Source: Rhizaria sp. SCN 62-66 (Eukaryota). Taken from it: DNA of 47,764 bases. Position numbers and translations under genes: made by a program. The notes below the pieces were generated by a model. The model had not been told where the DNA came from, ran no database searches, and saw only the letters and a program-made list of their open reading frames with translations. Of this stretch, positions 1-47,764 are shown piece by piece (positions within the stretch are counted from its first letter, which is position 1; each line of letters begins with the position of its first letter). Where the stretch lies: assembly GCA_001724265.1 (NCBI GenBank), contig MEDY01000226.1, positions 1 to 47,764 on the forward strand, written 5' to 3'.

Positions 1-847
1 AATATCAGAAACACAGTATATAATTCGAATTATATACTTGGTTCTTATTGTTTTCATAGAAAAAGAGAGTCTGTGTTCACAGGAAAACGAAGTGTGTATG
101 CACGAGAAACACCACCTTTAAATCGCGACCGGCAAAAGCTGTCGACTGGAATTTTATGCAGAATGTCGACGGTAACACGATACATTCAACAAGTTCTACT
201 ATCTCCTCGGCTTTTCATTTTTTTTTTTGTGTGAGACGTTTTTAAGAGACATACTGCTATCCTCAACATTGTATTTGTCTGTTTCTCCATTGAGACTGCT
301 GATCTGCCCCATGTCACGCCAGAAGTCGGGCTATCCGAGTCAATAGAAAGATAAAGGCGAAATCGAAATGATAATTACGGATTTAAGCACTTACAAAAGC
401 AAATCTTATGTATTATCTTACCACTGCTTTTTCACTGAGCGCGATTTCATTGCGCTACGCGACGCTTGCGCAAGCGATGATCATGAGGAGGGGTACGTTG
501 TGTGCGTGCTTCTTTCTATCACGTTCAAGTACAGTCTAATTTCAACGAACTTAAGTGTGATCTGGATCTAATAGTGAAACAACATTCAAATATACATATC
601 CACCACTTAATTTTCTACAAATTTTGTAATCAATGCTCGTTTTACGGAGATATTCAAGATAAGCATGATGCGGTGTGCGGCTTAACTTCTTCTTCCAGCT
701 CTCCGAGACGACGTATGCGGTCCCTTCATCCGGCGTTGTAAATAGCTTCTTCTGTAGCCATGCCAGGACCGTCGCCAGAGATATGCTTGTTTGCTCCACA
801 TTTTCTCATTGATCCAACTACTTTTCTTCTTTTCTATTCTGCAGCAA

Positions 848-1611
848 ATGTCCCAGCCCACCCAGCAAGTACGTTTTCCCGCGACGACCCCCCTCCCCTC
901 GAAGGAGTTGAGGCGTGACTCATTGGCTCTGTGATCTCACCTCTATTTAATCTTAGGCGTGTATATATATCCTTCGATAATGAATTGCACGGGTTATATT
1001 ATCTCCTGAATATTGCTTTTGCTTCATATGAGACCATCTTTCGTGCCATTTCTGGGTTAGGTGCTTCCTTCCCCTTTCTTGTGCTTATCTTCCCTGTATC
1101 ATGTCTTCTTTCAATAATTTATCACCTTGCTCGCTTCTCTTTTGCTCAGGGTTACTACTCCATGCCCAACCAGCAGGGCCAGGGCCAGTATGAGCAGTAC
1201 GGCGCTCAGCCCACCTACGCTCCCACCACCGTGGTGATGATGGCCAACGGCGGCTCTGACCCCAACGCCGAGTGGAAGGTCATCATGACCGGCGGCCTCT
1301 TCGGCTGTTTCGACGACATCACCTCGGCCATTCTCGCTCTCTGCGTCCCCATCTGCCTCGCCGGCAGCAACCAGGCTAAGATTGGCGAAAATTGCTGCCT
1401 GTCGGCGATCTCGTATTGCTGCTGTGCTGGGTGCCAGCGCTCATCGGTCCAGAATGCTCTTGGCGTCGCTGACGCAGGTTGCATGATCAACTGCCTTATC
1501 CATTGCTGGTGCTCTTGCTGCGCGCTCGCCCAAGAGGCCCGCGCTCTCGACCGCTGGATCGCCGCCGGCAAGCCCGCGCCCGTTCCTGGCGCTGTCGTTG
1601 TCGCTGTCTAA
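848..1611 (+). CDS. PLAC8/Cys-rich family protein, ~160 aa; exons 848-868, 1150-1611
   Basis: ATG 848 (MSQPTQQ), phase-0 intron GTACGT..CAG, then GYYSMP. PLAC8-like motifs GLFGCFDD and C-terminal CLIHCWCSCCALAQEAR. Stop TAA. Confidence 0.88.
869..1149 (+). other. Spliceosomal intron (PLAC8 gene)
   Basis: GTACGT donor, AT/pyrimidine-rich body, CTCAG acceptor; the join keeps frame. Confidence 0.85.
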
Positions 1612-1996
1612 GCACCTTGCGTGTTGTTTGTTTCATCAGTAACAAGTTACGCTGTAGTCTACCTTTCTCGAAGACTAGCACTTCGGGCATTCTTTACAAG
1701 TTTCTCGCATCAGTCTGTCTCATCATGACAACAGTGTTCTAATATTCAGATAAGTACGCTATTACTACACCCAAACCATTGTCTCTCGCCTTTGTCTGAG
1801 TTCGGCGCCTTTTCGCCGGACACGACGAATACACATTTGCTCTAACATCTCTCAAAGCTGTCCTACGTCGCACAATTTTACACCAAAGTACATTTTTTAA
1901 ACACTCTTCGTTGTAAAACATTTGTTTATGGTATATTTTCTCTCGAATAGCTATATAACGTTCACATCGCATTTTAGACCGACTCATGGATCATGC

Positions 1997-2524
1997 TTAG
2001 GTCAAGTCATCCTCCTCATCTTCGTCATCGTCGCCGTCATCATCACTGTCACTGCCACTCTCGCCCCCTGCGCCCGCGTCTGCGCCAGTGTCCCGCGCGG
2101 CCGCCGCGGCAAACTCGGCCCAGGCGCGGAAGTACCGCGTGGGCTCCCGCTGCGCGCAGTCATAGTGCCCACCCTCCGGAAGATACAGCCACTGCGTGCG
2201 CGGCCGCCACACCAGCGCGCCGTCGCCGTCGCGCTCGCGGTCACTGCTCTGCGCACGGTCGCTGGCGGCGCCCACGGGGGCGTGGAAAACGCGGCCCTGG
2301 AGGCACGAATCGCGGGCTGCCAGCGCGAAGACCGGGGAGCCGCGCGCGAGCGCAGCCGCAGCGTCGCCACGAGCCTTCGCCTTCGCGCTCGCGCTCGCAC
2401 TCCCACTCAGAGCGTCCGCAGTAGCGGCGGCAGTGACGGTGGCCGCAACGGCACTTAGGAGCGCTGGAGGCACGGCCGCCGCAGCTGCAGTCACTCCGGC
2501 AGCCGCACCGGTATCAGCGCCCTG

Positions 2525-2555
<31 letters not shown>

Positions 2556-5364
2556 TGCAGGAGGGTTTGCTGAGTCAGCACGCTGCGGTGCGCGGGCCCC
2601 CACGCGCCAACCTCCTCGGCCCACACGAGCTCCGCCGGCGTGGCCAGCACACCGGCGCGCGGCGAGGTGCTTAGAGGGGTACTTAGCGGGGCACCTAGAC
2701 TGGCGCTGAGACACGGCGCGTCAAGCGGAGGCAGCGACACAGGCGGCAGCGACGCCCACGCAGCGCTGCCGCTGCTGTTGCCGTCGCTGCAGCCGGCGAC
2801 GCTGCAGTCAGCGCCAGCGCCGTCGGCGCCGCAGTGGACGCCGGGCAGGCCCGCGGCGACGGAGCCCCAGTGCCGCACGCGCGCCCACAACCCGCGCGCG
2901 CGCTGCCGCAGATGCTGCCGCCGCTGCTGCTGCTCCTGTGCATCGACAGCCGCCGTCTCGCTCTCATCCCGGCCGTGACTGCCGCCGTCTGTGCTGGCAC
3001 CGCGACTGAGCGTGTGTTTGCGCAGCGCCGCGAGCGCGCGCGGGCCGAGGCTGCCGCCGGCCTCGTGCCAGTGCGGCAGCGCGACGCGGCGCAGCGCGAG
3101 GCGGTGCGGGCACAGCAGCAGCAGCATGGCGGTCCACAGCGCAACCAGCAGCAGCCGCGGTAGCGAGAGCAGCGCGCGGAGGAGCCACACGCCCGCGCGG
3201 CACGCCTGCACCACGGCGGTAGGGCCGACAAGAACGCTCACAGGGGTCGCGGTAGCAGGCGCGGTTGCCGTGTCACGAGCGGGCCCTGTGGCGAGAGACC
3301 AGTAGTCGCGCTCAGCCGTCGCCACAGCGCACTCGACATCCTCAGTCTCAGTCTCAGAAGCGGCGTCTGCGGCGGCAGTGGCGGGCAGCGGCGCTACGAG
3401 GTTGACGCCGCTGAAGTCGGTCAAATGCTCCAGCCCAGCTGCGCGCGCGCGCTTACGCAGCACGCCCGCGAGAGTTAGCTTAGGACTCGCACCGGCATTT
3501 GCACCGGCATTCGCACCGGCATGAGTACTCGCGCTTGCACTCGCACTGTTTTCGTTGTTATTGTTCCCGGTGACGACTCCCGCAACAGGGACGAAGACGC
3601 GACGGCGCGCGCGCGCGAGGAGCCTGCGCATGTGCGCCACCGGCACCACGGCGTCGCGGCCGCCGCCGACGAGCAGCAGCGGCGCGGGAATCAGAGCGAC
3701 GCTGCGCGCGTGCGTCGGCCAGGGCGACCGCAGCAGCGCGGCAGCAAACACGACCTCAAAGCCCGCGCGCGCGCGCGCCAGCAGCCGGCCGCCGCACCCG
3801 CGGCCTCGGCCGCCGCCGGGGACGGCGGCGGGCGCGGCATCAAGCGGGGCCGGAAACAGCGCCGTGAGGGGCGGGACGAGCTCCTGCGCCATCGCAGCGA
3901 CGCCGGTAAAGGTGTTTTCGAGCACAACGCCCGCGATGGCGCCGTGCGCGAGCGGGTTCGCGGCCAGGTCCGCCGCCACGGCGCCGCCCAGGGAGACGCC
4001 GTGCAGCATCACGCGGCGCGGGTCGACGTCGCCGCGGGAGAGTACGTGCGCCAACGCAGAGAGCGCGTCGCGGCGCAGACCGGCGAAAGAGGGAGTGCCG
4101 GGCGCGGGCGCGGGCGTGAACGGGCCGGGGGGCGGCGCGCGCGAGTCGCCGTAGCCGCGGTACTCGACGGCGAGTACGTTGGCCTTTAGGCGCGCGTTGA
4201 GGGCTGCGTACAGTGGCAGCGAGAGGCCGATGTTGCCGGCGTTGCCGTGGAAGCAAACGATCGTCGGCACCGGCGCCGGGGCGCGTTCGGTTACAGACGC
4301 AAAGCCGCTCACACTGTCAGAGTTCGCGGATGCGTTGGCGTTGACGTGGTTGTTATGGTTGTTGGTGACGGAGTTGTTCGGGTTGAGCGGCGAGTGGATG
4401 AACCAGCACGCGAGCTCGATGCCGGGCTCGGGCCGCAGCGTCACGCGCTCAAACGACAGCCCCCACGCCAGCGGCGTGTTGAACGGGGCCGGGTTCGCGG
4501 ACACGGAGCGGTTGCCTCGGGGAGCGCCAGCCATAGGGTGGTACAACAGAGTGTCCTGCGTATGTCAGGCGAAATAGAAGTATATTTGTGTGAGTGAGAT
4601 GAGTTATGATGAAAGTCAATCCAATTTCAAGCTAAATTTAGCGATAGTGTTATTTGAATCGAATCATTTCAACATTGTAGCTATGATATTCCTTCGATTT
4701 TAAGATAAATGAAAGACATACCTGATGCACCCATGAGTAGGACAAGAGCGCTAAAACAGAGTACAGACCTGAAGAGAGGAGAGAGAAAGCAATACATTCA
4801 CAAAGCATATTAATGTGGTAAGTGAAAAACAAACAGACAGGTTCTCGTCAAAAATGCTTCAGTCTGACAAACACCGATAACACAACCGTGCGTCGAGTTA
4901 TGGCATTGTTTTTTTGTCCGGAGGGTTGTTGATATACAGAGTTGCAGCGCACGACAACAGCCTTAGAAAGGGAAAACAAGTAACATGAAACAATACATCC
5001 ATTACACATCACCCTTGTGGTGCTAGCAGTGCAGTCAGTTGCATCTTGCCTTCCGGCGCAGTATGCTATTCGAAGCATTGCTGCAAATATCTCATCTTCT
5101 CAACTGCGTCGCAACTCTGCACTGCAAACCAAGATAGTCACAAACCAGAGCACACCAACAAAAAAATAAATAGACACTAACGTATTATATACAATATCAA
5201 GGCTGCATTGAGATATACCGCAGTATTGCTGTGCTAAGGCGCGTACCGTGGCGGAGGATGGTGAACGGGGAGCCCCAGTGGAGGACGGCGCCGAGGTAGG
5301 CACCGGGCAGCAGGAGGTACTTGTGCGAGCGCACGTACCACGCCACCTTCTTCGACAGATCCAT
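1997..5364 (-). CDS. ABHD13/BEM46-like alpha/beta serine hydrolase, ~907 aa; exons 5364-5247, 4768-4722, 4555-1997
   Basis: Spliced N-terminus MDLSKK...hydrophobic segment...HQDTLLYHP. Motifs FHGNAGNIG, EYRGYGDS, nucleophile GVSLGG, ENTF, Asp in RDAVVP, His in GGHYD. Introns 5246-4769 (GTACGC..CAG, phase 1) and 4721-4556 (GTATGT..CTGAC..CAG, phase 0). A further upstream exon is possible (acceptor at 5395). Stop TAA. Confidence 0.85.
2522..2557 (-). repeat. CAG/CAA trinucleotide run (polyQ in the hydrolase)
   Basis: 12 CTG/TTG triplets on the + strand. Confidence 0.9.
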
Positions 5365-5920
5365 CGTCGCCGCGAGGTGGGCGCGCGGGACGAGCTGCGG
5401 TACGGGCGGGTGCGCGCTGGGGAGGCGGATGATATGACGAGAAAGAGTTTGGACGAGGGCGGTCGGGTCACAAAGAAATCAAGCCACAGAGGCGCGAAAA
5501 CGTGTCCTGTGAAAATGCAAAAGAAGATATAAGTATAAACCATCAATTATTACTAGGATCACCCGTATGATATCATATTAACGATCAGCACAAATATAGT
5601 TTACCTCCGAATTTAGGGTCACCGCCACGGCATCAAGCAACAACGGTTCATTGGTCCCAGCCGAAAGCTTGTGGTGACGTCCACTGTAAGTTGAATTTTC
5701 GGATATAGAAAATTGATTCGTGTATTTTTATACATGCACAGAGTGCTTTACTTGATAACATGCAGAGGTAGCCCCGTACCATGCGCGTAGCGACGATGAT
5801 ACTCGTTCAAATTTAGTGTTCTTTACAAGTGTCCACACAGGCTTCCCTCGCAATCCTCCTTCCCAACTTCACTTAATCAGAGCTCGCTTCGCTCCCATCG
5901 GATCCACACAGCAACAGCGC

Positions 5921-6867
5921 TTAGACCTTGAGCTTGTACGAGTCGCCGGTGTATGCCCGCTGCTTGTTGGGAATGGCGGTGGCGTCGGCGCCCCCGGCGG
6001 CGGCGGCGGTGAGGGAGGCGCGGGCCTCGGCCTCGCGGTCCGCGGCCGCCTCCTCGGTGATGGGCAGCGCCGCATAGGCCGCCAGCGCGTCGGGGCTCGT
6101 CAGGATGCGCGCCAAATTCGCAACGTCGTCCAAGATGCGGCGCAGCTCCTGTGCATGCGCACAGCGAGCGAAGCAAAGAGAGCGAGTGCACGCACAGATA
6201 CAAGAACGGGTAGCAAAAAGGGGGTAGAGAGAGAAAGACATCAAGGTGAGCGCAGATAGAGCGATAGCAGCAACAGGAGATAGGTGACGCGTTTAAGTAG
6301 TTGGTGAGTAGAGAGACATGACGTGGGACGTACGGAGTAGAGCATGTAGGAGAGCATAAAGACACAGAAGTAGACCGCGACGTCGGCGATGACGGCGGCC
6401 TGGTAGACGCTCGCCTGCCAGCCCGCGAGCGCAGCGGCCGTGGGGGCCTCCTTGCCGATAAAGTGAAAGACGGCGCGCGACATGCCCCAGAAGAGCATGA
6501 CGCAGGCGAAAGCGGTGTAACACAGCACGGTCTGCAGCGCGAAGCCGTCGTCGGCCGAGTTGAAGCCGACACAGGCCAGGCCGAAGATGACGCCCAGCAC
6601 GCCCACGCCCGCATCGACGTAGCGGTGGGCAAGCACCAGGCACACGACCACGGAGAGCTGGAAGAAGAGCGCAATCTTCAGGCACAGGGCCAGGCGCTGG
6701 GGGCGCAGGAGGGCGCGGGGAATGTGGCGAAGGGATACGAAAGGGGGGTGAGAGCAGGTCGGGGCTAAATGAGGCGATATCGCGCTGATGGAGCAAGTTA
6801 GGAGACGTACCAAAGCCTTAGGACTGGGGGTCACCTGCACAGAGGCAGGACCATCCATCACACACAT
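5921..6867 (-). CDS. Unknown small multi-pass (~4 TM) membrane protein, ~212-215 aa; exons 6867/6858-6811, 6696-6334, 6148-5921
   Basis: Two phase-0 GTACGT..CAG introns (6810-6697, 6333-6149) join three GC-rich exons. Four hydrophobic stretches in exon 2. Stop TAA. Confidence 0.78.
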
Positions 6868-7124
6868 CTTTACGGTCGGTTAAACTCGTTTTAGAGATGT
6901 CAAAGAACCTCGTTTCCACCCCCCTTGCTCATCTCTTGCTTGCTCGCGGTCGACGGTTTGTGTCGGTTCGCAAAAATTGTCTGACCTGGCTCTCTCGTCG
7001 TTCCCGCCCAATGAAGAGCCCCAGATCACCCTTTCGTTCTCGGTTATGTTAACGTCAACATACATTTTATTGGCTGTCTCACATAGCTTTATTGTCTTTC
7101 TTGCTTATTTTGAAATTAGAAGCC

Positions 7125-8325
7125 ATGTCCGTTTCCGAGAAGGCTGCCCGCGCCCGCGCTTCGATGCCGTGGGTCGAGAAGTAGTACGTCCAATCGCCAC
7201 CCCATCTTTCTCAGACGACCGTTGCATGAAACCTGAATGCAACACTGATGTAACAACATTTAAGACTAAAATTCTTTATGTTCCACAAATAACACAATTT
7301 ATGTTCTTTTAAACGATTGCATTTGTTGTGATATTCCTAGCCGCCCGCGCAAGCTGGACGACATCGCGCACCAGGACGAAGTGGTCGACGCGCTGCGCAA
7401 CACCCTCAACTCAGGCAACCTCCCGCACCTGCTCTTCTACGGCCCGCCCGGCACGGGCAAAACATCGACGATTCTGGCCGTGGCGCGCGAGCTCTTCGGG
7501 CCCGAACTTATGAAGTCGCGCGTTCTCGAGCTCAACGCCTCGCACGAGCGCGGTATCGACGTGATCCGTAACAAGGTCAAGACATTCGCGCAGATCGCCG
7601 TCTCGGCGCAGGAAACCGCGCCCGGGTATCCGTGCCCGCCGTACAAGATTATTGTGCTGGACGAGGCGGACTGCATGACCCGCGACGCGCAGTCTGCGCT
7701 GCGCCGCACGATGGAGAACTACACTAAGGTCACGCGCTTCTGCATCATCTGCAACTATGTCTCCCGCATCATCGACCCCATCACTTCGCGCTGCGCTAAG
7801 TTCCGCTACAAGCCGCTCGCGGGTGCGTCTTCCGCGGCGCGCCTGGAGGCCATCTGCGCGGCCGAGTCGCTGCCCGTCACGCCCTCGGCGCTGCCGCTGC
7901 TGCTCTCTGTCGCCGGCGGCGACATGCGCCGTGCCATCACGCTGCTGCAGACGGCGCACAAGCTCGTCCCCGCGGGCTCCGCGCTGGGTGAGGCCGAGGT
8001 CACCGAGGTCGCGGGCACGGTCCCGGCCGCCGTCGTCGACGCCCTGTGGGCCGCGTGCGCCGCGGGCTGCTCGCTGGGGGACATCCGCGCCGCGGTGTCC
8101 GCGGTGTGCGCCGCGGCCTACAGCGCCGACGCCGTGCTGCAGGCGCTGCTGCCGCGCGTGGCGGGCGCCGCGGACCTGGACGAGCCGGGCCGCGCGCAGG
8201 CCGCGGTCCGGCTGGCCGATGCGGAGCGTAAGCTGGTCGACGGTGCGGACGAGGCGCTGCAGATGACCGACGTGCTCACGGTCATCAGGCACGCGCGCGT
8301 TAAGGCCGCAGCCGCGACTGTGTGA
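7125..8325 (+). CDS. RFC4: Replication factor C small subunit (human RFC4 / yeast Rfc2 type), ~347 aa; exons 7125-7183, 7341-8325
   Basis: Removing intron 7184-7340 (GTACGT..TAG) restores PWVEKY/RP. Walker A GPPGTGKT, Walker B LDEAD, SRC motif, YPCPPYKII typical of this paralog. Stop TGA. Confidence 0.93.
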
Positions 8326-8815
8326 GCGCGCGAGGGCGAGCGCGAGCGCGGGCGCGGGCGAACGAGTCAGCGCTGTATCCTTCCGTAACTGGATGAGTCG
8401 AAGAGAGTCGAAGCTAGTCGAGTCAACACACACAAAAGGTCTTCGTTGAGAGATGAGGATTTGAACAAGAGGGCCAGGGACGTTCGCCGAGCGATCTTCG
8501 ATGATCGTGCATGGTCGATGCAGCGAATGTGAATATTTACAATAGTTCATCGTATTACAAAATACAAAACCAGGTTTAAGTTCACCTCAGGAAGTTGTTC
8601 TGCTTAAGCTGACGAGGCATTGTCACTATGTATTGAAGTTACTTGTGTTTGTTAATACAGGTGTGTCTTGTTAAAAAAAAGACGGCACTGACCATAGCTC
8701 ATCATGTATCATCCCGTCTTATCGCATCTCGTCACCGAGCGTTCACTGAAAGTGATCACGAGTCATTGCACTCAGTGCTGGTTGGTCGAGTGCCACAAGC
8801 GACGCAGCAGGGCGC

Positions 8816-9516
8816 TCAATCCTTCTTCTTCGCGACCCCGCTGCCCTCGCCTTTGCCCTTGCCGCCGCGCAGGCTCTGGCAGAGCGCGGCGACCAGGAAG
8901 CGGCCGGTCATGTGCAGCGTGACCAGGAACCCGACGACGATGGCGGGGAACGTGAAGAACACCAGCGCGAACAGACCGGGCGAGTCGAAGTGCTGGCGCG
9001 CGTCAAGCGGTGCCGTAACGGCGGCCAGTACGGCGTTGGCCTCGTCGTGCAGCAGGTACAGCGCGGCGATGGCGGCCAGCAGCGCGAGCTGCCCTCGGTA
9101 CGAGGCGCGGGTGCGCACCGCGAAAACCGCCAGCGTGATCCACAGGGTGTAGGCGAGCAGCATCGCGGGCGAGAAGTACGAGTCGGGCGACACGGCGGAG
9201 AAAACTTCGTTAGGCGTCTCAGAAAGCTATAGTGGCGCGGTTTGAAAAAAACAATAAGGCAAGAACGCGGTGAGTGAGACAGGAGTGTGGAGGCGCAAGG
9301 GAGTAGGCGTTTGGTCAAGAGGAGCTAGAGATATGGGGGTTTCTCCGAGCACAAGCTTAGCAAGTTAAACCGTGGACGTACCACACGGGCAAACTCTTCC
9401 TGGAGCTGCTCCTTGATCTGGGCCTGGGTCTCGGGGTCGCTGAGGTGTTTCTTGATCATCTCGACGACAGAGGCCTCAGCCTCGGGAGAGGTGTCGAGCG
9501 CGACAGCGGTGCTCAT
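8816..9516 (-). CDS. TMEM18: TMEM18-like membrane protein, ~181 aa; exons 9516-9382, 9226-8816
   Basis: Phase-0 intron 9381-9227 (GTACGT..TAG). Three hydrophobic segments. QHFDSPGLFALVFFTFP resembles the TMEM18 signature QYFDSxGxFIS..FSxP. Basic C-terminus. Stop TGA. Confidence 0.72.
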
Positions 9517-9845
9517 GGTCAAACTGAGCTTCTAAGCGGCGCTATAAAGGGATTAGTCTTGAAAGCAGCAGTAGTATGCCAAGAGCTTAGAAAAAGTGTT
9601 GCTGTCGGACGCGTTGGCGTGGTCGGCAGAGCAAAGATACGATGACACGTCGTCATCTGCTGTCGCCAGTGGTTCGCAAAAAAATAGGACAGCGAAAGCT
9701 TGCGCAAAGTGGACGGAGAAGTCGACCGGTGTCCGTGATTATTTCGACGCACCATCGTTAACCAACTAAATCAGACGTATAAGATGATATTATCTCACGT
9801 ACACTATGCCATCCCAATATTTTCACTGTCATAGAGATCGTCCCC

Positions 9846-12800
9846 ATGGCGAGCATTCTCAACGCGGATTTCACCGTGGTGAGCTACAATGGTGGCGCTA
9901 TCGCGGGCCCCACGGGCGTCGCCAAGGTCCTTACCGCCAAGCCCATGGAGCCCTTTGCTCCCCGCTCCACGCATCGCGGCTCGACCTTCGACCTGGTGCT
10001 CGAGTACCGCGGCGAGGGCGACTTTTCGCTCTCGCACATCGTGTTCCAGGCGCCCAACTACTCTCACGTCACTGCGCCGCTCACCGCGGGCATCGTCTTC
10101 GTGTCGGCCACGGCGCCCAACATCGCCGCGTACTCGTCTCAGTTTGACAACGCCTGCGCGGACTCGTACCAGGAGGCTCCCATTGCCGGCGCGCCCGTGC
10201 CCGCGGGCTTCTTCCGCTTCGCGCCCTCCGGCCCTGCGGCCATCGCGCCCATCCTCGCGTCGTCCGCGCGCGGCCGTTTCGTGCACATCAAGTTCACCGA
10301 GTCCGCCGGCACCGACGAGAACATCGACTTCGGCCCCTTCTTCCTCCTTGGCTCCCGCAGCAGCGCCGGCTCTGACGTCGCCACGGTCGTCCGCTCCACC
10401 GGCGCTGGCTACGACGAGATGGCCGAGGACGTCGCTGCCTGCGTGGCCGCGGGCCTGATGCGTGCCCCCGTGGACCGCTTCCAGGTCAACACGCTCACGG
10501 CCGACAACGAGAACACGCTGACGGACATGCCCTTCGTCTGCCTCGTCGCCGCGGACGACCTCAGCTCGCCCGCGCATGCCGACACCAAGGTCGCGCGCGC
10601 CGCGCTGGCCGCCGTGGCCGACGCCTACCACACGGCCGCCGCCGCCGCCGCCGCCGAGGCCGCGGCTGCCAACACGCCCAACGCGCCGCGCCTGAGCCGC
10701 GCGGTGAACTTCGTCGTCATCGACGCGACGACCGAGGCGTCTGTGGCCGAGCGCATCGTGCAGTTCATGGGTTCCGACGTGGCGGACCTCACCGCGCTCA
10801 CCGCTGTCGTCACGGCCTTCGCCAACAGCACGGCCACGCACCCCGCCGCCGCCGTGGCCGCCGCCACGGCCGCCGCGCACCCCACCTCGCAGTTCTACCT
10901 GCTCCCGGGGCTCACGCCGGCGGACCTCACCGAGGAGGCCACCGAAGACGGCTCCGGTGACCCCGACGTCACGGACATGAACACCCCGCTCCCCGGCGCG
11001 CCCCGCGCCGCGCCCATGCCCGAGGCCGTGGTCCCCGAGCCCAAGGCAGGCGCCGCGCTGACGCTCGCGGGCGGCGCGCGCTTTGTGCTGGCCGCCGTCG
11101 ACGCGCGCGGCGCTTCGGTCAAGCACGTGCTCGGCGCCGGCCGCAACACGTCCGCCCACATCGCCGCCGCGCTCGCCGCCAAGAACATCCCCGCGCTCTC
11201 CGTCTCCTCCGACGCCACCGCCGACGCCGACGCTGAGCTGGTCAAGGGCTTTGCGGCGTTTGCGCAGGCGTTCGGCCTCGCGTGCCAGGAGCGCAACAAG
11301 GTGCACGGCGACAGCGACGACGCCGATGCCGCGTTCGACTCGGCGCCTGCGCTCCCGCCCTCGGCCGACTCGGTCGCCGCGCTCTCCGCCGCCGCCGCCG
11401 CCGCCACTGCTGACAAGACTGATGAGGACGACGAGGAGGACGCTGAGCAGGATGACGACGCGCTTCTGGCGTCAGGCGCCGCTGTGGCAGAGGCCGACGA
11501 GGCGCTGCTGGAGCTGCTCGAGTCCAAGCTCAACTCTGCCCCTCGCCTGCCGGGCGACCGCCACCCGCACTTCCCTGCGCTGACTGTGGCGACGCGTGAC
11601 ACGTTCCGTGAGCTCGTCATCGAATCTTCCGCGCCCGCGCTCGTGCTCTTCTGCGACGTGTCGTTCGAGCGCGCGACCTTCGCGGCCGCCGCGCTGGCGC
11701 TCGTCGCCAACGTGCTGGCCGAGCACGCCGTGGGCGTGACGCCCGTGCTGTTCGACATGACCACCAACGATATTCCGGAGGAGTTTTACGACGACGATGT
11801 GTACGAGCAGATGAAGCTCTACGTCAAGAAGCCCCCCGCGCCGGCCAAGAAGCCCGCTGTGGGCGGCGGCAACAAGAAGGGCGGCAAGGTCGCCGTGTCG
11901 CTCAAGGCGCTGCAGCAGGCGCCCAAGCCCATCTGCACCAACGCCGCCGGGCTGGAGGTGTTTGTGCACGACCTCGAGTACAACTCGCTTGACGACGATG
12001 AGGAGGACGACGAGGAGGACGACGACCAGGATGCGGCCAACACCAATGAGGACCCCGTCGAGGGCGAGGAGCAGACGCTGTCGCTGCTCGACATCATGAA
12101 CCACCTCCGCGAGCACGCCGCCTTCGCCTTTAAGGCGCCCAAGGGCAGCACGGCCGACAAGGCCCTGACCGCCTCTGTCACGGCCGCGAGCGAGTTCCTC
12201 GAGGCGCTGGGCGACACGACCCGCTCGCCGGCGTCGATCTTCGCGTCGCTGCGCACGGTCGCCAAGATCCGCGGCGTCGAGGCCTGGCTGCTGCCCAAGG
12301 AGAACACGCTCGCGGCGGCCGCGATCAAGCTCTACAAGGACGCCTACGAGGCCGGTATGGCCGCAATGCGCGCGCTGGTGTTCCCCGTTGGCACGCTCAT
12401 GGTGCCGCTGTCGGCGCCCGTGCCTGCGGGCATCGACCTGTCGGGCGCGCGTGACGTCAAGGATATTGCACCCGGGCTTACCCGCCACGCCAAGGTTGTT
12501 AACAACTCGCTCGAGGCGATCCAGGGCATCTTCCAGGGTCAGAAGACGTGCCGCGCGTTCTTGCGCATGCTCACCACGATGCTGTGCACGCACCCCGACG
12601 TGTGCCTCGCCGCCGTGGCCAAGAACAAGCCCGCCTTTGCCAAGTTCGGCGCCGCCTACGCCGCGGCGCTCGAGCAGACGGGTGTTTTCACCGTGACGCC
12701 GCGCCTGCCCGAGCCCGTGGTGGCGGCACTGGGCGTGTCGTACGCCAAGACGGACGCGCTTCTGGCCAAGCTCACTGACGCCGCGCAGTTCGACTCGGTC

Positions 12801-13451
12801 TCCATCTCCTTCGATGCTAAGGGGCTGCGCCAGATCGGCATGATCCTCGAGGACTGCGTGCACGCGCTGCGCCCCGCTGTGGCCGCTCACTTTGAGACCG
12901 AGCTGCCCGCGCGCACCCGCGGCTTGCTGCCTTCGCTGCGCTGCCCCGCTGCGCTGGACCGCGTGCTCGAGGGCTACGTCGATGTCGACGTCGTCCCCGC
13001 GCCGCTGGGCAAGAACGGCAAGCGCCCCTCGGGCCCCCCCAAGGGCCCCAACGGCCGCGCGCTCTCATCGACGCGCGTGCGCAACGTCGATTCGCGTCTC
13101 GTGGTCGTCATGTTCACCGACCCCTGCGACGACTCGTACACGCACCTGCCCGCCATCGCCGACATGGTCGCCGCGACGACGGCTAAGCACGCGCCCAAGG
13201 AGGGCGAGCCGCTGCCCGTGGTCTTTTATCACATGACAGCTGAGGCCGCGGCCGAGACGCCATTCGCGGACTCTCTCGAGACATTCCCCACGTTCGTGTT
13301 CTTGCGCTCCGGGTACGAGATGGGCGAGTACCGCGTCACCGCGCAGCCCGGCGAGGACGTTGCCAAGACCGTCGGCGTCACCGTCGACGCGCAGCTCTCG
13401 GCCGCCAGCGTCGAGGACCTCACCGCCGCGCTCGCCGACGTCGGCATCTGA
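9846..13451 (+). CDS. 1201-aa multi-domain thioredoxin/PDI-fold protein without CXXC
   Basis: Single long ORF with strong GC3. PDI-like segment (TRDTFRELVIES..ALVLFC..FDMTTNDIP) and C-terminal Trx-like segment (LVVVMFTDPC..ETFPTFVFLRSG). Beta-rich N-terminal domain and acidic linkers. Stop TGA. Confidence 0.7.
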   Translation: MASILNADFTVVSYNGGAIAGPTGVAKVLTAKPMEPFAPRSTHRGSTFDLVLEYRGEGDFSLSHIVFQAPNYSHVTAPLTAGIVFVSATAPNIAAYSSQFDNACADSYQEAPIAGAPVPAGFFRFAPSGPAAIAPILASSARGRFVHIKFTESAGTDENIDFGPFFLLGSRSSAGSDVATVVRSTGAGYDEMAEDVAACVAAGLMRAPVDRFQVNTLTADNENTLTDMPFVCLVAADDLSSPAHADTKVARAALAAVADAYHTAAAAAAAEAAAANTPNAPRLSRAVNFVVIDATTEASVAERIVQFMGSDVADLTALTAVVTAFANSTATHPAAAVAAATAAAHPTSQFYLLPGLTPADLTEEATEDGSGDPDVTDMNTPLPGAPRAAPMPEAVVPEPKAGAALTLAGGARFVLAAVDARGASVKHVLGAGRNTSAHIAAALAAKNIPALSVSSDATADADAELVKGFAAFAQAFGLACQERNKVHGDSDDADAAFDSAPALPPSADSVAALSAAAAAATADKTDEDDEEDAEQDDDALLASGAAVAEADEALLELLESKLNSAPRLPGDRHPHFPALTVATRDTFRELVIESSAPALVLFCDVSFERATFAAAALALVANVLAEHAVGVTPVLFDMTTNDIPEEFYDDDVYEQMKLYVKKPPAPAKKPAVGGGNKKGGKVAVSLKALQQAPKPICTNAAGLEVFVHDLEYNSLDDDEEDDEEDDDQDAANTNEDPVEGEEQTLSLLDIMNHLREHAAFAFKAPKGSTADKALTASVTAASEFLEALGDTTRSPASIFASLRTVAKIRGVEAWLLPKENTLAAAAIKLYKDAYEAGMAAMRALVFPVGTLMVPLSAPVPAGIDLSGARDVKDIAPGLTRHAKVVNNSLEAIQGIFQGQKTCRAFLRMLTTMLCTHPDVCLAAVAKNKPAFAKFGAAYAAALEQTGVFTVTPRLPEPVVAALGVSYAKTDALLAKLTDAAQFDSVSISFDAKGLRQIGMILEDCVHALRPAVAAHFETELPARTRGLLPSLRCPAALDRVLEGYVDVDVVPAPLGKNGKRPSGPPKGPNGRALSSTRVRNVDSRLVVVMFTDPCDDSYTHLPAIADMVAATTAKHAPKEGEPLPVVFYHMTAEAAAETPFADSLETFPTFVFLRSGYEMGEYRVTAQPGEDVAKTVGVTVDAQLSAASVEDLTAALADVGI

Positions 13452-14338
13452 GTGACGCAAGTGCGTTTGAGTTAACTGCACTGTTCGAAGTGCACCGCCG
13501 GTACTAGCTTTAAAAGCCAGTCAGCTTTATTCGTGAGCAGGGCCATCGTCACTCGCTACATCAATGCATGACACAATATTCAAGAAATACATCAGATCAA
13601 ATTTTGTTACAGGTAACACGATAAGAATACTACTATGTGATTGGAGTGATATGATAAACATAGTTTGTATTATATGAGAGGTGTGAGTAACTTTTACAAT
13701 GTTGATACGTAACTAAGATGCGTGCGTGTCCGGGATGTGGTTTTGGCGTGAGGAACATAGAATCAAGTTGGAGTAAAATACGTGTTTCCACTGAGACATG
13801 TATGTGTGCGGGCGTACGCCGAACTTCGCAATAAGAAGCAGTATGCATTTCTGCAACCGTCTGGGATAGCGAGATCGGTACACACGCGCAACACAGTCAT
13901 ACATGTGATCATAGAAGAGGATAATGAGAACGGCAAAACGAGGCAGAGTTGGCTCAATATGGTTGAGTGTAGCATGAAGCGCGTCACACGCGCTGTGCAA
14001 CATGGGAATGTTTCGCGATGTTATTAGCACACAACACGGTTGCGCTGTTGCAGTCCGTCCATGATATGAAACGCTTGCAGCGTTACATGCGGCGTCACTA
14101 GCCGCGAAACAACCATGACACAAAACAAGACAGATCGAACCCGCAAAGGACGGACGAAGACTGCATGTGTAGCGCTGTGGATGTGAGGCGAACCGGGAGC
14201 TAGCGCAATGCGCACGAGTGATACACACCGTTAGTAAGGCAGCATCCATTAAATCAATAATTGATTGCATGAAAAACGAAAATTAAATTACAACAACAGC
14301 AAACCCATACGGGAAGATAGACACAAGCAAAATATACA

Positions 14339-14364
14339 TTGCACTTTGAGTTGCACTTTGAGTT
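14339..14364. repeat. 12-bp tandem duplication TTGCACTTTGAG x2
   Basis: Direct reading. Confidence 0.8.
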
Positions 14365-15175
14365 TAAAGTAAACCACAACTAAAGTACAAAACACAAGAC
14401 AAGTACAAACAAATTTTAAAAAAGCAACACAAAAAACCATTACAAAACTCAAATTACGCTCCGCTGAGTCAGCGTGACTGGAGAATGACCATGCACTGCA
14501 GCTGCGTACAAACCGCTGCAAAAACATTTGGAATTACTTTCCAGCCACACACAGAACTGACAAAAGTAGAGATTGGGTACATCGTAAAGAACAAAACTCC
14601 TGAAGATGTGAGTGCGACTGCCAATGCTATTGGTGACTGCTATAACTGCACTTCAGTGCACTGGGCTAGGTACGAGAGAGTGAGAGCGCAAAAGAGGGGT
14701 GAACGCGACACACACGCTACCTACAGAAACCTCGCGTCTTCTTAAGAAGAATGTACCAAAAACACCAGCACGAAAGTCGTGAGCGTTAAAGCACACAAGA
14801 ATAGAAAAAAACAGACTCACTTAAAGATACTTTAACACTGTGATTATTTTGCACTTACTGCGGCGCAGAGAGGTCACATACACAGAGGAGGAGGTAGAAG
14901 ATACGAAGAGAAAAAAATATTCCACTGAGTTTGATGGTCACAAATCCAAGCCGACATGCATGGAATATAAGCAATATCAAAAATAAAATGTTTGACAAAG
15001 AAATGTAAGGATTGACAAAGAGTTGGAATAGGAAGCAACACAGCCACAAAAATAAATAAAACATTGTCAAAATTAGATTATAATCCCGTATTTTAACAAG
15101 AATCGGGAAACTGTTAAAACACTTTTCCACTGCACTCACTGTTTGACACTGGCAGCAAAAAAGGCCGGAAAGTTG

Positions 15176-15893
15176 TTACATCGCACCGCCACCGCCAAAG
15201 CTGTGCTTGCGCTTCATGCCCATGACCTGGAGCTGCTGCTGCTGCTGCTGCTGCCCGTACGGCATCACAGCCGCCGGCGAGTCGTTGACATCGCGGTCGT
15301 AATGCACATTGTGGCCGTTGTAGCCGTCGAAGCCTCCGCGGTGACCGCGCTGCGCGCGAGGGGAGTAGTCGCCGTTGCCGTGGCCGTTGTCCGCGCCATC
15401 GCCGTAGTCGCCCTCGTCGCCATACTCGCCGTCGCCGGTGTGGTCGGTGTGCTCATAATGGTAGCTCTCGCGCATGGCGCCCACACTGCCACTGCTCTCG
15501 CCGTCGTAGTCACCGTACCCGCCGTGCGCGTGTCTCCGGTCGTAGTGCCCGTAGTTGTTGTAGTCGGGGGCCTGCGGGTCGCTCTGCTCGTCGCCAGTGA
15601 AGGAGACGTCGTAGCCCGGACCGCGGCCACGCGCGTCCTGTGTGCTGTCCCAGTCGTTGTTGTCCTCCTCGCCCGTCTCCGAGCGGCCGTGATCGTGGCT
15701 TGCGCCGCGGCTGGGGTCGTACCAGTCATCAAGACCCGCGCCCGCGGTTGCGATAGGGCCGGGAGCGCCGAAGCTCTGGCGCGAGACCCCGGCGCCGGGG
15801 CCAGCGCCGAAGCCACGCGGCGGGCTGCTGCTGTTTGAGCTGTAGCGCGGGATGTTGCCGTAGTTGCCTACGTTCTGGTAGCCAGCGAACTGG

Positions 15894-15926
<33 letters not shown>

Positions 15927-16719
15927 CCGGAAGCGCCCCAGCCGCCGGCGTTGGCGGCGCGCGGGCTCGGGTTCGCAGCGCGAAAGCCCGCACCAACGCC
16001 ATTGGTAGCATTGACATTGCCATTAACGTAGCCATTGCCATTACCAGCAACGTTTCCATTGCCATTACCGTAGTAGTTGTTGTTGGCACCGTTGTTCGCA
16101 GGCACAGGACTACCCGCGGGGCCAACGGTGACGACGGCGGCGGCGGCCGCAGCGGCCGCGGCAACAGCGGCGGCTGTAGTGGGCGTCAGCATGCGCGGCA
16201 CGATCGACGCTTGGCGCTGCTGGCCCTGCGGCTGCGTTGGCAGCTGCTGCTGTTGCTGCTGCTGCTGCTGCATCGGTGGCTGACCAGGAGCACCGCGCCC
16301 ACGCATCTGTTGCTGCTGAGACAAGTACATCTGCATCTGTTGTTGCTGCTGCTGCTGCTGTTGTTGCTGTTGGAGCTGAATTTGCACGAGCATCTGCTGG
16401 TGCGGCTGTAACTGCGCGTTCTGTCCATTTTGCACGAACTGTTGGGGCGGTGCTGACGGCTGCTGCATGCCGCTGCGCGCAGGGGGCAGCGCGGCAAAGC
16501 CAGCGCCAGCGCCGTTGTTATTGTGAACATTGGCGTTGGCACCGACGCTGGCGTTGACGTTGCCCTGGTTGAGTGTGCCCATGGAGACGCCACCGGTGGA
16601 GAATGCAGCGATCAGCGCCGCGGGCGGGAGGTCCGACGACAGATGCGCAATGAACGCTGCGCGCGCCTGCGGAGTCATGTTCTGCAGCGCGGCAAGCTGG
16701 CCTGGGTTGAGGCTGAGAC

Positions 16720-16754
<35 letters not shown>

Positions 16755-19700
16755 GGCTGCTGCGGGTACAGTGGCACCTGCTGGAACTGAGTTGCGTTGC
16801 TGGTGCCGTTGTTGTGGTTGTTGGCGCCCGCTCGTGGGGTGCGCGCCGGGACCGTGTTGTTGATGGCGCCGGGCCGCGGCGACGCGTTAGGGTTGCGCAG
16901 CCCCGCGCCCGCGTGCGGCGACGTGCCCACGGGCGAGCGCGACGGGCTCGCGCCGGGGCTGTTGCCGCCGCGCCCGGCGACCGTGAGCATGCCAATCTTG
17001 GCGGCGTCGCGGCCGAGGCTTCCGCTCTCGCTGCGACTGCGGCTGCGGCCAACCATGAGGAGCTCGCGCGCGCGGCTCGAGTCAGCGCCGTTGATGATGC
17101 CCTGGCCACCCTGCATGAGCCCGAGCCCACGGCCGCGGCTGCCGCGGCTGGAGCCGGACGGCGAAGGCGCAAAGGGCCCGCCCGCCGCGTTGTGGAACGA
17201 AACGTGTGACACGATCGCGTTGCGCGGCAAGCCGGGACCTGCGTCGTTGCCGACCGCAACGTTGTTGTTTGCGTTGCCAGCGGTGCCAGCGGCGAGAGCG
17301 CGTAACTGAGTTTGCTGCACGTCAAAGAGTGAGAATTGTTGTTGCTGTTGCTGTTGGAGAAGCTGTTGCTGCTGCATTTGCTGAAGGATTTGCTGCTGCT
17401 GCTGGGCAAGATTATACTCATTTTTACCCTTGTTGGCAAGAGCCGCACCGGCAACAGGACCAGCGGCGCTGCTGTTAGCGTTGCTATCGGTGTTGCTATT
17501 GACATTGTTGGTATTGCTGTTGGCGGTACTGTTGACATTAGCGTTGCTGTACTGGTAGACGCGGTCGGGACGCACAGTGACGTTGACTGACGAAGGCCGC
17601 GGCCTGCCGCCAGCGCCCGCGCCATTGCCAAGATTGTTCGACAGAGCCAGCGCGGCCGCGCCAGCAAGCGGAGCCAAGGAGCTCGCACCCGCGCCGCCGG
17701 CACCACCGCCCACGCCGGGCCCATTGCCTGCGCGGTCGCCGGCGCCGACACTGACGACGCCGGCGCCGAGACGCGAGTCCTCCGCCGTGCCGGCGCGAAT
17801 CCACGCCACGTCCGCCGTGCTGGGATCGTCAACGGAAGAGATCGCCAGCACGGAATCGGCGCGCAGGTGTGCGGGGGCGCGCGCGCTGACGCCGGCGCTG
17901 GGCGCGTCGTGCTCGTGGCGGCGGTGCCCGCGGCGGGGGAAGCAGTCAGGGCACATGCCGTGGCAGTCGCCGCGGCAGCCGCAGTCGGCGTCGCACCCAC
18001 ACTCGTCCTCATCGTCGTCGTATATCTTGTTCTTCTGTGCCGCAATCGCGGCCGCGGGCACAGCGTATGGCGGCGGCGGCTGTTGCTGCAGCTGCGCCTG
18101 CGTGGCGACCCCAGCACCGGGCGCGATGACAGTCGGCGCCTGCAAGGGAGCGGCAGCGGCAGCGGCACCGACTGCTATTGTGACAGGGGCGTTGCCGACC
18201 GCCTGAGCAGGGCCGATGGCGTTGTTCGCCTCGTTAGCGGCAGCCATAGCCGCGAGCTCGCCCGCGTAGCTGTCGTCGATGTCGTCATCATTGTCGTCGC
18301 CCTCACCGTCGCCGTCAGTAGTGGCAGATGTTGCTTTGCCGGCGCCGGCGCCCTTGCCTGCGACGTTGGCGACGCCCCCCTCGTGCTCGTACAACACCTG
18401 CAGCGTCTCGTGCCGGATCGGCGGCGGCACGGCGTGTGGGAAGCGCTTGTCCATGACGTGGTGATAAAAGTCCAGCGCCGCGTCATGCAGGATATCGCGT
18501 TCTTCGCCGCCGTTGCCGCTGCCGTCGTCGCCGTCGGCGCAGTCATCCGAGTCCTCGCCGTCGGCGGCGTTGCCGTTCGACGAGCCCGCCGCAGCGCCCA
18601 GCAGGCGCGACGGCAGCGGCGCAACAGCCACGCGCGGGTACTGCGAGTCAAGCGGGCGCGGCGCCTCGCGCGGCTGCAGCGTCGTCGACGCATCAGCCTC
18701 GTCGCCGATCACGCCCACGCTTACCGCGGCGTCGGGCGACGGCTTCAGCGGAGTGGGTACCGCGGCCTCGTGCGCAGCCACCAGCAGACGCTTGCGGCGC
18801 GCGCGCGAGCAGCGCACGGCGATGAACACGATGAGCAGCAGAACGGCCACGGCGGCTGCGACGGACGCCGCGATGACCGTGATAGATGACGCACCAGACT
18901 CGGTCGCCGGGATGCCGCCGAAACCGATACTGCGGGGGCACACAGTTGCCGCGTCCGCCTGGTTCAGCTCGCAATCAACGTCGCGGACGCCAACGCCGCG
19001 CGAAGTGTCGATGGCGGAGAGCACTTGTCCGCGGAAAAAAGTGGAGTCCGAGTCGCGCATCGCACCGTACTGCGCCTTAAGCGCGCTATGGACCGCGGTG
19101 GACGAGTACGTCGCGTTAACGTCGGCGGGCAGCACGGTCGTGCGGAGCAGCATCGATGGCACTGGCAACAGCGAACCGTCTTCAGTGTATGTCTGCACGT
19201 TACTGGCGGATGCCATGGGCACAAACATAAGATTGCTGAGCGTTGGCCGCATAGACGCCGTTTCAGCGCCATGACTGCGAGCGTCGCTATCCACATTAAC
19301 GCCGACATTGACACTGGATGAGTTGAACGCGTCAAGCAGGTCCGTGTCGAGCGCGGGGTGCGGGCGCAGCAGCCACATGACGACCTGCTTGCTCGTCACA
19401 CGCGCAGTGCGCACGTACGCGTGCGGCACACGCAGCGCGAGCGCGAGCTCCACGGCGGCGCTCAGGGCCACCGCGCGTGGGTCCGCGACGACGTCGCCAA
19501 TCCAGCTGCTCAGCGGGCCGACCTCAGTCTCGCCCGACGCAGTGGTGGTCGCCGACGTCGCCTTCGAGGACATCGAGGAGGTGTTTGTCGAGGACTCCGA
19601 GGCCGTGACAGGGATGACGACGGGCGCGCCGGCGGGCGTGGCGGTCTGGTCGAGCGCAAACGTGAGCTCAATATAGGGCTGCGCGCAGTCGTCGCCGGTG

Positions 19701-22700
19701 TAGCCGTCCCTGCACACACAGGCAGTGCAGTCGGCAGAGGCCATGCCGGTGCCGGCGGCGCACTGCAGCGAACAGCGGTCGCAGCCGAGCATGCGGCCGG
19801 AGACGGCGTCGCGGCGGCCTGAGCTCACCCACTTGCCGGTGCACTCGCACTCGGTCGAGCACTTGGTGGGCTGCGTCGTCGACAGCGCGGTGTTGACGCC
19901 GCTGTTGAGGCACAACGGCACTGCGGCGAGCGCGGACGCGGTCGTAGCCGTGCACGCAGGCGGGATGCGGCACGTGGTGCCGGTCCACCCACCGACGCAG
20001 GAACACGTGACCCATTGCTTCGTTGTGACCACGCCACCCGAAGGTGCGGTGATCGATGTGCCAGTCACGCACGTTGAGTTGTTCCCACACGTCGCGCAGA
20101 GGTCTGTGGTGCAGTCATCGCCGCCACGGCCCGCGACGCAGTCGCACGTTCCGGTGGCTTCGTTGCATACGCCGTAGCGGCCGCAGTTGATCGAGTCGCA
20201 GGCCGATACAATGGCGATAGGCCCCGAGGGCGTGGCAACGCCGCGGCTGTGCAGCAGCACGACGCGGTACCCAGCTCCCGGTTTGAGGCCGTAGCTGCCC
20301 AAAGGCGGGAAGGCGAGCGAGAGGCCCTGGCGCGCAGCGAGCGCGACGCCGAGCAGGAGTCCCGCGCCGGAGCCGGGGGGCGTGAGGTACGCCAGCACGG
20401 GGTCGTCGGTCGAGCCGCGGTAGTCCCAGCGCACATTGACGCGCGAGGGCGCCACGACGATGCGCGGGCCCAGCTCGGCGCAGATGTTATCCAAACCGGG
20501 CGGGATCGTGCACGAGTCGCCGATGTGGCCGTTGACGCACACGCACGTCTTGCGCAGCGGCTGCGAGTACGCCAGCACGGGGTCGACGCTCTGCCGCACA
20601 GTTGGCGACTCGGGCAAGCACTTGGCGCGCGCGAGCCCCGAAACCGTGGACAGCACAGTGTGCGCGTTGCACACAGAGTTGAGCACCACGCACGTACTAC
20701 GTGGCACAGGTTTCGTTAGCGCGCTACAATGCGCGTCGTCGACGACACTCACGTTCTGAACTTTCATTATCACTGTTGTTGTTGGACTCTGCCGCTGTTC
20801 GCACACGATGCGTGAGATCTGCTCTCCGACGCCGCACGCGGTGTCGCAGGCGCCGTAGATAATGCGCCACGCGAAGGTCGCGTTGCAAGGCCGCAAGTTG
20901 CAGCTCGTAGACAGATCGGGCATCGTCGCGTTCGCAGTCACGCACTCCGATAGTGGCAGCAAGTCAGGGTCGGTGCTGTGGCCGTTCGCCTGCACAGCAA
21001 ACGCGGCGCCCGCATCGAGTGCCGGGAGCTCGGTCACCGACGCCCCCGAGGAGGGTACGGTGCGGCGGCAGACGACGGAGCGCGTCATGACACCCGCACC
21101 GCAGTGCGCAGAGCACGCGCTCCAGGCGCCGGCAAGGTAGTGCACGGCGCCGCAGGGCGCGGCGTAGCGAGGACACTCGACCGAGCGCGCGGGCGCGGTC
21201 GAGCCCAGCGCGAGGCAGTAGTCGACCGCAGCCTCGGACACGTCAGACAGCGCCAGCGTCTCAGTCGAGACGGCCGCCACGGTGAGCGACGGCGTCGAGG
21301 AGGTGGTCGCCGTGACAGTCGTGGTCGCAACTGAAGGGTCCTTGGGCGTGGTGGAGTTGACCGAGACGGAGCATGTGAGCTTGCGCTCCGTGTAGGCGCC
21401 CGCAACGCCCGCGGCGGCCGTGGTCGCGGCGAGCGAGCAGGCCAGCGGGCACGGCAACGGCTCCCCCGCAGTCCAGCGCGGGCACTCGACTGCGGGGCAC
21501 GGCCGGCGCAGCGCTGGCCGCTCCTGCGCTGGGCACAGCGACTCGCTGGCGGCCGTGGTGTTAGACAGCAGAGACACGCACTGGGCGGCGCGCGTCTCAA
21601 ACCGGTCGCCGCACGCGGGCGCGCAGCCGGTCCAGGGCGTGGTGAGCCATTGGAAGCACAGCCCCGGGTGGCAGAGTAGCTCCGCCACCGGCTTGTGCTT
21701 CGTGGGACACATGCGGTCGACGAGCACGGCGCCGTCATGGTTCACGCATTCGACAACGCGCGTGAGCGTGTCGCCGCGCGCGCACGCGTCGGCCGAGCAC
21801 GCGGGCCACTCGACCGTGCGCCACACGCGTGCGCACGCCTGCAGGTTGCACGTGCGCTCCACCTCGGGCTGCGTGGCGCCCGCGCAGTAGGAGTTGGCGA
21901 CGACGGCACCCGAGGCGGCGACCACGCAGGTGACCACGCGGCGCGTCAGGCCGCCGCCGCACGCGTGCGAGCAGGGCGGCCACGCCGTCACGCGCCACTC
22001 GTGCCGGCCGCTGGAGCCCACGGTCGCACCGGGGCACGGCGCGGGGCAGTCGCTGGAGCGCGCGGGCTGCGACGACGCGTCGCAGTATGAGTCGGCGACG
22101 ACGCGGCCGAAGGCGTCGCTGCACGCAACGGTGCGGTAGCGCGTAGCGCGGCAGGACGTGCACGCGCCCCAGTCGCTAGCGATGCGCCAGACGTACGTGT
22201 CGCACACGGGCGGGTCGCATGTCTCGGTCAGCGTCGGCTGCACGACGGCCAGCGAGTTACCTGATGACTGCGCGGCCGCAGTGCAGTACGAGGAGTCGAC
22301 GAAAGAGAAGTTTGTCAGCGAGGCTGTGCTGCGGATGGCGCCCAGCAGCGTCCAGACTGAGGTCGACTCGGCATCGAGCGTAGGTGTCGCGATCGAGTCG
22401 AGAGTGATGCGCATGCAGCCCACGTAGCGGACGCGCTTACCCGTGCCCGGAACGCCGCACTTGACGGACGAACATGACGTCAGAAACGGCTGTGTGGCCT
22501 TCGTCGGCAGCAGCTTTGCCAGCGACACCGAGGAGACTTCGAAGCCGTGCAGGCGCGCCGCGGGCGGGCACAGTGGCGGAACAGGCACCGCCGTGGTCGC
22601 GGACGCGGGCACGGAGCATGAGCCCCAGCGGCCGGCCAGCCAGACATACACGTCACAGGACTCAGAGCCGCCGCGGCGACACGTGCGCACGCGCGGCGGC

Positions 22701-25700
22701 TGCGCGCCCAGGTCCGCACAGTACGACGCGTCGACGGGCATCGCGAGCGACGCCGAGTAGCAGGCCGAGGCGCGGGTCTCAGCGCCGACGCCGCAGGCGA
22801 CGTCACAGCCCGACCAGCCGCCCGGCAGCACGGTGGCCGCGAGCGTCGGGATGGTGGTGTTGATCGTGATAAGGCCGCCGAACGCGGTCGAGCCCGCGGC
22901 CTCGTTCTCATCACAGCTCACGGTCGCGTTGAGCGGCGCGCCGTTGGACGAGAGCGCCCATACTTCGTCAGACGTGCAGCGCCAGCCATAGCTCTGGCAT
23001 TGATACAACACGCACGTCTCGGTCGACGCAGGCGCGTCGCCGATAGACGCGCACTCCGAGGCCGGCAGCGCCTCGCCAGTGGTCGAGTGCGTGCACGTGA
23101 CCACTCGGGTGCGCTCGCCGGGCGGGTCTTCTGGGTACGTCAGGCACAGCTTCGCGCAGTCGGACCACGGGCTGTGTAAGAAGAGTTAGCAGCAAAATAC
23201 ACATGAAGTATCGGACGAGTGAGCCAAGCAAAAAAGATGATATATGCAATAGAAAGCCAACCGAATGAACCGAAGATTAGAAAAAAAAGGTGAATATTTA
23301 GCAAGTGAATATTTGTTGTTTAGACGTACCCGACATGCCAGACGCGGTTGTAGCAGTCGTAGTTAGCGCAGGGGACGACCGAGGCGGGCGCGACAAGGTG
23401 CGCGCAGAGCGATGAGTCGATGGTTTTGTTGTCCGATAGGCGGAAACACGTCACGGTGCGCGTGCGCACTGTGGTGTCGCAAGGCGCTAGCACGGTCGCG
23501 GTCACCTCGCCGATGGTGACGCCGCGCAGATCCCACACGATGGGGTCTTCGTCTAGGATCAGCGTCGTGTTATCTACGTCAATAGTCTCCGTGTAGGTCG
23601 TGACGACCAGGATAGGGTCCTCCACTGTAGGGTCCGTAATCTCGATAATGTCAGCGGTCTCTGTCCCGTCGGCTCTCTCGGGCATCACCTTGACGGGACC
23701 CTTTTGGTCGGGCTTGGCGCTGGTGGTGCGTGCGCGGATGCCCGTGCTGGCTAACACACTGGCTGCGGCGCTCGCGACAGGGACAGCGTCGACACTGCTG
23801 AGTACACTGCCGGCAGTGGGCGGAAGACATGGCCCGTACTCGCCCGCGAGCCAGCCGACCGCGGGCGTGGTTTCACAGGCCATGGAAAACTGACCTGTCG
23901 TTGACGACGTCTCTGTGGCGATGCAGCGGCCCGACGTCGTGCCCGCCGCGCACACCGCGCCTACGGGCTTGTGAAGCGCGTTGAGGGCGTCGGAGATCAT
24001 CAGCACGGCGGGATCGCTAGTGCACGTGGAGCCGAAGAGACAGCGCTCAGTGCACGGCGACGCCTCGTCGGGCCCGCACGGCGTGAGCCCGTAGCGGTCG
24101 CAGACCGACGGCGAGCACTCGCCCTGGACGCCGCAGTAGCCGACGCCCGAGACGCCCAGCCCTCGGTCGCAGGAGTCGCGCGTGGTCAGCAGGCGGCACG
24201 CGGTCGAGCAGCACGGCATGTCGTCCGAGCACTCGGCGCCTGTGCGCAGCTGACAGTACTTGTCGCAGCAAGGGTGACCCGCGGCTGTGAGCACCACGGA
24301 GCCCGGGTCACACTGCTCGCCGTCGTCCAGCACGCCGTTGCCGCACGCGGGGGTCAGCGCGGGTAGACAAGCCGCGCCGGACACGCGCTCAGACGCGTGC
24401 GCGGGCGCGACGTGGTTGATGACGTTCGTCAAGTGGTTGCACATCGGCGTGCGCGCGCCCGCGGCGGAGAAAGCCACGCGCTGCGGGTTAAGCGTGTCGT
24501 TGCTGGGCAGCGTGCCGTAGTTGACGTCAGTCTCAACGGCCATGACGCCACCGTGCGCGTCGCGTGGCGTGGCGCCCAGCGCCACGCCGACGTGCGCGAG
24601 GAACGGCAGAGCCGAGTCGCCCGCGAAGGACGACGCCGAGACGCCGACTTGGTTATTGCACAGCGAGCTGGCGTAGGGCGACGCAGTGGCTGCGGAGGCC
24701 GGCAGCGTGACGGGGCACGCGGTGAGCTGGTGCACCAGCGCGGCGGCGTCGTCGGGCGCGCTGGCGCGGTAGCGTGTAAGAGCGGGTAGGATACCGGACA
24801 CAAGCGCGGGGCACCCCGCGGCGTCGGGGTCGTCGCTGGGCGAGTCGTAGTTCCACGGCGTGGACTTGTTCGTCGACGGCGAGGTCATGAGCAGCACGCG
24901 CGCGGCCGCCAGATGCAGTGATAGCTGCGGCACGGTGATGGTGTTGGCCCAGGCCAGCAGCACGGCGACGCGCGAGAGCACGATCAGCGGCGAGGCGCCC
25001 GTGGCGAGGTAGTACCCGTAGTCGACCAGGAAGGTTACCGTGAGCAGCCGGGTCACGTCCTGATGCGGGATGCACTGCGGGAACGGTACCACCGTCTGCA
25101 GCTTCGCCTCAGTTGGATCTGTCGTTGTATTTGTTGTTGTTGTCGTGGTGGCCGTGGCCACGGCTGCCAACCCGGCGGTCCCCGCGGCCATGTCCACGGT
25201 GCGGTGGTACATCGCGGCGTCGGGAATGACCACGTCAATGGTCTCACGGCCATCAGCGGCCGCAGCGGCTGCGGCAATGTTGGGGTCGCCGGGCCCGTAA
25301 TAGCCGACGTTGAAGCCATCTAAGTAGCTAGGCAGCCCGGCGTCGGCTATCACGTCGATGATGACGCCCGACCCCGTCTCGGTCCCAACCTCCCCCTCGG
25401 TGCCGATCTCGGTGTCAATCTCGATCTCGACTCCGGTCTCCACTTCGGTGTCGTCGGTCTCAGCTTCAGTCAGAGTGTCGGGTTCGACCGTTGTCTCCAC
25501 GTCTGCCTGCGGGGCAAACACTCTGGCGCGGGTGCGAGCGCGAGCGCGGGCAAGAGAATGCGAGCGCGATGTACTCGAGCGAAGGCTCCGAGAGCGGGCA
25601 CTAGCCGTGCGGTGCCGCGCAGAGCTGGCGCTGGCACGAGGCGAGCCAGCAGAAGAGCTGACGGGACGCGACACGATGACTGAGCCGGGGGCCGGCGCGC

Positions 25701-26673
25701 TGCCGCCGCGGCGAACGCCGACGAGTCCTCGGCCGCCGCGCGCCACGGACGCCGCGCGTGCCTGGCGCACCGTCGCAGCGCCAGCGGCCGCTGTAGAAGC
25801 GGCGACGTTCGCAGCGAGGCTCTGTGCGGCAAACGCAGACTGCGCTTGCTGCTCTTGTTGCTGTTGTCTGTTGTTGTTATTGTTGTTAATCTGCGCGCGC
25901 AGCCCGTCCAGTCCCCCGCGCGCGACGCCAGCCGCCGCGGAGCTGGGTTTGCGTGCCTTGGCGCTGGCAGTGCTGGGGATCCAGGCAGCGGGGAGGACGT
26001 CCAGCTCGCCGAAGAGAGGACCGGAGATGCGACCTGCAACCGAAAGCGCCGATGCGGGCGTGAGCGCAAGGGCAGCAAGCTGGGCCGTCACAGGGACTGC
26101 GCGGGAGCGGGAACTTGGACTCGCGCTCGCGCTCGCGCCAGAGCTCGAGCTCGAGCTCGATCTTGAGTCAGCATTTGAGATAAAGCGAGCAGAGGAAGCA
26201 GCGGCTCTGCCAGACGCGACGGCCGCGGCCGCGAGGGGCGCGGCGGACGCTATACTCGGCATGTCAGCGCTTTCCGGCGGGATGATCGTGAAGAGTGCGG
26301 TGACAGGTGCCCCGTTTTGCTCGAAGGTGGCGTGGTACGTCAGCAGTGGAATCGTGATGTCTTCAGAATGGGTGTCGGATGTGAACACGGTCGCCGTGGG
26401 CTGAGTGAACAGGTTCGTTAACAGCGTCAGGTTGAGGTCGTAGGAGACAGACTCGGCCACAAAGCGCACGCGGAGACGATCTCCGAAGGGTGCACGCGTG
26501 TTGGAGCCCGGCGCGGGGAATGCAGCGGGCGTGAAGGACGCGAACGGGGAAGAGACCGAGGTGAAGGCAACATCGAGGGCTGAGAGCGGGGTGGGTGCTA
26601 ACCCTAAAGCGGCAACAGCTGGTGCTACAAGGCATAGCCACATCAACAGCATGTTCAGCACCACCCGCCACAT
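15176..26673 (-). CDS. Giant type-I membrane protein, ~3779 aa: signal peptide, prodomain-like region, inactive reprolysin-like domain, disintegrin, ~11 TSP1 (ADAMTS-type) repeats, EGF-like repeats, TM, Q/N/G/Y-rich tail; exons 26673-23330, 23171-15176
   Basis: The two large ORFs join through a phase-2 intron giving WHVG|PWSDC. Disintegrin CGNGVLDDGEQCDPG..CC..C. Repeated W.xG.W..C...CG.G...R.V.C. TM VIAASVAAAVAVLLLIVFIAV followed by RCSRARRKR. Stop TAA. Confidence 0.85.
16721..16753 (-). repeat. (CAG)11 polyQ run, one of several in the receptor tail (15896-17405)
   Basis: CTG array on the + strand. Confidence 0.9.
23172..23329 (-). other. Spliceosomal intron joining the two giant ORFs
   Basis: GTACGT donor, AT-rich body, GCTAAC branch point ~15 nt before the ACAG acceptor. 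Confidence 0.9.
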
Positions 26674-27206
26674 TGCTGCGGCTTCAGTCAGACGCGCCAG
26701 TGGCGCTGCGAGAAGGAAGAAAGGGAGTGGGCTAGTGCGGTCTCAAGGGGCCAAGTTAGCGTCAAAAACGATCTATTAAAGGATCAAGCTGTCGAAAATA
26801 AAATACCGAAAAAGGTGATTAGGTGAATTAAAAAACGTCAATTAAGATAAAACTTCAAACAGACCGTTACACGACAGTGAGTATGCACGCGTGACGTTTT
26901 TGTTAATCATCCGAACCCATCTCGAGTCGGTTGGCTGATTGAGACTGAAGTCAGGGTTCAAACAGTCGAAGCCACGTGTTCTAGCCGAAAATGTTCGAGT
27001 TTGCTTGTTTTCCTTCCTACAGCACAGAAAAATGCAGGTGATTTCGCTAGTCACCATGTTGAACTATCTATGTATTCTACTAACCAATGTCATACTATCA
27101 TATAATGCCAGTAGATCTGGCCGATAGGCTTGGCCTCTTCCAGCTGCTCTTCCCCTCACTCGTCATCATACCTAGCAAACGCCCTCACCCGCGCGCCGCC
27201 ACGCAC

Positions 27207-28382
27207 TCATGCCCGACCCGCGGCGGCGACGGTCTGCTCGACCTCCGCGCGCGATGGCATCGACGGCAGCGTGCCCTTGCGCGAGACACACACCGCGGCG
27301 GCGGCGGCGGCGCGGCCCATCGCCTCGCGCGCAGGGCGTTGCTCGACAGCCCAGGCGGCTGCGAAGACGCCGCGGAAGCAGTCGCCCGCGCCCGTGGTGT
27401 CGACCACGCGGCCGCCGATCGGCGCCGCGGCCGCCACGCTCGCTTCCACAATCACATCGCTCGCCGACACGGCCACAGGCGTCGCGGCACCATCGGCGGC
27501 AGCGTTGCAGTTCTCGCTCTTGCGGTCGCTGTCGAGCGCGGCCTGGGTGGTGAAGAGGATGGCGCCGTGCTCGCCAAGCGTGAGCAGCACGCGCCGCACG
27601 CCGCGCGACAGCAGCGCCGCCGCCGCGGGCAGAATCGGTGTCGGATCAACCTCGCACACGCCCCACTTGTCGCCGTTCCCATCAGTTGCAGCCATCGTCT
27701 TGACGGCGTCAGCGCTGAGGATGTCAAGCGGCACGTCGGCGCCGGCAACGCGCGCAAGCTCGGTCTCGTTGAGCGAGATGAGCGCAAGGTACGGCAGCAC
27801 CGCAGTGTCGATCGCACTGGCGCGGCCGCCGACGTCGAGCATCGCCGGTACGCGCGCGGCGGCGGCGGCGCGCGCCACGGCAAGGTTCACGGTGTCGGGG
27901 ATCTCGCGCTGCAGCAGCACGGCGCCCGCGGACGCCACGGCGGCGGCCTCGGCGGCGGAGAGTGCGGCGCCCGAGTCGGCGTGCGCGGGCCACTGCTCGT
28001 TGGCGCCCAGCGCGATGATGATCGAGTTGTGCGAGGAGGCGTCGAGGATGATGAAGGCCTGGCCCGTGGGGTGCTCGGTGTGGCGCGTGACGAACTGCGT
28101 GTTGACGCCGCAGTTGGCGAAGGCAGAGAGGAACATGTCGCCATGGCCGTCGGTGCCGACCTTGCCGACGAAGAAGACGTCATTCTTGCTCTCAGCTCTG
28201 TCAGATTTGGCAGCGTCGAGGTACTTGGCGGCGGCGCCGGCCTGGTTAGAGCCCTTGCCACCGGGGCCGATCATGCTCTGCACGCCGTCAACGGTCTCGC
28301 CAACTTTAGGGACAGACTGCACCTCGATGTAGATGTCAGCATTTGCACTGCCGACGACCACAAGGCTCTTGTTAGACGACAT
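27207..28382 (-). CDS. RBKS: Ribokinase (PfkB family), 391 aa
   Basis: VVVGSANAD, GGKGSNQA, LLQREIP, NETEL and VDTTGAGDCF motifs. Stop TGA. Confidence 0.93.
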   Translation of the reverse strand: MSSNKSLVVVGSANADIYIEVQSVPKVGETVDGVQSMIGPGGKGSNQAGAAAKYLDAAKSDRAESKNDVFFVGKVGTDGHGDMFLSAFANCGVNTQFVTRHTEHPTGQAFIILDASSHNSIIIALGANEQWPAHADSGAALSAAEAAAVASAGAVLLQREIPDTVNLAVARAAAAARVPAMLDVGGRASAIDTAVLPYLALISLNETELARVAGADVPLDILSADAVKTMAATDGNGDKWGVCEVDPTPILPAAAALLSRGVRRVLLTLGEHGAILFTTQAALDSDRKSENCNAAADGAATPVAVSASDVIVEASVAAAAPIGGRVVDTTGAGDCFRGVFAAAWAVEQRPAREAMGRAAAAAAVCVSRKGTLPSMPSRAEVEQTVAAAGRA

Positions 28383-28874
28383 CTAAGTTGCGTCTGGAGT
28401 AGTAAGATTAGACAAGCAAACGTGAGAGGACACCTTGAGATATACAAGTATAGATTTGCATCCCTGTCGCGAAGTCACTTAAGTATCATAGGAATCTAGG
28501 TCGTCACGATTGACAGTTACGTTAGCGACATATTTATCCTCAAAGTAGAGGTTCTCGGTGCTAGCCGGGAATGGCCCGAAGAGCCTCAGTCAGCAGCATC
28601 GGCTGAGGTGGCACGTTTTACAGAGTGAAACCCAATCTTGCAGTCCGTCTATTGCGATATGCAACGTAGATCCTGAAACGCCCGGGCTAATATAAGCTGG
28701 TGTTGCGTTCGACTGGCATTTTATGCTGCTATATCACCCTACGATGTTGTTTGAAGCTAACTCACTGATTCTTAGCCGAAACGCTCCTTCACTCTTCCGC
28801 ATCCGCTCGGTTTTATCGATAGGATCAACACACCCTTGGGCCACGTTACAGCTTCATTTAGCCTTAATATTTAG

Positions 28875-30500
28875 ATGCCTTACAAGCACGGTCGCAGCGC
28901 GTCGCCGGCGCGTTACGTCCCGCAGCACGCCTCCTCGGTGGATACCTCCCTGGTTCACGCCATGCAGACCCACTTAGCTCCTGCTGGGCGCGCGCGGTCC
29001 CAGTCGCCTGCCCGGCCGCAGTCGCCCGCGCACGCGACGTCGCCCGCGCGTCCGCAGCATCAGGCCCAGGGGCAGCACGTCCGGTCCAAGTCCCCGGCTC
29101 CGCGCGCGCAGCTTGTGGTCGCCACCTCCCGAACTGGCAGCAGCAGTGGCGGGCACTTCCACGGCAGTGGCAACGATAGTCCCAAGCACGCTCACAACCA
29201 GCAGCATCACCAGCAGCATCACCAGCAGCATAAACATCATCACCAACAGCACAATAAGCACCAGCACAACAAGATCGCGGGGGCTCCGCTCGCGACGCCC
29301 GCAGCCGCGTCCCCACGCGTCCTCAGCACTCAGAAGATCATTGCCACCTCCGCCGCTGCGCCTGCCGCTGCGCCTGCCACTGTGCCTGCTGTTGCTGCTG
29401 CGGCGGCATCGCCTGTGGCCGCGACGCCTACCGGCACGCCCCGCGTGCTCGTGGTGACGGCCGTTGCCAAGGATGGCAAGGACCACGGTCACGGCCCGGG
29501 CCAGAGTAAGGCCAAGGCCAAAGGCCTGGTGAAGGGCAAGAATATCGCGATCAGTGTCGGCGGCGCCGTCGTTGTTAAGAAGGCCCAGCTGCAGCCCGCT
29601 GCTGCCGCCACCGCCGCCACCGGTGCCGTGAGCCATGCCGCGGCCGGCCCCGTCGCCGCCGGCCCGAGCGCGATGACCGACAACCCTCTGGTGGCGGCAT
29701 TCCTCGCGCAGGCCGCACCGCCCCCCGCGCCCGCCTTCGCCCACGCCGCGCACAGCGCCGCCGCCGCGTCGCTCGGTCTTTCGGGCTCGACCGCCAGCTA
29801 CAACGCCTCAACACACAGCGCCTCCGCGCACGGCGCCGAAGCGCGCTCGCCGGGCGCCAAGAAGCGTATCCGCACCAGCATCGGCGCCGCGCACAGTCAA
29901 AACCTCGCTCACGGTCACGTTGCTGCCGCGGATGGCAGTGCCGCGGACAACGACGTCCAGTTGCCTGCGCCGGTGACGACAAGCTCTATTGGCCGCGCGC
30001 CGCTGAGCATCACCACGTCCGCCGCGGCCCACGGTCACAATCTCGCCCACAGTCACGTTGGCGGGCACGCAGCTCACGGCCACGCTGCTCACAGTCTCCA
30101 GGGACTGGCCCACGGTTACTCGGCGGTGGACCCGCGCGCGTTGTCATCGCGTCTCGGCTTGCCCGACACGGTCCTGCCCGCCAACGCCAGCGTCGTCGTC
30201 CAGGTCGTCACCAAGAACCTCCCCGCTGTCCAGAGCGCCAGCCACAACAGCGCGGGCGCAAGAGCATCTTTCAGCGACAGCGGCGACGCCGCCGCTGCTG
30301 GTGCGCCGGCGTTGCGCAGCGGCAGCGGCAAGGGCGTTGTGATCACGACGCGTAAGCGGTCGCTGCCGGCCAACGCCACCGTCGACGCCGACGCCGCCGA
30401 GCCCTGCGAGCCGGAGCTGCAGCAGCTGCAGCAGCTGCGCGATCAAGACAATGAGTTCGAACGCGTGCAGCAGCAGCAACAGCAGCTGCAACAACAGCAA

Positions 30501-30534
<34 letters not shown>

Positions 30535-32309
30535 TCTTGCAGCCGCACTTGCAGCACGAGGCCGAGGCCACCAGCGCTCGTGCCCCGCAGTCGCTGCACA
30601 GCTCTCTGCTGCGCGCGCAGCACCGGTCCGCTCTGCTGGCCTCGGCGCCCGCCGCCGCGTCCCTGCTTTCTGCGGAGGCGCTGGCCTCGGGGCTCAGCGG
30701 CGCGGCGCACGTCTTCGTGCGCAACCTCTCTGCCGACCTGGACGAGGCCGCGCTGCTGCGCGAGGTCTTCACCGACGGCGACGTCGACGTGCTGCGCTGC
30801 GTGCTGCACCGCCACGCCGACTCTGGCGCACCGCTGGGCTCGGCAGAGCTCGCGCTGCCTTCGCTGCGCGCCGCGGAACTCCTGGTCACGCGTCACCAGG
30901 GCCGAGTCGTGCACGGCCGCCCGCTGCGCCTCGCGCTCTGCGCGCAGGCCGCGCTCAAGCCGCTCAACAACAACGCGCGTAGCACCGCGGCGGGCTCTGC
31001 CGGCGTCGGCTCTGTGTTCGCGCACTTCTCGCCCCCTCCCTCCGCAGCGGCGCACGTGCCCGTGCCCGTGCCCGCTCCCGCAGCTGCAGCCGCGGCGGGC
31101 CCGGCGCCCGAGAGCGCGGCCGTGGCGGCGGCATCAGAGGCCGCGCTGGCCGCAGAGCGCGCCGCCGCTGCCGAGGCCGCGACAGTGCTGTCGACGGGCT
31201 CTGACCCCGTGTATCTGCACGCGCAGGCGTTTCTGTCCCCTGAATACCTCGACGTCGCCAACGCGGCGTACTCGAGCCAGTACCTCACGCACCCGCTTGC
31301 TCGCACGCTGCTGCCGGCGCCACCGCGCGTGGCCTTCGAGCCGAGCTGCGGGCAGACGTGGCACCAGTTCGCGCTGCTCGCTATCGCGCGCTCCGACCGG
31401 TCGCGCGCGCTCGCCCGTCCACCGCTGCCGCAGCAGCTGCAGGGGTTACCGCCGCCCGCGCCGCTTCCGCTGGGTTGCGTGTCGCCCTTCGCGCATCCCT
31501 GGGCGTCGTTTGACGGCGTCGACCTTCGGCGCAACGCGGCGTGTCTGCGCGCCGGCGCCGCGGGCCCCGTGCGCGGGGGCGTCCACATCGAGGCCGTGAT
31601 CGACGGCGCCGATGGGCTGAGCTCGCAGCAGATGGTCGACCACCTCCGCAACGCCGCCGCCGACGAAGGCATTCCGCGGTACGAGCGCGACATGACGCAG
31701 CGACTCGACTTCGACGCCGCGCTGGCAGCGGTCGAGGCCGGCGGGCGCAAGCTGGCGCAGCGGTGGAGCTGGCTCGACGTCGAGCTGCAGCCCGCCGACA
31801 CCAGCGCGACCGAGTTCGCGCTCGAGTGGGAGCCGGAGGGCCGGGAGCGGCTGCGGCGCGTGCTGGCCGAGGACGCGCGCCGCGACCGCGAGCGGTGGCG
31901 CTGGGAGCAGGAGGAGCGCGAGCGCCGCGAGAGGTCCGGCCGTGAGAGTGACCGCGACCACAACCGTGATTTTGACCGTGGCTTTGACCGTGATCGCGGC
32001 CGCGACTTTGACCGCGACCGTGCGCGCAGTAACGGCAGTGGCGGCGGCGGTGGCGGCGGCGGTGGCGGTCAGGGGCGGGACTTTGACCGGGGCCGTGACC
32101 GCACGCCTCCGCGCTCTGGGAACGGTCATGCTCAAGGCAATCGTGGGTTTGACCGTAACCGTGGCCCTGGTGGGGACCGTGGGCGTGACCGTGAGCGCGG
32201 TCAGAGTCGCGATCGCGAGGGCACCGGCAACCGGGGGCACAACAACGGCTCGAACCGGCAGGGCTCCGGCGTGCAGGGTCAAAGCGCGCATATTCCCAAC
32301 GCAGCTTGA
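28875..32309 (+). CDS. 1144-aa RNA-binding protein: one RRM (~30708-30940) plus an RD/RE/RG-rich C-terminus
   Basis: RNP2-like VFVRNL, RNP1-like PLGSAELAL, GRPLRL end. Low-complexity SPAR, QQHH and polyQ segments. Stop TGA. Confidence 0.78.
30468..30533 (+). repeat. CAG/CAA polyQ run
   Basis: Direct reading. Confidence 0.9.
31948..32220 (+). repeat. Degenerate (TTT)GACCGY repeats encoding DRDFDRG units
   Basis: Multiple TTTGACCG and GACCGC/GACCGT copies. Confidence 0.75.
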
Positions 32310-32725
32310 TCATGACAGGTAAAACAACGAACAATGTAACACTTCTTTGTTTGACCCGTCCAGGATATCACTTACGCTGGCCGTGTGGGACGACCTAGTT
32401 TTTGAATTTATTTAAGCTGTACTTGCCAACCTTAACAAACATGTATCAATACACCTTCTCAAATTTAAATCATCCTTTGTCTGGGTCTTTCCGTTGATGC
32501 GCTGTCATTGACACCTGGTCAGCAGCAACAACTTCAAGTCCTATTCGGTACTGCTGAAATTTATCTAGGTAATTTCAAGTTAAAAAATCGTTTTTTAGAA
32601 TTTAATTAGCAGTACTACAGTTTATCTTGCAGAAAATTATCACATTTAAGTCTAAATTTTGTATTTAGATCCCAACCCCCGTTGCAGCAGGTTATTAAAG
32701 TTCGCACTGCGTGTCAGTGAATACG

Positions 32726-35314
32726 ATGGATCGTCCATCAGCTCATCATATGCCCCACATCGCAGAGCGTGCTCGGCGGGCATCACTACGCCAACTAGAT
32801 ACATCGCGTTCTGTGTATTACGCCCCGTTAAAGTGCGCTATCGCAAATGTTTCAGTCTCGTTCGCACATGAGAGCGTGGCATCAAGCATGATAGTCGGTG
32901 ACACTGCACTGTCTGCTTCACTCACCGTGATCTCGCCCACAACGCGCGCTGTTGTTGCGTCTCTGCCAGTCGTGCTTCATCGCCAAACCCAGGCTTTATA
33001 GAGTGCGTACTGCTGTCTCTCTCCTGCGACTGAGTCCGCAACCAGTCCTAGTGCCGGACCATCGTCTCTGTTATCACCGCTGCCGCATCCGACCGTCACC
33101 CCAAGCCCAACCACAACTCAGACCTTATCGCCAAGTAACAACAAAGCGCAAGCAACAACCGCTTACGCTATTGCTATTGCACCAGTTTATGGTCCGCTGC
33201 GGCTGGCGTTGCGTGAAGACCTGGGCTACAACCCCAGCATGAGTTCTAACAGCGAGTTCCAACTCACTTCAAGTCAAGACTGCGTCTCGAGTCACGATGT
33301 GAGCTGTGAGTTCTCTGCAAATACCACAGATGCAGCTGCCTCAGCACCTGCGTCGCCTGCAACATCTAAGGGCGCTGATGCGGACTTTGAGACAGGCGTG
33401 TTTGCCTTTACTGGCACTCCACACCCCCTGCAAAGAAGCATCGATTCTGACTTATTTCAGCCACTTGTTAACAGCACAAGTACCCATAGAAGCGCGAGAA
33501 ACTCTCCGCATCAGGGCAGTCGTCGCAGTAGCGTACACGCGCTTTTTGTAGCATCCCGGACATCTCTTGCCGTTTCATCGGCCACTGCGTCACCGGCGCT
33601 TTCGAGTGCTACGATAGGACAAGACAGCCTCAGCGATGTTCTCAGGATCATTATTCCTAAACTGGGTCTTGTTTGTGATGTTTCACCGCCGCATCTAGGC
33701 AACCGCACGGCCAACGATAGCCAAATCAATCCGAGCGGCGCTCAATCAACAATCAAAACTGTTTTGAATGTTGTCGCTCTTACACCACAGTCTGAGACTG
33801 CTCCCGTCGCCAACCTTACTGTGCAAGTGGCGGTTGACTTCATCATGCCCGATGCTGCTGGCACAAATATTCCATTTGTACCAGGGTGCGCTATGCCCAC
33901 GGCTTTAGTAGCTGTGTCTGCAGCTGACAGCGACCAGACGGTCAGCCGGCGTGCAACCTTTCCGTCTGGTCTGCCGCAGCGCGCACACGGCTCATCACCG
34001 CCTGCTCCCAGACCAGCCGATAGTCCCACAACAACCAAGCTCCAGTACTATTCATCAACCTCCTCTCAGAGTGACAACGACTGTGACCATGAATCCGCCA
34101 ACGCACAAGAGCACCGGCGTGGATCTGAACGGACAGCACCGTGGCCCACGCGTGGCGACGGCGGTCGGCTAAGCGAGTTCTTACAAGGATATCTTGATAC
34201 ACAGCGCCCAGCGCAAAGTTCAAATACTCAAGCGCAAGAGATGCAAAGTTCGCAGCTACCGCGCTTGCCACTGCAATCGCCAGGACTTCATACTGCTTCA
34301 AGCCGAAACACAGTCACCATCTTGATGACGCCAGCTCCGGCTGTTACACTTCCAGTCAACGCAGCTGGAACTGACACCGTCGTCGCAGCATACAACGCTG
34401 AGAGTGTGCGCCTTGCGGAACGACTTCGAGCAACAGCAAATCGACGCAACTCACTGCATCGCCTAAGATCAGTCGCTTCACAGGTTGCTGTTGCACCACA
34501 ATATTCCACACACGAGCAGCGCACCGTAGTTGCCGCCGCACCGTCATCAACACCACTTCCTACGCGCACTATTGGAGCATCGCTGTTGCAGGGTTCTTCA
34601 GGGCCTTTATTGCATCCAGCTCCAACAATTTCCACAAGACCTGCCGAAAACGTGATTTCGGGACTTCCAGGTCTCGAGAGAACTCCGTCGCATGAGGCGG
34701 CAGCGCGCTACGCGTCCGGCCTCGCGGCTGCGCAAAGACCTGGTTGGGCGCTGCGCTCGCTCGCTGTTGCCCCACGCAATATTGCTGCTAGTGCAAGCAC
34801 TCATCAGCAACAGCAGCAACCACAACCATTGCAGGAGCAGGAAGGTGACGCTCGTGAACAAGCAACAGCATCTGGACGGGCACTGCGCATGCCAGACCCG
34901 CGCAATGTGCGCCGCGGCGCGCGGCTTGTTGAAGCTATTGCGGCCGCAGCAGGCATTCTAAATGCCGAAAACAGTTTTTCACGCAGATTAAGTGGTGGTG
35001 GAGAGGGTGGTGAGTCGTCGCGACTGTCGTCTTTGGCGGAGGCAGTGGCTGCACAACGACGGCACGCAACGCAGACGCAAGCGTTGCTTGCAACACTACC
35101 ACTTGAGACTGTGACAGTAGCAGACGAGACGGCGTTACGGCGTCAGGACGCGTGCTGCGGTGTATGTCTTGCTGCGTACGTGCGGGGAGATATCCGGCGT
35201 TGTCTGCTACCATGTGGTCATGCGTTCCACAAGCAGTGTGTGGACAAGTGGCTTTGGGTTAAGATCAAGTGCCCTGCTTGCTGCGGCGAGGTCACAGGAA
35301 AAACACATCAGTGA
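32726..35314 (+). CDS. RING-H2 (C3H2C3) E3 ubiquitin ligase-like protein; start uncertain (ATG 32726 with in-frame TAG at 32999, or ATG 33239)
   Basis: C-terminal CGVCL..Y..GD....LPCGHAFHKQCVDKWL....CPAC. The frame is open from 32699 to 35314 except for one TAG. Stop TGA. Confidence 0.8.
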
Positions 35315-35648
35315 TTGAAAATTGAATTAATCGTTTTTCGATGATGCGATGATGATGACACGATACTTAGGAATAACAGATGCTCTTGGAGAAGATAGGA
35401 GGAGGTATATGTATTTTACAAGCGTACGACGCTTGATTAGGGGCTACATGTATGACTTAAGGTGTATAATAACGTACAGTACAGATAATAGAGAAATCAA
35501 GCACAGATTAAGATGAAAAATGAGATTTAATTAAGCAAAAGACAAAATTGCATGCGTAGTGCACATTAAGATCAACAGTTGCACAGCGCAGTTCTCCACG
35601 TTTAAAAATGAGCAAGTCACAGAAATAAACAGATATGAACAACTTCGC

Positions 35649-38600
35649 TTAGCTCTGCGTGTTGCCCGAGCACGTAAAAGCAGGAGGTGTCATCTCTTCG
35701 GGCAAAACTGAGCGCTGGAAGGCATTGAAGGCATACTTCTTTTTGCCAGTGTTGCGGATCACGTTGGCACGGCGCGTGCCCTGACCGCGTAACACGTTCA
35801 TCACGCCCACGGCCTCGCGCTCGCCCAGTCCCAGCTGCTTCAGCGTGCGCGCCGCTTCCCACGTTACAGCCATCGCCGTGCGGTCCTTTGCGCTCTTGCA
35901 TGACACCGTGCGGCCCGCGCCAAGTGCGCGTGTGAGTGCCGTCGCCACAGTGTGCGCCGTCAGCGCGCGCCGACTGCCCTGCGCCACCTCGTGCTCCAGC
36001 CTCAGCTGCAGAGCCACCAGCGCTGCCGCCGATACAAGCGGACCCGACGCAGCTGCGGCCATGACAGACGCGGCAGCAGCCGCAGCGCCCGCGGCGCCGG
36101 CGCTCTCGGCGGCTGCGGCGACCGCGGCTGCGGCGTCCGCGGCCAGCGCGGCGGTTTCGAGGCGCACGCGGCGCCAGACGTGGTCACGCAGCACCTTGGC
36201 GGCGTCGGCGTTGAGCTCGCCCTGGCGGCGCGTCTGCGCAAGCGAGAGCTTGTTCGCCAGCGCCTGGAGCTCATTGATCCCCGTCGTGAAAAAGGCCGCA
36301 GTGACGGGCACCAGCGGGCCCGCGCTACCAGCAGGGCCGCGCAGCTCCGCGGGCAGCCGTGCGTACAGATCAGGCGGCAGCAGCAGCGTCACCACGGGAC
36401 CCAACGCCAACGCGTCACCGACAGCAGAAGCGGCGGGCGCAGCTGTCGAGACGCCTGCGGCAAGTGCAATGGCGTCACCCGCAGCGCGCGCAGGGGCGCG
36501 CCCGTCGGCGCGGAGTGCGGCGGCCAGCGCGGATGCAAAGCAAGTCTCGACAGCCTCGGTCGCTAGGACGTCATCGCTGACGCCGCTGCCGCTAGCAGCG
36601 GCCGCTCTCGCACCCGTTGAGGGTAAGTTTTGGGGGCGTCTGGGGACGGCGGGCGCAGCAGATGCGCCAGAACCGCTGCCGCTAGTAGCATTATTGGGGG
36701 CGTTAGGCAGCGAGGGCAGAAAGGAGCCCGCAAAGGCAGTGTAGCGCAGCTCCGAGAGCGCGGGGCGGCCGTGGGACATCGGTGGCACCGACGATCCCGA
36801 CGCGACAGCAGGTGACGCGAAGGCCGCCGCGAAGGCCGACGGTGGCATTGACGCGCCGCTCGCGTTGCTGTTGGCGCTAGAGCTTGAGTTAGTGTGCGTC
36901 GTCGTGTGGCGCGGGTGCGCAGTCGCCAGCGTCGCGGCATGCGCATGGGGAGCAGGGTAGTTGGGACGAGCTGCCGGCGCGTTCGCACTCGTACCAGCAG
37001 ACATGACAGGGCTGTTAGCGGCACGAGCGCGCGAGATGACAAGCGGCGGTGCGGCGGCAACAGCGGCGCGCGCAACGGGCGACCAATGCAGCATGTCAGT
37101 CGACGTAGAGCTCGTGCTGTCTGCGGCGTTTGTGGCAGAATCCAGATGCGCGAAGTCGTGACACGCACCGGGCGTGAGAGTGCGCGCGGAGGCGGGCGTC
37201 AGCGGTGTGAAGTCGAGCGTAGCGCCCAGCGCCAGCTCGCCCCACTGGGCCTCGCCAGTGCTCGCGCGTCCCTCAGCCACGCACGCCTCGGCCTCTGCGT
37301 CGGCCTCAGCCTCAGCGTCGCCAGCGTGGAGCAAGACAGCGGTTTCCTTGACGACTGGGGCGCCGTTGACAAGCGGCTCCACAGAGAGGCTGAACGCCGC
37401 GTCAGCAACCCAGGCGTCAGTGCGCATCTCTGCCAGCGCCTCAGCCACAGCGGGAGTCGTCAACAGCGCTGTAGCCGCGGCCGCGATCTCGCGTGCCTCA
37501 CACTCATTCGCGCTGACAGCATTTTCGTCACCCAAGCCGCCGTTGTTAAGAAGAACGATGCCACGTGCTATGGGCGCGAGGTACGGCGCGATTGGGGCAA
37601 GAGCGGCGGCCGCGGCAGAGGCGGTGTCTGCAGCACTGCTGCCGGACGCCGCGTCCGTGTCGGGCACGCGGCAAAGCGGCGCGCGTGGTGCAAAACGAAT
37701 ATGCAGAGACGCGATCCAGCGGCAGGCCCACTCGAAGTCTGAAATCATGCAGAACTCGCTGCCGAACGTGGACAGGAACGAGTCCATGTGCAGCAGGTAT
37801 CCTGCGCGCGGCCACAGTGCCATCTCGCTCGCGGGTGCCGCGACCACCGACGCCAGCACGTCCGTCAGCAACGCTGACAGCGCCTGGCTCGTGACTGGCA
37901 CGCGACGTCGACGCAGCTCGGACACGGCGGCCTCAGCGCGCTCCGCAGCGGCCGTCAGCGAGGGCATGGCTGAAGTCAATGACGCCGCCGCAGCGCGCAT
38001 TGCGGACGCACTGAACGCCGCAGCCGGGTCGCCGGAAAGCGGTTCGGGCGTCACGGGTGCAGCGGCCGCGGCGACAGGGGCGACAGGTTTTACGGCGCCG
38101 TCCTCATCTTGCTCGCCGAGCGGCGGCAGCGCGAGCGTGGGGATCTGCCGTGACGGCGCGGGCAGCGTGCCGAACCGCCTCGCGTCGTCGCTACCAGCGG
38201 TGCCTGCAGTGCTGCCGACGAGGGGCGAGGGCGCGGCAGTAGTTCCGGTGCGCGCGCGCGTCATAGGCGACATGAGCGGCGAGGTCAGCGTGCCCGAGCC
38301 TGAGGCAGCGTTGGCCGCGGCAGCGACCGCCGCAGCGCCGGCGGCTTGCGCAGCCGCAACGAGCGCGGAAAGCGCGGCGCGGGCCTGCGTCGCGAGCGGA
38401 GTCATGCCGCCGCTGCGGTATGATAGGTGCGAGGCCAAAGCGCCAAACGTCGCGCCCGACAGCGCGATGCGGACCGGCGCGGCAGCGGAATCCCCGATGA
38501 GTTTAAGCGCAGGCGCAGCAGCGGCGGAGACTGGCCGGTACAAAGGCAGACGCGCGCGTGCGTCTGCGCGGTACAGCGTCAAGCGCGTGAGCTGCAAGTG

Positions 38601-41600
38601 CAGGTTCGTGGCGACGAGATCAAGCAGCGCAGCCTCCTTCTTGGCCGTCGAAGGCTTGAAGAAAAGCCCGCCGCAGACACCGCGCGTGGACACGCCGCCT
38701 AGCGCGCGCGCCGCGGCCGCCAGGGTGCTGGCCTGCGCGCCCGCGTCGGCGGTGGCAGACTGCAGCACCAGAGTCGCGCGCGGCAGGCGGGCCCGGTACG
38801 CGCGCGCCAGGGGCTGGTGCGCGGCGAGCAGCGCGGCGAGCGGCGGCAGCGCAGCGGGCAGCGCAAGCGCGCCTGCGGGCAGACTAGCGAGCGCAAAGTG
38901 GGCCGCCTCGAGCCCCGGCAGCAGCTCCAGACCAGGGTCGGCGCCTGCGGAGTCGGCCGAGTCCGCTGTGCTGGCTGAGGACGAAGTTCCAGTCACGGCC
39001 CCCGCTCCGGCTCCGGCTGCGCCAGAGGCTGAGCGACTCAGCGCCGCGCCCGCGGGCGAGAGCATCGGCGCCGCCGTCGCGGGCACGCTCACGGGGGCGA
39101 GGGGCGAGAAGCCCGGGGACGCAGGCACGGACAGCGAGCCGTGGCCCGTCGCGCTCACGGCGGCCGCAGCGGCTGTGATGAGCTGCGAGCGCGCGGTCAG
39201 CGCGGCGGCGTCGGCAGCGAAGGTTGCCGCCGCTGCGCGCGCGGCGGCGGCAGGCGCGGTGAAGGTAAACGGCGACGTCTGCAGGCTCTCGGTATGGACC
39301 ACGTCGGCCGCCGCGGTCTCTGTAGTGACTCCAATGACAGCGCTCGTGCTGCCGGTCTCGAACACGGCACTGAGCGCGTCGCTAGCACTGTTCTCGGCGT
39401 CGCTGCGGCTGCCATCCCGCGAGTCTGTGCTGGTGCTACCTGCGTTGGCAGTGGCGCTGGTCGGGAAAGGGAAGGCGGGGATGCGCGAGAGGAACGACGC
39501 AGTGCAGTAGCGGCCCGATAGCCCCACGCGCGCGCGTTGGCACGACGCCAGCGACAGCGAAACTACCGCCTGCCACCCGGCCTCGCCACCGGCAGCGCCG
39601 GTGCCCGCGCCGGCCGGGGGCGCGAGCCCGCCCAGCCCAGTCACGGCGGCGGCCGCGGCGGCTTGGGCCATCGCGGGCGTCACCCCGGGCACCGCGGCGG
39701 CGGCGGCCTGCGCGCGCGCGGCGGCCTCGGCAACGTCGACGTCCCCCAGCGAGAGCGGCAGCGCGCGAAGCAGCGCGGCGCGCGGGTGCTGCAGCAGGTC
39801 GCCCAGACCGCACGACAGCGAGGCGACCTCGTGGCACGACTCAGGCGCGGCGTCCTGATAGTGCTCGTCGCGCCGCGCGCGGTACAGCACCACGCGCACC
39901 AGCGTGCGGTCCAGCTGCGCGTCCGCGCCCACGCGCCACCCGCGCTCCTCCTCGCCCTCGCCGTCGTCATACACGCCGGCTGCAGCGGTGGCGCTGTCGC
40001 CACCCGTCTTGCGCTCGCCTTCACTGCTGTTCGAGACGATGGCGGCGGCGGTGGCGGCGGTGAAGAGTGCGCGGCGGGCGCGGGCCTTGAGCTGGAGCCA
40101 CTGTTGGCCGGCGCGTCGCAGCCGCGGGTCCCAGAGCGCGCCCAGCCGCACGGACCGCGCCGACAGCACGGCCTCCAGCGCGCCAGCCGCAGCGACGGCC
40201 GCGGACGCAGAAACCGCGCTGTGCGGCGGCTTCGCAACCGAGTGCAGCGCGTCTGGCGGGGATGACGTCGCGGCCGCCGCGGTAGCGCTAAGCGTGGCAA
40301 GCGGCGCGAGCGCGGCGGCGGCGTCGCTGAGCGTCGGCAGCCCGGCCAGCAGCGCGGCGGGTGCTGGCGCGGCGGTGGCGGGCAGGAGCCGCTCGGCCAC
40401 GGGCACGCTCACCGTCAGCAACGACGTGAACCGCGACGCCAGCAGCACGCTCGCAGCAGAGCCAGCAGAACCCGCACTAGCGGGGATGCTGTCAGTGGCG
40501 ACGTTGGCGTTGCTGCGGGCGCGGCGCTTAGCGTCGGTGAAATTCACGCCTGCAAGCGCGGCGGCAGCGGCGTCTTCAGCGGCCTCAGCTTCGTCCTCCT
40601 CGCTGCTGTCGGCATCGGCACCTGCCGAGTTGTCACCGTTGCCGTTAGCATCAGAGCGGGCAGGCACGCCAGTGACGAACGCGGCAATGGCAGGAGGCAG
40701 CGCAGTGGTGGCCGAGGCGGCGGGTCGCATCGTCTCCGTGCGCGCGACTTCGCGCCACGACTCGTTGACTTCCTCTTCCTCCGCCTCAACCCCATCGTCG
40801 TCGCCGCTGTCGCCGTCGCAGTAGCCGTACCCGCGCGCCGTCCCCGGCAGCGAACGCGCCACAAACACGGGCGTCGAGCCTCTACCGGCAGCGCCGCTCA
40901 CCCTGCCCGCGGTGCCATTTGCACTGGCCGCATTGCCAGCGCCAGCACCAGTGGTGATCGACGGCGAGCGCAGCCCGGCGGCCGCGGCGTCGGCGTCTGC
41001 GGCGTCCGCGGCGGCGCGGCAGTGGTTGGCCAGCAGCAGCGCGGCCTCGACGCCCGCCTCGGCGCCCGCTGTGGCGTCAAGCAGCTCTTCGTCGCGCTCG
41101 CGGTCGCAGTCGCCCATGGCCACCGCGCCGGCGCCGACGCCAACGCCGAGCAGCACCGTCGTGGCGCGCACGCGGGTCGCCACGTCGGCCGCGGCCGCGG
41201 CCGTGGCGAGGCGCGCGGGCGGGAGAAACGGGCGCAGCGACGCGGCACCCGCTGTGTGAGCGAGCGCGCGCGCGGGGGCCGCGGGGAGACCCGAGCCGCC
41301 CTCGGCCAGCGGCGCGAGGCCGAGCCCCGTGGGGACGGGTGTGTAGGGCGACAGCGGGGCCAGCGAGCAGTAGTGCGCCGCGGCGGCCGCGTGCGAGTGC
41401 GCGACGGCGGTGGCCAACTCGCCAGCGGGCGCGGCGGCAGGGTTGGTGGGCGCGACGGGCGAGGTGGACGCGCCGGGAGCGGGCAGTGCGGGCAGCGACG
41501 CCGCGTTGGCCGAGGAAGACGCGCTCGACGTCACCGCACTGCTCCCAGAGGCGAGACCAGGGCCAGCGCCGCCGGCGCCAGTGTGCGCGTGCGCGTGCGT

Positions 41601-44600
41601 GTGCGTGTGCGCAAGTGTAGAGTCGGAGGCGTACACGAAGCATGCGGCGAACCAGCCCTGCGGCATCGCGGCCGCCAGCACCGCCGCGTCCGCCGCCGCC
41701 GCCGCAGCGCCCGCCAGCGCCGCGTTGCCGCCTGCAGATGAACTCCTGCCCTGCGCCTGCGCCTGAGCCTGCGCGCGGAGATGTGCCGCGGTGGCGGGCC
41801 CAATGACCACGGGCGCGAGCGCGAGTCCGAGCTGGTCGACCTCCTGCGCCTCCTCGCCGCCCGCCAGCGCAAGCAGCCTCACAGCGCGCACGCTCTTGCC
41901 GCCGCCCTTGCCCGCACCAGCGGTGCCGTCGCGCCCGCCGTCTCTGGTGAGCGCGGGCAGCGGCAGCAGCGCGCCCGCGATGCCCGCCGCGCGGACTGCG
42001 GCGCGTGGACGGAACGGCAGCGGGTCGCGCGATGCGGGCACGTGGCGCCACCACCCAGCCCCACGTCGCCGGCCGGTTCCTGCGCTCGCACTGCTAGCGC
42101 CCCCCGCGCCCGCACCGCCGCCCGCGCCGCCACGCGCAAGCACGGCGAGGCTGCCAGCGGTGGCGAGCGCGGCGGCGGGCGCGGCGGCGGGCGGCGGCGC
42201 GGCGATGGCCAGGCGTAGCGCGCGCGCGGAGGCGTGTTTGAGCACGCGCACCCACTGCGCTGCCGCCGCGGGCGACTCGGTCTTGAGCAGCATCGTGCGC
42301 GTCGCCGTCACGATCTCGAACCGCCGCGGCGCAGCCACGGAGGCGGCGGATACGGCTGCGGCGGCTGCGGCGGCGGACGCAGCTGCGGCGGCGGCCGCGG
42401 TGGCCGAGACCGACGCCGCAGACCCCGTCACGGCGGCCTCTGTCGCGGCGGCCGCGGCGGCGTTGGCGTTGGCGCTGGCGCTCGCGGCGGCGCGCAGCGT
42501 TTTATGCTGCGTTTTGCGGTCCGCGTCGGTCGACACGAGGCGCACTGACCGGATTTCGGCTAGTGACAGCGCACCCAGCGCGCCCAGTGGCGCGAACAAT
42601 GTCTCCACGGCAGCCGCCGACAGCACCACAGGTACTGCACTGGCACCCGTGGCCGCTGCAGCGGCGACGCCGGTCGCGATTGCGCTGGAGCCGGGGCCGG
42701 TGCTGGCCGAGAGCGCCGCGGGCGGGACCGGGGAGCGGTCGAGCACGGCGGCCAGCACCGACAGCGACTCAGCCAGCGCGGCGGGTGCGGGCCGCTGCTT
42801 GAAGTAGATGACGAAGCCCAGCGCGAGCACGAAGAAGCGCGTGCGCCACGGCCGCAGCGAGAAGCCCGGCGCGTTCTTGCTTAAAGTGCCGAACACTAAC
42901 CCGCATCCGGCGGCGGCGCTCGCAAACGCCGACTGCGCGGAATCACCGCCTCCAACCGCCGCGGCGGCGCCGACGGGGCCGGCACGCGCGCGCAGCGGTG
43001 TCTCAGTGCCCTCGGCAGCGTGCGCGGGCCAGGATAGCGACCACACAGCCTGTGCGCGCGCGCGGGCCTGCGCAGCCGCGGCGGCGCGCGCTTGTTCTGC
43101 GGCGTGTGCGCGGGCCAGAGTCAGCGCGGCTGTCTGTGCCTGCACCTGCGCCAGCGCCAGCGGCGCGCTTGCGGCCTGCGGCGTCAGCGGCTTCGCCTGT
43201 TGCTGCTGTTGTAGTGGTGATTGCTGCTGTGGTTGCTGTTGCTGGAGCTGCTTCGTGCGGGCGACGTCATCGTCGTCGCTGTCTGAGTTGTCTCCTGCGC
43301 CAGCAGCGCCGTGCGTGCTGTTGCCGGCCGCAGTGAGCGCCGGGCCCAGCCCCGTGGCGACGGCAACCGACGCGCGCACCGCGGCAGCAACCGTGGCGGC
43401 CGTCGCGGCCGCGGCGGCGGCGGCCGGGGAGGGCCTGAGCGCGGGCGAGGCATCGCGGTCGCTGCCATCGTCCTCCTCATCGTCCTCCTCTTCCTCCTCC
43501 TCGTCGTCGTCCGCGCCCGGACCTGCTCCGGCGCCACCGCGGGGGGCAGCGACGACGGAGGCGTCGGCCTCGGCCTCTGGCAGCGGCGGCAGCGGCAGCG
43601 GCAGCACTATCGCCGCAGCGGCTGCGCTGTCTCCGCGGCTCGCGCGCGTGGTGGCGGTCGCCGGCGTCGGCGACTGCGGTAACTGCACCTGCAGCTGCTG
43701 CCCCTGCTGCGAGCCCCTTCTCCCACCAGCATTAGCACTAGCACTCGCAGTTAAAGTTACGGTGCCGGACGCAGTCGCAGTGAGAGTGAGCGTGGTGGAG
43801 GCGCGGCGTGCGCGCGCGCGGTCGGCCTCTCGCATGGAGCGCGCGCGCTGCGTAGCGGCCAGCAAAACCCGCAGTAGTTTGTCGCGGTCGCGGCGGGAGC
43901 GCGTCCGCAGCAGAAGCGTGCGTACGCCGGCGGCCTCCACTCCGCCCGCACCTGCAGCCGCGCCCGCGACGCTGGCCGGCGCGGCCGCGCTCAGAGCGCC
44001 CTGGGTAGCTGTTCCGCTCATCGTGAGGCTATTAGCGGCGGCATTTGCGGAGCTGCTTGCGGCGACGCTAGCGGTTAGGAGCTCAGTGAAGCGCGGGGTG
44101 GCGATGACGACGACAATGGCGGTCTCCGCGTCGGCTGCGGCGGCTGCGGCCTCAGCGACGGTCGCTGCGGCAGCGTGCGCGGCGTCGCCCCCCGTCAGCG
44201 GCACGGCCTCGGCCTCCACTGCCAGCAGCGCGTTCAGGTACGCGCGCTCGGCCTCGAAGTACCCTGCCGAAACCGCGGCCGCGCCCGCCAGCGCGGAGAC
44301 CTCGGCCGCGGCGATAGCCGCCACGGCGGCGGCGTTGGCTGCAGTGGTCGCGGAGGCGGAGGCGGAGGCTGCGGATGACGAATCGGACGCAGAGTCATCG
44401 TTGAAGCGGCCCTGGCCACTCGTTGCTGCAGTCGCAACACCGGCGGCAGTGACGGCGCCCGCAGGACCGCCGGCGGCGAGCGCGGCGGCGCCCGCAGCGG
44501 CAGCGGCAGCGGCAAGAGCCCCGGCCGGCGGCGCGCGCGCTGGCACTGCGAGTGCAAAGGGGCAGGGCGGCGCAAGCCCGAGCCCGTGCGCCGCAGCCAC

Positions 44601-45842
44601 GACGGCGTCGCCGGGCAGCGCGCCGACGATGGCGCTCAGAGGGAAGCGCTTTAGCGGCGCGCCGCACGACGCGGCCACCGAGGCGGCCTCTGCGGCCTCT
44701 GCGGCCTCCGCTGCGGCGACCGAGGAGTGGCCAGCAGAGACTGGGACGGTGTTGTTCGTCGGCAGAACGCTGTTGCGCTGGCGCGGGCGGTAGTAGCGCA
44801 GCCCGGCGGCGTCTGCAACAAGCGTGCGCGGCTGCCACGCCGACGGCAGCAGCGCGCGCGCGAGCGAGAAAGTTGAGGATAGAGCTGACAGGGCGGACGG
44901 CCGCAACTTGAGCACGTCGGCGACGGCGACGCCCACAACGGCCTCGCCCGACACGGCCGCAAAGCCGGGGCTCAAAGTCAAGCTCTGCCGCGGGCTGGAG
45001 GCCGCTGGTGGGAGGCTGCCGCGGACGTCATCAGCGGGGCTGCCCAGCGATAAACTCTCTGATGACTGTGCTGTCGTTCGCGGTCCAGAGCCTCTGTCAG
45101 CCGCTGCGGCGGATAGCGCAGCCGATATCTGGTTCCTCCCAAAACGAGCGCTAGCGCCAGCACCAAGATCATTGGCGTCAGGGTCTGCGTCGCCTGCAGC
45201 GGCTTCCGCGGCCGCGACCGCGGTGGCGATCGCGACGACCCAGCCAGCGGCCACGGCGGCGGAGGGCGCGCGGAACACATACGTGCGCCCCGGTCGTCCA
45301 GACACGTTCACGCCGGCGCCGCCACCGCCTCTAACGGCCGCCGCGTCGCCCTCGGAGATGGGCTGCACGCCGCCCGCGCCCGTGCCCGCGGAGTCTGATT
45401 CGGCGGCCGCCGCGGCGGTGGCGAGAGTGACTGTGAAGACGCGGTCCGCGGGGGCCGCGAAGGTCGCTTCAAGCGCAGCCAATGGGAGCGCGAGCGCGTT
45501 AAGCCCGTCAAGCTCGGCGGCAGCAAGCGCGGCGAGTGGGATCGCGCCCGCAGCGGCCGCGCGCGCAGGGTCTGCGGCGGCGAGCGCGGGGGACTTGTAG
45601 TAGTAGAGCGCGCCGCGCGCGGGGTCGCAGATGACGTGGCGGGACTGGAAGAGCTTCAGACCCGACGGGCTGCGCTTCTCAAGCAAGCCCTCAAAGATAG
45701 CGCCCGGCAACGCCGCCGCAGGGTGCTGCGAGGACGAGGTAGAGGTCTAGGAGGACGCGACGGGGGCGGAGGGGGGCGCGCGGGCTGCTGCGTGTGCGGG
45801 CGACTCAGGGCCGAACGCAGACGCCGCGGATGAGGGCTTCAT
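35649..45842 (-). CDS. INPP4: Inositol polyphosphate 4-phosphatase (INPP4) with three N-terminal PH domains, >3350 aa; start uncertain (ATG 45842 with in-frame TAG at 45749-45747, or an unseen upstream exon)
   Basis: Catalytic CKSAKDRT plus INPP4 blocks ATNLHLQ, SFLSTFGSEFCMISD, GINELQALA, NTGKKKYAFN. PH motifs FEGLLEK..WVVAI, WQPRTL..LRYY, GTLSK..WRTRFFVL..WVRVL. Stop TAA. Confidence 0.88.
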
Positions 45843-46217
45843 GCAATGCGCCGAAGTTAAACGGAGACAGAGTAAAAAACAGCGGTATAGTTGTGTTGCT
45901 CGTATGGAAAAGCTTAAGTCTGTGGCAGCAGGAGTCGAAAGGAATGGAAAGGTGAGGGGCGCGTGTGATGGTTGTAATACTGCCAAAACTTGGTAAATAT
46001 GACTGCTTTTCAGCGTCAATGTATGATTCAATTGACAAACGTGTACTTTTAAAAGTATTTGTAACCGCTGTGAAATTACACTTCTTGTGTTGCCGTATCT
46101 GCTTCGAAATCTCTCGGGTTAGCTCGTGGCCTTTGAGCCCAAAAGGGGGGTTGCATCATCGAGATCTCAGAGGGACTCAACGGACTTGCGAGCACCCACT
46201 TTCGGAAGCAATATACA

Positions 46218-46244
46218 TGTACAGTGTACATATGTACATGTACA
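46218..46244. repeat. Cluster of four palindromic TGTACA hexamers
   Basis: Copies at 46218, 46225, 46233 and 46239. Confidence 0.75.
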
Positions 46245-46752
46245 AGCGCTAATATTTTCGAGTTTTTTTATTGCATTTGTGATAAAGAGATGAAATATGG
46301 CAACTCCATGAAATGCTGTCGAAAGAACAAGATTTAAATTGTTTTCGCCGAGATGCTATGTATTTGGTGATCGGCGTCACGCGTCTTCAAAAGTACGCAT
46401 GCTTGCTGGTGCTGCCGTCATCGATGCTGAGACTTTCTCTCTACCGCACACACAGTGCATAAACATAAAGAAATTACGCCAACAGCACAACAACAAATGA
46501 ACGATTGTTGCAGCAACATTGTGCATAATGCGCACTTCATTAAGCTATGCGAAGTAGAAATCAAATACCAAGATAGGCAGACAGAAAGATCGTGAGTCAA
46601 TTGGAATGTAGTATTGTCACAAAATGGCTACATAATATGCTCATGTTTGATGGTATGGAGTTAATTGAGACTTTGACTTCGTCTGCACGCGAGTGAATTG
46701 AAGAGAAGCAAAGGATGGGCGTCATGAAGATAGCATGACCTGCGAGACGTAC

Positions 46753-47298
46753 CTTCTTGAAGCCAAGGTCGTTATGACCTCGCAAAAGCAGCGACGGGAG
46801 ATGTAGAGGCCGTATTTGTGGATCAGACCACTGTGGTTGTTATTGATGCGGCTATAGAATCGGGCAACCAGGAAGATAGCAACAGAGTTGAAGGGTGAGT
46901 TAGACGCCAATGATGTGAAGATGGCATATAAAGCAAAGAACAATGTACCAGCAAATAAAGACTGCACATCACAATAAGAGTATTTACGTATTTGCAATAC
47001 GATCATGTTAAAAACATTTCAATGACTGAGCCATACAGTCATCACCGCTGAGAGCGCAAAGAGAGATGTTAAAACTGTCTAGATGTCTACTTCATATTTG
47101 AATGTAGAATCCGGTCAAAAACACGTGACTCCGCCATCCCGCCATCATATGGTGTAGGTTGCCATGGTAGAACTTTGTGGTGGTCAGATCGCTGTGTACA
47201 GAGAGATCTGGCCACAAAATGACAATTTCAGGGATGCGGTTACCCTTGCCAAATAACTCGCCTGCCTTGACAGACTACTGCCAGATGAGCTCAGCCGT
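46753..47298 (-). pseudogene. RPS29: Degraded, intron-retaining 40S ribosomal protein S29 (uS14) pseudogene
   Basis: Exon 46851-46753 (TAG acceptor, GTACGT donor) encodes RINNNHSGLIHKYGLYISRRCFCEV, a frameshift, then NDLGFKK. This matches RPS29 GLIRKYGL..CRQCFR....DIGF.K. An upstream remnant (47298-~47232) reads ACG-AELIWQ*...FGKGNR. Confidence 0.72.
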
Positions 47299-47764
47299 GT
47301 GCGGATAGGAGACGTGTTAAAACTGAAAAGACATTTCGAGCAAACCAATCAGCAAGCGGTGGGGAAAGAGCACGATCCAGACACGAAATTCAGGATGAAC
47401 CTCCAGATCGAGCTCATTCTCACAAGTACTCACACTCACTGTTTCTGAGTTTCAGTAAAATATCGTTTCTACGTACAACCACAAACAACCCTTCACATTA
47501 CCACCACTAGTTACAGTCGGAGTGGATTTTTCGGCTCCAGCACGTGTTCATATTTCGGTCTGAAGATTTAATTAAGCCTCCCCTCGTCCGAAATCCTTCA
47601 CAGCTATGTTACCAATTTAACACCTGTTCAATGCCTAACGAGGAATTAATGCTTTTGGTTGCTCAAGTGTGCTTCTTTTATGCTCGGCAATTTGTGTTCA
47701 CGCTTGATTTGGCATTTGGTGCAGCCGTAATTCTGCAATTCTATGGCTCGTGTTCCCGCCCCCC

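Follow-up and report, generated by a model that had tools for sequence, protein, structure and literature searches.

A putative giant M12B pseudoprotease receptor from a little-noticed protist family combining ADAM, TSP1 and EGF modules

The ectodomain of ADAM proteins is compact, the cysteine-rich domain and at most one EGF module being followed by the transmembrane helix, without a TSP1 array. TRAP proteins mostly bear vWA domains, and we know of no metalloprotease or disintegrin head in either the TRAP family or THSD7A. In the apicomplexan TRAP family, TSP1 repeats are presented on a single-pass membrane protein, as outlined in the excerpt of PMC5446238. ADAMTS proteases are described in an excerpt of PMC4448532 as secreted proteins without EGF modules, transmembrane helix or tail, which feature a disintegrin-like domain so named in error, a central TSR, a cysteine-rich domain as well as a spacer. 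For ADAM22, the layout as well as the precedent of a non-cutting M12B head binding LGI1 are given in an excerpt of PMC5906670. Here, we compare these systems with a predicted protein encoded in a window of 47,764 nt, i.e., the whole stretch of DNA analysed.

Gene model and domain layout

The minus strand carries two open reading frames of 1117 and 2642 aa, which the original prediction had joined by one 158-nt intron into a protein of about 3779 aa. This gene model held up, as excision of the proposed GT-AG intron yields a protein of 3,779 aa without a stop (Table 1). The intron starts with GTACGT and ends with CAG, and has a G+C content of 35% compared to 67–68% in the flanking exons. Nowhere else in the gene does G+C in 80-nt windows drop under 0.42, shallower dips (0.44–0.47) being located in the open low-complexity tail. 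Of the 297 GT/GC-AG pairings that bridge the gap in frame, the chosen junction scored best against a TSP1 profile made from other proteins (88.5 bits, runner-up 79.9). We consider it highly probable that both ORFs belong to one gene, from whose transcript the 158-nt intron is presumably removed. Further hidden introns were dismissed, no second strongly AT-rich stretch being present in the gene, and a pseudogene was ruled out because the 11.3 kb of exons contain neither a stop nor a frameshift. A single X8 joint was observed at 21684-21771, with non-canonical ends.

Table 1. Predicted features of the gene and of the encoded 3,779-aa protein, with window positions.
Feature	Residues (aa)	Position	Strand	Remarks
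Gene		15176..26673	-	both ORFs
Exon 1		23330..26673	-	3,344 nt; signal peptide through first TSP1 repeat
Intron (predicted)		23172..23329	-	158 nt, phase 2, GT-AG; inside second TSP1 repeat
Exon 2		15176..23171	-	7,996 nt; remaining TSP1 array to stop codon
Signal peptide	1-22	26608..26673	-	hydropathy only
Pro-region	23-530	25084..26607	-	low-complexity inserts; zero cysteines
M12B (reprolysin) fold, predicted catalytically dead	531-770	24364..25083	-	family profile 65.9 bits; structure model
Destroyed zinc site		24565..24597	-	H/E/H/H positions are A/H/V/P; Met-turn downstream retained
ADAM-type disintegrin domain	777-861	24091..24345	-	ADAM17 match E 4e-7; Pfam; family profile
Cysteine-rich domain	862-935	23869..24090	-	family profile
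Eleven ADAMTS-type TSP1 repeats	941-1943	20687..23853	-	inserts lengthen five
First EGF-like module	1949-2002	20510..20671	-	family profile
Ig-like/FN3-like beta-sandwich	2004-2105	20201..20506	-	structure matches Z 8-9.7
About four EGF-like modules	2106-2277	19685..20200	-	EGF_2 E 0.003; family profile
Membrane-proximal alpha/beta domain with inserts	2278-2543	18887..19684	-	model, low confidence
Transmembrane helix, single	2545-2567	18815..18883	-	hydropathy; basic stretch after it
Cytoplasmic tail	about 1,212 aa	15179..18814	-	A/G/Q/N-rich, low-complexity

The proposed domain order from signal peptide to tail was borne out by Pfam, a custom TSP1 profile, AlphaFold2 and Foldseek. The Pfam disintegrin match lies below the cut-off (E 7e-5), the cysteine-rich part fits the family profile and not Pfam ADAM_CR, and Pfam TSP1_ADAMTS (PF19030) matched 1 + 6 stretches. 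The TSP1 units were delimited by hand (n = 11), the custom profile reaching E < 0.001 in ten of them. Absent from the original prediction were two domains located among and after the EGF modules, one Ig-like and the other an alpha/beta stalk domain; homologs show Kre9_KNH Ig matches. The strand-helix order of the stalk domain resembles a ferredoxin-like/SEA fold at low confidence (pLDDT mostly <60), and no structure matched this domain in the fold search, the matches being taken up by the Ig domain. Hydropathy supports a single-pass type I membrane anchor with a cytoplasmic tail, as predicted before and provided that the intron is spliced; in the tail, runs of polyQ occur, as does a single PPxY motif (aa 2814). 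A conserved shedding motif in the stalk was dropped as a candidate, being present in just 6 of 14 proteins checked.

The metalloprotease-like head and its relatives

The reprolysin-like domain had been recognised correctly with regard to its M12B fold, while the destruction of its zinc site, seen in the window copy only, went unremarked. In fact, all three zinc histidines and the catalytic glutamate of HExxHxxGxxH are gone, and the site is intact in 39 of 39 other aligned rows. Moreover, the pro-region lacks the cysteine found in all ten relatives checked, hence no cysteine switch is present. The methionine of the Met-turn aligns at position 187 of A1, and the alignment with the relatives, from which multi-stretch matches resting on the CGNG motif alone were excluded, has 17 invariant columns, 13 of them cysteines. 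An AlphaFold2 model of the head keeps the M12B fold (mean pLDDT 79.9), and Foldseek ranked ADAM-family structures at the top; the first place of ADAM22 (E 2.7e-12) does not lend support to a specific likeness, since its margin over the active ADAM17 (E 3.3e-11) is too small. Judged from these residues, the head is almost certainly unable to cut. Its end branch is the longest in a quick tree (1.94, median 0.67), a length that a new function would explain, as would relaxed selection. Regarding orthologs of the dead copy, a word search among longer proteins found just the protein itself and a metagenome scan yielded 17 loci whose similarity was confined to short disintegrin-like stretches, so that the dead state is documented for one genome.

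The same genome encodes further relatives, the paralog count proposed as a check revealing two loci with the full order. One of them, C52, is an intronless 2,229-codon open frame with a domain order identical to that of the window protein, and the other, C313, features seven introns, the same order and 36 TSP1 matches; the zinc motifs of both are intact or near-canonical. The TSP1-EGF-Ig-stalk module is common to at least 12 loci, including the headless C423, which shows no M12B match between its N-terminal hydrophobic stretch and its transmembrane helix. Classical ADAMs of this genome are represented by C16 and C298.

In databases, 13 of 48 matches display the full domain order, two Triparma species among them, and for nine of these 13 the contigs scarcely exceed the coding sequence, as expected of transcripts. 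The family layout comprises a pro-region, M12B, disintegrin and cysteine-rich domains, 11 to 36 TSP1 repeats, EGF, Ig, further EGFs, stalk, transmembrane helix and tail. Exon 1 matches the heads of this family, and a profile of the post-TSP1 half, derived from 12 homologs in databases, aligns with exon 2 over the span from EGF to transmembrane helix (E 4.5e-47); by sequence comparison, the head and the membrane-proximal half are both homologous to one unnamed M12B-disintegrin-TSP1-EGF-TM family, in the same order. End to end, this order is found in Triparma laevis TrLO_g4395 (P0009), T. strigata TrST_g2227 (P0103) and EukProt g8162.t1 (P0115), which feature 11–17 TSP1 repeats and about 25–33% identity to the window protein. 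All 13 full-order proteins keep the zinc motif, in contrast to the window copy, and most have tails of roughly 50–250 aa, with a WW domain in 4 of 13, compared to about 1,200 aa here. In atlas searches, the stalk gave no usable match and P0009 led to ADAM clusters below 0.9 only. A midpoint-rooted quick tree of 56 rows, containing few reference ADAMs and no ADAMTS sequence, separated the family from ADAM10/17-like rows and from C16/C298 (SH-aLRT 93). Named members occur in stramenopiles and labels hint at other supergroups, a range that rests on few labels, most homologs lacking a source name.

We found no description of the family in the literature searched, in line with the original view of an unrecognised architecture, but databases already contain its members, labelled for instance ‘hypothetical protein’. 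Adhesion or recognition remains the best reading of the receptor, but the term ‘chimeric’ falls short, the order recurring in C52, C313 and the 13 database proteins. Homology places the window protein in a conserved family, little noticed in single-celled eukaryotes, and it is not a one-off chimera.

Proposed function and alternative readings

We favour, with some reservation, an ADAM22-like pseudoprotease surface receptor or adhesin that would have arisen from an active membrane-tethered protist M12B metalloprotease family. The TSP1/EGF stalk could keep the head tens of nanometres from the membrane, where the dead M12B domain might bind a ligand instead of cutting, by analogy with ADAM22 and LGI1. 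The TSP1 repeats may contribute adhesive contacts, and the disordered tail could link binding to the cytoskeleton or to trafficking. Most likely, such a putative receptor would help the cell to attach to prey, surfaces or other cells, or to recognise them; prey capture, gliding and cell fusion, as named in the original prediction, would be candidate uses.

This proposal presupposes a single gene. Two separate genes, one for a dead ADAM-like protein that is secreted and one for a TSP1-EGF-TM protein, would agree with the lack of a contig joint at the intron in four of 16 listed runs (all contigs), which in itself neither proves nor excludes splicing, and with the sole polyA-RNA contig at the site, which reads 45 nt into the intron unspliced (depth 2.4; such contigs may be DNA or pre-mRNA). 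However, the second ORF opens in the middle of a TSP1 repeat, without a signal peptide and with its first Met following only after about 120 codons, the gap bears the GTACGT donor that also begins five of seven AT-rich intron-like islands of C313, and both halves form a single chain in C52 and in the 13 database proteins, rendering two genes very improbable.

Given one gene, the dead head could regulate the active paralogs C52 and C313, e.g., as decoy, substrate adaptor or trafficking partner, and not act as an adhesion receptor. Pseudoenzymes frequently regulate active kin, and two full-architecture paralogs with suitable zinc motifs are at hand, but we regard this role as unlikely in view of the many loci sharing the stalk module; especially its use without a protease in C423 speaks for a general role in display or adhesion. 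The same headless paralog, together with the longest end branch and the long inserts in the pro-region and five TSP1 units, would suit a head left over and decaying, the protein then working as a plain TSP1 adhesin through its TSP1/EGF stalk and tail alone. Against this quite improbable option, the head retains its cysteines and Met-turn and is modelled confidently, and the active C52 is likewise long-branched (1.34). A receptor with a putatively ligand-binding dead head remains our preferred reading.

Host, significance and comparison with known systems

The host, a wastewater microbe, is likely a unicellular eukaryote. Its SSU rRNA is highly divergent; an insertion at the polyubiquitin junction is a rhizarian marker, and no polyubiquitin junction that could be inspected for it was found. 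Named matches of an RFC subunit, which come from plants, a chytrid and rhizarians, share 54–56% identity with it, and a quick RFC tree places the subunit on the side with Amorphochlora as sole named row, a weak hint at Cercozoa.

To our knowledge, few candidates exist for protist surface molecules recognising prey or substrate, and this genome supplies at least a dozen related, predicted stalked receptors. For giant M12B pseudoprotease receptors, the window copy would add an independent example from outside the animals. Tentatively, and with considerable doubt, the family could be an ancient, undescribed and pre-animal group of membrane-tethered ADAM-TSP1 proteases as well as pseudoproteases, distributed over several supergroups and used by phagotrophs to hold and process whatever they contact; the M12B and TSP1_ADAMTS pairing of animal ADAMTS would then stem from it and would not be an innovation of animals. 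As the family unites an ADAM head, ADAMTS-type repeats and a membrane anchor, the origin of ADAMTS becomes testable by phylogeny, i.e., shared ancestry versus convergent assembly.

Like ADAMs, the window protein features a signal peptide, pro-domain, M12B fold, true disintegrin and cysteine-rich domains, EGF, a single transmembrane helix and a tail, and among PDB sequences it is ADAM17 that the family profile matches best (E 1.9e-26). Like ADAM22, which is non-catalytic as are ADAM11 and ADAM23, it is predicted to be unable to cut. Unlike the compact ADAM ectodomain, it inserts 11 TSP1 repeats, an Ig domain, about five EGF modules and the stalk domain between cysteine-rich domain and membrane, and is about four times the size of an ADAM. 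The M12B head followed by tandem repeats of the PF19030 type is shared with ADAMTS, but ADAMTS-5 matches the family profile with its catalytic part alone (E 2e-8), the scores favouring ADAM17. Neither in the ORFs of the window nor in 16 full-length relatives did the Pfam models for the ADAMTS spacer and cysteine-rich domain have a match at E<=0.01, and the contiguous TSP1 units leave no space for a spacer. An ADAMTS identity was consequently rejected, the spacer being absent and a true disintegrin domain, EGF modules, membrane helix and tail being present. Finally, as a predicted single-pass membrane protein bearing TSP1 repeats, it resembles the TRAP family and THSD7A, the latter being among the PDB matches of the family profile.

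A probable spliced gene on the minus strand

Two long open frames lie on the minus strand of the window (23320-26742 and 15176-23185), and translation from the ATG at 26673 with 23172-23329 excised gives a stop-free protein of 3,779 aa. The predicted 158-nt intron begins with GTACGT, ends with CAG and has a G+C content of 35%, compared to 67-68% in the exons. Its removal restores a six-cysteine TSP1 repeat with both tryptophans, and this splice ranked first among 297 in-frame GT/GC-AG choices (88.5 bits vs. 79.9 for the next) on a TSP1 profile made from seven database proteins. The same hexamer also opens five of the seven AT-rich islands within the coding span of a paralog on host contig C313. 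Exon 2 is matched at E 4.5e-47 by a profile covering the post-TSP1 half of 12 proteins from the databases; the two exons thus correspond to opposite ends of a single family. On sequence grounds, the fusion put forward in the original prediction appears to be one real, spliced gene and is well supported, with the splice itself as the part that we infer.

Spliced transcripts did not turn up, as contigs of the four runs examined (out of 16) contain no exon-exon joint. In one run of unstated kind, a contig reads through the whole intron; a contig from a polyA library (depth 2.4) enters it by 45 nt and may represent DNA or pre-mRNA. Two genes rather than one, a reading for which unspliced contigs leave room, would be highly improbable next to the restored repeat and the shared family match.

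Domain order and a dead protease head

The predicted order of signal peptide, pro-region, reprolysin-like domain, disintegrin, about 11 TSP1 repeats, EGF, TM and tail was borne out by profiles, hydropathy and a structural model. The M12B domain receives no Pfam call; its AlphaFold2 model (mean pLDDT 79.9) matches ADAM22, ADAM17, ADAM10 and other adamalysins in a structure search. The Ig domain is well modeled, with structural matches at Z 8-9.7, and the alpha/beta stalk gave a poor model with no fold assignment.

Features of the window protein (aa) and of its neighbors in the window (nt)
Feature	Position	Strand	Remark
Signal peptide	aa 1-22
Pro-region	aa 23-530
M12B fold	aa 531-770		family profile 65.9 bits; AlphaFold2 model
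Disintegrin	aa 777-861
Cys-rich domain	directly after disintegrin, before TSP1 array
11 TSP1 units	aa 941-1943		10 of 11 match custom profile at E<0.001
EGF module, Ig/FN3-like sandwich, ~4 further EGF modules	after TSP1 array
Alpha/beta stalk	between EGF modules and TM helix
Single TM helix	aa 2545-2567
Tail	after TM helix		1,212 aa, A/G/Q/N-rich
Alpha/beta hydrolase	1997-4564	-	ordinary neighbor
RFC subunit 2/4	7270-8325	+	ordinary neighbor
Open frame, 1,222 codons	9783-13451	+	no Pfam match at E<=0.01
pfkB kinase	27207-28382	-	ordinary neighbor
Open frame, 1,144 codons	28875-32309	+	no Pfam match at E<=0.01
RING finger protein	33002-35314	+	ordinary neighbor
Open frame, 3,365 codons	35649-45746	-	weak PH domain match only (E 2e-6)

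In an alignment of M12B heads (one row duplicating another), the zinc-motif positions His/Glu/His/His read Ala/His/Val/Pro in the window protein, while all four residues are intact in 39 of 39 other rows. Its pro-region has zero cysteines; ten of ten relatives checked carry one at what we take to be a cysteine-switch-like place. Met-turn and structural cysteines are kept. In a quick tree, no end branch is longer than that of the head (1.94 vs. a median of 0.67). Judged by these residues, the protease is predicted to be dead.

Relatives in the host genome and in other protists

The architecture is not unique within the 34.9-Mb host genome. Contig C52 (70636-77322, minus strand) encodes the full order in a single intronless frame of 2,229 codons. 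Its zinc motif is near-canonical (Asn in place of glycine), its Pro/Gln/Tyr-rich tail holds three PPxY motifs, and within this genome it is the strongest candidate for an active single-exon enzyme. On C313 (~9900-24108, plus strand), eight inferred exons encode the full order; TSP1 is hit 36 times, the zinc motif is canonical, and one of the seven inferred introns separates zinc motif and Met-turn. C24 and C542 carry head and TSP1 repeats, with no EGF stalk seen. The TSP1-EGF-Ig-stalk module occurs at at least 12 loci, the M12B head being shown at three. A frame of 4,676 codons on C423 (7953-21980, plus strand; ~9% Cys, at least 18 TSP1 hits) ends in the same EGF/Ig/stalk/TM as the window protein, M12B hit absent, and the membrane-proximal module recurs on C118, C486, C171, C173, C64, C307, C564 and C122. 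Classical ADAM-like genes are present on C16, C298 and C58; those at C298:2561-5647 and C16:51552-53786 (both minus strand) have one TSP1-like unit immediately before the TM helix.

The Triparma laevis head (TrLO_g4395) retrieved 48 database proteins of 975-3,103 aa. In thirteen, M12B, disintegrin, Cys-rich, 11-17 TSP1, EGF and TM follow one another in this sequence; each has a zinc motif, and for nine the contig scarcely exceeds the coding sequence. Named members are "hypothetical proteins" of T. laevis and T. strigata (TrST_g2227) and EukProt g8162.t1. Partial forms are labeled Rmarinus (11 TSP1, no TM seen; presumably Rhodelphis or Rhodosorus marinus) and Clim_evm (2 TSP1; presumably Corallochytrium limacisporum). 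The same head is elsewhere joined to hemopexin, SH3, PAN or kinase domains and is thus a mobile protist module; in P0015, P0038, P0041, P0126 and P0133, from other eukaryotes, it occurs with SH3, hemopexin, or PAN and kinase, or behind EGF and TSP1 modules. The window protein, its protease dead, belongs to a conserved and apparently undescribed family of protist ADAM-TSP1 receptors. The architecture, originally called unrecognised, was already in databases, and no paper describing the family was found in literature mostly outside subscription journals; domain tables in supplements could list the architecture. Work by Souza et al. from 2020 on ADAM evolution may cover such proteins. ADAM genes exist in choanoflagellates, in animals, in fungi and in certain green algae, according to the available text of PMC12377791.

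Host, role and comparison with ADAM and ADAMTS

Runs with half or more of the window are bioreactor or wastewater metagenomes, or unlabeled, and one of them may be where the window came from. There is a weak hint of a cercozoan host. Contig C706, which may not be the host's, holds an SSU rRNA gene (L066:1501-5945) that is very divergent and interrupted by four group I introns, and a 180-aa ORF (2095-2637) whose His-Cys box-like motif is presumably of homing-endonuclease type. Single-unit ubiquitin genes stand in tandem (L058; L065, C3:11235-14019), with two extra N-terminal and three extra C-terminal residues, and no polyubiquitin fusion was seen among eight ubiquitin loci read.

Sequence and model give the protein a secretory signal, one TM, a dead M12B fold and a repeat stalk, and our guess is that it serves to grip prey or surfaces. 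Parmaleans are predicted phago-mixotrophs in the accessible part of PMC10328945. Regulation of active paralogs, for which C52 and C313 could be partners, seems unlikely; a plain adhesin carrying a leftover head is less likely still, the long end branch and the C423 frame speaking for it and the kept Met-turn and structural cysteines against it.

Against the ADAMTS definition in the part of PMC4448532 available, the window protein is set apart by its true disintegrin and by having EGF modules, a TM helix and a tail. Spacer and ADAMTS Cys-rich models gave no hit in it or in 16 full-length relatives; it is therefore not an ADAMTS. From a typical ADAM it differs by its ectodomain layout and its position in the quick tree, which contains no ADAMTS rows and leaves descent unsettled. 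By analogy, the window protein would work like a non-catalytic ADAM.

Follow-up and report, generated by a model that had tools for sequence, protein, structure and literature searches.

The RING-H2 gene on the plus strand of the window, which is the whole stretch of 47,764 nucleotides analysed here, was found to lie in one long reading frame interrupted by a single in-frame TAG. From the ATG at 32726 to the TGA that ends at 35314, the TAG at 32999-33001 was the sole stop in 862 codons. The interruption is real and exceeds what chance would produce, and a second gene of the window showed the same layout. The best reading, which we hold tentatively, has UAG decoded or leaky in the host. If UAG is decoded, the host would provide a testable intermediate of codon reassignment in a free-living rhizarian from an accessible habitat, its proteins would be truncated by gene callers, and the RING protein would have 862 rather than 691 amino acids.

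The frame was already open from 32699, and the two frames described in the earlier note were indeed in phase and parted only by the TAG; the peptides quoted there were also correct. The start at 33209 given there for the second frame proved to be merely a TTG from a bacterial-style ORF call. Directly after the TAG, which was read from the sequence in the context TTA TAG AGT GCG, a 770-codon frame extended from 33002 to 35314 and closed in the TGA at 35312-35314. In-frame ATGs were located at 32726, 32750 and 32888 before the TAG, and the next one after it was at 33239. The first of these (32726-32728) is the candidate start of the long form, with A at -3 and G at +4 (acgATGg), and the G+C content climbed from about 0.3 to about 0.55 near 32700, just upstream of it. 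Ninety-one codons preceded the TAG (32726-32998), open in the RING gene's frame and coding-like in it, and a further 79 coding-like codons, with no in-frame ATG among them, separated the TAG from the ATG at 33239 (33002-33238). An out-of-frame ATG opened an 18-codon frame at 33189-33242 on the same strand, the TGA of which overlapped the ATG at 33239 (ATGA).

The gene body (33239-35314, ATG to TGA, 691 aa; P0002 in public assemblies) had a G+C content of 0.56 and a GC3 of 0.47, unlike the neighbouring genes. It contained a RING-H2 zinc finger at 35153-35281 of the plus strand (PF13639, E 4.6e-08), corresponding to residues 819-861 when translation is counted from 32699; the match scored 33.6 bits, above the curated cut-off of 27.3, and showed the C3H2C3 pattern.

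The 171 codons 32726-33238 contained one stop in frame, compared with 5 and 6 in the other two phases of the strand and 12, 8 and 6 on the reverse strand. Dinucleotide shuffles of this segment averaged 4.7 in-frame stops; at most one stop occurred with P(<=1) = 0.040, and a fully open frame with P(0) = 0.006. Codon models for the three phases were trained on 33239-35311, with stop codons excluded so that mere openness would earn no score, and the codon-model score was that of the "in frame" model over the best other phase. The segment before the TAG (32726-32998) scored 11.7, a value reached by 31 of 1000 open shuffles, with P(open) 0.034. The segment after it (33002-33238) scored 15.3, which only 2 of 1000 open shuffles attained. 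Held-out windows of 85 codons from the gene body had a median score of 13.6, and 30 of 31 were assigned in frame. Consistent with these scores, base frequencies per codon position revealed the three-base pattern of the gene body on both flanks of the TAG and in the same phase. The frame test was considered trustworthy only over the full 79-91 codons, because 30-codon windows 5′ of other genes sometimes reached scores of 8-11. The earlier note had held that a single stop in so long a frame would be unlikely in non-coding sequence, and the shuffles (P(<=1) = 0.040), together with the codon pattern of the flanks, bear this out as more than chance. The window contained about 70 frame pairs in which a single stop parted open stretches of at least 80 codons each; almost all of them were shadow frames.

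The TAG was unchanged in a contig of run X4 (2,805 bases), which was colinear with the window across the site and differed from it at 10 positions over 32300-34875, none of them at the TAG. These differences assign the contig to another strain, and the possibility of a sequencing error raised in the earlier note is thereby answered: the TAG is no assembly error. With codons read by eye, four differences fell in the gene body, two synonymous and two non-synonymous, and the lone difference in 32726-32998 changed Ile to Val. All four runs compared were represented by assembled contigs. By depth arithmetic, a contig of run X1 probably extends from 32685 to 33038 and carries the same TAG. In the poly(A) RNA run X3, 32300-32773 was uncovered and 32774-33247 almost so, the first contig starting near 33243 by the same kind of arithmetic; nothing was drawn from this upstream gap, because two of five bins within the gene body were also uncovered. 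Among the contig rows listed, no joint or loose end was seen at 33001 or 45747.

In public assemblies, the RING protein was represented by a 671-aa call (two contigs) or a 691-aa call (four contigs), starting at the ATG at 33239 or at a GTG 20 codons later. An exhaustive HMMER search returned no form longer than 691 aa, and, judging from the calls, none of them is likely to have a sense codon at the site of the TAG. The RING protein was absent from the collections of metagenome, genome and viral contigs that were searched, and word-based homologue searches with it returned its own cluster only and no short protein. The exhaustive HMMER search gave 5,689 matches at E <= 0.001; among the 150 matches listed, all but those of the gene itself covered the RING domain alone, and one (P0124) was a multi-RING repeat protein. 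As judged from these comparisons, all of the RING-H2 gene except its RING domain is orphan sequence that evolves fast.

The second case, on the minus strand, is even clearer. In the PH/phosphatase gene (35649-45842), an ATG at 45842-45840 was followed by 31 coding-like codons and then by a TAG at 45749-45747 in the context TAG ACC TCT (45747-45842 in all), after which a frame of 3,365 codons began. A match to a PH domain that did not reach the Pfam cut-off (E 0.0029) started 17 codons past the TAG. The 31 codons before the TAG scored 15.2 with the gene's own model, a value reached by 3 of 2000 open shuffles, and for real 31-codon windows of the same gene the median was 12.1, 101 of 105 being assigned in frame. 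The controls remained well below this value, at 3.0 for a C-rich putative intron and -4.9 for a C-rich 5′UTR, and the coding signal set in at the ATG at 45842. The first in-frame Met past the TAG was about 560 codons downstream. A downstream start is thus unavailable in this gene, and the UAG must be either passed by the ribosome or spliced out.

The window is gene-dense and eukaryotic, with G+C-rich genes (GC3 0.8-0.9) and A+T-rich spacers. Eleven gene models were built for it. Five end in TAA: a PLAC8-domain gene (1162-1611, plus strand), an alpha/beta hydrolase (1997-5364, minus), a small membrane protein (5921-6867, minus), a TSP1/disintegrin gene (15176-26673, minus) and the PH/phosphatase gene. 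Six end in TGA: an RFC subunit (7125-8325, plus), a small gene (8816-9516, minus), a gene at 9846-13451 (plus), a ribokinase (27207-28382, minus), a gene at 28875-32309 (plus) and the RING-H2 gene (32726-35314, plus). The frames 23320-26742 and 15176-23185 are parts of a single gene, joined across an intron at about 23329-23172, and the TAA at 23320 is no terminator, because it lies inside that intron. The earlier census of 5 TAA, 6 TGA and no TAG in 11 genes was thus reproduced in its totals, although its set of gene models was not, the TAA at 23320 being intronic and the gene at 8816-9516 an extra one.

Seven introns were found, counting one that is putative only (6810-6697). All opened with GTACGT, GTACGC or GTATGT (GTAYGY), their lengths ranged from 114 to 478 bases, and six of the seven were in the N-terminal part of their own gene; four of seven had a G+C content of 0.32-0.42. 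Four of the seven were well supported, their spliced products bringing back conserved motifs: PWVEKY|RP in RFC, the BEM46-like Q..L.Y.P in the hydrolase, and W..W..C in the TSP1 gene. An Rfam search of the window gave no matches, and the window contained neither a tRNA gene nor the eRF1 gene.

The absence of TAG among the 11 terminators is drawn from a small sample (for a TAG share of 20-25% among stops, P would be about 0.04-0.09). Within the coding frames, internal TAGs numbered 2 in 12,573 codon positions, a count that includes one mis-phased 76-codon exon and agrees with the two in more than 12,000 codons reported earlier. About 115 were expected from position-specific composition. TAG was therefore about 50-fold rarer than predicted, and it is not used freely as a sense codon. 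No internal TAG occurred in RFC, ribokinase or any other conserved gene. Both internal TAGs were within the first 92 codons of their gene (P = 0.0065 for two randomly placed codons), a placement that suggests a cause peculiar to 5′ ends. Both also fell in unconserved low-complexity residues, and for this reason no alignment can reveal a decoded amino acid. The suggestion of the earlier note that UAG might be a rare sense codon is accordingly upheld in part: the coding-like flanks, the second case and the lack of TAG at all 11 gene ends favor it, whereas a role as a general sense codon finds no support, with 2 observed against about 115 predicted.

The window sequence was present in wastewater and activated-sludge libraries. 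The best named relatives of its RFC subunit were all Rhizaria (Paulinella, 60% identity; Mataza, 59%; Lapot and Plasmodiophora, 55%). A maximum-likelihood tree of 24 rows placed RFC with three cercozoans (support 94/95) and, at weak support (85/79), with Paulinella. An Atlas search with RFC yielded no taxonomy of use. The host is probably a cercozoan, a placement qualified as probable because it comes from a tree of a single gene (RFC) with few taxa. A scan with the closest RFC relative recovered a 5.5-kb contig (L001) of the same organism overlapping the RFC region; the distant RFC loci from that scan (L032, L042 and L045) contained nothing that bears on the TAG.

Under the preferred reading, that UAG is decoded or leaky, the RING-H2 gene would be a single coding frame of 862 codons from the ATG at 32726, and the ribosome would pass the UAG at codon 92. 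This could occur if UAG were weakly recognised as a stop, or if it were read by a suppressor or near-cognate tRNA, and would represent an early or ambiguous stage of a change of UAG from stop to sense. UAG would be tolerated mainly near gene starts, where premature termination would waste little. Such decoding or leakiness would account for both genes and for the lack of TAG terminators, and, if decoding were inefficient, such codons would survive only near gene starts. Readthrough by ribosomes, the amino acid inserted and the efficiency are points that we infer, and the prior of a UAG-decoding reading is low. Intermediate stages of code change are predicted by the ambiguous-intermediate theory; to our knowledge, UAG-only changes of the nuclear code are limited to very few eukaryotes, and intermediate stages have hardly been seen. 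The more specific proposal, that an uncultured activated-sludge cercozoan is at an early, ambiguous point of UAG reassignment, with UAG purged from gene ends and tolerated, decoded or leaky, in no more than a few genes and there within their first few dozen codons, at which a decoding failure would be cheapest, is somewhat doubtful.

The model of TAG as a working stop would predict a 691-aa RING protein translated from the ATG at 33239, with the upstream 171 codons as a recently disabled N-terminus or a long in-frame uORF. This alternative, which we regard as unlikely, agrees with the public gene calls, which start at that ATG or at the GTG 20 codons on, and with the A at -3 of the ATG at 33239. 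It also agrees with the strong depletion of TAG in coding frames, as expected of a stop, and loss of a disordered N-terminus would be tolerable in an orphan that evolves fast outside its RING domain. Yet the 691-aa model leaves the coding-like sequence 33002-33238 startless, and the out-of-frame ATG at 33189 lies ahead of the ATG at 33239. The second case would be left unexplained, with its roughly 560 codons without an in-frame ATG and 3,365 open codons, and two independent nonsense changes in 11 genes, both to TAG and both N-terminal, are improbable (1/9 x 0.0065). A working stop with translation from 33239 could therefore fit the RING gene alone, with a relic N-terminus, and does not fit the second gene.

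Alternatively, each TAG may close an intron or outron, an unrecognised 5′ exon or a spliced leader being joined at 33002 (45746 in the second case) and the stop being absent from the mRNA. A canonical intron ending at the TAG at 32999 is unlikely. No GTAYGY donor occurred on the plus strand from 27848 to 35162; matches at five of six positions were limited to 32419 and 32661, neither of which, as read by eye, was preceded by an ATG-bearing exon. As an acceptor, the TAG at 32999 was mediocre, the last 25 bases being 64% pyrimidine (60%-84% for real acceptors here) with an AG at -10; inspection by eye revealed no branch motif of the CTRAY type before it. In the second case, the only full donor match was a GTACGT at 46752, 1003 bases upstream, and exons ending there were in the wrong phase or lacked an ATG. 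Short in-frame stretches of 33 and 36 bases that enclose the two TAGs, run from GT to AG and start GTCG were also rejected as unlike the seven GTAYGY introns of 114-478 bases.

A spliced leader needs no cis donor, and several observations are in its favor or that of splicing generally. Introns here are biased to 5′ ends (six of seven N-terminal), two of seven acceptors are TAG, and one of these, at 9229-9227, is itself an in-frame stop at the edge of the following exon. Pyrimidines make up 84% of the 25 bases before the TAG at 45749, as many as at the best real acceptor of the window. A TAG directly abuts the ATG of the ribokinase and of gene 28875, and an AG lies within 12 bases upstream of 8 of 9 confident starts. 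In addition, an in-frame stop at an acceptor can be TAG alone. The available part of PMC6053224 documents spliced-leader trans-splicing in the cercozoan Paulinella, with which RFC groups (85/79), and the open frame right after a pyrimidine-rich ...TAG resembles both the Paulinella acceptors described there and the phase-0 intron ending at 9229-9227. Unlike at those acceptors, however, no usable GTAYGY donor serves either TAG and the upstream flanks are coding-like: both run from an ATG with gene-like G+C, in contrast to the 0.32-0.42 of four of the seven introns, so that two coincidental coding-like outrons would be needed. The leader would also have to bring the AUG, and the Paulinella leader, as quoted in that part of the source, is without one. 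The X4 contig was colinear across 32999, although this run is probably DNA. We consider splicing or leader addition rather unlikely; if the TAGs are acceptors of this kind, the finding would be an ordinary one, yet trans-splicing would be extended beyond Paulinella. Finally, chance (a non-coding 5′ leader left open by accident) or an artefact of sequencing or assembly is very improbable: P for one stop or fewer in 171 codons is only 0.04, the case was chosen for its openness and the window holds the roughly 70 stop-split pairs described above, mostly shadow frames, but the frame-specific codon pattern on both flanks, the same TAG in the contig of an independent strain and the independent second case all argue against it.

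Programmed UAG readthrough is exemplified by retroviral gag-pol, with a downstream pseudoknot, and by the tobamovirus UAG-CAR-YYA signal. As in those systems, one in-frame UAG here parts two coding pieces of the same frame. Unlike them, the stop is near the N-terminus rather than ahead of a C-terminal extension, and no CAR-YYA is present. Neither TAG is in a known leaky context, both being followed by A, and downstream RNA folds were no more stable than those of shuffles (z 0.29, -0.17, -0.63 and 0.24).

A closer parallel is found in the rhizarian exLh (Sainouroidea), in which UAG encodes Leu, and in Iotanema spirale, in which it encodes Gln, according to the available part of Panek et al. 2017 (PMC5304391). 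In exLh, 384 in-frame UAGs were reported there from 71 genes, at conserved leucine positions, and the genuine stops were 56 UAA and 15 UGA; GTS, NIKS and YxCxxxF are the eRF1 motifs named there. As in these organisms, so far as that part of the source describes them, UAG alone occurs inside coding frames here and the real stops are UAA and UGA only (5 TAA and 6 TGA); the host, too, is probably a cercozoan rhizarian. In contrast to the 384 UAGs in 71 exLh genes given in the same excerpt, the window has 2 in 11 genes, near the N-terminus, at unconserved residues and depleted about 50-fold. The hallmark of the exLh and Iotanema type, many UAGs in conserved genes at positions where homologues share a single amino acid, is thus missing from the window, whereas its other mark, UAG unused as a terminator, is present (0 of 11, a small sample). 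No cercozoan UAG change other than that of exLh was found in the literature searched. Independent reassignments of UAG in the nuclear code are described for phyllopharyngean ciliates in the available part of PMC11687900; there too UAG alone is altered, although in ciliates and, unlike here, as a genome-wide change.

A second in-frame TAG was located on the reverse strand at the start of the PH/phosphatase gene (45747-45842). Here an ATG at 45842 is followed by 31 coding-like codons, the TAG itself (45749-45747) and then, 17 codons further on, a PH-like domain. Approximately 560 codons downstream of this TAG contain no in-frame ATG. The TAG at 45749-45747 is a stronger case than that at 32999-33001 in the RING-H2 gene.

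The bases preceding the start codons of the window were also examined. TAG lies immediately 5′ of the ATG of the ribokinase gene (28383-28385, reverse strand) and of the gene beginning at 28875 (28872-28874, forward strand), and AG immediately precedes the ATG of the small membrane protein gene at 6867 (6868-6869, reverse strand). Overall, an AG was present no more than 12 bases upstream in eight of nine confident starts. These AG and TAG sequences could represent acceptors of 5′ UTR introns, spliced-leader acceptors or a preference in start-codon context.

Seven introns were found in the window, all with a GTAYGY donor and mostly close to the 5′ ends of genes: 7184-7340, 5246-4769, 4721-4556, 6333-6149, 9381-9227, 23329-23172 and, as a putative intron only, 6810-6697. 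Two of the seven were not A+T-rich but rich in pyrimidines and in C. Removal of the intron at 23329-23172 (reverse strand, about 158 bases, GTACGT...ACACAG) links two reverse-strand frames, 23320-26742 and 15176-23185, as a single gene. Its product is approximately 3,779 amino acids long and contains TSP1 and disintegrin domains. The TAA at 23320 lies within this intron.

From 33239 to 35311 the RING gene has a G+C content of 0.56 and a GC3 of 0.47, compared with a GC3 of 0.8-0.9 in its neighbours. No relatives of the gene were found outside the RING domain, and it may therefore be an orphan that is either young or evolving fast. A short frame of 18 codons (33189-33242) begins at an out-of-frame ATG, and its closing TGA overlaps the ATG at 33239 (ATGA). 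Within the gene, a low-depth contig from sequencing run X1 carried 10 C-to-T differences in 76 bases (33872-33947). These were seen in no other run and may reflect error, DNA damage or local hypermutation.

L001, a 5.5-kb metagenome contig from a different collection, encodes an RFC protein identical to that of the window, first exon included. As judged from this protein identity, the organism is present in at least one further data set.

Follow-up and report, generated by a model that had tools for sequence, protein, structure and literature searches.

Published nuclear codes that reassign only UAG give it to leucine, glutamine or serine, while UAG read as glutamate has been described together with UAA read as lysine or as glutamate (PMC11687900). 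UAG specifies leucine, with UAA kept as a stop, in the rhizarian exLh and three TARA phyllopharyngean ciliates, glutamine in Iotanema spirale, Hartmannula sinica, Trochilia petrani and Protocruzia tuzeti, and serine in Scotinosphaera (PMC5304391, PMC11687900). Both UAR codons specify glutamate in peritrich ciliates and Blastocrithidia (PMC11687900, PMC5304391, PMC12153298), and in Oligohymenophorea sp. PL0344 UAG is read as glutamate, UAA as lysine and UGA as stop (PMC10553269). No published report of UAG read as glutamate with both UAA and UGA kept as stops was found in a search of openly accessible articles at the level of listings and abstracts.

The window analysed here, a stretch of 47,764 nt representing contig C226 of genome G000 (34.9 Mb, 714 contigs), contains a long gene with one in-frame TAG at codon 32. 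This TAG is most likely a symptom of a genome-wide change of code and probably an ordinary codon. A nuclear code with UAG as its only reassigned stop, read as glutamate, and with UAA and UGA remaining stops, is considered likely and would probably represent a new variant, the residue being a prediction. As in PL0344, UAG is predicted from genome data to be read as glutamate by a suppressor tRNA(CUA) that is closest to tRNA-Glu; however, PL0344 has also recoded UAA and has 10 tRNA-CUA genes with 69-93% identity to tRNA-Glu (PMC10553269), whereas in this genome most stops are UAA, a single CUA tRNA (64%) was found and UAG is very rare. The uncoupling of UAG from UAA, with UAA and UGA as stops, is common to this genome and the UAG-only codes, but the leucine, glutamine and serine codes differ from it in residue (here most likely Glu), in the Glu-type body of the tRNA and in the additional G57S and T58K changes of eRF1. 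The glutamate meaning itself is that of the UAR codes; in peritrichs and Blastocrithidia UAA is also glutamate (and UGA is Trp in Blastocrithidia), whereas here 0/128 TAA or TGA triplets continued as coding sequence.

The sequence-only reading had placed the start of this minus-strand gene at an ATG at 45842 and its interruption at TAG 45749-45747, and frame reading confirmed both (Table 1). Translation from the ATG (45842-45840) gives MKPSSAASAFGPESPAHAAARAPPSAPVASS and then the TAG; from ATG to the TAA at 35651-35649 there are 3397 codons plus the stop, with no other interruption. The large ORF had been described as lacking an early Met, and the next one after the start is indeed only at codon 608 (ATG 44021). 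Its length had been given as 3353 aa, which matches a count from TTG 45710, while from stop to stop it measures 3365 aa. A codon-position Markov model, with long ORFs of the same genome as its training set, scored 60-nt blocks over 46684-45845 as non-coding or neutral, and from 45844 downwards as coding in the gene's frame. This bears out the earlier observation that the ATG lies at an AT-rich to GC-rich transition. For the 93 nt from ATG to TAG, the gene's frame scored -106.5, the next best model -111.9 and the non-coding model -133.5. The TAG is present in the DNA: when base 45749 was checked against an assembled contig of run X2, which shares a study with a possible source run and is not fully independent, 0 letters differed over 43526-47000. 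Of the listed pieces of RNA run X5, which match parts of the gene, none extends across 45749, and the run provides no evidence either way.

Table 1. Positions of the in-frame TAG codons and associated gene features in the window
Feature	Position	Strand	Remarks
Start ATG of PH-domain / INPP4-like gene	45840..45842	-	AT-rich to GC-rich boundary
Codons 1-31, low-complexity Ala/Pro/Ser N-terminus	45750..45842	-	Coding-like, gene's frame, best of 7 models
In-frame TAG, codon 32	45747..45749	-	Inferred sense codon, most likely Glu
Remaining open frame, 3365 codons	35652..45746	-	PH-like start 45698 by eye; Pfam PH piece; Cx5R-type motif
TAA, true stop	35649..35651	-	
Second in-frame TAG of the window	32999..33001	+	RING-finger gene, from ATG 32726 to TGA 35314

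The gene had been named INPP4 on sequence alone. The residues CKSAKDRT, encoded at 35900-35877 near the C-terminus, are taken by us to be a Cx5R-type catalytic motif. The INPP4 identity is a look-alike label, and what ties the protein to INPP4A and PREX2 is weak, namely an Atlas feature match to the INPP4A cluster (0.93, with a recognition score slightly below the reliable level) and a PDB match to the PREX2 C-terminus (E 0.028). In the Pfam search of this protein one PH domain was the only match (piece 42332-42228) and no significant match to an INPP4 or PREX2-type phosphatase domain was detected. 'INPP4-like' would thus be the furthest naming supported, as a look-alike label.

Genes of this genome have GC-rich exons and AT-rich introns, with 51 inferred introns (median 169 nt) and GTACGY donors. 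TAG 45749 is very likely read as sense, although this one site is less certain than the genome-wide code because C-rich acceptors exist and an in-phase mini-exon is formally possible. Under the alternative, the TAG is an intron acceptor and an upstream ATG mini-exon is spliced to 45746, whatever the code. The earlier caveat that the C-rich run before the TAG resembles acceptors was fair: C-rich acceptors were found at 6697 and 5395, TAG terminates 21 of the 51 inferred introns and many lone TAGs within family matches proved to be intron acceptors. The 90 nt before this TAG nevertheless have a coding-versus-noncoding score of 26.8, exceeding that of the final 90 nt in every one of the 51 inferred introns (maximum 24.3, several of the top-scoring intron ends being miscalled introns), and the 93 nt up to the TAG start with an ATG at the composition boundary. 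A 33-nt ATG mini-exon reaching to GTCCGT at 46185 is phase 0 and in phase with 45746, but the intron required would have a weak donor and a length of 439 nt (maximum among the inferred introns, 475), and the codon-position model detected no coding-like exon upstream of ATG 45842. As had been claimed for GTAYGT-type donors, no GTAYGY occurs between ATG and TAG; a looser GTCTGC at 45822 would shift the frame of exon 2 whichever of the two acceptors were used. Splicing at this TAG is accordingly rated as quite unlikely.

The other in-frame TAG of the window, at 32999, represents a weaker case, the coding signal of the RING gene being weak. A second strain, sampled in a separate study, nevertheless retains this TAG: its contig from run X4, covering 32400-34875, has 8 differences, all elsewhere. 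The only long TAG-ended ORF of the window (27087-28499, plus strand) was rejected as a shadow of a PfkB/ribokinase-family gene on the minus strand (28382-27207) that ends in TGA. Two adjacent long ORFs on the minus strand (26742-15176) contain disintegrin and thrombospondin type 1 (ADAMTS-type) repeats and probably form one spliced gene for an ADAM/ADAMTS-like surface protein. An exon-like stretch (46853-46753, minus strand), flanked by a TAG acceptor and a GTACGT donor, resembles a decayed, frameshifted copy of ribosomal protein S29 and gave no Pfam match.

As an unbiased test, each stop triplet preceded by 40 coding-like codons was scored for whether the same frame was still the best one downstream. 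The DNA amounted to 877,244 bases and consisted of tiles totalling 400 kb, the window, and search loci that overlap in some cases. Of the 26 TAGs, 20 were followed by the same best frame, which was the case for none of the 74 TAAs and none of the 54 TGAs, some of these TAAs and TGAs being intron-internal and not gene ends. For four TAGs the downstream sequence was non-coding-like; three of these continue in frame, two of them up to a donor-like site and the other in poly-Gln, and the fourth lies upstream of a gene. A short-window version of the test with 18 codons was noisy (TAG 23, TAA 6, TGA 9) and a first, codon-only version was too strict. No clear TAG-ended gene was found in approximately 2.5% of the genome. 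TAG comprised 23 of 148,247 confidently coding codons (0.016%), compared with 6535 GAG/GAA and 5740 CAG/CAA codons; the two TAAs and three TGAs in this set were taken as noise and were not inspected singly.

Gene families were scanned as well. A lone TAG was present in nine of 142 Pkinase matches, exon-internal in five and an intron acceptor in four. Exon-internal TAGs in family matches numbered nine (five kinases, eRF1, one ubiquitin-like and two USP), with further cases in UBE2J1 and a helicase. Lone TAGs that proved to be intron acceptors, in four kinases, four dyneins and in DEAD, kinesin, myosin, SNF2 and PP2C matches, were not counted. All inspected rows bearing TAA or TGA were introns and none was exon-internal; mixed-stop rows (two UCH, two SNF2, one adaptin, one kinesin and one HSP90-family) were left uninspected. 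Internal stops were absent from 20 ABC, 13 SMC and 22 AAA matches. Features that mark a UAG-only reassignment were present, namely UAG inside conserved regions, UAA and UGA as stops, no clear gene ends at UAG and a tRNA with a CUA anticodon.

The earlier proposal had been sense or readthrough UAG, with no residue named, and exon-internal TAGs, the tRNA-CUA and an altered eRF1 support sense. Pseudogenisation had been thought unlikely, and decay should have yielded TAA and TGA as well. The same applies to assembly error under a standard code: the assembly is of metagenome type with low depth, but errors would also produce TAA and TGA, and the TAGs recur across other runs and assemblies. The single eRF1 gene, which carries one of them, cannot be a pseudogene. 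Editing of mRNA (UAG to UGG or CAG) could be considered, as none of the RNA pieces listed covers a TAG site, but it leaves the tRNA-CUA, the altered eRF1 and the missing TAG gene ends unexplained. Error, pseudogenes and editing are together regarded as very improbable.

The residue was assessed from homologue columns. If UAG is sense, glutamate is expected with good confidence. The in-frame TAG of the eRF1 gene (L178:2464-2466, minus strand) is located at human Glu107, in a column with 114 E, 6 D and no Q among 120 homologues, and the UBE2J1 TAG in a column with 99 D, 14 E and no Q of 120. Pfam scoring of six residues at eight sites ranked E top, with summed bits relative to E of -1.5 for Q, -1.7 for K, -6.8 for S, -11.3 for Y and -13.5 for L; Q and K are barely separated from E (<2 bits), and Glu and Gln are discriminated by two columns only, in one of which (UBE2J1) Asp is the main residue. 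The helicase column was uninformative (N20 K17 Q10 R10 E9 D6; 88 rows kept from 150) and the kinase columns were variable. Solved homologues have H or Q at the DDX46-like TAG site, and L or Y scored highest at the PLA2G12-like TAG site.

Some contexts are more in line with UAG as glutamine and the other two stops unchanged, the arrangement used by Iotanema spirale and certain ciliates. A neighbour-composition model put Q first and E thirteenth of 20 residues; the mean for the 23 TAG sites was -0.31, compared with +0.49 for held-out Glu (P<0.001) and -1.17 for held-out Gln (P=0.016). At a position where ubiquitins of this genome use CAG, a ubiquitin-like domain (L119:1501-1716, plus strand) carries TAG, and Gln-rich tracts hold 3 of the 23 TAGs (13%), compared with 0.8% of GAGs and 21% of CAGs. 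These tract TAGs are explicable by mutation supply through CAG-to-TAG transitions that low-complexity sequence tolerates, since further codons one non-silent step from CAG show the same enrichment and are commoner (CGG 23 and CAT 38 versus TAG 3). Gln is also absent from both acidic columns, and the sole tRNA-CUA found is Glu-like, not Gln-like; a Glu-bodied tRNA and two acidic columns make UAG as glutamine hard to explain, and this reading appears improbable.

One tRNA-CUA gene was identified by pattern search (G000:C84:76006-76078, minus strand), between GC-rich genes on a contig that also contains kinase and kinesin genes. A DNA search and a second pattern search detected no second copy, and the pattern was found in 0 viral contigs. 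Further CUA or UUA tRNAs may exist because the tRNA survey was partial (63 of 506 candidates scored; one CUA pattern search). The gene scored 58 bits with the Rfam tRNA model; the minimum free energy fold lacked a cloverleaf (z -1.5), whereas Rfam and pair counts gave one. This is a standard cloverleaf with GG and TTC, which may set it apart from tRNA-Pyl, and the ARAGORN label 'Pyl' follows the anticodon. Identity was 64% to the genome's own tRNA-Glu(CUC) and no more than 55% to 15 other isotypes compared; against the two types of tRNA-Gln it was 45% and 39%. The first five acceptor pairs and the entire T stem are common to tRNA-CUA and tRNA-Glu, indicating a tRNA-Glu body. UAG as leucine, of the exLh type, was rejected on the -13.5 bits relative to Glu, the 4-nt variable loop and the 48% identity to the genome's tRNA-Leu.

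The tRNA-CUA has U11-A24, U13-G22, A46 and a 4-nt variable loop, which in E. coli act as identity elements for Glu (PMC9976931); the D-stem pairs also occur in the genome's tRNA-Gln, but A46 does not. The anticodon loop has C32-A38, while the genome's tRNA-Glu has C38. In human tRNA-Glu(CUA), A38 boosted UAG suppression more than 20-fold, and the optimised tRNA gave approximately 95% Glu (PMC12204705). The engineered human tRNA-GluV13(CUA) and the tRNA described here have in common a Glu body, a CUA anticodon and C32-A38 (PMC12204705), but the former is artificial, while the latter occurs naturally and has diverged further in its D arm and anticodon stem.

Decoding of UAG could also be ambiguous or leaky, with the Glu-bodied tRNA-CUA partly charged with Gln or competing with residual termination by eRF1. 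U35 attracts GlnRS to amber suppressors (PMC9976931), but human GluRS charges tRNA-Glu(CUA) normally (PMC12204705). The contexts of TAG are intermediate between Glu and Gln, but its counts in Gln tracts lie within the range of non-silent CAG neighbours. TAG is very rare (23 codons), a single tRNA-CUA copy was found and T32S in eRF1 is a mild change; no TAG gene ends were seen, however. Leaky decoding of this kind is considered unlikely. Given a sense UAG, mixed or leaky decoding carries a small share of the probability and Gln a lower one, with Glu remaining the preferred residue. If UAG were leaky, the UAG within the eRF1 gene itself could serve as feedback.

A single eRF1 gene was found, on G000:C63, other search matches appearing pelota-like on reading of their sequences. 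In a second assembly (L196), which is genomic and possibly related in origin, the gene was identical at 1626/1626 bases and had the same TAG. The protein has T32S in the GTS motif and G57S and T58K before ASNIKS, at positions that are invariant in homologues (T32 in 79/79, G57 and T58 in 120/120), and it retains E55, NIKS, S70 and YxCxxxF. T32G accompanies the UAG reassignment of Iotanema and is absent from standard-code relatives (PMC5304391, PMC9161772), so that Thr32 of GTS is changed in both, to Gly there and to Ser here. T58 is altered in Paramecium, and T32 contacts a third-position G (PMC5681627). PMC12440015 yielded nothing on T58, G57 or T32. T32S, G57S and T58K suggest that recognition of UAG by this eRF1 is probably weak or lost.

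A scan of metagenomes for eRF1 recovered the same sequence once, the rest being relatives at 45-69% identity; GSS and KASNIKS were absent from all 15 metagenomic relatives listed. One relative (L201) has Gln at position 107. Database matches at approximately 70% were uninformative on lineage. Five metagenomic eRF1-like sequences (L209, L210, L214, L215 and L217), presumably ciliate-like, have in-frame TAA or apparent frameshifts directly after NIKSRV. The UAG in the message of eRF1 itself raises the possibility of feedback on release-factor supply, if low-level termination at UAG persists.

Eight of nine listed runs hold part of the window, in three of them at a small share; the labelled ones are bioreactor, wastewater, sludge and fuel-cell metagenomes. 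The genome contains dynein genes, which we assume to be axonemal-type. An HSP90 search identified one sequence (P0241) with 88% identity and several with 72-73%, and such close relatives in public assemblies could date the code change. One contig contains a very divergent SSU rRNA gene (L081, G000:C706:4459-8903) with four group I intron matches and, judged by eye, a His-Cys-box-like ORF in its first insertion; the rRNA ends look heterolobosean to us, and the contig may be a binning passenger. Five ubiquitin genes (L117, L118, L120, L121 and L124) each encode one divergent unit, preceded by an additional Met-Ser and followed by a tail of three residues. The ubiquitin genes seen are not head-to-tail polyubiquitin; several lie at contig ends, and no polyubiquitin junction was readable. 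The domain fused to the ubiquitin-like domain of L119 resembles a peptidase S74 chaperone.

A UAG code of this kind could have arisen when a copy of a tRNA-Glu gene gained a CUA anticodon and A38. The retained Glu acceptor and T stems would allow charging by GluRS. C34 pairs with G only, so UAA would be untouched by this tRNA. The altered GTS and TASNIKS motifs (T32S, G57S, T58K) would weaken or abolish reading of UAG by eRF1. Rare UAGs would then arise from GAG, silently, or from CAG in tolerant tracts, and TAG 45749 would be among them, with ATG 45842 as the start of a protein of 3397 aa. A more specific scenario is held only slightly more probable than its converse: the UAG = Glu code with UAA and UGA as stops arose recently, in a lineage outside the known cases, and was caught early, with a natural C32-A38 and an eRF1 that drops UAG alone through T32S, G57S and T58K, its own UAG being a possible feedback element.

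UAA and UAG nearly always change meaning together, and split codes test why. A code in which UAG alone is read as glutamate, with two stops kept, would add a variant for which both the candidate suppressor tRNA and the eRF1 are in view. Eukaryotic code-expansion work seeks a release factor that reads UAA and UGA but passes over UAG, and this eRF1 is a natural candidate. For this genome, gene models built with the standard code would be cut or mis-spliced at TAGs.
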